From Ginglymostoma cirratum (lineage: Eukaryota), in contig JAHRHZ010000043.1 in assembly GCA_024137785.1 (NCBI GenBank), positions 4,341,302-4,405,301 on the forward strand: a DNA stretch of 64,000 nucleotides, in the 5' to 3' direction. Within the stretch, counting starts at the first letter, position 1. The number at the start of each line of letters is the position of its first letter. This document shows positions 1 through 64,000 of the stretch, piece after piece. Under the pieces are notes generated by a model. That model did no database searches, was not told the origin of the DNA, and worked only from the letters and a program-made list of their open reading frames with translations. The position numbers and the translations under genes are program-made.

Positions 1-94
1 CATCATTCATAGGCTCATATGAACATATTTTTTAAAAAGGTGAGCAGAAAGCAATGATGAAAAATTTATAAATCCTACTTTTAAATTTTCACTG

Positions 95-477
95 AAGTTT
101 AGAAGAATGAGAAGGGATCTCATAGAAACCTATAGAATTCCAACAGGGTAAATGCAGGAAGGATGGTCCCTATAACTGGGGAACTCCAATCCAAGATATG
201 GAGTAGATAATTTAAGATTAAGACTCGGAGGAATGTCTTCACCCAGAATGTAGTGAGCCTTTAGGATTCTCTGCCACAGAAAGTGATTGACGCCAAAACA
301 CTGAATGTTTTTAAGATGGAGCTTGACATAGTTCTTCGTGCTAAAGGGATCAAAGGCTATGGGGAGAAAGTGGGAACAGGGTACTGAGTTGGATGATCAG
401 CCATGGTCATATTGCATGATGCAGCAGGCTCAAAGGATTTAATTGGGTACTCCTGCTCCTATTTTCCATGTTTCTAT
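95..477 (+). mobile_element. CR1 LINE 3' fragment
   Basis: Degenerate RRMRRDLIETY-type RT C-terminus; typical tail gatcagccatg...ctcctgctcctattttccatgtttctat. Confidence 0.85.
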
Positions 478-1532
478 AAATATTTTGTAGCCTCAGTCCT
501 CCATTATGGAAGATTAAAACAAATATAAGATGCTGTGATGATCTCCCTAAGGCAATCAAGGAAGCTCAAAGAAACCATAGTTAACCACACAATGTGTTGC
601 ATATCTAACATGAAGGATGGTCATGAGTAAGGTACTGAAGGAAAATTGGTCCCTCTGGATCCCTTAGCCAATTTGAGTCTACTCCTTCAGTCTAGCTTCA
701 TATTCATTTTGGTGCCATGGAGGGGAAAATCTCTCCTGTACTATCTCCATAACAGTTATATCTTTTGCAAGCAAAGAGAAAACAAATTGGTATGACAATT
801 TCAAATTCAGGCTGAAACAAGACTTTGTGAAGGACAAACAGGTAGCCCACTTCAATTATTGACATTTAACACAAAACTCTACTTGTTTTAATGTCTGCAA
901 AATTATTGAACAGATAATTTAATCAACCAATTATTATTTCTAACAACAACTGATATGTTATTACCTTTTCCTATCACACATTAGATAGGCCAATTGTATG
1001 AAAGAAGTGGTTTTTGACAGTTCCAGCCATTGCCATTCACCATTGCAAACCTACTAAAAACATTAAGATGGAATTCTTCTCTCTTTGCACAGCAATGCAT
1101 GGTACACTCCCTTAGGCTTACATACAGTAACACCTTGTGTTTCACAAATACATTTCAATATCACACACATAACAAGACATGGTGCTATCCCTGTATCACG
1201 TGCTACTCTCCCCATATCAACACATAGGAACACAGAATAAAGTCTTGGTATTACACACTGCTGGTGTCACAGGTGCTGCATTTTTCTTGTTGTACATTGA
1301 ACTGTAAAAGAGAAAAATGTTTATTCACATCATCTATTTCCCTACATAGGATACTGTCACAAGCCATTTTTAATGTCATTGTCATGCTCCCTCTTGAAAT
1401 ATTGTAGTACTTTTAACACTTGTGAATGCTCTCCCAATCATAAAGTTATGCTCTAGTTACCTTACCTCATAATATTAGTCAAAACAAACATTACAAATTC
1501 CAAAAATAAAAATTTGAGCCACAGACCCAAGA

Positions 1533-1785
1533 CCCATACAGCACGGAAATAGACCCATTGGTACAACCAGTCCATGCTGAAAATAATCCCAAACTAAACT
1601 AGTCCCATCTGCCTGCTCCTGGCCCGTTCATGTCTTTTAAACATTGTAATTGTGCCTTCATCCACTATTTCCCCAAGAAGTTAATTCCACACACGAGCAA
1701 CCCTCTATGCAAAAAATTTTGCTTCTCATGTCTTTTTTAAATCTCTCTCCTCTCATCTTAAAAAGGTGCCCTAGTCTTGAAATCC
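1533..1785 (-). mobile_element. CR1 (HER1-like) LINE 3' end
   Basis: catacagcacggaaatagaccc...aatcccaaactaaactagtccca; same family as the copy at 42445-42660. Confidence 0.8.
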
Positions 1786-1799
1786 TCTATCTGAATCCC

Positions 1800-2160
1800 T
1801 ATTTTGAAATACCTTCATACCCATTTCTCCTCCCAATTTCTGTAACCTCCTTCAGTCCTGCAACACTCTAACATCCCTGAATCTATTCAGTTCTGGCCTT
1901 TTGCACAATCATGATTTTAATTCCTTGCTCATTGGTCTTCCAATGCCCAGTGCAGAGCTCTGGAATTTTTTCCCTAAACCTTTCCACCTCTTCTGTTGTT
2001 TAAGATGCCCCTTAACATATCTCTCATTGACCAAGTTTTTGAACTTATCCTAATATTTGATTATGTGACTCAGATACTGGTTTTGCTTGAAAACACCCTG
2101 TAAAATACCTGAGAATGTTTTACTGTATTGAAGGTGATAGATAAATTCAAGTTGTTATTG
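1800..2160 (+). mobile_element. L2-type LINE 3' fragment
   Basis: ctctggaattttttccctaaacc motif and tail ending gatagataaattcaagttgttattg. Confidence 0.6.
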
Positions 2161-2557
2161 ATATTTGGAATATATCTGTGACTCACTGCAAAAATATTGT
2201 TCACAAATTCCAATAATGTTATGTCTGTGCAGACACAGAGAAATATGCTGCATAAAGGCAAGCTCTTTGTTTCTTTTCTCAGAACTATTATTTTCTATCT
2301 AATACAAACTAGACTAGTTGACTAGTGGTCAACTGTAGTGCACTTACAATAAATTTACACTGATGATTTAACAAAGAATCATCTCACAGTGTTCAATCTG
2401 TGCCATCTTCACAGGGTACTCTTGATCATATCACCACACCAGAAGATCCAAGCTGATTAAAATATACTGTGTGATATCAAAATAAAATTCTAAATACTGG
2501 GACATTGAACAGTAATTGGTAGTTGGTGAACCTGATCATTAACTTCAGAAATTATTT

Positions 2558-2750
2558 TCATAGATCATAGATCATAGAATCACAGAATCCCTCCAGTGTG
2601 GAACCAAGCCCTTCGACCCAACAAGTCCACACCGAACCTCAAAGCATCCCAGCAAGACCCACGCTGCTATAACCCACCCAATTGACACATCCCTGAGCAC
2701 TACGGGCAATTTAACACGGCTAATCCACCTAGCCTGCACATCTTTGGACA
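2558..2750 (-). mobile_element. HE1-type SINE (V-SINE core, CR1-like tail), partial
   Basis: cactacgggcaatttaacacggctaatccacctagcctgcacatctttggac core and repeated tcataga tail units. Confidence 0.85.
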
Positions 2751-3409
2751 TCTTTCAAACTTTTTGTGTCATTCAAACCTCTCAATTACAGTCTGCAACA
2801 CATTCATGTGTAGTCATTGTTCTCTATGTAAACTACTTAAAACCTCTGGATTAGATTTGAACTATTATAACTCACTCCTGGATATTAATTATTTTAAACA
2901 GAAGCCACGCAAACCCCTTGATTAGATTGGAGTCTGTAACTTGCTCGTGGATATTTATTATTCCATGTATAAACAACAGATTTCAAACTGTACTAGATTC
3001 ATGATACCATATATAAAAATTTGACCCCCTTTATTAAATTCCAGTGAATAACTCATTCTCGAGTACCCCTTATTCTACATTAAACCACTAAATTCTTCTA
3101 ATTTCACTAAATTTTAGCTCACTTCTCTGTAATTATAAGTCAAAACAAATAATTTATATCATGCATATTATGTAAGTATTAATTCTGTAGATATATATGT
3201 CTATTAGAGATGTAGTTTTGGCTATTAACAGTATTGTATATGAACAGTGTTAATCTGGTCAACGTTTATCACTCAAGTTATGGGAATTAGCCGACCCTTT
3301 ATCTCATTGCTTAGTGTAGGGTATTGCTGTGCACAAACTGATGCCATTGAGTGAGAATGCCTATTTGAAATAGCTTCATTAGCTGCAAAATACTTTTGTA
3401 AAAGAATAG

Positions 3410-4110
3410 CAACAACAACTTATATTTGTGTGGCACTTCAAAAACTAAAATACCCAAAGTCTTTGACAGAAGCATTATCAAAGATAATTAACAACTTCCA
3501 TCATAAGAAGTTACTTTGACCAAAAGTTTAGTCAAGGACAATGTTATGAAATGCATCTACACACAAAGGGTGTAGAGGTTTTTAACTCTAGTCCCAAATG
3601 ACAGCGGATGTTGGATCTGTTAATGACTTTAAATCTAATTATTAAAACTAATAATTTGAAATTAAATATGAGATAGATTTGTTTTGCTAAGGAAAGGTTT
3701 AAGGGATATGGCCCAAAGGCAGGTAGATGGAGTTAGGCCACAGATCAGCTACGATCTCATTGAATGACAGAACAGGCTCGAGGGGCTGAATTAGCCTACT
3801 CCAGTTCCTACTTTCTTGTGTTTAAGGAATTAGGTTTTGGGGTTTTCTTAAACATGGAGATGGACGGAAAGAGGTGGAAAATTTAAGAGAGAAGGGCTTG
3901 GAGACATTCAATTGATTGGAACTGGAGGGGCCACAGATTTGGGAGATTTGTGGGATTACAGAGTTGAAGGTGAGCTAGACCAAGAAGGGGGCTGGAAAGC
4001 AAGGATGAGAATTTCGTAATCCAGGAGTTGCCCGTGCAGGTCATAAGTTAATGGACAAATGAGATTCTTGCAAGTTAGTTCTGAGATGGTGAAACGGTGC
4101 TGGAGTTCTT
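3410..4110 (-). mobile_element. L2-type LINE fragment interrupted by a CR1 tail
   Basis: caacaacaacttatatttgtgtggcac tail at about 3410 and L2-like body at 3830-4110. Confidence 0.5.
3560..3820 (+). mobile_element. CR1 3' end
   Basis: aagggatatgg...gatcagctacgatctcattgaatgacagaacaggctcgaggggctgaattagcctactcc tail. Confidence 0.8.
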
Positions 4111-4329
4111 TAAGTCTCTTGTATTTTTTTGGTCAAATTTCTGTCTTTTAAAAACCTGCTCCAGTTTAACACTAGAATTCCACTGCATGGGCTCATTAAC
4201 TATTTCTAAAGCTGCCACCCTAACACAGCGATATGGCAGTCACTGCTGTTACAAGTCCAGCACTTGAACTAGTTGCCTACAGTGAGTCTTTAAGACTGAT
4301 TTAAGACTGTTGACCTAGATCTGGCAGGC

Positions 4330-4570
4330 CAGACTGACGGTCAGTGACCGTCAATGAGAATTAAGCAGGTGAAGGACTGAGCCACCGTCGGCGTTTCTGC
4401 ATGAGCGCTCCCTGCCAGGAAACAGCGGGGCCAGTTCCAAAGCATCTCCCAGAGAGGCCGCGCTGCAAGCCGGCCCGCTGTCCGCCCGCAGCCCCGCCGA
4501 GCTCCCCGGGCGCAAGCACAGGCGCAACTCGCAGCGCAAATCCGAGGCAAACAAAGAAGCAGCAACGAGG
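4330..4570. promoter_or_regulatory. GC/CpG-rich island downstream of mir-9
   Basis: Dense CpG and GC content (e.g. gccggcccgctgtccgcccgcagccccgccg) against AT-rich, CpG-poor flanks; no repeat signature. Confidence 0.5.
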
Positions 4571-4771
4571 GGCAAAGACAGCAGAAATTTGCAAAAGCAA
4601 ATCTGCTGTGTTGGAAGATGTCACATCAGTTTCCAGAAGAATGGCAGAATCATCCCCAGATTTCTCCAAACCCTTATCACTGATCAGTCTGTACCATACT
4701 GCCGCCGGGTTGGAGGCGAAAGAGCAAATTTTCACTCCAGTTACAAAATTAATCGGAATTTAACAGAATGA

Positions 4772-4992
4772 ATGGATCCTCTTCTCTGCCTTGTTTCGCT
4801 CTCATCAAGCCTCCCTCTACCAAATACCTTATTTTCTGCCTCCCTTTCTGACTCCCTCACTCATTGCTCTCCTCACCTCCACCTATCGATCTCCCTCTTT
4901 TCTACCCCCACCTCACTCATTGCTTCCCCGTCACCCTTTCTCCCTTTTCTTCAATCTCCCTCTCTTTTCTATCCTCATCTCCCTCCACCTTT
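4772..4992. repeat. pyrimidine-rich low-complexity tract
   Basis: Strongly C/T-rich on the plus strand. Confidence 0.7.
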
Positions 4993-5454
4993 ACACTAAT
5001 GCGCTCCTTTTGGGGGCGATTATCAAAGCTCTTGATGATTTCTCCCCCGGTTCTGTCCCTCTTGACAATAAATCTCCAGCCAGCCACCCCCTAAATTTCC
5101 AATAAAATAGTTATGCCCGCGCAAAATAAAAAGACCCTGGTATATTAGCCCAGCTCTAAATTGATTCAGTTGCTAAGGTTTCTCGTCCGCCGCGACTGAA
5201 AATCTCTGGACATTCACCATCTAATCCTTAAAATCAACAGAGAGGCAGCCCAGACTGTTTGGTGTCCCACATTCTCCAGGACAGTCTGTCCAATTTTCAG
5301 ATATCCTATCCGAAATGAGGGAGGGAGAACTCTCAATGACTGGAAAGTCTTCATCCTTATCACTTTTTTCCGATTGAGAGATAACATTTTCATCTTCATT
5401 CCTTCACTCTCTTTCCAGGCGGGGAGGCTGCCGGTGAAACTCGAAGCCGTTTTT

Positions 5455-5476
5455 ACATTCGGTTCTCTAGCTTTAT
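5455..5476 (-). ncRNA. mir-9: miR-9-3p (star arm) variant
   Basis: AUAAAGCUAGAGAACCGAAUGU; seed UAAAGCU intact; pairs with the 5p arm. Confidence 0.93.
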
Positions 5477-5494
5477 GATATGGTTCAACAAATC

Positions 5495-5517
5495 TCATAC
5501 AGCTAGATAACCAAAGA
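5495..5517 (-). ncRNA. mir-9: mature miR-9-5p
   Basis: Plus strand tcatacagctagataaccaaaga is the exact reverse complement of miR-9-5p. Confidence 0.98.
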
Positions 5518-6336
5518 AAAAAACAGCCACACCAAAAAATGAAATCACAGCCGCGGCTCCCAGGAGCAGAAAGAGTGGACAAACTCTTCATCTTCGCTCT
5601 GAAGCTCTCTCTTCAGGAGATTTCTCATCTTCACCCTGAAGACCCTGTGAAACCTTCAAAACTGTACCCCACCCCGACCTTTTGCAATCTTTGCCAATCA
5701 TCAGAAGCTGGCCCCTAAGCCACTGATAACTTTCAATCTTCAACACCTAACTGGGATTTGTTCAGAACACAGAGAAAAAAATATGCCTGAAATCACAGCG
5801 GACCTTTCCAGCATTTTTTTTTTGTTTTCAGTACAGATTCCAGCATTTGCAGTCATTTGCTCCCACTTGGGTATTTGTTCATCTCTACCTAACACTCTCA
5901 AGCCGTGGTCCTGTCCTAATGTTGACCCCCCACCCCGCAACGAACACAAATAAAGTTCACTCTCCCCAGCTTTAGAAACAACAAAAAAGGGTCAACATCT
6001 AAGCGAGCACAAAACAATTTGATTTCTTATTTTAAAAACATTAGTGTAACTTGTTCATTCTGAACGAAAACAAACTAAAACCAAGCCTCAAGTTCCCTCC
6101 TCATGCAATCGCTGACTCTCAGCCAGTTCACAGAGAGAGAAAGAAAATTCAACATGTGAAAAATAAGCAATCGAACTGTTGATCGAGGCCCGGACAGACA
6201 GCAAACCTTGTAGGATATCATTTTAGCCACCGCATATCTAATCAGACGAAATCCCAGCGAAACCTCTGACAACACATAACGCTTGCCTGGTCACCGCTCT
6301 GTTCCTCCGCTCAGTCCTCGATTCGCAGCGCTGGGA

Positions 6337-6375
6337 GATTGGTTATTCAGACAGTGTCCCGGCTGCTATGGCAAC
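6337..6375. promoter_or_regulatory. RFX X-box plus CCAAT box, candidate proximal promoter of pri-miR-9
   Basis: gctgctatggcaac (6362-6375) matches the RFX X-box GTTGCTATGGCAAC at 13/14. ATTGG at 6338-6342 reads AACCAATC on the minus strand. CpG-rich context about 0.85 kb upstream of the hairpin. Confidence 0.5.
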
Positions 6376-7074
6376 ATCATAATAGTTTGCACTGACCCCC
6401 ACCGCCACCCCTACACTCCACCCCCCCACCAACCCAAACCCCCAACAATAAAGCCACAAAACAAACGTTGTATTAAAAGAGTTTGACAAACACTGGCGAT
6501 CCAACACAAACACAACTCGTGTTAAATGTTCTTATCTGTCCAGAGAGGCGATGAGACTGTGAGCGCGTTCCTGTCCTCTAAGTCTGACTGCCCTGGTCTT
6601 GCTGGGTACAAGCCTGACAGTACGTACCCTGTGCTCTGCTGTCCAACCGAGTTCAGGACTCTAGGCCATAGGTCAACCGATCAGGAGAATGCCGATGTCA
6701 TCTTGCAGCTGATGTGCCTATTGATACATAGCTACACCCGACGTCTCCCCTCCCTCTGTCTGCCTCAGTTCCTCCACTTCCTCCTTAACGACCTTTCCTT
6801 GACGTTGAAACTTTCACTCAAGCTTCCCTTTTTAGTCCTCCTTCCCCCTTTCCCACTTCTCGTGGCTCTTGCTGGGTTCTAACTTCAGCAGAGGAAGACT
6901 GACAACTGTCAATGTGTCCATTCTTCAAGCACAACTCCACGCAGCCCACTAACCCGAGTTGCTGACTGGATATTTCACTGTGGTGGGCATCACAGCCCAG
7001 CTCAATGACATTCCAACCTGATGCCCTTGCAATTAGGGATAACTATAATCTTCAGCACAAGGATGGCACCAGAA

Positions 7075-7268
7075 ACAAAACAAAGAACTCCAGAGGCTGG
7101 AAATCTGAGACAAAAGTTGCTGGAGAAACCCAGCAGGTCTGGCAGCATCGGTGGAGAGCAGCTGCTCTGACAAAGGATCACTGGACCCAAAGTGTCAACT
7201 CTCTTTCTGCCTCTACCGATGCTACCAGACCTGCTGAGTTGCTTCAGCTAAATTTCTGTGCTTGTGTT
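7075..7268. mobile_element. palindromic Penelope-derived non-autonomous element
   Basis: Inverted arms cagcaggtctggcagcatcggtggag / ctctaccgatgctaccagacctgctg around a degraded hammerhead core. Confidence 0.75.
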
Positions 7269-7294
7269 GAAACCAGGAATACATTGGGGTATAC

Positions 7295-7721
7295 ACTGGG
7301 AAAGGATTGACAGGCTGGCTCTCAGCTTGAAATAAGGAGTTGGAGGGTGACCTAACTGAAACCTTTAAAATGATTAGTGGCTTGGATTGATTGGATACAT
7401 AGAGAATGTTTTCTCTTATGGGATGAGTGTAACCAGAAAATGTCAATATAAGATAGCCACCAAGAACTTCATTAGGAAATTCAAAAGAAACTTCCTGAAT
7501 CAGAGGGTAATGAGAAAGTGGAACTGGTTCCCACAGAGAGGTGTTCAATAATATAAATGCAGTAAAGGGGAAATGAGACAAGTATCTGAGAGAGATTGGA
7601 ATAGAGGATTACAATGGTACATTTAGAAAAGCAACCAAGGGAAGGAGGCCATTTGGGACATAAATACAGGCACATACTGGTTGGACTGAATGGCCTGTTT
7701 TTGTACCATTAGTCCTATGTA
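7295..7721 (+). mobile_element. CR1 3' fragment
   Basis: ggagggtgacctaactgaaacctttaaaatg (GDL.ETFK) and tail ttggactgaatggcctg. Confidence 0.75.
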
Positions 7722-9589
7722 GTTTGTTTAGTTATATGAGAGAGATGAAGACGTGTTGTAAAACTACACTGAAAAATGTAGAGATTGAGGAAGTTCATGG
7801 GCAGAGTAGGACTGAAAATTCTGATATTAGTAATGGAGTTAAAGTAATGAGAAGTGTAGGTGAGTGGAAGATTACAGTCATCAGAACTGAACATTTAGAA
7901 TAGTTAGGCTGGGGATAAAGTCAACATTGGACTTAATAGGTGGCGTTTTGGATTCAATGAAATTTTGGGAGCAAGTGAGCACTAATAAAGACTGAAAAAA
8001 TTGGAAGATATTGCAAGACAGGACATAAACTGTAAACTCCCCAAGCAAGTTGGAGTTCAGTATTGTTATAGGTTAGAATGTGAGGAAGGTGATGTGGGGA
8101 AAGATTTGGGGGAAGATTCAGATTATCTGATCTGCAACTGAACAACAAGGATTCTGCAGTAACAACAGAGATGGGAATCATTGCAGGGGTAAGAATGCAT
8201 GACCTTGGGACATGAGGTTCAAAGTTCATTGAGGGTTAACAGAATGTCATATTTTTGAATGACCTGGTTTAATTTGGCAGGGTATACATAGACATGATTT
8301 GAGTCAGTGGCAAGGAAGTGGACATGATGGCAAGGCTACATACTTCTCTAGGTCAAAGCCACTGAAGTCCAACAGTTATGTCCCAAACATTGCAATGCAG
8401 TGAATAAGCAACATAATGTTTTGTTTCTCATGTGAACGTTTAGCAATACTCTCCCAAAAAACAAAGCAAAACCACCACCACAAAGAATGGGTAAATCTCC
8501 TTAGACAACAATATAAGACCTTGTGCACATAATGTCAGAGCCACTGAGATACAAAAGCTTTCAAACCTTCCTCTTTTCTTTCCCAATCTCATTCCAATCT
8601 TCTGGCCCTATCCTTACCCAATCTTGATCCTTCCTACTTCAAGCCCCATTCTTCTTCCTTCCTGACCCTCACCTCAATATCCTTTCCTAGATTCTCATTT
8701 CTAATTTCTTCTTGACCCTCACCCCAAATATCCTTTCACTCTTCAAAGCTTGAAATCTGGTTACCTGGACAACTGATTCTTTCCAAAAATTCTGAATGTT
8801 ATTTCAGACACCTCAGTGAGAAGACTCAATAGTAATTTAGAGTGGGGAAGGTAAGAGATCTGAGGCTGAGCCCTGGTTTAAATTGGCTCTTCATTCTTAA
8901 AACAGAAAGACTCCATCGGAGAGTGTTCTGTCTTGGAGTTGATATGAGGCCACATTTTGTCCACCTGGGAACTTTTTTATTCTTTAAACCACAGCAATTA
9001 AGCTGTTTAGCCAATCAATCAAACATTATTTTGAAGCTTGTTGCAAATACCGAACACTGAAGTCTTTTAAGCCACTCTATGTTGACATGTTGAAGTAACA
9101 ATGATGCAATTCACTTCACAAGTAACTTTCCACTGTGGAATAGAATAATCCTGAGGTGAAGGGATATTTCTTCGGAGAAAGCGTTTCAAAAAATCTTTTT
9201 TAGGGATGGGTGTTACTTTCATCACAGACAAGATAGGTCATGTTACATCTCAATATGAGTGTCACTTAAAAGCATAAACTACCAGAACTTAGCAACTTGG
9301 GAGAAAGCCATTTTGAGCCATTGTGACCATGGCAGGACTTTGAAAGCTACTCAATAATCCAATTCACCCATGTTCATGACCATGGCCATGTGCACTTTCT
9401 TCCTTTTCAACCAAGGAAAGATTAATTTGCATTTATATTGTGTCATTCACAACTACTAGATGACTCAAAGTGACTGACAAAGAACTTTTGAAACATATAC
9501 ATGGGTTTGGGAATTGGGCCAGCCATTTCTGATCCAGGCTAAGTGATTTAACAATATTGAGCATAGCTTTTCTATTTCCACCTCTTCCA

Positions 9590-10090
9590 GTGTCCACATC
9601 ATTTCCTTTTCCTTATGATTTTGGCAGCATCTTCTTTGGCAAAGACAGATGCAAAGTACTCATTTAGTATCTCAGTCATTCCCCCTGCCTCCATCTTAAA
9701 TCATAGAATAGAATCAGACAGTACATTGGGTCTGCACTGCCAAAATGACACAAAATTTATTCAAGTCCCCCTTTCTAGCACTAAGCCCATAGCTTTGAAT
9801 GTTATGACATTTCAAGTGCTCATCTAAGCACTTTTTAAAGGTTTTGATCTTGATCCCCAATTGGGCTAACTCCTCCTTTCATAATTCTTTTACTATTTAT
9901 ACTTTATACATGACCTTAGGATTCCCTTTTATGTTAGCTGCCCATCTCTTCTCATAATCTGTCTTTGCTTCTTTCTTTTTTCACATCCCTGTGCACTTTC
10001 TATCTTCAGCCATATTCTCACTTGTACTATGAACGTGACATCTGACAAATGCATCCTTTTCCTGCCTTATCCTATTCTCTATGATCCAGA
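9590..10090 (-). mobile_element. CR1 ORF2 fragments (nested)
   Basis: Minus strand reads MEAGGMTEILNEYFASVFAKED (CR1 ORF2 motif); a second CR1 tail is inserted at about 9700-9840. Confidence 0.7.
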
Positions 10091-10279
10091 AAGAACTTTG
10101 CTTTGCAAATCTTACATTTTCTCTTTGTGGTAATACTAACTTTATGTGGAACCTTGGTGAGACATGACTTGTTGTTCTGGTCTCCATACTACAAGAAAAA
10201 TATTGAACTATTTATAATTAACAAAAAAATACAGAAGCATAATGCACATTTAAAAATGTGCCATGCTGGATGAAGTTAG

Positions 10280-11170
10280 TACAGCTCAGTTTGATTCAGT
10301 GGTAGCCTTTGAGTCAGAAGATTGTAGGAAAATATGATCAGGAGGTGTTGAAGAGTATTGTGAATAACTACCAGGACTCAAGACATAAATCAGTATTTTC
10401 ACAGAAAATCTTACACAAACACTTGCATATACACAAGCTGAAGGATTTTCAATCATTCTACAATATATCCAGACACATACTACTCTCTTACACATGCCCA
10501 AATACAAAACTATGTAGACTCAATGTCCACAAGCATGAACGTGCATTTAAAACATATTCTTGTACTTGAATAGTGCTATGCACAGATAGATGCAGAAAAA
10601 ATATTGGTTTGAACCCCATCAAAACCTTTCACATAATTTGGGCTGGCATTTCTAGTGCAGTGAAAACAACAAATGCTGGAAGTCACAGCTGGTCAGACAG
10701 CATCCATGGAGACTGAGCAAGCTAACGTTTCATGTCTAGATGACTCTTTGAAGATTCATCTAGACTCAAAACATTAGCTTGTTCTCTCTCCATGGATGCT
10801 GTCTGGCCTGTTGTGATCTCCAGCACTTCTTGTTTCTGGTAGATTCCAGCATCTGCAGTAATTTGTTCCTACTTCTACTGCAGTATTGAGGGGGTGCTGG
10901 CTTGTTGGAGGTGCCATCCTTCAAATGAAACAGTAAGCAGAGACATCTCTTGTTCAGTTGGAAGATCTCTTCACACTATTAGAAAAATAGCAATATATTT
11001 GTCTGGATGACACTCCTCTCTATAAAAAAATCAGTCATTCAGCTAATATTTATTTTTGATAATATGCTGTGGACAAATTGCCAGCAGTTGTAATCAACAT
11101 TGAAACACTTCAAAATGTAGTTGATTGAATGTGAGATGTTTGGTGATGTCCTGAAGTTTTTGTAACGTAT
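10280..11170 (+). mobile_element. fragmented DeuSINE-like SINE
   Basis: tRNA-like head near 10280 (agctcagtt...gtggtagcctttgagtcagaag) and Deu-like core (tgcagtattgagggggtgct...gaggtgccatcctt; gctgtggacaaattg). Confidence 0.5.
10665..10870. mobile_element. palindromic Penelope-derived element (second family)
   Basis: Long inverted repeat: cagacagcatccatggaga...tctagatga / tcatctaga...tctccatggatgctgtctg. Confidence 0.8.
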
Positions 11171-11639
11171 TCTTTGCCCTGAAGTTCCTATATATCAATT
11201 GTTTACTGTGCAAAAATATTCCTGATACTCGCACAAAGGCAAGGAGGTTAGTAGAGTGCCCAAGTGCTCATACTTCAACAATATTGGTCTCTGGTCCATG
11301 ATTATTTTTGTCTTACTTTGTGCTGTAATGAAAGCTCTTGCCTATACACAGGGATTGACTTACAACAGTCTGTGGGCTGAATTTTACATTTTATGGTGAA
11401 GTGAAAGTTTTGCATCAGGTTTTTAGGAGGGGCTCTTGCTGCAAGGCTTCACGAGATTTCTCCCCATGTCTCACCTGCCCTACCTCAATAACTACCCTCC
11501 CTCATGGCATTCTTCTTGCCTGATTCTAGTCCCATGTTACCACATGCCAGTTCCAGAACAACTCACCACTCATTTGTATATCTGCTGAAGGACTGAATAT
11601 GTATTGAGCCTGTGTTAAAGGTGGCTTTAAAAGGAAACT

Positions 11640-11840
11640 GAAAACAAAAGACTGCAGATGGTGGAAATCTGAATCAAAAACAGAAATTACTGGAGAAACT
11701 CAGCAGATCTGTCAATATCTGTGGAGAGAAAACAAAGTTAACATTTAGGGTCTAGTGTTCTTTCTTAAGGACATTGGCTCTACTTTCTCTCCACGGATGC
11801 TGCTAGACCTGCTGAGTTTCTCCAGTAATTTCTGTTTTGG
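11640..11840. mobile_element. palindromic Penelope-derived element
   Basis: cagaaattactggagaaactcagcag ... ctgctgagtttctccagtaatttctg perfect inverted arms. Confidence 0.8.
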
Positions 11841-12419
11841 GGTCCTTAAAAGGCCTTAGTGCACCCTGGTAAACATTGACAATTTGGCATTGTCTCTCAC
11901 CAGCAATAAAATGGCATAGCACCCACAAAGTTACATAACTTATGATGCATAGGTGGCACAACTGACACTCCCTAGCACATGCTACACCATTCTCTTATGT
12001 TAGTTGCTGTTTAACACAGTTGATTCATCCTCAGTTATACCTAATCTAAACACCCTCTCTAAGTCACCACTACTTTGTCCCAATATCCACTGGAGACCCA
12101 CATGGGCTTGTCTTGGTCCTGTACAGCAAGAAAGTGGACAATACTAAAATATGAGCTTCTATTTACAGCCACCAAAAGCGAACACAAACAAAATGAATAG
12201 AGGCTGCAGTTTACCCCAACAATGTTGCCATCATGACCAATGTCTATTTTACGTCCCATGATGGGCTGCTGCAACTGGGGGTCAGTCAAGTCTTATCTGC
12301 CTCATAGCACCCAATGTAGTTCAGCTCTGTCATGGACAAGGAGAGCTTCCTCTTCCCCAGGATCTCCATCTCCTCCTCAGAAGTCTGCTCCCAATCCCTC
12401 AGTTCCTTAGCATCCATCA

Positions 12420-12590
12420 CATTGCCTTGTTGCCTGCTCCAATTGTTCAAAACATAGAATGTCAGGATGATGTGGCACACTGTCTATACTGGAGGGGCCT
12501 GCACACTGCTCCAAGCTGTGGAACTGCATCTTCAGGAGCTCAATTATCTGCTCTACACAGCTCCAGTCACAGCATATGCATTAACTTGGT
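12420..12590 (-). pseudogene. PIF/Harbinger transposase (HARBI1-like DDE nuclease) fossil
   Basis: Frameshifted minus-strand translation VEQIIELLKMQFHSLEQ..G/LQY/VCHIILTFYVLNN resembles the Harbinger C-terminal motif VEQTIGLLKMRFRCLDRSGGALQY...VCHII.ACCVLHN. Confidence 0.72.
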
Positions 12591-14271
12591 AATGGTGCCA
12601 CACCAGCTGAGGGACCAATAAATTACACAAAAAAGTGAGTGCCTGCTGAGCTCCAAACCCCTTCCCTTCCCAAACCCCCATCAATCATTCAATGTTGCAC
12701 TGCATTCAGCAGAGTCCATCATTATATTTACCTGACAGGTAATGCAGCGATATTCCCCACAATCCCAAAACACCTTTGAAAGTTTCACGTGATGGCATGC
12801 TTAGTTCCAGTATTCACTTTTTTTTAAAGCATTGCCACTAATTTATGCATCCTTGAGATGCCAAAGTTAGATTAGCAAGCACCAATGGCATAGTGCCATT
12901 TGCCTTTGACCAAAATTTGAAGCTTAAACACTCTGCATGCAATGCAAATGTATGAAATATACGGGTGACATGTAGCTGCAGGTTGAAAATACATGCTTCA
13001 TGTATTTGTCCCTTCAATGTCCAGCAGACATTGATCCCACGCTATCACCTATGAAAGTGACACTCACCCCCACTCCCCCTCCTCCAACTTCCTGGGCATT
13101 GCCCAAGCTATTTTCCAATTGTCTTTCACATCTAGACAATGGCAAGTGATGGTAGGGAACACAGCTCCTGGTGGCCATGTTAATGTGGGACTCCTCCTGG
13201 TCACCAGCTTATTACCCTCCCACCCCATCACCTTCAAAGCCTCCATGTCCTACCACGCTGTACCTCTACAGCCCATTTACATTTGGCGAAGAGAGGACGT
13301 TTGAAAGCAAAGTTCAAGCTTGTTTGACACATTTGGTAAGACAGGAAACTGAATATTAATGAGATAAATTGTGGTATTAATCAGGCATTTAACAAGCAAT
13401 AATTCTTCATAATTGGCAGCTCACAGTAAGCAACCTGCCACGCCACTCTGCAATTGCAAAAAAATCAGTGAATTGCCCCCGATATCAAGATAGGTCTCAC
13501 TGGACTAGCAAAAATCTGCCATAAATCTCACCACAGCGCACATCATTCAGGCCCCTGGAAGATTCTACCTAAATAATCTAATTTTAAATAGCAGTAGTAC
13601 AAAATAAAGATAAATAAACATACTTATTAGGTATTGGGGAAGGCTAAGAATTTAAATCCAATTCAATTTTCTCAATTATGTTCAGGCTGTCTAATAAAAT
13701 TGGAAACATCTTAATATATTGAATAATTCTTACCCCTTGGCGCCTATTCAGAAAAAGACTATCATGCTCACAAAGATAAACTTGCTAAATCTTCTTTTGG
13801 GGAAGTTAAAGAGTCAAGTTTGTTCTCCACAATGAGGTGTAATACCTATAATTATCATTTTCATGCCCAGTAACGTGACAGCCCTTTGTATTGAGATGTT
13901 TATCTTCAAAAACTTCATTAGCTGTGAAGGGCTTTGAAACACCTTGAGATTGCGCAAGGCACTATAGAAATGCAAGATATTTGCTCCTTTTAATAGTATA
14001 TTATAAATTTTCCTGCCTACTCATCCCAAGCTGAAGATATCCCCAGAAACGATTACAACTATAAAACCAGACAAGGCTGAAGGGGGTCATTTAATCACAT
14101 CCAAGAGAAGGGGAGGAAAACCATCATGGATTATTTTTAGGATGACTTACTGTCCATGATTTAAAGAACACTGCTCTAGTAAGGTATGACATTGTCTTGA
14201 AAAGTAATTTAGCCAGATTTGGTTTGGTTGTTTACAATGAAACTGAAAATTCAAGGCTGCCAACTTGGTGA

Positions 14272-14402
14272 CAGTTCTGAAGTGTCACAGCAGACTCGAA
14301 ACATTAACCCTATTTCTCTCTCCTCAGATGCTGCCAGATCTGCTGAGTTTCTCCAGCATTCTCTGCGATTTGTTTCAGATTTCCAGCAACCACAGGACTT
14401 TG
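14272..14402 (+). mobile_element. Penelope-derived terminal repeat fragment
   Basis: gttctgaag...gactcgaaacattaac...cagatgctgccagatctgctgagtttctccagca. Confidence 0.75.
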
Positions 14403-14569
14403 CTTCTTGTCCCGATTAGCTGTGATACAGATTTAGATGCGGCAAATCTCGGGATATCATTGTCAACACCAGTTATCTGGCTCCCAAGTTTATCCAACAA
14501 GATTTCCAAAATCACCTCTGGTGGCCTCTCAATGTCTGCATTTAGCACAATGTGTATTATCCTGGAATC

Positions 14570-15210
14570 ACAGGTTTTTTTCCCAATGCAGAAGGAGGCC
14601 ATTTGGCTCATCATATCTGGACTGGAACTCTGATGTGTATTATGCCTTAGTGCCTTAGTGCCACTCTCCTGCCTTTTCCCAATAGCCTTGCACATTGTTC
14701 CTATTCAAATAACCCTACTGAATGCCTCAACTGAAATTACTTCCATTAGACTTGTAGACAGTGGATTCTAAACCTAACCACTCACTGTGTGAAACAGTTT
14801 TTTTCTCACATTGCATTTACCACTTGCAAGTTATCTTAAATGTGCCCTTTTTATTCATAGTCCTTTTATGAGTGGCAATGCTTTCTCCTTGTCTACTCTG
14901 TCCACACCATGATTTTGAAAATTTCTGTCAAACCTCCTCTTTGCTTTCTCCCCTCCAAGAAAAACATTTCCAATTTCACCAACCTATCCACATCCCTGGA
15001 ATCATACTCCGAAACATCTTCTGTGTTTTCTTCAAGGCAGTCATATCTCTGCTGAAGTGTGGTGCCCAGAATTGTATATAATATAATAGGAGGTCTAAAT
15101 AGGGCTCTACACATGTTCAGTATAACCACCTTGCTGTTGTATTGTATCCTCCCATTAGTAAAGCTTAGGATACTGTATGCTTTATTAACTGCTCCCTCCA
15201 ATTTTCTAAC
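14570..15210 (-). mobile_element. CR1 3' fragment with RT C-terminal remnant
   Basis: ORF 14893-15246 gives AVNKAYSILSFTNGRIQYNSKVVILNMCRALFRP (CR1 RT C-terminus); CR1 tail near 14580. Confidence 0.8.
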
Positions 15211-16062
15211 TCCAGACATATGGAAACTTATATTTGAAGGGCACACATTCTGATGGGTTTTAAAAGCATAGTTTTCAATATTCTGAAAAAGCCGATTTTG
15301 CTAACTGCATTCATTTACCATTAAGATCAACCATAGACTTTGGCACAAGCTTCCAGGGATGTAAACTCAGTTTGCTAGAAGCACCTATCAATAAAAACTG
15401 ACTTGCTGACAAGAAAGAAAGAGCATGGAAGAAAGAGAGAGTAAGAAAGGAAAGGAAAAAAGAGAAAAAAGAAACAAAGAAATGCAGGCTTTAGGACCAT
15501 ATATTTGTACACTGCCCTTTAACTTCCTAACTTAATGCAATTCTTCTCTTTCTTCCTTTAATAACCCACTTTCTATTCAAATCCCATCCTTTTGACTCAG
15601 ATTTTTTGTATCAATTCCTAACATCCCTCTGCCATAGATTTTTTTATCTGCTCTCCTCTATATCTCCATTGAGAAGGACCTTGGAATGTTGTTTCTGTTA
15701 AGGGTGATGTATAACAGTAACTTAACCATCTCAATGTTGAAGTTGTAGCCAAATTAAATCAGATAAAAGCAGATTCTCACTGCCTGCTTGTGACATCAGT
15801 GCAGCAAAGGAAATGCATAGCTTCACTTCTGCCTCTTGAAATTCTTAAACGTTTGTTGTCCTGAAAGTATTAACTCATATTATGCAACAGTGTGACCTGA
15901 AAATCAGTCAGTATCCCTTGTGCTCTTTCTTTACACCGTGAGGCCGGATATCGATGACTAGATCACTGTTTGACTTTGAGCAACGTGGTATTTTTTGCAT
16001 CAGCCCAATTATGTTCTGACCACCTATCCTCAGAGGTATGATCTAGCAGAAGCTGCAGTGGG

Positions 16063-16400
16063 GAGAGCTAGAATACAAGAGCAGAGATGTACTGCTGAGG
16101 CTGTATAAGGTTCTGGTCAGACTGCATTTGGAATCTTGTGAGCAGTTTTGGGCCTCCTATCTAAGGAAGGATATGCTGACATTGGAAGGTTCCAGAGGAG
16201 ATTTACAAGAATGATCCAAGGGATGAAGGTCTTGTCATTTGAGAAGAGATTGAGGATTCTGGGTCTGTACTCGAGGGAGTTTAGAAGGATGAGGAGGAAA
16301 TCTCATTGAAACTTACAGAATACCAAGTGGCATGGATAGAATGGACATGGAACGATGTTTCCACTAATAGGAGAAACTGAGACCTGAAGAAACAGCTTCA
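16063..16400 (+). mobile_element. CR1 RT C-terminal fragment
   Basis: Translates LEYKSRDVLLRLYKVLVRLHLESCEQFWASYLRKD. Confidence 0.85.
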
Positions 16401-16414
16401 GAGAAAAGAGATAA

Positions 16415-16522
16415 AAGGTACTGCAGATGCTGGAGAATCCGAGATAACAAGCATGGGGCTGGATGAACACAGCAGGTCAAGCAGCATCATAGGAGCAGGA
16501 AAACTTGACGTTTCAGGTCCCA
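16415..16522 (-). mobile_element. Penelope-like element terminal fragment
   Basis: actgcagatgctggagaatccgagataacaag...gctggatgaacacagcagg; same family as 41070-41320. Confidence 0.75.
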
Positions 16523-17244
16523 GTCTGTCGAATAGTGCAAACATCGTTTTCATGTCCACCTTATCTAGGCCACTCGGTATTCTGTAAGTTTCAATGAGAT
16601 TCTGTCCACATCCTTCTAAACCTCGCTGAGTACAGACCCAGGGACAGGTTGAAAAATTTGGTCTTCACAAGGGAAATGACACCGACTGTTGTGAAATGTA
16701 ATCGTCAAGTCATGGAACGGAAGACAACAGCATATAGAAGGAACTCCAAATTGGGTCAGCAGTTAACATTCTTGCCTCTTGAATGTTAAGGGTTCACGTC
16801 CAACACACAGACTCAAGCATAAAGCCTAGGCTGACACTCCTCTGTGCAATCCAGCGCAGGGAGGTCTTAATGTCATGGGTTCCCAAGGTTCACCATCATT
16901 CTCACAATTTCAGTGAGCATTTTAAAGGAGAACAGAGTAAAATAACATGCTCAATGTCTCATCAAGGTGTTCCAACAGTGTGTTTTCCAATGAAGGCAAG
17001 AAATAGGTGTTAGGTTGTATAGCTAGGACCTTTGAATATGAAACAAAGAACACAACACTTAGACTTATGTAGCTCAGGTGTGAGCCCACTTGAAGAATTG
17101 ATTGGTTTTCAGTCCCAACACAGTGATGGACATTCATACGTGAGAGAAAGTGGAGAGTCAGCTGACTAACATGATAAATTAAGCTTTCAAGTCTTCTTTT
17201 TACAAGTTTTAATTATGAAGATGAGCTTTGAAGAATTTCCAGGA

Positions 17245-17640
17245 AGATGGTGGCATCGAGGTTATGTTGCTGGAGTAATCATTTTTATGTCTGGGCTAAT
17301 GATCAGAGAGATAAGTTTAAATCTAAGCTTGGAAGTTGGAGAATTTAAAGTCTATTAATTAACTGAATCTAGAACAAGAAGTTAGTGTTGGTAATTGAGA
17401 CCATGAAATTAGTTGATTGCCATAAAAGCCCAACTAATTATTTATGCCCATCATGGAAGGAAATCTGCTGTCCTTAACCAGTCTGGCCTATGAGTGATTA
17501 CAGACCCAGAGATACATAACTGACCATCATCTGCTCTCTGAAATGGTCTAGACTGTCAAAGGCAGCTCAACATCAATTTCTTAAGGGCAATAATGGGAAC
17601 GTCAATGGCATATTGGTCTTGTCAGGATTGACCTAGACTT
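17245..17640 (+). mobile_element. tRNA-derived SINE (family of 23159-23503), diverged
   Basis: ggaaggaaatctgctgtccttaaccagtctggcctatgagtgattacagaccca core. Confidence 0.65.
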
Positions 17641-17904
17641 GTCAGGGAATGGCTAATGCAGACTTCAGAAAGAATTTGGCAAAATACATCAGTAGCAACA
17701 AGGGACAGTGGTGAGGCAGAAAGTGGATGCCTATTTTGTACTATCCCTCACTTTCATTTCCAGTGGCTTTGTGAAGACAAAAATTGATTGCTGTGTGAAT
17801 GATGCTGACTCGCCATGAGCATCTACTGGCAAAGACCAGTTTCACCTTTGATAAGCTTACATTTTCTGAAACAATGGCTCAGATCAGTTGGATGGACAAG
17901 GACA

Positions 17905-18435
17905 ATAAGAAATGGGAGAAAGAGTTGGGCCACAGACTCACTCGGCCCTGTTCCTTCATTCAGTAAGGTCACAGCTGGCCTTATACCTTATTCCTACACT
18001 TTTCTTCCCTAGACTCATAATTCCTTGATTCACTTCATGTTCATAAACCTATCAATCTATTTCTTTAATATACTTAGTGAATGAACCTTCCCTGCTTTTT
18101 GTTGCAGACAGTTTCAAGGATTTGCAAATTTCTGAGTGAAGAAATTTCTTTTCATCTCAGGACCTAAATAGCCCGACAGTGTATCCCATGGCTGCTTGTT
18201 CTTGGCTCTCCAGCGAGAGGAAAACAGCCACTCTGCATCGACTCTATCAAGTCCACTGAGAATTTTATATATGTCAATGAGATCACCTCTCATTTTCTGA
18301 ACGTCCACAAAACAAAGGCCCATTCGACTCAATCTTTTCTCATAGGAGAGCCCTTTCATCCCAGGTCTCAATTGAATTGTCGTTGCACTGTCTCTAAGGC
18401 AAGTATATCTTTCCTTGGGTTCAGAAACCAAAAAT
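17905..18435 (-). mobile_element. CR1 3' fragment
   Basis: ORF 18114-18602 contains PGMKGLSYEKRLSRMGL...MRGDLIDIYKILSGLDRVDAE...RNFFTQ. Confidence 0.88.
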
Positions 18436-19179
18436 CTCTTATAGATTATTTCAGGTAGATAGAAATGGTGGGATGAGAAAGTGATCGTGCAAAAATCCGT
18501 AATCAGAGAGTTAGTTTCGTTGTCATGGAGTATTTCGTTTTGCAGATAGTCATCACCTTCTGGCATACAGGCCAAAACAGGCAGTGGATAAAAAGTCACC
18601 ATGCTCCTTTAGAAGGAACATTGTTTCCTGTCTTTCTCAGGAGACAGTGTGGTTAGGGAGGAGGTCAATAGTTTATGCTGGATGCATGGTTACCTGGATA
18701 CTGTGGGCCTGGTGGTTTGCCTTTGCCCCTTTTGTAAATTTACATTAACAATCTGTAAGTCTTTGGGGAAGTAAAAGAGAGTAAAAACAAAACTAAGCCC
18801 AATTCCAATGAAACCTGCAGGAAATTCCTTCTCGAGAACATAAGACAATCAACTAACCTGCCAGTGACAGGGGGTTACCTATGACATTGGTTTAAAAAAC
18901 ACCCCTATTGGAAGAAATATCTGTATGGGACCAAAAAATGGCATTTCAGAAATTGAGACAACACCAAATAATAACAAAATTCATTTCTTATTTCATTCCT
19001 GACATCCTTTGTGGGCATGCTTGCTGAAGTGTCTCGCCACACCATCACATATTTACTACCATTTATATTAGATTATACCCTCACAGTGTACCATTTTTTG
19101 GCTAGAATTGTCTCCTTCCAAGAGAGCTGGATGAATATACATCATTTTGGGATCGGTTTCTCTATTCTTTCAGGATTTC

Positions 19180-19822
19180 ATCACATGAAAACAGAAGGAG
19201 GCCATTCAGCTCCTCAGGCCTAGACTTTCATGCAACCAGATCTTGGCTGCTCTGTCTGTCAACTCAATTTATTCATCTTTAGAACATAGAACATAGCATG
19301 TAGAACACAGACACAGAATGTACAGCACAGGAACAGGCCCTTCAGCCCACCATGTCAGTGCTGACCATAATGCCATTCTAAACTAATCCCATCTGCTTGC
19401 ACATGATCTGTATCCCTGTATTCCCTTCCTGTTCACGTGCCTTTCCACATACTCTTAAAATATTGCTATCATCTCTGCTTCTACCTCCTCCCCCTGGCAG
19501 TGCGATCCAAGTACCTTCAACCCTCTGTGTAAAAAAATTGCCTCGTACATCTCCTTTAAACCTTCCCGCTCTCACTTTAAACCTATACCCCAACCTAAGA
19601 ATAAGACTCTGACTATCCACCCTATTCTTGTCTCTCATAATTTTACATACTTCAGCCAGGTTGTCCTTCAGCCTCTGGTGCTCTAATGAAAACAATGCAT
19701 GTTTGTCCAACCTCTCCTTATAGCTAATACACTCCAATATAGGCAATGCCCTGGTAAACCACTTTTGTACCCTCTCCAAAAACTCCAATTCCTTCCTATA
19801 GCGTTGGGACCAGAACGCACAA
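19180..19822 (-). mobile_element. CR1 3' fragments
   Basis: ORF 19378-19860 contains LERVQKWFTRALP...SYKERLDK...DVRGNFFTQRV; tail tagaacatagaaca. Confidence 0.88.
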
Positions 19823-20599
19823 TTCTCCCCCAACAGAAATCTGTCAATCTCACTCTTCAAAGCTTTAACTGTCCCCCAGTATCCAAAGCCTTTTTGCCCT
19901 ATTGAATAATTTTAAGCAGCTCAAGTGAATTTCTCATCCGTAAAGGTTAGATTTACACAATCTGTCCTTATGATGTAACCCTTTAAACCCTGTGTCAGTT
20001 TAGTGAATCAGTGTTGCCCCTTCCCCAGGGCCAAAATATCCTTCCCAAGATTTAATGCCAAAACAGTGTTCTATAAGTTTATGCCTGAGGCACCTTCTCT
20101 CCAAGTAAATTGTAGCACAGGTGTGCAATCTCATTTGTCAATTTAGCATCCCTCTTTTGTATTTTCTCTCTTGAGGTATGGCGCTCAGAGCTGTACAAAA
20201 TACTCCAGGTGGTGATGGACCAATGCTTTGTACAAACTAATTATCATTTCCTGGGACTTGGTACACTATCCCTCAAGCAAAATAAAATGTATAAGACAAA
20301 TAAGAAAGAAAACGTGCAAATCTGAAATGAAATCAGAATACTTCCAGCATTTTCAGGATTTATTTTGTCCTGTATAAAATGCTGTCAGGTTTAATCAACG
20401 GTCTAATTATAGGGTGTTTACAGAGACATTCCAGATTCCTCTCTGTATCATTTCCTGGTCCTCCCACCACTGCGCTCAGAAGTGTTAACCTAGTTTATGT
20501 GCTCAAGTCCCTCAAGTGAGATACAAATGCACAACCTACACGTTCAGAAAGGAAGAATGCAACCCATCAAGTCATGGCTGAGTTTTTTCTACACGGTCT

Positions 20600-21290
20600 T
20601 GTTTTCTATTCCCTGGTTTGAGAATTCTGTTTCTCTGTACTAAATGAAATCTTCCACTTTAGAGTCCAATCTCCCAAAATGACTGGATCTTTCTTTGAAC
20701 ATCTGCTTGTTCCTTATTATTTATGACACCCACACAGTTTAGTATCATCAACAAACTAGAAGAATTTATTAGCGATCCTTTAACTCTATCTCTCTCTCTC
20801 TACATCACACACTGATGCTCGCAATGAGTAAATCACTGTGGAATTCTGTAGTCCCCTCTCTCCGCATAGATCCAGCTCCCCAATACAATCTCTGACTCAA
20901 ACGTTTAATTAATCACTCCAAAAGATTTCCATCAGTTAACTAAGACTCTATTGTTTCTTTGAGCAGTCTTCTATGTGATACTGCAATAAAGGTTTTTCTA
21001 AAATGTAGTCTTATCATATCTACTGGGTTTTTCTGGTCAACTAACCATTATAATGCCAAGGAACTCAAGTAGACTTATCAAACAAGATCTACCTCATACA
21101 GAAACCCATGCTTGTCATGTTGTGTAGTTATGTCCCAATCACTTAATATTCTCCTTTCAAAAAGATTTCTGCTATTTCATCCTGTCCTAATAACAGTTTC
21201 ACAGATCTATCATTTTTTTGGATTATTCTTATGCCTTTCTTTGTGACCTGGCATTACATTCCCTTCTTTCTAGTTCCTTAGTGCAACTCA
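20600..21290 (-). mobile_element. old CR1 RT fragment
   Basis: Degenerate FADD-region remnant (tttagtatcatcaacaaact) and upstream RT motif remnants. Confidence 0.55.
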
Positions 21291-21334
21291 GTCATTCATG
21301 AATAGAACTCTTCTCAAGAGCATTACAACAACAG

Positions 21335-21535
21335 CAATAATTGCTGGAGAAACCCAGCAGGTCTGGCAGCATTTGTAGAGAGAAAGCAGATGTTTTGAGT
21401 CCAGTGACCTTCTTCAGAACTGGATTCAAAAAGTTTGCTCTGCTTTCTCTTCATAGATGCTGCAAGACCTGCTGAGTTTCTCAAGCATTTTCCTTTTTAG
21501 TTTTAGTTTTCCAGCATCTACAGTTTTTTGTTTTA
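21335..21535. mobile_element. palindromic Penelope-derived element
   Basis: cagcaggtctggcagcatttgt ... atagatgctgcaagacctgctg inverted arms; central gtgaccttcttcagaac. Confidence 0.78.
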
Positions 21536-22599
21536 TTTTAGTGTATTACTTCAAATTTTCTTTGCTTATATTGTTGCAAGGTGCATAGGATTATTAGAAA
21601 TAGATTATTCAGGAGTTTGAGCTTATTCTGCTGTCAAGTTAGATCATGGCCAATGTGCTTATTACTGTATCTACCACCTTCATTCTCTGTCTGCTTTTTT
21701 CTCCCGCCTTTGTTTCCAAAGGTTAGACAATTGGCTTCCATTAGATTGATCCACTGTCATGGTGATGACAGTGCAGTGATGGTTTTCCATTGTCTTCTGT
21801 AGGATAACTAAGAAACTCTGTCACTCTTACTGTCTGCCATCTAATGTATTGGAAGGTTTTACAAGTTGACAATCAACCTGCTTGGTTACCTTCAAAGCAC
21901 AGCTTCCATGACCAATGGGCCCTGGTGTAGGATGTAAAGATGTTTCTACTTTGTCACAGGCCACTTTGGCATTGGTTTCACCTTCCTTAATATTCTTACT
22001 TCACACAAAGAATCGTAGACCCATTACGTTTCTGCACAGTATAAAATAAATTAAGCTCATTTTGTCAGTGCTGGCTCTTTGTAGAACTATCCAATTAATG
22101 TCACACCCCTGCTGTTTTCCCATAATTTTAATGTTTCTTTAATTTTGAACTTTTATTTAATTATTCTCCTTCAGGAATTAATTCAATTCTCTTTGAATCT
22201 ACTCCACACCCAGCATCCAGGCAGTAAATTCCAGGTCACTGCAATTTGTGCAAGAAAATTGTTTCCTGTGTTGCCTCTAGCTCTTTTGCTGATCACCCTC
22301 ATTCACTGCCTTCTGATAAATATTTTCTAATAAACTTGCTCAGAGGTGGTATTAAACATCTCTGGAACAGGTAGAACTCAAATCCAGCCCTTCTAGTTTA
22401 GAGGAAGGGACATTACCACTGCGCCACAAAAGCCCCTTCTGTCATCTGATACTATTCTTGCTACAACTGGGTATAGATTTTCATTACATACTTAAGCAAA
22501 ACCTTCAATTACCTTGTATGTCTCTAACAAATCTTCTCCTAACCTTCTTTGCGCAAAGGAAAACAAGCCCAACATCTCTAATCTTTCAGGAAATAATGG

Positions 22600-22890
22600 A
22601 ATTTAAAATATTTTCTTAAGAAAATGTCTGGAATTGAAGGCCAGTCTCAATGATGGCGGCCATTAAACAAATATCAATTGCCATAAAAACTTTTCTGGTT
22701 CACTAATATCCTTTAGGGAAGAGATTCTGCTTCATTACCTGGTCTGGCCTACATGTCAATCCACATCGAAGCCCTAGGGTTCTCTTAACAATGTTGTGAA
22801 ATGCCCAAGCAAGCCACTCAGATCAAGGGCAATTAGATCACCAAAAAATACTGGCCTGGTCAATAACACTCAGATCCCACGAAAGAGCAA
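22600..22890 (+). mobile_element. tRNA-derived SINE fragment
   Basis: ctggttcactaatatcctttagggaag...acctggtctggcctacatgt core. Confidence 0.7.
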
Positions 22891-23158
22891 AGTACTTAAG
22901 TTAAGTCATGGAGCCAGGTACCATTTTCTACTCTCCAAGGACTTAGCATCCTTCCACAATCCTGGTATATAGAGTTGGTAGCAGTACTCCAGGTGACTTC
23001 ACATTGGTGTCTCAGAAAATACATTGTTCTCTATTAATACAATGAAGAAACACTTACACTTTCTTTATACAACCTTCTCAACTTGCCTTGCATCTTCAAT
23101 AAATGCATACACCTCCATCACCTTCTCTCTGAATCCCTTGAATAACTGTGCCACTCAG

Positions 23159-23503
23159 GGGAAGCAATAGCCTTGTAGCATGATCGCTAAACAATTAATC
23201 CAGAAACTCAGCTGATATTCTGAGGGCCTGGGTTGAAATCCTGCCATGGCAGAGGATGGAATTTGAATTCAGCAAAAGATATCTGGATGACCATGAAATC
23301 ATTGTCAACTGTTGTGTAAAAACCAATCTGGCTCACTAATGTGCTCCAGGGAAGGAAATCTGCCAACATCACCTGGCCTCGCTTACATGTGACTCTAGAC
23401 CCACAGCAATGTGGTTGACTCTAACTACCCTCTGGGCAATTAGGGATGGGTAATGAATTCTAGCTGACCCAGTGATGCCCACATCCTGTGAATGAATAAA
23501 AAA
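23159..23503 (+). mobile_element. near full-length tRNA-derived SINE inserted in an older CR1
   Basis: B-box-like gggttgaaatcc, core ggaaggaaatctgcc...acatgtgactctagacccacagcaatgtggttgactc, tail atcctgtgaatgaataaaaaa. Confidence 0.8.
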
Positions 23504-23509
23504 GTTTAA

Positions 23510-24070
23510 TTTCTTCTCCTTATTCATTCTATCAAAATATAACACTCCATGTGTTTACCCATTTTACCAGCCTCCCTCTGTCTTCCTGATGTCTGTTCCT
23601 CCTCATTGCTTACTACTTTTCCAAGTTTTGCAATATCTGTGAACTTTGAAATGATGCTCCTATTGTATCTGAAGTCCAAGCCATGACTAAAGACCAAATA
23701 GAAGAGTAGTTTTAATACTGACTCTTCTGATATTAATGGTACATATTCTTCCTATCTGCAAAACAACCCTCACCAAAACTCTCCATTTTCTGTCCTTTTC
23801 CCAATTTGATAACCTTGCATTCACTGCCTCTTTAATCTAAAGGGCTTTAAAACAAGTCTATTGTGATATTTGGTGAAATACGTATTGAAAGTCCATATAC
23901 ACAGCATCAGCTGCATTATCCTCATTCACCCCTCTACAATACTGCATCAAAGACCTCAATCAAATGAGCCAAACATCGTTTGCTTTGAATAAAATCGGTA
24001 CTGACTTTCATTTAGGACCCCAGTTACATTTCCAAATGCCAAGTAACTCTGTCCTGAATGATTATCTCAA
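23510..24070 (-). mobile_element. old CR1 RT fragment
   Basis: ccaagttttgcaatatctgtgaactt (FADD-like) and gaaagtccatatacacagcatc (DAVYMDFQ). Confidence 0.65.
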
Positions 24071-24924
24071 ATGTCTCACTCCAATTGCTCACTTTGACTC
24101 TATGTATATTTAAATATTACAATTATGTTTGGTTCTTATATAAATAGACAACACAGAGGTACGTAATAAAATCACATTCCGTCTCCATGTATATCATACA
24201 TGGGCAGCTATAAATTTACCTCGGGCGCGGACAGAAAAACTGAAGATATGGGATGCGCAGCTTGATGAACACAATATTTGATTCACTGTAATTGATGCTG
24301 AACCACAGATCCTCCGTATAACGGGAAGTTGATCTCATATTGCCATCCCACACTAACGTCAACCCCAGAGTCTCAGCAAGAATATATAGTATAAGGATTT
24401 TTTTCTCTCTCTCTCTGATTCACACATGCATCCACAAATAAACATAGTGACATGCACAGACACATATACAGATACTTAAATACAGGCAGGCAGCCACATC
24501 TTTCTGTAAACCATTGCAATGAATCTCTGTCATATACATGGTCCACGCAGCCTACAAGAATGTTGTCTATAGCACATTCAGAGTTTATATTACGAGATGC
24601 TGAGGTCCACGTGGTAAAAGAAAACAAAGCGGATAACTGCTTTGCTAGTCGGTTGTTTGGTGTGGGGCGCGGGGCGGGCAATGGTGATGGGGGTGGAATT
24701 GGGTTGGGATGGGGAGGATGTGGTGTATAAGGTGGAGGGGAAAGACGTGGCTTATCGCAGAAGGGGGGCGTTCAGTTTATTTTGAAGCCATGAGTTCCAT
24801 GCATTGTACATCTCACCCGGAATTAATACACAACAACGGCAACGTGCAAAGAAACGACGGGATTAACTGCATACCTGGGCTCTTGCCTGTTTAATCGGAA
24901 CCTGCTTCGCCGGAGTGTGAAGAG

Positions 24925-24968
24925 TGTGTGTGAACATGAACGCGTGTGTGTGTGTATGTGTGTGTGTG
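24925..24968. repeat. (GT)n microsatellite, imperfect
   Basis: gtgtgtgtgtgtatgtgtgtgtgtg. Confidence 0.8.
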
Positions 24969-27900
24969 GAAGGGTAGTGGTATTCTTTGAAAGTATATTT
25001 CTTGGATTTGAAGGCGGGGTTAGACTCTATAGTTATTCACGACAGCTTGTCAGGATCGAAATTGTGCCTGGATCGTTCTGTAGTTACTTAGACATATCTG
25101 ACACTGAGGCCAGAAACACTCCGAAATGCCCCCACCTCACATTCCCCATCGCCTTCACCCCAGCCCGCTAGAGGGAGGCCAAATATTGAAAGATACAGAC
25201 CTCCGCTCATCTTCACTCCAAGCCTTGACATCGGTTTATAAATGTTAAAAAGGACTGCTACTTTGTTTTACACATCCATTATTTGGCCTCTCTTAGATGG
25301 GTCTATGAAAAACCCAAGTACAACAGGATGAACTGAAAAGAATCAAAAATAACCACACAGTGAAAGGACTGAAATGTTAGCATGGATCGTGTTTACCGAG
25401 TCTGACCTTCAGCAAACCCACGGGGGCAAGGGGTGTTCGGTGTGTGTATATATACAGGGCACAACACTAAATTCTCTGCACCTCCTTCACTCTACAGCTG
25501 AATTTGAAACTTAAACCATCTGATTCACCTAGTCTGCGTCTGTCGGCGGAATGTAACCAAATATTTCATCTAATTGCATTTATTCATATCACCGTCACTG
25601 TTCCTAGATACATAATAATTGTAAATATAGCGACCACGTTCAGACTCATTTCCATCCCTTTCCTCGTACAGTCACGGGACAGATCTTTGTCTTCTCTGTC
25701 TCCATTACCTCCCCCCACCCCGGACCACCCGATATATACATATATAAAAAAACCTCCAGTCATTAATTCATCTTTCTGCGTACATGTGGAATATATGCAG
25801 AATGTATTGAGTGATATTGCCAAAACAGCGACAGTGATATGTCTAACTCTCTCGCGTTTAGAAAGTTTGCGTTATTCTGCACATTTTTTAATTCATTCCA
25901 GTTAATGCATTGTTTCAATATACATCGCACTTAAGTCTACACTATGTTGTACCTATGGTGACAGAGTTTCTATTGTTTAAAAATACAACACTTTTTTCTC
26001 TGGTATATGCTTCGGTACAATCTGTCTTTGCCCTATAAAGCCAGTGATATTGCATTATTTTACTTTTATGTTCCATTCTATGATTATATAACATTACAAC
26101 GATATATCTGTCTCGGTCCTCGTTACTGGCGAAAAGCCCTTTATATGTGCCAACTCCACGAAATGGTATATTTATGTAATACCAGTATTAGCACACACCC
26201 ACATATAAGCTGCAGTAATGTACAAACCATGGGGTGGTGAGAAACAGGAAACAGTCCTAGCCCAGCATAACATCAAATTGACATGCTCATCCAGACACAA
26301 TCCTTTCCCAAAAAAATTTCAAAGTTGTGAACTTTAAACATATCAGAGATTGCGGTTTATTGGGAGAGGCGGTGGGGTTGAGAAACTTGATGTCTTATTT
26401 TTTAACAGCTGCAAGGACAACGTTTCGTGAAACCGTGTTCGGTGGATGAGCCCAGGAGAGTTTAGTTGTTTGATGTACATTAACCCCAGTCAATGGATTA
26501 GGAAGGGTGCATGTTTCGGGGAGTTTTGGTCAATGAAATGAATGGACGTGAAAGGAAACGTATGAATTAACCTAAGGACATAGATACAGCACAGCATTCC
26601 TGGGGTAAGATTAGGAACGACAAACAGAGAGAGAGAGAGAAAGATTTGATAGAGTTAATTTTAGTGACTATGGTCTAATTGAGGACTTTATATCAAGTAT
26701 AGATTTTGCATTTTGTACTAGTAACGCCCTTTTGTATGTTTTAAGGGACATAGCCTTGATTGTACTGATGAAGCATGTGACGTTTGAATGAAGGATTTAT
26801 TTGAAAGCGATATTCTTTTCTAGAGAGCATATATCAGTGTTGAATACAAGCCTGGTTCACAATACAACCCAGCAGACACGATTCACATCGACGCACCTTT
26901 CAGAGGCAGAGCTGGCAGAATAAGCAGAGAGATGTGCTTAGCAATGTCACATCAGCCCCGGGTACTTTGCTACAGACCTAACATTTCAATGTTCTCGGTC
27001 TCTCTCAGCACTGGCAGGTTGCGTGCTGCTGAGCAGACAGGCCGCCTTTCTCCAACCTTTATCGCTACGAACGGGAATGAATATTTCATTGCATCCATTG
27101 CCCAACGTGTCCAGTTCAAATGGAGCTGCTTCCACAGGGCCCGCTCCTTCCTCCCTTTATCCTTTGCCAGGCGATGAATTTGCGGAGAATTGCGATTCAT
27201 CTGAAAACTCCCGGCTTGTCCAGGCCTACAAGCTGCCTTCTCTCGCAGTCCAATCCTCCGGTGTTAGATCTCTCCTTATCCCACCTCCTCTCCCCTTTTC
27301 CCGTTTCCCCCGTTTACCAGACTAAACGCCAATTTCCCTACGATCATTTCTACGTTAGAAACGTGTGTTTAGCCATAAGGACATAAGGAACTAATTCCGC
27401 CAATTCCCGGTATCCAGCTCCGAGCAACAATCCTCCATTCCCATTAACAGGGGGAAAAAAATCCAAGTTAATGACACTGTCACTGAAGTGATGGAGTGGA
27501 ATGAAACCCGGGTGAGAGCGGGTGTAACTATATTTAGGCTCACTTGGGTCGCATTGTAAAACATTTCCAAAAAACCACCGTGCCAGTTCTGTTGTACAAT
27601 GTGTGTGATTTTTTGAAAAGGTCGCCAATAAATTTAACGGAGCTATTATCACTGAGTACAGTATTCAGCAACATAGCGACAACGGCTGGTTCCAGCGTTA
27701 CATTCCAGTATTATATTCCTATTCCATTTGTGTTTCTCCTTTCTCTCTTCCCCCCACCCACACCCCAATCTCCAGATCTCCCTCACTGACTTCGCTCTAC
27801 ACCCACCCCCAAATTTTTCCCAAGTATGTAAATTTGGGGAAATTCCCATCCATCGGCAGTAGATTCAGGGACAGCTATTTATGAGTGAATACACACTGGA

Positions 27901-30900
27901 CTTTTTTCCCCCTCAAAACTAAATTGATACTAATAATCTGAAGCACTGAGTCACAATGAAATCAAAGCAATGAATTTTAACCAGACGGGAGTGGACTCTA
28001 CTGAGGGAATGAGAGCAGAAGTTGACCCTTTGGTTTTGTAAAGATTAACAGAAGAATGTAAATCTTAAACAGAATCACATTTTCTGTTGAGGTTTATTGT
28101 TCTGTCTCCAGAAAATCGCCGATTTGTTAGGGCTTTTTTTTTCCAGAAACGAAACTCCCTGAATTCCTGGAAGTGTACACCAGAATTGTTTGGAGAATTT
28201 CAGTGGGATGTCTGCGTCCAGTCCATGTAAGCCTAACTCTGGACTAGCTACAACGCGCCACAACAACTATACCCACCGACCACTCACATAGACAATTCTA
28301 AAAATCCTGTTTTGGCATCAGCGAAAAATAAAAGCAGGGCAAAAGAGGATTAAGTTACCACCAAAATATCAAGGCAGAGGAGAAACGAACAGAGTGAAAA
28401 CAGAAACGTAAAAACAGGATTTTTTAAAGAAGAGGTCAAGATTACCCAAGGATAAAGATGAAAATAATATTAAATATAGAAAATGTGAATACAAGAAAGG
28501 AACGCGATGGTCCTTGATATTTAAAAGCTCTTTTCCTCCGAAATAACATTTTCTAGATAGCTAACATATAAAATTTTCGAAACTTTAGACTAACCTATTA
28601 TTTTAACTTACGTTTCAAGGAAAGCATCGACAAAAGAATAAAACTTTTTTGGTAAATGGATTGATGGGCAAAGCGAATGATGGAATCATAGCTGGATCTA
28701 TAAATATACGCATGGGCCGATAAAGGGAGTTAGATACTGGGTACACAGAATGGTGGATAGATCAGTAAAGAGGCTGTTCTGTATCACTGGGCAGTGGGTA
28801 GGTTTTTCGTTAGGCAAGAAGTGAAAATGGAAGAGCCAAGGATAGCGCAGCCTCGGTGAAATTATAAACCTGATAGGTGGTCAGCTTCTTTTGCTTTTCT
28901 TCCAAGCCTCAAAACACATCCCAATGGTTGTTCACTTGCAGTAACTTCAACATATTTCCGCATTGGAGTTTAGTTAAAACGAGCTTAGACCCAAATCTCC
29001 TAATCCTTCTTTCGCCGTTTCTAAAGGTGGAATTTCTGCATTTTTGTCAACATTGGATTTCTACCAGGTCAGCAAATAAAACAACTTCAAAGATGTTCTA
29101 GATAGAATTCATCAGAAAGCAAATTCACTTAATTGTTACACTTTACGTTTCACAGAATATCCTGAAAACTCGGCCCTTATCTCACAGATACACACAACTG
29201 GATTGCTTGGATTTTTAAATTCATTTTCAAAGACACAGGAAATTAGTTAGGACACGATTTCTGTACTTTTATCGTGTAGCAGAAGTCGATTTTTTGTAAG
29301 CAACCAGTAAATGTTTGCGCCAGTGTAGATTTTAAGGGTTTTTTTTACCCCCTTGCCTTATAATGGGTTTCCTCACTGGGAGGAGCGACCTACCTATCTA
29401 CACTTCTTTCTATCTGTCTATCATTTTTGAAATAATTTAAAAGCGATTCTGGTTGTATTTAAACTGTTAGATGACTATTGGTTTATATGAGCGGCGGAAA
29501 CATTCATCTATGATAATGTAATGTTTTATACGCTCGTCTCAATCATATGTTGCATTTAAGCTGTTGGATCTCTCTCTCCATCTTTCCATTTATAGCTGTC
29601 TATATATGTCACTTCTATCACAATACAATATATTTTTATATTTCATTTTAACGATGTCCTGACTACAGCAGAAGAGATCCCTCTGTTTGTAGTCTCTAGT
29701 TCGAAAGATACAAGGAAATAATTGTTACATAACTTCCCCTTAGTGAATTTCGGACAGTTAATGGGCCCCTGTTATAAATAAACTGCTTTTTAGGACGGTT
29801 ACAATGTGTTGCACTTTCACCTCCATGCCAGCTTTAGGGTTTATGCAGAATCATTACCTGCTATTGGGATCACTGTAGACCAATGCACACTTCTATCTTG
29901 CACAAATACCCCATTCACAGCTTTAAATTCGACGATGGAGGGCCGCTACTGTTTTTGCTTGCTACTATTTAAGTAATTTCAACTTTCCTAAATGCCAAGC
30001 CTGAACCCACAGACGGAGTTCTGATATTTAGTCCCCTGGAATTTGAGATCCAAGAATAAACGTACCTTAAGTGGGAGTCGGAAGCTTTCTTGCAGGTCCT
30101 CTTTAACCGATAATCAACTCATCTGCAGAAATGTTCATGTTGAAAAGTTGTATCAGCGGGTGTGACCTCTGGCTGCCCTCTGCTACTGATACTGTGCAAT
30201 AGTTTATACGAACCAGATAAACTCTACATTTTCGGATCTAACTTGTGTCAATTACTGTCTTGTCCCTTTTTGTAAAATGCGATGAGGTAAAATATCTCAT
30301 TGGGGTTCTTCACACAGAGGAGGCACCTGAGCTCTGAGGAAAGGGTATACCAGAAAATATATTTGCAAACACATGCGCATAAGTGCAACAGATAGAAGCA
30401 GGTACAAAATGGTTTGGAATGGACAGATTTAGCGAAGAGCCGGATTAGATGGCGTGCATAGATGTAAAATTGCTTTATATGTGGACATACAGCTGCATAT
30501 GTTTGTAAATAAGAAAATAAAGTTTGAGAGGAAAAGTAAAGAGGGATGGAGAGAAAGATTAACCTGCCCTGTTTTCACAGGTGTTGCTGGGACTGTGATT
30601 TCAGAATAGTTAGTAATTTGAGTAGAGGATCTAGTAGGTAGTTCTGGAGCCATTTATCCATGTTTTGTTTTAATTATCCCATCCAATTGCTTTGCAGTGA
30701 CCACACACACAGCAGTGGGCTTTGAGTGGACATTTAATAATGCAGTGTGAAAACTGTCAGAGTCTCTTCCCCACAGACTGGAGTACTTAAACATTTTCTA
30801 ATATCCAACTGTTCGCAGAATTTTCAAAGCTAGTGTGGCTTCCATTATCGTAAATCACACGCGTGGATAAAAAAAAAGTCCGGTCTAAATTTAAAACAGA

Positions 30901-31065
30901 GACAACAGTAAAACAAGATTAAATTTGAAAAAAAAATGCAGGACCGGAAATTTGGATACGTGAATCTATCTGTTCTTACTCTCATTAGCTTTGAATTTCG
31001 TGCAATGTCACTTTTTAAAGAAATACATAAAATCTTCTCTTGCAATCATCTCTCATTATTTTCAA

Positions 31066-31195
31066 GACTTCACCTGACGGAGGGGCAACGCCCAGAAAGC
31101 TTATGATTTTAAATAAACCTGTTGGACTATAACCAGGTGTCGTCTGATTTCTGGCCTTGTCCACCCCAGTCTAACACCAGCATCTCCACATCATA
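31066..31195 (+). mobile_element. Penelope-like terminal repeat with degenerate hammerhead
   Basis: cacctgacggaggggcaacgcccagaaagctt...aaataaacctgttggactataacc...ccaccccagtctaacaccagcatctcca. Confidence 0.8.
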
Positions 31196-33409
31196 TTTTC
31201 GAGTCATTACAGCCATTAAAAAATGATTTTTCGCTGGAGAGGGATGGTGCCATATCATCTTAGTACTCTCTTGACTATCGCTTAATATATATTCAGAAAA
31301 CAGGAGCAGGGCAGAAATCCTGACGTGGGAGAGAGGGACAGAGGTGGAAATTATGTTGGATGAATAATATAAATTTAATTTGTGTTTGGAGAGGAACACT
31401 TGGGGAGAGATACTGAGTGATTCTGTGTGAGAAATGCCACGTATGTGAATGCAAAAGGGTGTTACAGTGTGCACGTGTGGGTGAGTGACGGTTGGTGTCC
31501 ACATGGTTTTATGTGGGTTGTCGTTTTATGGGTCAAGTTCAAATTATCAGTCCTAATTGTGTCTTGCGATCCAGTGCGTTCTGTCTCTCTTTTCCTGTGT
31601 GTCAGAATTTTGAATGTATAGTGATTCTGCAGCGTATTGTGAAGGAGCGACTATGTACTATTGTGACTTTTTTTGCATATTGCACCTGTCTGTACATAAC
31701 TGGGCGTATACAACGGTGTGCTGTTAATGGAACATCATCGTCATAGACAAAATAAAGTGATTTGGGTTAAAAAATAAAACCAACACAATTGCTATAATTT
31801 CCGTAAACCTGGCAAATGTACCTGAGAATTCCAGGCTTCTTTTAGAACTAGCACTCATACCATGCATGGAGCTTACACCCATCCCATACGCGTCCCCACC
31901 TTTAAGGCATTAAAAATCCATATATCCTAAATATATCGCAAAGTTGGTGTTTAATATATCATCAGATATCACTTCTTACAGAAAGACAATCCACACACAC
32001 ACACACCGAATGGCCTGTAAATAAACCAAATCTCATTGCTGCCTAACCTCACAGCAGTAACATTGGGATCGCTCGGCGTATAGACCTCCTCTCGTGCATC
32101 GTATATTGCACAGGACATATAGAAATACCCAGTAACAAAACTGACAGCCAATCCACACGTATCCGATTCAACAGTGATCAAAAATAATCTATTGAAAGTT
32201 AATCTCCTGTCCCTCCTGCAGCCTACAGGAAATAGCCAAATCTTGCTTATGTGCTGCATTGCTTCTTTAAATAAAGTGGTTATAATAAAGAATTTACCAA
32301 AGGTTCAACGCTTTAAAAAGAGATATGCTGTGCATTCGATCACACCCCGTCACTTAGACATCTATCATTCTCCATATTTTACAAGTACATCGCACGCAAT
32401 ATTCTATACGTAAAAATAAGAGATTATTAATAATATAGATGTACATTTCTGCGAATGCTGATCCACACATTATAGGATGTATTGGCGATATGCAATTATC
32501 GCTCTTTGGCCCATTCATTCGAGCGTGGTACTAACGTGTGCACTATTACATGTTCTATTCTGTCGTTCTCTTTCCTATTTTATTTAATTGCACGTAATCA
32601 CGATTTAAAACTCTCACGAGGAACAAATCGTTCTCTTGTTACCAAATGTACATTTTATATTTTAAAACTATAATCAAACTGCATTGTTTGTTCAGCTTCC
32701 CACCACGTACCTAGTGGGCATTTCAATCTTTAGTCTAATCTTGCAAAGTTACAGCTTAATAGCGCTGGGCAACTGACCTGAGATAGCAATTTTTGAAAAT
32801 GATTATCTTTTTCATTGAGGAGAAGAGTACAGGGCCCATTGTGGGGCACACTAACAAGGTTGGAAAGAGTAGGAGAGAGGTAGGTAGGTGAGGAAGTTGT
32901 GATTAATTCTTTAACGCCAGGCCTGAGTTTTGAAAGGATGAAAATTGGGGAGGGAAGATTGGCGTTCGATATTTTGTTGGGGGCCGGGAGAGAGACCCAA
33001 CTTCCCCGTTTATTTATTGCTGCGCTGTTTTAGAAACCGTCCCAAAACTTGGCCCCATCGCTTAATTATCAATTTCTCTCGTTTCATCACCAATCTCTCT
33101 CTAGACAACATGTACCACAAACCACCATCCTAATTAAACTGACATGCTCAATATATAATAATATACAAAGAAAATTGATCTGTATGAATCGATTTCTCTT
33201 GTTAAAGGACCATATCTTGAATACAGGATAACGGAATCATGCATTCAGGAATAAGTAAAAACTATCTCTCCACCAAATCTTAACTAAATAGGTAGATTTA
33301 CATGTATAAGCAACGTGAAAGCTAGAATTACTGATCAATACACACGCTGGGAGAAATCTACCAAAGGCACATCTAGAGAAGACCAATATTTCCAGATAGA
33401 ATAGAGAAC

Positions 33410-33510
33410 CACATAGAGAGATAGAGAGAAAGAGTAAGTAGATAGGGAGCTAGCTGGATAGATAGACTAAATAATAGACACACATAGATAGACAGATAGA
33501 TAGATAGATA
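33410..33510. repeat. degenerate (GATA/GAGA)n tract
   Basis: atagatagacagatagatagatagata. Confidence 0.7.
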
Positions 33511-34694
33511 CGGTGCTACAGCTCGTGTGAAACGAAATATACACAGGGAGAGAGGAGCGAAATGATGGAGAAATGCAGTTATATCTAAAAGGAATACAGA
33601 ACCAATATTGATGGATAGAAAAGGTGATATGTCGGAAAGAAAAAAAGATAAACATGCAGAGGACGAGACAGTAAACCAGAGAACTGATAGAGATAGTAGG
33701 GTGCATGCAGATTGAAAGGAACATACTGCGGCGATGTGAACAGAGTGATAATATTCTCTAGATAACTTTGACACCATCTTATAATGCAATCTCAGCTACG
33801 TCCTGCTATAAGAGTATCCACTGTCCTGATATCAAAGCCACATTCACCCGACAATCGATGTTTATGGACGATTTGAAACGAGATTGGGATCTTGGTATTT
33901 TGAAGGCTTTCGACATCGAAAAGGCATTGCATCATCGAAAAAGGACAACGTGTCTTTTACACTTTCCTTCTATCATTGAGAAACGACCCCAGAATAAAGT
34001 TCTTATTCTGTGAATGGTTACAGCGTCAAAACTGATTTTTAATAAACACAGCTTCTTCCTTTAATATCGGACTGAACTGTCAAAAGTTTAATATCTCTGG
34101 AGCTAGGGTACTTCTGCTCCAGATTTCCTCACCTTCCTGGCGTTTTATTTAGCAGAAAGCAACGAATTTATCTAACTCTGGTGGTTTTAATTTAAAAAAT
34201 ACATCCTGAATTCCGAACTCCTCAGCTTGGGTTACTTTAAATTCAGTTCGAGCTCGTTTCCGGCTTGTGGGTGCTCACGTAAATGACTGTTTGGGGAGGG
34301 GGTGGGGGCAGGGTGCGGCGGTGTCTCTATGACTGAAAATCTCACTCTCAACATCACGACAAGATATGTCTGTGACCGAAAGGAGAAACAGCGACGTGAG
34401 CCGGACAGAAATGCAGCAGAGATGGCTAATAAACTAAAAGCGAACTGCAGGATTTACAAATAGAAAGTGCTGGAGAAACTCAGCAGGCCTGGCAGCATCT
34501 GTGGAGACAGTGACCCTTCTTCAGAACTAGCCTGGAAACAGGACTTCACTTTCAGAGGTGTCTCGCTCACTTCCAGTCTGTCCTCCGCCCCTGCGTTGTC
34601 ACAGAAATTGGAATCTACAACCCATTTCACCCTCTCCTACCCGGAACCACCAGTCCTCAGTTTACAACCTGCAGAAGTGCACCTCTCACACAAG

Positions 34695-34866
34695 CCTGCA
34701 TTTAACTGTGGCTGATCCACCTAACCTACACACCTTTGGACTGTGGGAGGAAGCCCACGCAGACACAGGAAGAATGTGTAAACTCCACACAGACAGTTAT
34801 CCGAGGGTGGAATCGAACCTGGGTCCCTGATGCTTTGAGGCGGCAGTGCTAACCACCGTGTCACCC
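34695..34866 (-). mobile_element. HE1-type SINE 5' part (tRNA head plus V-core)
   Basis: ggaatcgaacctgggtccctg (B box on minus), cagtgctaaccaccgtgtcacc head, cctttggactgtgggagg core. Confidence 0.88.
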
Positions 34867-34884
34867 GACGTCATAGCGAGACTG

Positions 34885-34962
34885 AGATAACGAGGTCTGC
34901 AGGTGCTGGTCTCTGAGTCAACGTGGTGTGGAGAACAGTCTGAAGAAGGGTCCCGACCCGAA
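34885..34962 (+). mobile_element. 78-bp Penelope-derived insertion with 12-bp target-site duplication
   Basis: atagcgagactg at 34873-34884 and 34963-34974; insert ends ctgaagaagggtcccgacccgaa. Confidence 0.75.
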
Positions 34963-36061
34963 ATAGCGAGACTGTGGTTGGAGGTGTGGTGGAACTAGGG
35001 TTGAGGTGAAAGTCATTATCTTATTGAATAATGGAGCACGCTTCAAGGGCCTTGTGACCTACTTCTGATCCAATTCCATTTATTATTCTTCTGGGTTTCA
35101 CACTTCGAAACAAAAATAGAGTAATTATTTCCAACTTATCGCAGCAAAGTAGAAAGAATTTGTGTCGGTCAGAGGTTACTTACTGAAGTATTTCTGAGTA
35201 CATCAATGATAACTCGCGGACGTAATGGCGCACGTGTGTACACATTGTGTTTTTACAGACACGTAAAATGGCAGGACGATCTGCTGAGGGACGCACTGAA
35301 GGTTGGGGCAGTCACCGCAAAGGCTGAGTAGGGGAAGGTCACTGTCTGAGGTCTTTCTGTCATAATACATCTACTGGTGCTTTTAGATTCTATAAGTCTT
35401 CAAGTTGCATGCTTGCGTTGCAATGTGCATAGCTCTTGAATATTTATGTCTATGTCACAACCTTGCATTTGAATAGGCACCTAAGAGTGCAAAGTGCTCA
35501 AGTTTACATAGAAACGTGCACACAGAGCCTTTCAATGTGTAAATCAGTTCATCAAGTCTGTACATCTGCAGCGAAGTAATACAAGCCAAGTGTACTATTG
35601 GGGTAATGTGTATAAAATGCATATGAATTACGAGAATACCGAAGTTTAGATATAAGCATTTATGAACTGATTGTTTTAATAGTATGATTGCAAAATGGCA
35701 AGTAGAGTTCTGGATTAATATACAAGAAGCACCTGGACAAATAAATGAATAGGAAGGGAATAGAGGGATACGAATCCTGAAAGAGAAATTGGTTTTAGTA
35801 TGGAAGGTGGTATGTGTCGGTGCAGGCTTGTTCCTGTGTTGTATTATTCTTTCTTTGTTCTTTGTAATAATCAGAGTCAAGTTTGAATACCACAACAGCA
35901 GGTGGAAAAAATGTAAATCCAGTTAATTAAATAACATGGGGAAACAGGTTTGTATCAGTATTGGTTTGCAAGCCTTTCTGTGGTGCAGTGGTAGTGTCAT
36001 TACCTCTGAGCCAGAAGACCTGGTTCAAGTCCACCTGCTCCAGAGATCTGAAATATCTCAA

Positions 36062-36810
36062 AAATTGCTGGAAATCAGAAACAAAAACTGAAATTGCCAG
36101 AAAAGCTTAGCAGGTCTAGCAGCATCAGTTCTATTTGAAATCACAAGCTTTTGAAGCACTGCCTCTTTGTCAGGTGAAGTGAAGAGAGCACACAGGCACA
36201 GACTTTATAATCAGAGAGATCAAAAGATCATAAACTGGTATGAATATAGTGTCAACAGGCCAAATAACAGGTGATCAAGAGAGTCAGACGGTGTGAGTAA
36301 AGTGTCAACAGCTGAATAACAAGTCAAGGGATGACCTATAATCTGAGTAATTGAGGCAGAGAGATAATTACAAAAAATTAAAAATAAGGTGGTGCTGGAG
36401 ACAAACCTAATGACTGGAATGACATGCTAGGTATAAGAGTTGCATGCTGAGGGTCTAACCAAAGTAAAAAGTAATCCAAAACTGTACAAACTAATTAAGG
36501 TAGAGAGATTATGACAGGTTATCAAGGTGATAGTGACAAAACAGGACAGTAAGGAAGATTTTACAGAACAGTATAGTGGGGTCACATGTGGTGCGATATG
36601 AATCCAAGATCATGGCTGAGGCCATTGGACTATAATCTGGTTTTGTGTGACTTTTGACCTTGCACGCCCCAGTCCATAACTGGCACCTCCAGAACATAAT
36701 ATCAGTTCTGAAGAAGGGTCACTGGACCTGAAATGTTAACTCTGATTTCCCTCCACAGGTACTGCCAGACCTGCTGGGTTGTATTCAGCAATTTCTATTT
36801 TTGTTTCTGT
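36062..36810. mobile_element. palindromic Penelope-derived element with a nested Penelope 3' fragment
   Basis: Arms at about 36062-36128 and 36700-36810. The inner minus-strand fragment (about 36133-36695) encodes GLSHDLGFISHHM* (Penelope C-terminal GLNRDLGFMSHY-like motif) at 36580-36623. Confidence 0.8.
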
Positions 36811-37109
36811 ATGTAATAACCCAACAGGTTGATTTGAAAATATCTGTGTCAGTACTGGTGATTATGAAATGACCAAATTATTATAAAACTATGTTGGTTC
36901 AGCAATGCGCTTCAAGTAAGGAAATCAGTATATCTGTGCCCCCACCCCACCACCCACCCCATTCCATCCACCACCACCCCCCCCACACTCACACACACAT
37001 AATGCCTCACCTACATGTGACTTTGTACCCACCATAATGGTGTTGATTCTTAATTGTCCTCTCAATTTACACAGTTGTGCTCCAGAAGTTAACCTTCTTA
37101 TAGGCTATA

Positions 37110-37810
37110 AATCAAAAAGTACCAAGACTTGGCTTGGCTGGAAGTGAGACTCTCTGCACCAACCTACACTGCCCTCAAGATGGCTGTGTTGGTGAAGAAA
37201 CTGTGACACATCTCATTTTGGAATGCGTCTCTGCAACGAAGTTCTAGAAAGAGGTGCAGTGGTTTCGTTCCCATTGATGCATGTCCTGAACAGCCTCATG
37301 ATAAGGGCTCCATGTTTGATGGCTGTTTCCAGGGACACACACGGAGACAATGATCAACTGCACCTGGAGGATCATCAAATCAGTCAATGATGCTTTTTGG
37401 TCTGTCAAAACCTGTTGGTTTCCAATGCAAAGAATTGTCCTTGACTGAGTGTTGTAAACTGGCACATTCCATAGTCCAGGACTATCTGCCGAGGGACTCA
37501 CTTAAGCTTGGGACAGCCACTGCTAAGAGATAATAGGGGAAAGTCACTGCTTAAGGCCTTTCTGCCATAATACGCCTACTGGGGCTGTTAGATCATAAAA
37601 TTCCTCAGGCTGCATTCTTGTACTGTGATGTGTTCATAGCTTTGGTCATATTTCTGTCCATGTTATAACTTTGTGCTTGAATTACACCTAGGACTGCAAA
37701 GTGCTTAAGTAAGAAATGTCATTTTTTTCCTGTGATGTTTGAATTTGAATTGTTTTGTATTGTACTTATTGTATATTTAATAAATAAAGTATATTTATAC
37801 AAAAATAAAA
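37110..37810 (+). mobile_element. Tx1/L1-clade LINE 3' end
   Basis: Translates KYQDLAWL...HCPQDGCVGEETVTHLILEC (zf-RVT-type CCHC)...GLFPGTHTETMINCTWRIIKSV; AATAAA and A-rich tail at about 37780-37810. Confidence 0.85.
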
Positions 37811-37902
37811 TTAGGAATGGGCAATAAATGTTGATACTCTCACAACTCATGACTGAAAACATCTATGTCAATTGCATATATTCAATATCAAAGATTTTAT
37901 AT

Positions 37903-38750
37903 TTTGTTCATGGGACTTGGGCATTGGTGGCTGGACCAATATTTATTGCCTATTATTAACAGCCCTTGAAGAGGTAGTGATGAGCTGCCTTCTAGAATCT
38001 TTATGGTGTACATGGGTTTAGTAGAGAGTTCCCAGGATTTGAATCAGCAACTATAGTCTAGTTACAACGCAGGACTGGGACTTGCAGATATTGGTTTTCT
38101 CAAGAGTCTAGTACTCTTGTTCTCCCAGTTGGGTAAGATTGTTGGTTTGAAAGATGCTATTAAGTTGGAAAGTTGCTGCAGAGCCTCTTGAATATAACGT
38201 ACTTGGTAGTCACTATGCCTGCCAGTCGCTGAGGAAGTAAATGTTGAAGATGGTGCCAAACAAGCAGGCTGCTTTGGCTTGGATAGTGTCAAGCTTCTTG
38301 AGTGTTGTTGGAGCTGCACTCATCCAGGCAAGTGGAGAATATCTCACTGATTTTTTTGAGAAGATTTGTAGCTGGGGTTGTGGATGAGGTTGTAGACTTG
38401 TTCGCCGAGTCGATGGGTTTGATTGCAAACATTTCGTCACCATGCAAGGTTACATCGTCAGTGCTACTCTGGTGAAGCGTCAGTGTCCTGTCCTGTTTGT
38501 TATTTATTTCATCATATTCCTGACTTGTGCCTTGTAGATGGTGGAAACCATGAAGTGAGTTACTTGCTACAAAATTCCCAGACTCTGATCTGCTGTAGTA
38601 CCCATGGTATTCATATGGCTAGTTCAGTTCAGTTTCTGGTCAATGGTCACCCCCACAATGTTGATAGTGTGGTGTTCAGCAATAGGATTGTGATTCAATG
38701 TCAGAGAGAGATGGTTAAATTATCTGTTGTTGATGGCCGTTGCTTGGCAA
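37903..38750 (-). mobile_element. non-LTR LINE 3' fragment (YKAQVR-type RT C-terminus)
   Basis: Minus strand STIYKAQVRNM / YSPLAWMSAAPTTLKKLDTIQAKAACLFGT; tail at about 37903-37960. Exact clade (CR1/L2 group versus RTE-X) not resolved. Confidence 0.78.
38351..38508 (-). mobile_element. Penelope-like terminal fragment with hammerhead, nested in the LINE
   Basis: tgagaagatttgtagct...ttgttcgccgag...aaacatttcgtcacc...catcgtcagtgc; splits the LINE reading frame. Confidence 0.8.
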
Positions 38751-39309
38751 TTGCCCCTGCTTCTGATCTTATCTTGTAAGCACAGATCATTTGTATGTTT
38801 ATATATGGATGGATGTTGTAAGTACAGTGCATACAGATGACTATGTGACATATGCAAAATCAGAGATCTATTGTATGTGCATCATATATGTGTACAGACA
38901 CAGTCTCTGTGAGAAGCTATCTATATTATAGAGGTTAATTGATTCACAGATGTATGGAGGTTGGTGGGGGAGGGTGGTGTGATAGGAAACTCCACATTTT
39001 TATTGAATCTAACCCAGTGCTTTGGATTTTAAGTCCAGACCATTGTCCCATAACGGAAAAGGACTGCGAAGTGCAAACTCCGAGTACAGGTATCGCCTTT
39101 TACCGCATTCTTCCCCCATTCCCCAGAACTTCTTTTCCGTCTTTCATTCAAGGCCTCACAAACTCCTTCACTTTGCATTACACAGACACAGATCCCATCA
39201 ACAGAGAATCTGAGGAATTGGCCTTTAACTGAGTGGGAAGTCAGCAGTCACCTCAACCAAGAGCACTGCTGAAGTTCCAGCTGCCATTGAATAGAGCAGC
39301 CCTGGAACC

Positions 39310-39625
39310 AAAGTGATGGGTGATGTTCTAGTGGCATTATGCAGGGCTGTTGATCCAAAAGCTCAGCTAAAGTTATGGCAACCTGGGTTTGAATCCCACC
39401 GCACTAGAGCTTTTGGAAATGCCTTGAATTCAGAACCTAATGATGATCATGAAAACAATGCCAAACAATGGGAAAACCCATCTGGTTCACTAATGCCCGC
39501 AGAGAAGGAAATCTGCCATTCTTACGTGGTCTGGTCAACATGCGACTCCAGACCTTCTCAACAGCCACACAGTTCAAGGGGCAGTTAGGGACAGGCAATA
39601 AATGCTGGCCGGTCAGCGATAAAAG
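39310..39625 (+). mobile_element. tRNA-derived SINE
   Basis: acctgggtttgaatcccacc B box; aacccatctggttcactaatg core; tail ggcaataaatgctggcc. Confidence 0.8.
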
Positions 39626-40224
39626 TCAGCCAATTCCACTGGGTGGGGGGAAAGTGTGATACAAATTGTTGCTCCTCTCCCATCTTGCCTTGCCACAATC
39701 CAACATGTAACCAGGCAGTGAGAACATGGTTTCCACCCTCCTACCCCCTCCCAGTGCTTTCCTCAGTCACTGGGTAAAAACCTCAACCGCTCCTGGAGTA
39801 AATGGTCCCCGCTCCCCATACCCTGGTGCATCCGTGGAAATGCATTGGGTTTACCGCCAGCCTTTCTACTGGAATTGGGGAAGGTGAGGGGAGTGGGTAG
39901 AGAGAGACAGAAGTGGAGGGCGTGGTCTTCCCTTCACTGTGTGGTTGTCCTATTCTGCATGTTAGTCTAGTCCAGCTGCTCGTTAGCCAGATTCTGTAAC
40001 AGGAACTTGCACCCCACCCTCCGCCCAATCATTGCACTCAGTGAATTGCCAGAGGCGAGTCAGGGCAGTGGTTGCATGGGTGGGTGGTGTGGGTGGCATG
40101 GGGAGGCAGTGAACTTTTGGACCTCATTCAGGGTGAAGGGAATGTTAACTGCAAACGTCGTTTGTGTTACAAGATATAAAAGGGCAATGTCTTGTCTAAA
40201 ATTCTTCCCTAGAAAACAGAGCCA

Positions 40225-41000
40225 TTACAGTATGGAGCTGGAAGAACACAGCAGGTCAGGCAGCATCAGAGGAGCAGGAAAGGCGATATTTCAGATTGGG
40301 AGCCTTCATCAGGACTCTGTGTGGATCCTGCATAGAATGAAAAACTGTAGAGGTCTTTTCCAGATCTGGGAAAGTGATGCTCTGAGCTGGGGTGGGGCTG
40401 AATGTAGTGAGAGAAGACATGGGCGCATGGTTGCTAGAGTGGAGCTGAGGATCCTCCAGGAGAACCATTTCTGGAGGCACTGTAGATAACAGTTGTCATG
40501 GTTTGGTTCAAATTGGGATGGTCTGAAGGTTGTTTGGAGTCCATGGGGGATAAGCAGGTTCCCTAGGCAGGTACTGAGAAAGGAGACATGGCTGTAGTAA
40601 CCGGTTTGTTTCAGGATATGGTTGAAGAGCTTCAGGATGGAGGAGATCACCAGTGGGTTGCAGTGGGAGAGAGACCCACTGAGATCTTTTCAGAGGGAGG
40701 AGGACAACTTCTTCAAAATGGGCATTCTTGGAAGAGGCTTCACAGTATGACTTTCAGTGACTCGGAGTTAGCAAGAACTGCAGTTGCTGGAGTCAGAGTC
40801 CATACAGTGTGGATCTGGAGGGACACAGCAGGTCAGGCAGCACCAAAGGAGCAGGAGAGTCGATGTTTCTGGTTGGGACCCTTCACCAGGACCCAAAACA
40901 TCGACTTTCCTGTTCCTGTAATGCTGCCTGTCCTGCTGTGTTCCTCCAGCTCCATACTTTATCGACTCTGGCTTCCAGCATCTGCAGTTCTTGCTATCTC
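40225..41000 (-). mobile_element. Penelope-like element fragment with N-terminal ORF remnant and inverted terminal pieces
   Basis: ORF 40309-40650 (YYSHVSFLSTCLGNLLIPHGLQTTFRPSQFEP) resembles, from memory, N-termini of shark PLE ORFs; inverted repeat arms at 40780-40990. Confidence 0.7.
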
Positions 41001-41067
41001 TCTTCCCAAGGAAACAATTCGTTCTTCATTTCAATCAGAGATGTCTGATGTCTGATTGGTGTCATTT

Positions 41068-41320
41068 CAGAGATAGTGGGAACTGCAGATGCTGGAGAAT
41101 CTGAGATAACAAGGTGTAGAGCTGGATGAACACAGCAGGCCAAGCAGCAGCAGAGGAGCAGGGAAGCTGACGTTTCGGGCCGAGACCCTTCTTCAGAAAT
41201 GGGGGAGGGGAAGAGGTCTTAAATAAATAGGGAGAGAGGGGGAGGCGGATAGAAGATGGATTACGAGAGAGTTGCGGTGGGAGAGAGATCCACTGGGGTC
41301 TTTCATTTCATTCCGTTTGT
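41068..41320 (-). mobile_element. Penelope-like terminal fragment with intact hammerhead core
   Basis: Minus strand CTGAAGA-A-GGGTC-TC-GGCCC-GAAAC-GTC at 41196-41169. Confidence 0.82.
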
Positions 41321-42444
41321 CTCTGAAAATTTACGTTCTCTAATCAGTCGGTAGGGTTAATCATTCCAATGGTCCATAAACCGCTTGGTTATATAGAATC
41401 ATTGAATGAAACAGCCAGACCGTTCGGCCCCTCGTATCTATGAGGGCTTATTAAGAATGCTGCCTAATTAGTTCTAGCCTCTGCTCATTCATGGACCGAC
41501 AACTTTGTCCATCAAATCTCTATCTTTTTCTGTTCCTATCAGGCTTATCACTCAGGAGAGTCAGTCCGAACACATCTTCAGTTCACCTTGTTCAAAGTGA
41601 AGGGGAACTGGGCTAGTTTGCGAGAGAGCTCCATCAGAGAGCTCAATCAAACACAGGTTCCGAGAGTGAGCAATTAAACCGACTTTTGTTAGCTCACTGT
41701 GCAGGGAGTAGACCTTCCTCTCTAGGTACTCTTAATATACAGGAGTAGAGAAAAACACACATTCACCCAATTGGTCAGAAGTGGACATCGATGGTATATA
41801 GTTTAAAACCTACCCGTCAAGATTCACAGACAGACGGTGCATCTCTCCTCCTGGCCTTGAGAATCTGAAAGAGAAGAAAAACATATGAGTATCGCAAAAC
41901 TGCCGTTTGCCTAATGTTTCCTTATGAAGAAAAACAAACTGCTGCATTCATCAAGCACCCCAAGCGGACGTCCCCCACTGGCCAGCGAACCAATCTGAAG
42001 TGTAGTCTCAACAAATGGCAGAACAGGCTGGAGGGACCGAATGGCCCACTCATGCTCCCAATTCGGATGTAATCGCTGTTCTCCTGCCGACAAACACGCA
42101 TTATCGAACAGCAAGATCCCACCAACGTCAAATGAGATAAATCAGCTGCTAAGCGGTTTTTTTTGGGGGGGGATGGGTTTATATCTGGGACAGGAACATG
42201 GTTTCATGGACATGGATAGTCTGTGAGTGAATTGCTTTCGTTCAGGTGGGTTTATGCGGCGGAGATTACAGATCTCCGTGAGGAAATGGGAGAATCAGAA
42301 GATAGTCTCTAGGTCTGCGCTGTTACAGCAGCCAGACATAGACTGGCCTCTATCACTGCCCCCGAAAGCCTGTTATCATGACTGAAAACAAAAGAAAATG
42401 CTGAAAATCACAGCGCGTCAAGTAGGATTCCAGCATCTGCATTA

Positions 42445-42660
42445 GAGTTATAGAGTCATACAGCATGGAAACAGACCCTTCGGTCCAACCAGTCCATGCC
42501 GAACATAATCCCAAACTAAACTAGTCCCACCGGCCTGCTCCTGGCCCATATCCCTCCAAACCTTTCCTATTCATGTACCTATACAAACGCGTTTTAAACG
42601 TTGTAATTTTACCCACATCGTTCACTTCCTCGGGAAATTCATTCCTTTGTGTAAAAAAGA
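42445..42660 (-). mobile_element. CR1 (HER1-like) 3' end
   Basis: agagtcatacagcatggaaacagacccttcggtccaaccagtccatgccg. Confidence 0.85.
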
Positions 42661-42989
42661 AATTGCTCCTGATCCTATCAAGACCCCCTTCGCAGAATAT
42701 GCCATGAAACCTCTTTTCATCAGTGGGAACTTGCTTTTTCTGGTTACACCGGATTGAGCCTTACTAAAAATACAGACGACACCCAAAATGTTCCCTTAAA
42801 GAGCACTGCACGTTCCTGTTCATTATTGCGGATGAGATTCCGGCGGCAGAAATGGTTTCAAAATATGTAAAAACTGACCTTGAGACTGCTAAACCAGGGA
42901 AGGAGGAAGAGAAAGAAAATACGAGACTTGCATTCATGTAAGCACTTTCACAGCCTCGGGACTGTGCTTTGCAATCAAGGAAGTAATTT

Positions 42990-43095
42990 GGAGACAAACG
43001 CAGAAATTGCTGGAAAAGCTCAGCATGTCTGGCAGCATCTGTGCAGAGAAATCAGAGTTAACGTTTCGGGTCGGGTGACCCTTCCTCGAAACTCT
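42990..43095 (-). mobile_element. Penelope-derived terminal repeat with hammerhead-like fold
   Basis: Minus strand AGAGTT-TCGAGGA-A-GGGTC-ACCC-GACCC-GAAAC-GTT-AACTCT. Confidence 0.8.
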
Positions 43096-43479
43096 AATTT
43101 GAAGATGTAGTCACTGTTACAATGCGCAAAACACAGCAGCCAAGGTGCGCATAGTAAGATCCCACAAACAGCAATGCGACCGCTGACAACCAGATGTTTT
43201 TTGTTGCAGCGATGTTTATGAAAGGACTTGGCAGCTTTGTTTTTGAAACAGTGCCCTGTGATATTTCATGTTCCCGGGGACAAGGTAATGGATGTGCCCC
43301 CTTTTAAAATCCCGCCGGAAAGATGCCACCTCAGACGGTGACTACATGAGAATAAATGGAAACAGCGAAAAGGCTCCTTGTTTGCACATGCGCTGTTTTA
43401 TTTTAATTGTTTCGTTCATGGCATGTGGGCATTGCCAACTAGGCTGGCATCACTTGGGGTGGCATTGAAGAAATGTCAC

Positions 43480-44112
43480 GGGGTTAGTAATGCAGAACCC
43501 CAGGCTAATGTCCTGGAGGCTGGTGTTCGAATCCCACCATGGCAAATGGTGGTATTTGCATTCAACAAAAAAGCTGGAATTCCAAACCAAGGACTGTATT
43601 CACTGGAGAAATGAGGTGGGATTTCACAGAAACCTGTAAAATTCTAGCAAGACTAAACAGGGTATACAGAGGAAGGATACTCTCAATGATCGGGGAGCCC
43701 AAAACTCGGAATCACAATCTAATAATACTGTGTAGGCATTTAGGACTAGATGAGGAGAAATCTTTTCACCCAGAGAGTAATGAGTTTATGGAATTGTCTA
43801 CGACAAAAAATGCCCGAGGTCAACGCACTGAATGCCTTCAAGAAGAAGTTAGCTATGATCTTACTACTAAAGGGATCATAGGATATGGAGAGAAAATGGG
43901 AACAGGAGTTGGATGATCAGCCATGATCATATTGAATGGCGGAGCAGGCCCGAAGAGCCGAATAGCCTTTTCTACGTTTGTCTGGAGTCGCCATCTCTAT
44001 CTGGCCTACACGTGACTTCAGAACACAGCTACCATACTGATTTTTAACTGTCTTCTTGGCGTTTAGAGATTGCAAAAAGATACTGACCTAACCATCTACA
44101 CCCAACGAATAA
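43480..44112 (+). mobile_element. tRNA-derived SINE interrupted by a CR1 3' fragment (43590-43978)
   Basis: SINE head gttcgaatcccaccatggc; CR1 ORF remnant 43539-43916 (MRWDFTETCKILARLNRV); SINE resumes ctggcctacacgtgact near 44000. Confidence 0.8.
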
Positions 44113-44494
44113 AATGCCTTGGAGAGGTTGGCATGAAGGTGCCTCAGTGAACGGCGGCAGCGCTGGGGTGTGGGTATAACCACAGGGCTGTTAGGAGGAG
44201 CTAGCTCCTGAATGCTCAGCGATCACGGCGATCCAAATGTCAGTGACACTCTGCTGCCCAGTGGTGAATAACTAGATTCCACACACTCGATTCGATAGGT
44301 TGAAAGTCTGGGCACTTTCAGCGCCGCGCTGTCAATTCAGGACTTGGTCCATCCAGCCCATCTTGTCTGCACGCTATCTCCCAGGAACACCAGTGATCCT
44401 GCCGCCTCAATTCGGAATATGAATTCCGGAATGTCATTAATTTTCTAATGGGTCACCTAACCCCAGAGTTATACTGCACCACTACGAGGGGGTT

Positions 44495-45080
44495 CATAAC
44501 GTCACACAGCGTGGAAATTGACCCTTCGGTCCAAATCATCTATTATGGCCAAGTTTCCCAAACCGTCTCTGGCTGGCCTATATCCTTCAAAACGTTTCCT
44601 ATTCATGTACCTGTCCAAATGGATTTTCAGTGTTGTAACTGCTCCTGCACCTTCCACTTGCTCTGGCAGCTCATTCCATACACACCAGCCTCTGTGTGAA
44701 GACGTTGCCCCTCAGGTCTCTTCTAAATCTTTCACCTCCCACACTAAACCTATGCCGTCTAGTTTTGAACTTTCCTTCCATGGGGAAAAGACCTTTGCTA
44801 GTCACCTTATCTATGCCCCTGATGATTTTATAAACCTCTACAAGGTCACCCGTCAACCTCCAGTGAAAAAGTCCCAGCTTATTCAGTTTCTCCTTGTTAC
44901 TCAAACCCTCCAGAGCCGGTAACATCCTGGTAAATCTTTTCTGCACCGTCTCCAATTTAGAAGATCGTTCCTGCAGCAGGGCGACCAGAACTCAACACAG
45001 TACTGCAAGAGAGGCCTCACCAACGTCCTGTATAATCTCAACATGACGTCCCAACTCCTGTACTCATGGGTCTGAGCAAT
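44495..45080 (-). mobile_element. CR1 3' fragment
   Basis: ORF 44671-44955: ETVQKRFTRMLPALEGLSNKEKLNKLGLF...GDLVEVYKIIRGIDKV...DLRGNVFTQR. Confidence 0.9.
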
Positions 45081-45846
45081 GCATTTCAGAACAATGTACA
45101 GACTGCAGCGTTACACAGAGATTGCTCCTGCTCACTGTGTGATCTGTGTCGGTGTTACAACAGACCGTCAGAAAATAGTGATTCGGTCACAGATATGTCT
45201 TAACCAAGACAACTGGGCGAGTGCTCTGTACAAAAATAATTACATCTTGAACTCCAACACCAACTTTCAGAACTCGGTATAAATCAGTCTGGCCTCCTAC
45301 TTTCCGGCACTAGCCCCACTTTTCCCCAATCCTGGACTTTTATATACCTTCCATGTCCATCGATTACACCGTCGGCGGCGGTTCCTTTAGCTGACTGGAA
45401 ACTCAGCTCGGGGATTCCCTCCTTAACCCATTCCTTTACATCTTTTTCTTTAGGCAAGCATTTGGCATCAGCCCCAGTTCGTGATACAGAGGCTACTCGA
45501 GGACATTGCTACAGTAAAGACGACACATAAATGCACTTTATTGTTGTTGATTTCAAATAACTTTTGCAATGAGGGATATATTATCAGGACCTATAGGAAG
45601 ACGAATCTAACCTGATAGTCCACACCTGACTAGGTATTAAATCGGTCAAGTTATACATATTTGTAACTCCTTCACATTGCTTCCATTCGTAAACTTATTT
45701 GATCTAATTATTCAAGGACGTTACCAACATGCACCCCAATTCTGCAAAGACACGACGACTTCCATGGTTTTCTGTGTTCTAAGGATTCTGAAAAACAACT
45801 AACCCAAAATTTCTTCATTTACCTTCTCCCTAGGCCCTAAACTCTG

Positions 45847-46752
45847 CAATTTTTACTTGCAGAAAATCCTATTTCACAACTTTTATGTTGTACCGCTATC
45901 TAACCTTGAGGCGGTAGCATCATGGTAATGTCACCTGACAAGTAGCCCGGAGTTCATTTTCTGGGTTCAAATCCCATTCAGGGCAGGAATAAAACTCTTC
46001 ACCTCCCGGCCTCTTCCTGTAAATCACTCCTTTAAACATACCTCCTGACCACCTATCCAAAAATCTTTTGCAGATCGAGGTCAAGTTTCGTTTGATACCG
46101 CTTCTGTGAAGCGCCTGGCGACGTTTTACTGCAATAACGATCGTACCTAAATGCAATTTTTTGATGCTTTAAAGTGACTTCTTGGATGCAGTCCTGAACA
46201 ATGAGCTCTCTCAGCTTTCATCTACATTTGTCAATGTACAGCCCTTAGAAAATATTCTCGCTGTTGTATCACAAGGTCATGGTTCAGGCCCCCTCCAGCA
46301 AAGTTCGGCAGCAGTGCTGGATGGGCGCTGCACTGTCGGTAGTCACGCCTCCAGGATTTGAAGTGAAACCAAGCTCCTGTTAGATCAAAGTCGAGAAGTT
46401 TTCTGTGGCCCTGAGCCAATACTTATAACATCGCGAAAAGAAATTATCCAATCTTGATCACATTGCCCTTTTGTGGGATCTTGCTATGTGCAATTTGATC
46501 GCTACTTTTTGTATATTGCAACAATGATTATACTTCAGAAGTACTTCATTGGCTGCAAAAGTCAGAGGGTCAATATAAGCGTTGTATAAATGTAATCCTT
46601 TCAATTTTTACTTGCAGAAAATCCTGTTTCACAACTTTTATGTTGTACCGCTATCTAACCGGGAGGCGGTGGCATCATGGTAATGTCACCTGACGAGTAG
46701 CCCGAAGTTCATTTTCTGGGTTCAAATCCCATTGAGGGCAGGGATAAAACTC
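45847..46752 (+). repeat. 151-bp direct duplication (45847-45997 and 46602-46752)
   Basis: Ungapped alignment with 8 mismatches by manual count. Confidence 0.9.
46250..46598 (+). mobile_element. DeuSINE-like core
   Basis: gcagtgctggatgggcgctgcactgtcgg...tgtgggatcttgctatgtgcaatttg...aagtacttcattggctgcaaaag. Confidence 0.7.
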
Positions 46753-47009
46753 GAACTCAACAAAGAAGCTGGGGTTGAAAGGCAACTTCACCGTGACCAT
46801 GTAACCACGTCATAACGATTCATCTGGTTCAATTACGCCGTTCTTACAGGTCTGGCCTACATGTGACTCTAAATCTGCAGCAATATTAACTGACCCCTGG
46901 GCAATTAAGATGAGCGAGAAATTAAGTCAGCAGCATTCACAACGAATGGTTCTTTTGGAAATACACACCTTGCATTATAAAACATGAAATAAACATCATC
47001 TGAAAAAGA

Positions 47010-47225
47010 AAGCAAAAGTGGATGCTGGAAATTTGAAACAAACACAGAAAGTGTTGAAGAAACTCAGCAGGTCTGGCAGCATTTGTGAAGTGAAAGCAGA
47101 GTTAATCTTTTAGTCCAGCGCGAGTTCTGAGGAAAAGTTATGCCGGACTCGAAACGTTAACTCTGTTTCTCTCTCCACAGATGCTGCCAGACTTGCTGAG
47201 TTTCTTCATCATTCTCTGCGTTTGT
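47010..47225. mobile_element. palindromic Penelope-derived element with hammerhead core
   Basis: Inverted arms gaagaaactcagcaggtctggcagcat / atgctgccagacttgctgagtttcttc; GAGTT-CTGAGGA...GACTC-GAAAC-GTT-AACTC at 47122-47163. Confidence 0.82.
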
Positions 47226-50200
47226 TGTACTATGCGGCATTCAACTCGCAATTACATTCCCCTAGGGGTTTTCAAAAAGCTTCTTATCTATCCGTGACAG
47301 GTCCCCAACTGTGCTCTTTAGTGTATTCGAACGGATACTGATTCTTCAAATGGACTAAGTAAAGGAGCGTTTTTTTTTCAAAAAGATAATGAACTAGACC
47401 CATTGCTTTTATCCACTCAACTTTTTCATATTAGATTTGCAGGAAACTAGAATTTGAAATGTATAACTTTTGTTTCAATAGCTGAGGAACTGCCAGCATC
47501 AGCCAGAAATGTAATAAAGTCTATCAAATTAATTTAGCTGCCTTTTCAGATTGCTCCACTTTCATGCTGATGCAAAGAGAATTGCATCAATAGGGAGGTG
47601 TCAGGGAGACCTCCTACACCACTTTAACTCCGCCCATGTCCAGTGTCGCTCCAGTCCGCGTGAAACCGGCGGTTCGAAGGTTGCTGGGCAGTCGAATCGC
47701 CCCAGCACCTTATAAAGTTACTGTACACATTTACAAAATGCCTGCAGTAGAGTGAAGATCTATATATAGAAAGATTCATACCGTATAGTCCTGGGCCATC
47801 AGTGCAGTATAACACAATTGCGGACCATAAGAGGAATAATGCAGTCTTCAATTCGTTTAGCCACTAGGTTGATATCTTTACTCGTATTCAACGAGAAAGT
47901 AGCTAACACGTCAACTTTATAACGGTTGCATCAGTTATACTGTACATAATATGTGGACGTCAATATGTACACACACACATACACACAAACACGGCCGCAT
48001 CTCATGTCACCTTAATCTGAGTTTGTATATTTTGCTCTCCGCTTTCTCAAGCCTTCTTGTGAGCTCACCGAATCAAGTCAAAGTGTGATACTTCCCAACT
48101 GCAATTCTGTAAATTGCTTCTCAAAGCTTTAGAGACGTGTGAACCTTCTCCTCCCTCAGCTTCTCTTTCTTCCTGCAGTTTCTACTTTAAAAAGCAAGTC
48201 CTTGTCCGTGGTGCCAGACGAAGAGTAGGTAGAAAGCCCAGTATCAGGTTTATCTGGCCTGTGCTGGTGTTCACGACTTTTCAGGTCCTCCTCCCAACAC
48301 ATTCCTGTGGCCCCTTCTCTTTGACGTGCCTGCCACGCTAATAATCAAATGCCTTTACACGACTCACCCCAACTACAGCCGATGGGGAGCGAGTTCCACA
48401 TTCTCTGGTAAAGACGTTTCTCCTGAATTCGCAACCGGATTTATCAGTGACTAACTGACATGTCTCGACGTTTACTTCTGATCTTCTCTCTCAGTCTTTG
48501 CAGTTTTGGTTTTCATGCATTTTCGAATGAGGGCGGGAGCTCTCCCGCTTGTTACTTCCTATTTGTGGAGACATTTTGCGCAGCGGAAAATGGGCGCAAA
48601 CCGTCTCCGTACGCCTTTATCCCAGTCGGACCACTGGCACGGACTCAGTACATTAACACAACATACAGAGAGACCCAGTTTCTTTGTGCATTCATCATTT
48701 GTTATTTCTGGGATCTGGCTGTGCACCGTTGCATGCTGCGGTAATGTCTGAAATTGCAAAGTTATCCAATGATTTCAAACCACTTTGAGACTTCCTGAAG
48801 ATAGAGGCAATACGCTCTATTGCAGGCCCTTCTTATTGGGGCAAATTTGTATTAAAGGCTAAAACGTTCTGGGGAGGGCTCACTCGACCCTTTTCCACAG
48901 ATGCTGCCAGACCTGCTGAGCTTTTCTAGCAATTTCCGTTATTGTTTCAGCATTAAGGCTAACTTGGCTAACCATTCACCCTAGGTTACTCATAGTTTTT
49001 TTTGTACGGTGGAACTTTACAAAAACAATCAACCAAATCAATTGGGCTAAATCAAACAATCCTCATTCTATTTCTTCTTGTTCCTGACATCTCTAACAAG
49101 AAGGATTGAATCGTCAGCGGCGGTGAAATTCTGGGAATTAGTCAAAGCAACCACCCCTTCTGGAATGATTCCCTGTATCCCTGTGCGGCTGGAAAAAGTT
49201 CCTATTCTGCTGCCCTGAGGAACCTGTGGCCCAGGATCTCTGCAAGGACGGTGACATGGTGTGGTTGGTAAACCCAGATCCAATTATAAAACAGCACATC
49301 TGAGCGGACAAACATCACTAATGGACGGCTCAGTGCTTCTAGACGCCGCCACCATGTTTCTCCCAACCAGCTCTGAGCAAACGTTAGCCCCGAAGGTAAA
49401 GTGAATCCCTCGAATAGTCCCTATCTATTTTAAAATCATTTTCATATTTTTTTTCACGAGTGGCCATTGAATTTCCTCCTCGCCGCTGGCCGTTTTGTAA
49501 ATATCTGACCCACATGCACAAGGATAACTCTTGGGAAGGGAGAATATTTACAGTATTGCTGCGGTTCGGAGCTGTGAACTTTTTATAAGGATATTTACAG
49601 TTTGCGAGTTAAATCTAACAACAATGCAATATTGTTTCACATTCTGCAAAACTGCGTAAGGGAAAATATCAAGCACTCTTCATAATAATAACTTTATTCA
49701 ACCTTCGAAGTCGTTAGAATCGAAAGGGCCTTATTTATAAAAGATTGATTTTTTTAAGGGGACTGGCCGGGAACTGGGCCAAATGACATCTTTACAGAAA
49801 TCAAACTGTTTCAAGCTCAAAATCACATAATGTCCAAAGCCTTTGCACCCAGAGCAAGATAGCGACGATATCTGACACTGTTTATAGAGAACTCACACTG
49901 AGAATCCATTCAATTACGCCCGTATTAATAAAGACATCGACAGGTAAATATGTGCCTGCACACTTATGGGTTGTAACTATATAAACGTTCACACAGAAAT
50001 GCACTTACATAATACATACTTTAAAAAATGAATCAGCATTCATATTCTGGAAAGTCACATTTTCAAAACCTCTCCATTCTCAAATATGGTCTTTCAGTAT
50101 GCACCTCGAGATATTCTACTTTTTCCTTACGAAACATGTAGAAACCCCAGACAGTTAAAGTAACAAATACCTCGCTTACTGCAAGTTTAGCCAAAACATA

Positions 50201-50344
50201 TCGGAAATAGAATTTCTATAAAAAATGAATTAAATGTGGAAAGAATATCAGGCAAAGCATCTTCCTGTTCTCGTAAACCTATGGCTTACAACACAACCAT
50301 AAAGTGCAGACATCACACGTTCACTTACCCATAGTCTCTCTGAC

Positions 50345-50402
50345 ACACATGTATATGCACACACTCACACACACACACACATTCTCTCTCACACACACAC
50401 AC
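50345..50402. repeat. (AC)n microsatellite, imperfect
   Basis: cacacacacacacac runs. Confidence 0.8.
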
Positions 50403-50909
50403 GCCCCATCTTGGCTAACTATTATTGCATCAAGTCTGACCAATTTCTCTGATACATTTTGTAGCAACACAAAGTAGGCTGCTAAATAAAATCTCAGACT
50501 TAAGAGATATCAAGGCGACGACAAAAAAAACTCTCAATTGCAATCTAATCAGGTATTGATGCTGGGACTGGGGATAAAACTACAGAAGTCACCTGTCGAA
50601 GGGAACAAAAATATTCTGTACAAAAAGTGCAAAAAACGTAGTTGTTACACCTTTTTCGTAAGACATGGAAGATGATCCTTGTGTCTTTTGAAGAAAACTG
50701 TAAAGGGACCAATCCATGTTAAGACAAATGCATCACGTTCAACCCCATTAAAAACCGTTTAACGAGAAGATGATGGGAGGGCTTTGCAATGATGCTGAGG
50801 TACCTGAGTTCTATTTAGACCCGAGACTTTGCACATATATAAAAAAAATGAAATTAGTTTTCACCTTTTACCTTCGCATCTGATGTTCCATCTTTTGTGT
50901 GTACGGTTG

Positions 50910-51150
50910 CGAGCGTGTGAGAGCGTGTTTGAATGAGCGTGTGTGTCTAAGTGAGTGCGTGTTTGAATGAACGTGTGAGACAGTGTGTGTTTGAATGAGT
51001 GTGAGTGGGTGTGAGTCTGAGTGAATGTGTGACAGCTTGTGTAGGTGTGTTTGAATGCATGTGTGAGTCTGGGTGTGTGTGTGAATGAGTGTGTGTGAGT
51101 GAGTGTGTGTTTGAATAAGTGTGTTTAAATGTGTCTTTGAGTCTGTGTGT
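50910..51150. repeat. degenerate GT-rich minisatellite with gtgtttgaatg core
   Basis: gtgtttgaat recurs five times at about 30-60 nt spacing. Confidence 0.75.
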
Positions 51151-53384
51151 GGTGAGGAAGGGGAATTCACAGACAAGTTTAATTTGTAACTATCAACAAC
51201 TCGCCAAAGGAAGGGAGAGAGCTTTCTGCTTTTTATAAGTATACCCTGCGATTAAAGCTGCATGCACTGATAACGTTAAATTATTCACAGAACGTTGCAT
51301 GAAAGATTATTCGAAAATTAATGTCACTTTAAAATGGATAATCATCAGTAAAATTGTGGGACATTCTTCTGTACTGTTTCAACCATCACATTCCATACAG
51401 TAACAACCAAATATTCTACCCCCCCCCACCCCAAATAAAAACACAAAAACACTGAAACTGGGATTTACTCTACGTTAATTTCCATTGCAATTCGGTACCT
51501 ACGGATAATTCTTGCATACAATTCCTGGGCTTCTGCAGGACCTTTAAAGGTGACAGATGCCTCTAACAAGTTTCCTCTCTGTGTGATTTCATTTTGAACC
51601 ATTCCCCTCTCTGAGCACGGATTTCTGCACATCACCGAGTTCGGTGTTTGAATCACCGGTGCCTGTTTGATTCGGATTTTGGATCCGTCGGGAGTAGGGG
51701 GTGATACTGCAATGAAGCAAGGCGAGCACCTTTGCCCAGATTCCCTGACTAGCGCCAAACCTTTACACTTCTCCCAATTTGGGCACCGCATTGAATTTTA
51801 TTTGGACACCTGCCGGGCGCACATAGTGTAGGACAGGTAGAAAAGAGGATTCGCTTAAATATCAGTGCAATAGAAGCAGCTAAAGGAATTCATTGTCGAG
51901 CGAACAGAACAATAGTCATCGTAAGGGCTCAAGATAATTTACCGACATGCAGATTGAATTAAACGCGCGTATGTTGCATATGCCTCATATGTTCGGCTTT
52001 ATAAGGTATTACAGTAAATACATAATATAACAAGAACGATTGATCGTTAGCCTAAAGATAGCAGTCTAACCGTGGTAATAGACAGGTCTCTGCATCATTG
52101 AAGTTTACACACAAAGACAAAACAAAATACGTGATTTTTTAAAACTGCTGTATAGAGACGGGTCTCTGCCACACTCTATAGTAAGATATCGAATATTATG
52201 TATGTTTTTAAAAGGATAATCGCTTGTACATGCCAAACTAAACTTTGCTCTTTCATGCTACTTAAAATGAGCAAAGAAATCTATAACCATTTCGGCTCAA
52301 CCTTTCCCAAAATCGGCAAAAAGAAACGAGTTGTAAGGTCTCTGATTAACTAAAATGCATTTTGATGCGTCTAGATGTGAGAAAGGATGAACACGGGTCA
52401 GAGCCGACTGAGAATACAATAATTCTCAATAATAGCATCGAGGTCATCGCGGGAGAAATCGATCAGTTCACAATTACCGACAACGCCAAATTTTGCACCG
52501 TTTGAGAATTTATTGAATTCTTTCCCTTTAGCAAACTCCCTTGTGGCGTTAGGCTCATAGTCTAAAACAAGCGTTTCCTGAACAGCGAACGCTGCAACGG
52601 GGATTCTGGAGTTCTTACGACAGCTCCCTATTCTGCAGCATTGTCACCGAGCGTTACACAAGCACACACAGACACACACACACACACATATATGCAAAAC
52701 TGTAGCATACCTTTTTTTAAAAAAAATACATGTTAGACACCATGACGTTTATCCGTTGTGGGCAGACTTAATGAGCGAGGTAAGAAACTAGTAACAAGCC
52801 CAGTTTAAAAAAGCATGAAGGCTCACAACTGTCACAAGACTGACAGAGCTTAATGTTTCCAACACTATGGTGCAACAGTCAAAATGCAGCAGTTGGTATG
52901 CCTTCTTAATTAGTTCACTATTTCATGCTTATGTATCAAGACTCCATCCAAGTCATTGCAATTCCTTACCTTCTGCTGTCGAGAGTACGGAAGGAACCCA
53001 TTGTAAGGGCAAGCTTGCGTAGAATAACCTTTTTGGTTGGGAGCTAAATCTTGCAAGACGGAACGTGACGGCAGTGATGGAGTTCAATTTAATCAGGCAC
53101 CGGCCAACCGCAGTGTAACTTTAACAGGACCTAACACAGAGTTCCTCTCTCTCACACACACAAACACACAGACACGCACACATTATCTCCAAATTTCCCT
53201 GGATAACACACTCATTTCATTGACAGTTGGAAAATGTGACGTTCTCCCTCCCCGATTATCTGAACGTACCTCTGTAAAACAACCCTGCCAATCTTGATAT
53301 GCCTTTTCAAATCTCATCCAACCCATAACTCCCCCACTCCTCGCCAGCCCCCACTCCACCCTCCTTCCTCACAGGCCCTGATTG

Positions 53385-53422
53385 TGTATAAATATATATA
53401 TTATATATATATGTATATATAT
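53385..53422. repeat. (AT)n tract
   Basis: atatatatattatatatatatgtatatatata. Confidence 0.8.
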
Positions 53423-56400
53423 AAAGACAGCGCTAATTCAGAATATTTTAATTTCACACGCTACTCCCAGGAGAATGAGGGGAATTTTTTGTCCTTTTTT
53501 CCCCCCTTCTCTCTCTTCTTAACAAGTAAGTGACCGCAAAAAATCGAAGGCAATAAAGGAAGTCAAAATCAAGTTCAACAGCAGAGAGAAAGATATTATC
53601 ATGATAATGCGTCTTTCAGAATAGAATCTGACCAGACAACGGGTTCTGGTGTCACGCTAGCCCAGAGCAAGGTCCTCAGTGAAATTTTCCCATGAACCAG
53701 TAAATTATTAAGACAACTGGGTTTGTCAACGACAGAAGCATTTGGGCCGCTGCAAATTTCTGTAAGACCTGGGCTAGAATTCTGTGCTGAAACGTATATA
53801 TAAATATATATATTTAAAATGTCCTTCCAGGATACTGTCTGCAGAAATTGTCAGGTTCAAAGGCAGGGAGGTAGGCAATTTTCTAGCAATTTTCAAAATA
53901 TATATATATTTTTTAAATAAACTTTTTTTCTTCGCATCATTTAGCACCCGGTTGCAAAGCTTTGAAATGGGCATTCGTAATGTGATTAGCAGTAGCTGTA
54001 AAGTAAGTTGCATTCTCTCCCTCTGTCTCTCCAGATTTTTCATTTTAAAATTAAATGCGACTTTTAAAAGAAAACACTAGTGTTACTTACATGCTCTTGA
54101 CCAATGAAATCCTCTCCATTAGTCCTTCGTCCATTGCGCAGAGATTGCGTGAATTTTGCATTTAAGAATTTTTTAAAAAAAATTTGGAAATCCTTCACTG
54201 CCTTCCGGTGATGATCTTATAGTTTTGCTGTTTTTAGTTCTTCTTGATTCCCCTAACGCGTTAGGTTTTGCTCGAGCGTCAGTGAAATTGTAAGGGGGTA
54301 AAATAAAATCAACTAGACGAAGGCTGCAGTTCTTCCCATCGACTTCACTCCGCACCCCCCACCCCCCCAGACTCCGCGTTCTGATTCTGTACTAATTTTC
54401 TCACATAACTTGTGCCGGGTGTCTGGGAGTCCGCGCTGGAATTCAAACTGTCCACAGCCTTATGAGGACGTGTCCAGAAAATCAAACAGCTCTGCCTCAC
54501 AATTCATTGTCCAGCTGAGTTGATGCCCATTGTTCAATCTCTGTGTGATCTATTCTTTTACACCCCCCCCACCCTTTCCCCATCCACCTCCATTCCCCCC
54601 CCCACCTTCACATCTCGCACTACACCACCTCCCCCCCTCCACTCCCACACACACCCTGTCTCACTTCGCCCGAAAGAGAGAGAAAAATATATATGGGCCA
54701 ACATGTCTTCCCAAAGCAGGAGAGGGCCGGCTCTGAAAAGACACGGCGCGCTAAACGCTCCCTCTCCAACACTTGAGACTCAATGTGACTGTTCGCCGCT
54801 TCAGTCTTCTCTGCAAAATCTGCGTTAATCCCAACTTTTGGGCGGTTAATTAATGAAGCAATGAATAGATGCTTGAACATTTGAAGACACCTCATCTCTC
54901 TCTCTCTCTTTCTGTGTTTCTATTACCTCCCCTCTCTCTATCTCTCTCTCGGCCACCGTCCAGTGCACCTTTCCCTGTACTGGATTCACCTGACACCTCC
55001 CGGCCTCGAGATGGCAAACACGGTGGTGCCAAGTTGATTTTTGTTTTTTCAAATAAAAATCGCGTACACCCCACATTCTGAGCAGGGAAATCGTCGCTCC
55101 AGGTCACAGCTGGTGTAACTCCCTCTCACCACCAAAACGATGCAGCCGTTTTGTGTGTTTCCTACCGACATGCATTTAATTTTGCCTTTCTCTCTCTCCC
55201 TCCCTCTCTCTCCTGTTCTAAAGGGCATCATTTTGGATTGCTACTGCTTTCAGAGCAGGCAGTCTCCACAAAACTGGGCGCTAGAACGCCGCTGGGATAA
55301 GCCTGGCATATTCTTGCTTCTAACACGATGAAGAGGGAGCCCAGCTCTGGGTCACGTTGTCCAACGTGAGGTTAAATAGATACATCTCCCTTATTTTCTA
55401 TGCACCTTAGACTTCCATCCTGTTCCCTTTTTTTAAAAAAAGACTGCGTTTTCACGAGCATTGCGCCGTTCTCAGTGAATGAAATGCGGTTGTCTCTTTC
55501 CCCCTTTCAGTCTTGCAAGACATTCTGATAAAATTATGATCAAGCCCATTGCCGGAATGGGAGGGAGTCTTTCCAAAAAAAAAATTCGCCACGTTTATGA
55601 CTACGTGTTTGCGTCAGTGAACGTAGTGGTCTAAACGGATTCACAATATATTATCCGGTTCTCATTAATTTTTTTTGCATATTCTGCATTAATGTTTAAT
55701 TCAGAACTACACAGGGACTCCACGACAGTGCTTCAGATAGGATGGAGAGATGTGAAGAGGCGAGTCTTAAATTCTCAGAACGCGGTGCCAACGCACCCAG
55801 ACGCTAAATTAAAATATCGGTCATAGTTTATCAGCGGAATTTACTTGTTGTGAAAATGTCACCTCTTTCATTTTTCGGTGAACTGCCTTTCTCCTTTGTT
55901 CCTGTTGAATGAATTCTAGCGTCGTAAATCCGTAAATCTTCTCGGAAAATGCTTCGTTTCGGAAAATAAAAGCATAATTTTGCATGCGATGTTGGTGTGA
56001 GGACGAATTTAAAAAAAAACTCAAAAGTATTTCAAACAGTATTGGTACTACAGCTTCCTTGATGTAAAGCGAGCACTTCTTTAACCTGTGCAGCAGATGT
56101 TTAAGATTGGAGAAAGGGGGCAGGTAGTAGTGTAAATTAAACAGGACGTTAATTATGCTTAATCTGTGGACGGAGTAACGCAGACAATCCCCCTCACCCC
56201 CTCCACGATAGCAGGGATTTCTAAACAGGGTTTTTATGTTGAAATTATTTCCTGATACTTTCACGCGAGCCGAATAATGTCGAAAAAGGAGTGGATTTTC
56301 GCTATAGTTTTATAGCTTTTATTTTTGCCGTCCTTTTGCTACGATTCCTGGGCTGGCTACAACTGTTTGGGGCACAAGCTATTTTTAAACCGGCTCGAAT

Positions 56401-59400
56401 GATCTGCACACCAATATGCAGCAAAACGTTCAAATAGAGAAAAAGTAAAGTGACCTTGAAATGATAGCTGTTTTGGGGTAGGTGGGAGTGCGGACTTTTT
56501 ATTTCTATAATAAGAGCAGACCTGACACAGTTCCCTGGATCGCATTTCAGACTGCAATCTTTAATCAAAACCACCACTTAACTGCAAACGGTGTAATTTA
56601 ATAAATAAAATTTCTGTAAAATAATTGAGACATTGAGCGCTTGCTTTTTGGCGGTTATTTATGATCTGGTATTATAATGCATTTAAACCAGCTTTCGGCA
56701 GGAAGCAGGAACGCGTGGTTAATGTACAACAATGCACATATTTAGAGGTTATAAACTATCTGAAATATCTGCACATTTCTATGAGATCTCATCACTAAAA
56801 TACAACTTATCCGCGAATAAAATTTCACATGAAAATAAAGAACGCAGTAGCAGACATTTTGCACTACTTTTGCAAATATCGACAGCGCTAAATAAAAAGC
56901 AGAAATTTATTGTAAATGTAAAATTGTTGCTCGGAAGGTTTCATATTTTCCCGTTCTAGCTCCAACCACCAAATTTCCGAACGTATCCCTCTCTCACCCT
57001 GAGAGAAGCAGGATAAATATCGGCGAATTTTATATGTGCGATATATTTCAGAACAGACCCTTTTCATATGATAATTTGCATAGTGCACAGAACACAAAAG
57101 AACATTTTTGAGGTGGCAATTTTCTAAGCAAGAAGGGAGCGGGTGACAGAAGGGGTGGCTGGGTGGGTTAATAACCAGAATGAGGTGATTTTAATGTTAA
57201 AAACACGTTTCTCTTTCGTTCGCTTTAGAAAAAACCTTTTCGGTTCTAACATTCTGCTTGAAGAGCGCAGTCACATTGAGAGGTTTACTTAAAGCCACTG
57301 TTCGACGTAGCAATATTAACTGGACAAGTGTAGTTTATAATATCGCGATTGCCCATGTTAAGCCAGTCTGGAACACAGTTTATTTCCAGAATGTGGTTAC
57401 AGATACCTTCTGATAAAATGTCCTTCCTCCCAAACTCACGAGGACCGGAGCACAGACGAATTATTTAAACATCAGTTGTACCCTTTATCCACCCAAAGCT
57501 TCTCCTGTGATTTATTTATGGAGCCTGTCCCAGGATGCAACAATTTTAATCAGATATGTCGGCTTTTTATTAACAAAAAAAAATGGATGATATAAGTTCG
57601 TCGAAAACTTTCTTGCTTCTTAGCTGTCTTCCTTAACAGTAAAATGTAAATATTATCCCGCAGGTTGTGTTTAGTTGGATCTGGTTAGTCCGTTCTCCTG
57701 TTTTAATCTCGGATCTATGCCGGTCACAGCCACTGTTGCATATTTCCAAATGTCAATTACAGTTGACTTAAAAATGCAAAGTTGATTTTTTTCAGGCAGT
57801 TTATTTTACTTAGTAAACAATCCTATTTAAAAATGAGAAGTGATTCCTAAACTGTACCCATCATGGAACACGCGATCTAATGCAGAATGTTCTGTTGTTT
57901 AGATATTCATAATCTGTACGTCAAGGGTTGAGTTTAAATCGAGTGTTGAATTTAAATCAGTACTTAAAGATATGCATTAGTTTTCTGCTTTTTATTTTGC
58001 TTGAAATAAGTTGCTAAAAATATTGGACCGGAGCATCTACAAAGTGCTGCAGCCAACATATTCGTTGTGGTTGGTTTGAAAGATTAGATCCTGAGTCCTG
58101 TAACACATTTTTCATATTCTGTGACTGTACAGCGCTGTTCGTTGACCCTCCCATACCCCCCCAACCCCCCCCTACCCCATTACTAAACTTGCCTTGTCTC
58201 TTGTTTAATGTCCCGGTGTTAAATGGTTGTAAAAAGAGGAGGTCAAATCAATTGGTCCGAGAGGCCCCCGGGGGTGGGGGATGAGAGGGTGGGGGTGTGT
58301 GGTGCTCTGGGTGGATAGCGTGCTGCAATGTACAATTGCCTGGCCAGTCCCTGGGGGGCAAGAGTGTCTGGTCATGAGGCACCACTTAACTTTTAGATAT
58401 TGTAGCGATTCCCTAACCAAGCTCATCTCCTGCTCACCCTTAAATAGAACGAAGAAATTTTCGGTTTCACCTACGTAGAGAGGCACCTTGTATTAATACA
58501 ATACCTTCACATGCAGTAGATCATCTTAAGCTCAGGCCTTAACGTAGAGTTCAGATATATTTTATACATTAAATTTGCGACGTATTGTATGGTCTATACT
58601 GGTAAGATGTTCGATAATGCCCCTATGTAAGATGGAGACAATGTAGTCTGTGTTTTAAAATTATAATTGATGCATGCATTTGATATCATTTCCCTACAAA
58701 ACTATTTCAATGATCACATTGTATATTTCAATTCAGAACAAGCTCTCGGCGAATAGATTTGGAAAATGTTATTGCGGGGGATATATAATTTCCACATGGC
58801 GATGCCAGCTCTCTTTACTGTCTGTGCCCCTTCCCTCTATCGGCTCCCTTCTGAGGCTCCGATCTTTAGAGCAAACTGGAGACAATTGCGATAGAGCCTA
58901 GTGATCGAAACCTCGGGCTGAGGAGCATTCTTCGCAAGTGGACTGCGTGAAGTATATGTTGCCCTCAGTTGAGGTGAGGGTCTCTCTCTCTCACTGACTA
59001 AAAATGATGTTAACCACGCACCTCCCCCCAAATAAAAATAGCTGAATCAAGATTGCTGACTGTAGAAGCAAAACTAAAACACCCAGCACAGTTTTGTATT
59101 TAGACACGAACAGTTGCAAAGCAAAACATTTTCAGGTATTTTATAGTTTAATTTTACTCCCAACATCGAATAAAATCCAACCACTTTCCTATCTGCAAAA
59201 CCAGGTGTTTAATTTAATATATTTCTCAGGAAAAAATGCTAAAGGTAGTGCGTTCATTTGAAGCTCAGCCAAATTCGTTTTTACTTAAGAAAATGCAATT
59301 GGAATATTTAAGAAGCGCTGTTAATAACGAGTTTGTAACTTTTTTTGGAGAAACATATCATAGTTCTACACCGAAAAACAACCCATGATAAATACATTTC

Positions 59401-61829
59401 AATATTCGCTGCCCTTCTTTCTAATCCCAGTGCAACACCTTTTATCAGTTCTAACAAGGCACATTATAAATGTGTCATTCTGTATTCAGTCAATGTTTCC
59501 AGTAGTTAAATAAGAAAGCTTTTAGTGTTTAAATATTGACATTAGCGCTGCACTGTCACAACAGAAAATTCTTAAGAAAGATTCGTGATTGAAATAACTA
59601 TTTAATCGAATTACAACCATCGATTAAAATGCACACACGTACAGAACAAAAATAGAGAGCGCAGCCATGTACTCATGTCCACTATGAGGAGTCCTAAAAT
59701 CGAACTGATGCCCTATTACAAAGCTTATCGATGACATATTTGATTCACAAATCGACCCGTTCTCATTACTGGATGCTATCGGCCCTTTATTAAGAGTTAC
59801 TTCAGTAGAATTTACTGTTCCTGATGCAATTGTATATTGTTGGAACTGAAAGTACTGCACAGGGGGAATGCAAGGTTTGCGTTTCTAACTTTACTGGGAG
59901 TACACAGCACCCTTTCATCCCGCACTCCTGGTTCCGTCGCAAGAAGATACTGTTTCTGAAGCATTTTCGAACACAATTTTTGTTTAAAAAATGCATCTCA
60001 TTCTAACAAATTTTAGAGCGGATAATGGCCAAAGCCAAAGAACAATCTTGTCTTTCTCTCTATAGAAAGCAACACATTGTATTCCTATCCTGGAATTTTA
60101 AAATGAGCAGATTAAGGTTTTTGGACTGTTTTAAACAAAACGGAGTGATGATTTGGTACCGACCATTTTGATAAAGGTGATTTGAGGCTTTAAGAAAACT
60201 TATATACTTTGAGTTTAATAATTCATTTGTTTGAGTTAATGTAACCTTTTTATATTTCACTTATCTGATATCTTAAACTTTATTATTTTCGAAATTAATT
60301 TTAAAATTACGTTTCATTTGTTTGAAAGGGAAGTGTGGGAAAAATCTTTCGATGTAAAAGAGTGACATAGAAAATAATTACCTTGTATTCAAAGGCAGCG
60401 ATTAAGACAAAAAGTGCTATTGGAATTTGCAGTTATGGACAAGCAAATGGGAAAAGACACGGGGAAGGCAAAACTGGGATCTGAATCGAAGAAGCGGGAG
60501 TTTAAGATAGGAATAATGATTTTTTTTCCCTTTCTGGAGTTGCATTCTGTTTCGCAGTAATGGGAATGCAATTCCCTTAAATCACGAGAAATACATTTTT
60601 GTTAGAAAATTTGGCCTAAATAAAATCCAAAAATAAAGGATACAGGCGCACTTCAGCCGCTTCATCTAACCAAAGTCAATGAGCTCAGAGTAACTAAAAT
60701 TGGCATCACAATAATAAACACAAGTAACGTCCATTTCGAGAAATGCTTTATCAACGGCTTCAGTTTCTAATTCAGTGTATTTTGTGAGCTGCTGATTTTT
60801 AAACGGATAAAATTTCACAACATAACAAGAAAAAAAACAAAGAACTAGACAAAGGAATATTTTTACCCGTCTCCATTAACACTCTGTTCCAAAAATGAGG
60901 AGTTAAAATGATCACTATTTTCAAAAAGAATCAGATTAAAAGTTTATAGGCAGAGAATTCCCCTGGAATTTGGGATTTATCTTTAATGCAGAAAAGGGTA
61001 CATAATTATGCGTCAATTTCTAAAACTTGCTGGACAAGAACAAATCTAAGATGAAACAGGAAATGTTTTATTCCAGTTAGGAACGCTCTGACTGTACATT
61101 TTTGTATTCAATGTGTCACTCGTTTAGTCGTGGAGGGGCGGAGAGGCAGCGAAGTTGAAGAACAGCGACACCTGTCGATTACAGCCCAATCTCTGCTGGC
61201 CAGTCGTTTGTCGAGGTTCTTCATTAGATTTGGACCTTTTCCAAGGTTTTGGGTACATAGTTATTCATGAAGCCAGTCCCCAAGGAATCAAGGTTAGACT
61301 TGAAATTTGCTGTTGCCCTTAGTTTAACAACGACAATTTGTATCTGCATAGTGCTTTGATCATAGGAATACTCCCAAGGTACAGAAAGGTCAATTAGGAC
61401 TGAGCAATAAATGTTGGTCTAGCCAGTGACGCCCATATCTCATAAAGGCTACAACAAGCAAAGAAAGCATGGACACAGAGCTAAGGAACGAGCGCTAATT
61501 AGAGCACCAAATAGTATGATCAAAATTTTAAGGGCTTGAACATCTGAACAGAGCGCAGAGGAAAAGGGAGGGGATGCATTATGAAATAAATTCCAAAGCT
61601 TAGGGCATAGCTGTTACTTCAGGAGCACAGGGGGTGGTATGAAACAGGCCACAGCTGCAGGAACACAGCTGGAGACCTGGGAGGGTTATTGGGATGGGCA
61701 AGGTTACCAGCATAGAGCAGTATTGCAAAGATCTAAAGTGCTGGACTGGTCTTGGGATCCAAAGCAAAGTGGCAAGTTGTACTTAAACTGGTTCAGAGGT
61801 AGGTAGGAAAGACTGTTATGAGTAAAACC

Positions 61830-61990
61830 TGAAAGAATAGTAGATGCTGAAAATCAGAAGCAAAATAGAAATTGCTGGAAAGGCTCAGCAGAGCTGGCAG
61901 CATCTGTGAACAGAAATCAGAGTTAGCATTTTGGATCCAGTGACCCTTCCTCAGGTCTGAGGAAATGTCACTGGAACCGAAAAGTTAACA
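61830..61990. mobile_element. palindromic Penelope-derived element (partial)
   Basis: ccagtgacccttcctcagg / tctgaggaaatgtcactgg inverted junction. Confidence 0.75.
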
Positions 61991-62099
61991 CTGTTAATGA
62001 GTGTTTTTGTGCCTGGCAGGCTGTTTCCTGAAGTGAGATTCTTCAGTACATAGCACCAGCTCCTTACTTTTTGTGGTTAATATTAATGGGTTGGACCTG

Positions 62100-62390
62100 A
62101 ATGTAGGGTGCATGATTAATAAACTTGAAGATGAAATTTGACTAAGATGACACAAAACTTGACCCTGTAGCTGATAATAAAGAAGAAAGATGTAGACTAC
62201 CTAAAAGTATCAATGGACTAGTCAGGTGGGCAGGAAAATGGTAAATGGAGATCAGTTTAAAGAATTGTGAGATCATGCAATTGGAATGAAAAATTCCAGT
62301 GCACAAACAAACTGGGGAAGCTGAGATTGTTTTTGTTACAGCTGAGGAGACCCTGGGAGATTTGATAGAGGTGTTTAAAATAATGAAGGT
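62100..62390 (+). mobile_element. CR1 RT fragment
   Basis: gatgacacaaaactt (DDTKL) and L...INGLVRWAGKW*MEI motif. Confidence 0.65.
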
Positions 62391-62401
62391 TTTTTTAAAA
62401 A

Positions 62402-63070
62402 AAGCCTTGCATTTATATGGTATTTCTTTATGACCAGTTAATGTCTCAATGTGCTTCACACCCAATGGGAGTACTTTTTGAAGTGTAGCCACTGCAGAGA
62501 ACACAGCAGCCAATTTATACGCAACAAGCTCCCGTGAATAGCAATGTCTTAATGACCAGATAATCTGCTTTTGCAATGTTGATTAGGTAATAAATATTGG
62601 CCAGGCCTCTGGAAGGAACTCCTCTGCTCTGCTTCAAAGTAGCACCATTTCTAGGTTTATCTGAGAGAGCAGACAGGACCCCAGTTAAATGTCTCATTCA
62701 GATAGAAGTAAGTAATGAAAGGGTAAACATCTAGACAGTACCAATTTATGGAGTTCAGCATTAAGCAAATGATGAACTGCCATGCTGAGATGAAATGCTG
62801 AACCAGGGACTCATGTAACTTTTCAGATGTAAATTATATCATGTTAATATTTTGAAAAATAAGAGAAATTCTACCTTCTGTCTTTGCCACTAGTTATTGC
62901 TCAATCTACACTTAACAACAGTTTATTTGGTTAACACTACATTGCTGTATATGGGAACTTATTGTGCCACATTTCCTACATTGCAACAGTGACCACTCTT
63001 CATTGGTTTTACTGAACTTTAGGACAGCCTAAGGAAGCAAGAGGCATCGCATAAATACAACCTCTTTCAT
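62402..63070. mobile_element. two DeuSINE-like remnants in opposite orientation
   Basis: Minus copy at 62402-62700 (agtactttttgaagtgtagccactg...gcagccaatttatacgcaacaagctccc); plus copy at 62770-63070 (attgctgtatatgggaacttattgtgc). Confidence 0.65.
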
Positions 63071-64000
63071 TCTGTATTTTTACTCAACAGATTAGAATTG
63101 AATTTCTATTAACTTTTCAGCAAAGCCATGAGCAGAACCCAAAAGCTAATCATTAATCCAAAATACTGGAGATGTTTAAAAAGAAGTAGTATATTTGCAA
63201 TGAAGGATTTTCATTACATACATTTAGGTCTTGTCTAGAATTAATAGAAAGTTATTTAAAGTAGTGTAGGAGGTGCTGAATATGTGACTTAATAATGGGG
63301 ATGCAGATCTACTGTAACAAGGACACATTGGATCCCAGGGAGAAATCTACCATGACAGCCATTCAGGTGATATGAAAAATACACAGGAACATAAAAACGT
63401 GATAAAGATTACAATCTGAATTTTTAAACACTTCTTTACACCTCAGAGTGTCAAATAATCAACACCTTGTGAGTTATGTAGCTGTGAAGGAAGTGGGAAT
63501 GGTTCCTGCATCAGTGTTAGCCATCAAATCACATGAGGAGGAAGAATTTAACCCAGAGCAGTCTGAGTCAGACTAGGTAAAGTAGAACATAATACATTTG
63601 GGGGAATAGAGGAGCGGGAGAGGATGACTGAGGATAAGAAGAGGACAAAGGTGTATCTTCAAATTTCTCAATCATTACTGTGCTGAGACAAGTAGTAAAT
63701 TCACATAAAATTAATTTAAATCCATTTAGTCTGGGGTACATCTACAGTGTAGCTGTATATAATCATTAGAAATATATCTGTAATATTCCTTCTTTGAGAG
63801 CTAGCATTTGAGTTGATTTGATTTTAATTCATTACTCTCACATGTATTTAAATACAGTGAAAAGTTTTGTTTTGCGAGCAGTACAGCAGGTCATAAATAC
63901 AAAGACACAAAGACCATAGGGTGGTTGAACTGAGTGAGGAATACAAAGTTACAGCTGCAAAGAAGCTGCGTGAAAAGAAAGATCAACATTAGACTTGAAA

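Follow-up and report, generated by a model that had tools for sequence, protein, structure and literature searches.

A probable Mir-9-P4 orthologue in a shark genome carries a variant 3p arm known from teleosts and chicken

Introduction

Chordate linkage group C carries four MEF and four Mir-9 ohnologues, and the Mir-9 genes P1 to P4 correspond to its four subgenomes (PMC8789304). The MirGeneDB-based tables that accompany that work (SuppFile3) list Mir-9-P4 as a curated gene of elephant shark, coelacanth, and zebrafish, with no copy in human or gar. The sets given by the same source are P1, P2, and P4 for elephant shark, P1 to P4 for coelacanth, and P1 to P3 for human and gar, and zebrafish has seven Mir-9 genes, including two P4 copies. 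Likewise, chicken gga-mir-9-1 groups with zebrafish mir-9-4 (PMC5824543), and a review describes the miR-9-4/miR-9b class as lost in eutherians (PMC3834235). For elephant shark, three mir-9 loci had been listed by 2014; all are intergenic, and they show enrichment in eye and brain (PMC3964593).

Here we describe a miR-9 locus from Ginglymostoma cirratum. The DNA analysed is a stretch of 64,000 nucleotides (assembly GCA_024137785.1, contig JAHRHZ010000043.1, positions 4,341,302 to 4,405,301 of the forward strand), referred to below as the window, and all coordinates are those of the window. The locus has the same 5p product and hairpin architecture as human MIR9-1, MIR9-2, and MIR9-3 (Mir-9-P1 to P3), which are the other three ohnologues. 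An original prediction, made from the sequence, had proposed that this is a miR-9 gene of the fourth paralogue.

Results

An intact miR-9 hairpin gene on the minus strand

The minus-strand locus is an intact, ordinary miR-9 hairpin gene, encoding a brain microRNA. The Rfam mir-9 model (RF00237) matches positions 5447-5526 of the minus strand over its full length (model positions 1-78) with a score of 70.6 bits (E 9e-12; gathering score 58.6 bits), and this is the sole gathering-level Rfam match in the 64-kb window. Seven further matches to other families are all far under their gathering scores, several of them on hairpin repeats, and no tRNA genes were found in the window. The 23-nt miR-9-5p sequence has one match in the window at up to three mismatches, located at 5495-5517 on the minus strand, and none of 100 shuffles gives any match. 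These results bear out the predicted miR-9 locus with its exact miR-9-5p and well-formed hairpin. The suggestion that the locus may be unannotated is of minor importance, because a default Rfam scan picks the locus up.

The predicted structure is also unusually stable for its composition. Positions 5434-5540 (107 nt) fold with -34.2 kcal/mol (z -5.29) and the 64-nt precursor with -21.5 kcal/mol (z -4.49), and in each case none of 200 shuffles is equally stable. However, 42 of 2556 sliding windows of 107 nt attain an energy of -34.2, and thus the identity call depends on sequence rather than on stability alone. A hairpin read from the plus strand was considered and rejected because both its Rfam score (56.1 bits, under the RF00237 cut-off of 58.6) and its fold (-24.7) are weaker.

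Hairpin anatomy and processing signals

The features of the hairpin are as follows, with the basis for each in parentheses.

5443..5530, minus strand: pri-miRNA hairpin, basal junction to basal junction (Rfam match, fold, and pair probabilities)
5454..5517, minus strand: predicted pre-miRNA of 64 nt with a 2-nt 3' overhang (fold; ends inferred from homologous reads)
5495..5517, minus strand: canonical miR-9-5p of 22-23 nt, seed CUUUGGU (identical to the printed lumpfish and salmon 5p arms)
5476..5495, minus strand: terminal loop region (sequence and fold)
5454..5475, minus strand: 22-nt miR-9-3p variant (U-start register) with the unchanged seed AAAGCUA (homologous arms)
5465, minus strand: diagnostic G at 3p position 11 (position 12 in the A-start register), mismatched to 5p A10 (pair probabilities)
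5457, minus strand: diagnostic U at 3p position 19 (position 20 in the A-start register), facing 5p C2 in a 3x3 loop (fold)
5530..5531, minus strand: basal UG at -14/-13 (motif check)
5433..5436, minus strand: weak CNNC at +18 from the 3' cut (motif check)

The lower stem extends 13 nt beneath the 5' Drosha cut and 11 nt beneath the 3' cut, which is the standard geometry, and its positions -2 to -11 are paired with probabilities of 0.77-0.99. Together with the basal UG and the CNNC, a cue of low power, this stem supplies the expected Microprocessor signals, and the basal stem and CNNC that had been reported for the locus are indeed present. The CNNC starts 18 nt past the 3p end at 5454 and is weak evidence because nine CNNC matches occur within those 40 nt. 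At the apical end, UGU begins 5 nt into the segment that follows 5p nucleotide 23; there is no UGUG, and this cue is optional.

A symmetric 3x3 internal loop lies at the Drosha site. In human pri-miR-9-1, an asymmetric loop drives an alternative Drosha cut (PMC6369706), whereas the symmetric loop seen here leads us to predict no strong alternative cut of that kind.

In the register of the sequenced homologues, the 5p arm (5517-5496) and the 3p arm (5475-5454) make up a 22/22 duplex, each end of which has a 2-nt overhang. The duplex pairs at 17 of 20 positions (15 Watson-Crick and 2 wobble), where the canonical miRNA criterion asks for at least 16 pairs. In agreement with the A-G mismatch proposed opposite 5p position 10, A10 (5508) faces the G at 5465 and is unpaired with a probability of 1.00. 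The canonical 3p arm, as found in lumpfish rows and in the Rfam consensus, pairs at this position, whereas the arm in the window does not.

Both 3p changes had been placed at positions 12 and 20. The changes themselves are real when compared with the canonical arm of five of the seven lumpfish loci, but the numbering has to be shifted: sequenced variant arms from chicken, lumpfish, salmon, and carp start one base later than the A-start form, which moves the two differences to 3p positions 11 and 19. Both fall outside the seed.

The variant 3p arm in other vertebrates

The same 3p arm is present among printed or sequenced small RNAs of several species. The 22-nt lumpfish clu-miR-9b-3p is identical to window positions 5475-5454 (PMC8773022), as is a salmon read that spans the 22-nt arm (PMC8631080). 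Chicken gga-miR-9-3p, as printed, is 21 nt long and equals positions 5475-5455 (PMC13570354), and a read of 23 nt from crucian carp brain equals the arm in its first 22 nt (PMC6048248). In the accessible portion of the small-RNA data of the latter study (seven files), the variant appears in carp rows only, and the shark rows of the table that includes the carp variant do not list it.

Lumpfish served as a control for how the arm types are distributed among the miR-9 loci of one genome. The 11 miR-9 rows of the published table collapse to seven loci (PMC8773022 Table S3), five of which have the canonical 3p arm; two carry the central G, and one of the seven carries both changes. The locus with both changes, clu-mir-9b (contig jcf7180000028261), has 22-nt 5p and 3p arms identical to those of the window. 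Its loop is 3 nt shorter than the window loop and otherwise different, except that its last 5 nt are as in the window in a by-eye comparison, which is a weak likeness. Teleosts have, beside the full-variant copy, a second G-bearing miR-9 copy without the U change, and a flounder precursor likewise has the G-only form of the arm (PMC3144956). The two G-bearing loci among the seven of lumpfish fit the two P4 copies of teleosts.

One canonical-arm locus of lumpfish has its loop start in common with a G-bearing locus (PMC8773022), so that the presence of the central G may not by itself be fully diagnostic. The window loop was compared by eye with all seven lumpfish loci, and among these loci loop similarity did not follow arm type cleanly.

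Genomic surroundings of the hairpin

The hairpin is located within a region that has retained CpG dinucleotides. Two features of this region are relevant to transcription.

4001..7000, no strand assigned: CpG-retaining block around the hairpin (observed/expected 0.52-0.62, versus 0.03-0.30 in flanking bins)
6337..6375, minus strand: X-box-like (RFX) site followed by a CCAAT box 20 nt on (each motif at chance level alone)

The 4001-7000 block is a candidate proximal promoter region. Lying 0.8 kb upstream of the hairpin, the X-box-like site and the CCAAT box would be candidate proximal promoter elements on the basis of their motifs. A comparable arrangement is found in zebrafish, where an intronic promoter is situated 1.1 kb upstream of mir-9-5 (PMC5909433), and we liken the CpG block to this promoter. 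A search of the window for a REST/RE1 site gave five matches at three mismatches, none of them near the hairpin, and no exact spaced matches, and we claim no such site.

CpG retention extends to two larger blocks. At 24001-36000 and 41001-61000, CpG observed/expected is 0.52-0.95 per kb with an ordinary G+C content (~41%), and it is 0.03-0.36 elsewhere. Bins above 0.4 number 35 of 64 and fall in three runs, and none of 10000 shuffles is equally clustered. The two blocks upstream of miR-9 look like germline-unmethylated developmental domains that may hold candidate host promoters or enhancers. The intervals 24-32 kb and 52-60 kb have no self-repeats. A short G+C-rich segment at 4361-4760 (~70% in its core), 0.7 kb downstream of the hairpin, is probably a CpG island; it has open frames on both strands and no Pfam match. 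On the plus strand, which is antisense to the hairpin, a strong splice-acceptor-like site is located at 5394-5419, 25 nt beyond the hairpin base. When 1533 candidates are ordered by pyrimidine count, it is among the first 7, and it may reflect either chance or an antisense exon.

The remainder of the window contains several repeat classes. Dispersed short hairpin-forming repeats resembling MITEs are present at 7072-7265, 10664-10867, 11634-11838, 14272-14395, 21324-21539, 40765-41196, 47002-47229, and 61845-61960, and they account for the window's most stable folds as well as for spurious weak Rfam miRNA matches. By appearance, the minus-strand segments 18114-18608, 19378-19911, and 44671-44991 are decayed LINE 3' ends, which we take to be CR1-type, and one LINE-like ORF has nine protein matches at 53-69% identity. 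In appearance, the LINE and hairpin-repeat relics are in keeping with a shark genome. A local duplication of 160 nt (45838-45997 and 46593-46752; 93% identical, 755 nt apart) and a degenerate, GT-rich tandem array whose periods range from 16 to 30 nt (50897-51151) were also observed.

Probable assignment to Mir-9-P4 and alternative readings

We conclude that the locus is very probably the Mir-9-P4 orthologue (miR-9-4/miR-9b class), the 2-beta ohnologue of the two vertebrate genome duplications. The window locus carries the variant 3p arm, with the central G and the U near the 3' end, that we take as the mark of Mir-9-P4. The variant chicken 3p arm presumably derives from gga-mir-9-1. Our use of the arm as a P4 marker draws in part on the gene sets and groupings of PMC8789304 and PMC5824543. 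By family and, judging from the 3p arm, by paralogue class, the window locus thus corresponds to the Mir-9-P4 of MirGeneDB. The claim of a fourth paralogue that is absent from human holds, given that the arm is the chicken and teleost variant, that P4 is absent from human, and that the class is lost in eutherians. Its label, "avian miR-9-4-3p," agrees in sequence with the chicken arm but is not confirmed as a name: the arm is printed as gga-miR-9-3p, and the chicken gene that groups with zebrafish mir-9-4 is called gga-mir-9-1. The available passages of PMC10735318, PMC9641661, and PMC2926783 contain nothing bearing on the paralogue. Mir-9-P4 is already a curated gene, and the window adds one orthologue to it.

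A further reading is compatible with the P4 explanation and refines it by giving the 3p changes a function. The A-G mismatch, which sets 5p position 10 against 3p position 11, coincides with the Argonaute slicing position whichever of the two strands is loaded. If functional, it would block Argonaute-2 slicing of the partner strand both ways and shift unwinding or 3p accumulation, so that P4 would act as a specialised supplier of miR-9-3p. We consider this rather unlikely. The mismatch does interrupt a stretch (5p 3 to 17) that is fully paired apart from it, but slicing of the canonical miR-9 passenger is itself presumed. Both changes are identical in the window, teleosts, and chicken (PMC13570354, PMC8773022, PMC8631080), but conservation is just as strong for the canonical arm, and in one teleost copy the G is present without the U (PMC8773022). 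Although the variant 3p arm ranks in the top 100 small RNAs of anoxic carp brain, with a normalised mean of 11,627 to 23,341 (PMC6048248), the lumpfish variant locus is 5p-dominant, as are all 11 lumpfish miR-9 rows (PMC8773022). Drosha cutting and arm ratio vary among the human pri-miR-9 paralogues, but these already yield 21-43% 3p reads (PMC6369706). A broader form of this proposal, which we judge to be unlikely, is that the two off-seed changes were kept from cartilaginous fishes to birds for function. The P4 duplex would then be unsliceable both ways and loading of miR-9-3p would be tuned, making P4 a biogenesis-specialised ohnologue whose loss altered the 5p:3p balance of placental mammals.

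The gene neighbourhood bears on whether the locus might instead be P1, P2, or P3. It had been proposed that the locus is linked to MEF2B and TMEM161A, and the window was inspected for coding content. When the 235 minus-strand ORFs of at least 50 aa were all scanned against Pfam at E 0.01, three had weak matches (E 0.0026-0.0091), all under the curated cut-offs, and all 237 plus-strand ORFs of at least 50 aa gave no match at E 0.001. Hence none of the 472 ORFs of this length in the 64-kb window reaches a Pfam cut-off, a result that we count against the P4 call. Short exons could still be present, because the scan covered ORFs from 50 aa upwards, the window has a further 860 ORFs of 30-49 aa, and Pfam covers the C-terminal exons of MEF2 poorly. 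Of nine MEF2 motifs sought in the window, seven had no match and two loose ones gave eight unconvincing matches, with no MADS/MEF2 motif among them. In the literature searched, no paper states a MEF2B/TMEM161A linkage of miR-9-4, what turned up being concerned with the MEF2C locus, and the accessible part of PMC3048864 makes no mention of miR-9. Indirect support for such a linkage may come from linkage group C, with its four MEF and four Mir-9 ohnologues, and from the neighbourhood of TMEM161B, MIR9-2, and MEF2C, where the host region of MIR9-2, long and free of other genes, separates MEF2C from TMEM161B (PMC5909433).

The long gene-free, CpG-retaining region upstream of the hairpin resembles this MIR9-2 host region, and loop similarity in lumpfish does not track arm type cleanly (PMC8773022). 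Both observations would suit a P1, P2, or P3 locus that gained the same two 3p changes via convergence or gene conversion. However, the same two changes would have had to arise independently in an arm that does not vary across five of seven lumpfish loci, and P4 is known to persist in a cartilaginous fish (PMC8789304), which leaves this alternative very unlikely. That the locus is a decaying or silent copy, as the loss of P4 from human and gar (PMC8789304) might suggest, is extremely improbable given that both arms match functional orthologues exactly (PMC8773022, PMC8631080), the Microprocessor geometry is intact, and the locus is within a CpG-retaining block.

Discussion

With the locus read as Mir-9-P4, its expression can be outlined. 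A minus-strand Pol II primary transcript would probably start in the CpG-retaining region just upstream or at a distal host promoter. Drosha/DGCR8 would cut at 5517 and 5454; the geometry and the basal UG are seen in the sequence, and the cut sites are predicted from homologous reads. Dicer would then release the computed 22/22 duplex with 2-nt overhangs. Loading is expected to be 5p-dominant by analogy with lumpfish, where each of the 11 miR-9 rows, including the variant, shows this bias. As family knowledge suggests, the canonical 5p arm would join the neural pool of miR-9, which represses targets with seed matches; HES1 and FOXG1 are validated examples (PMC6369706). The variant 3p arm would serve mainly as a paralogue tag, and its changes would loosen the centre of the duplex. 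Since the usual 3p seed is kept, the two changes should leave seed targeting intact.

Given that this is a shark genome, the P4 arm changes would be older than the split between cartilaginous and bony fishes. Since the 5p product is the same for all miR-9 genes, the variant 3p arm is a natural tag for the output of one paralogue in ordinary small-RNA data. As one more orthologue of a curated gene, the locus is modest in weight, and its importance would grow only if slicing or arm loading turns out to be altered by the central mismatch.
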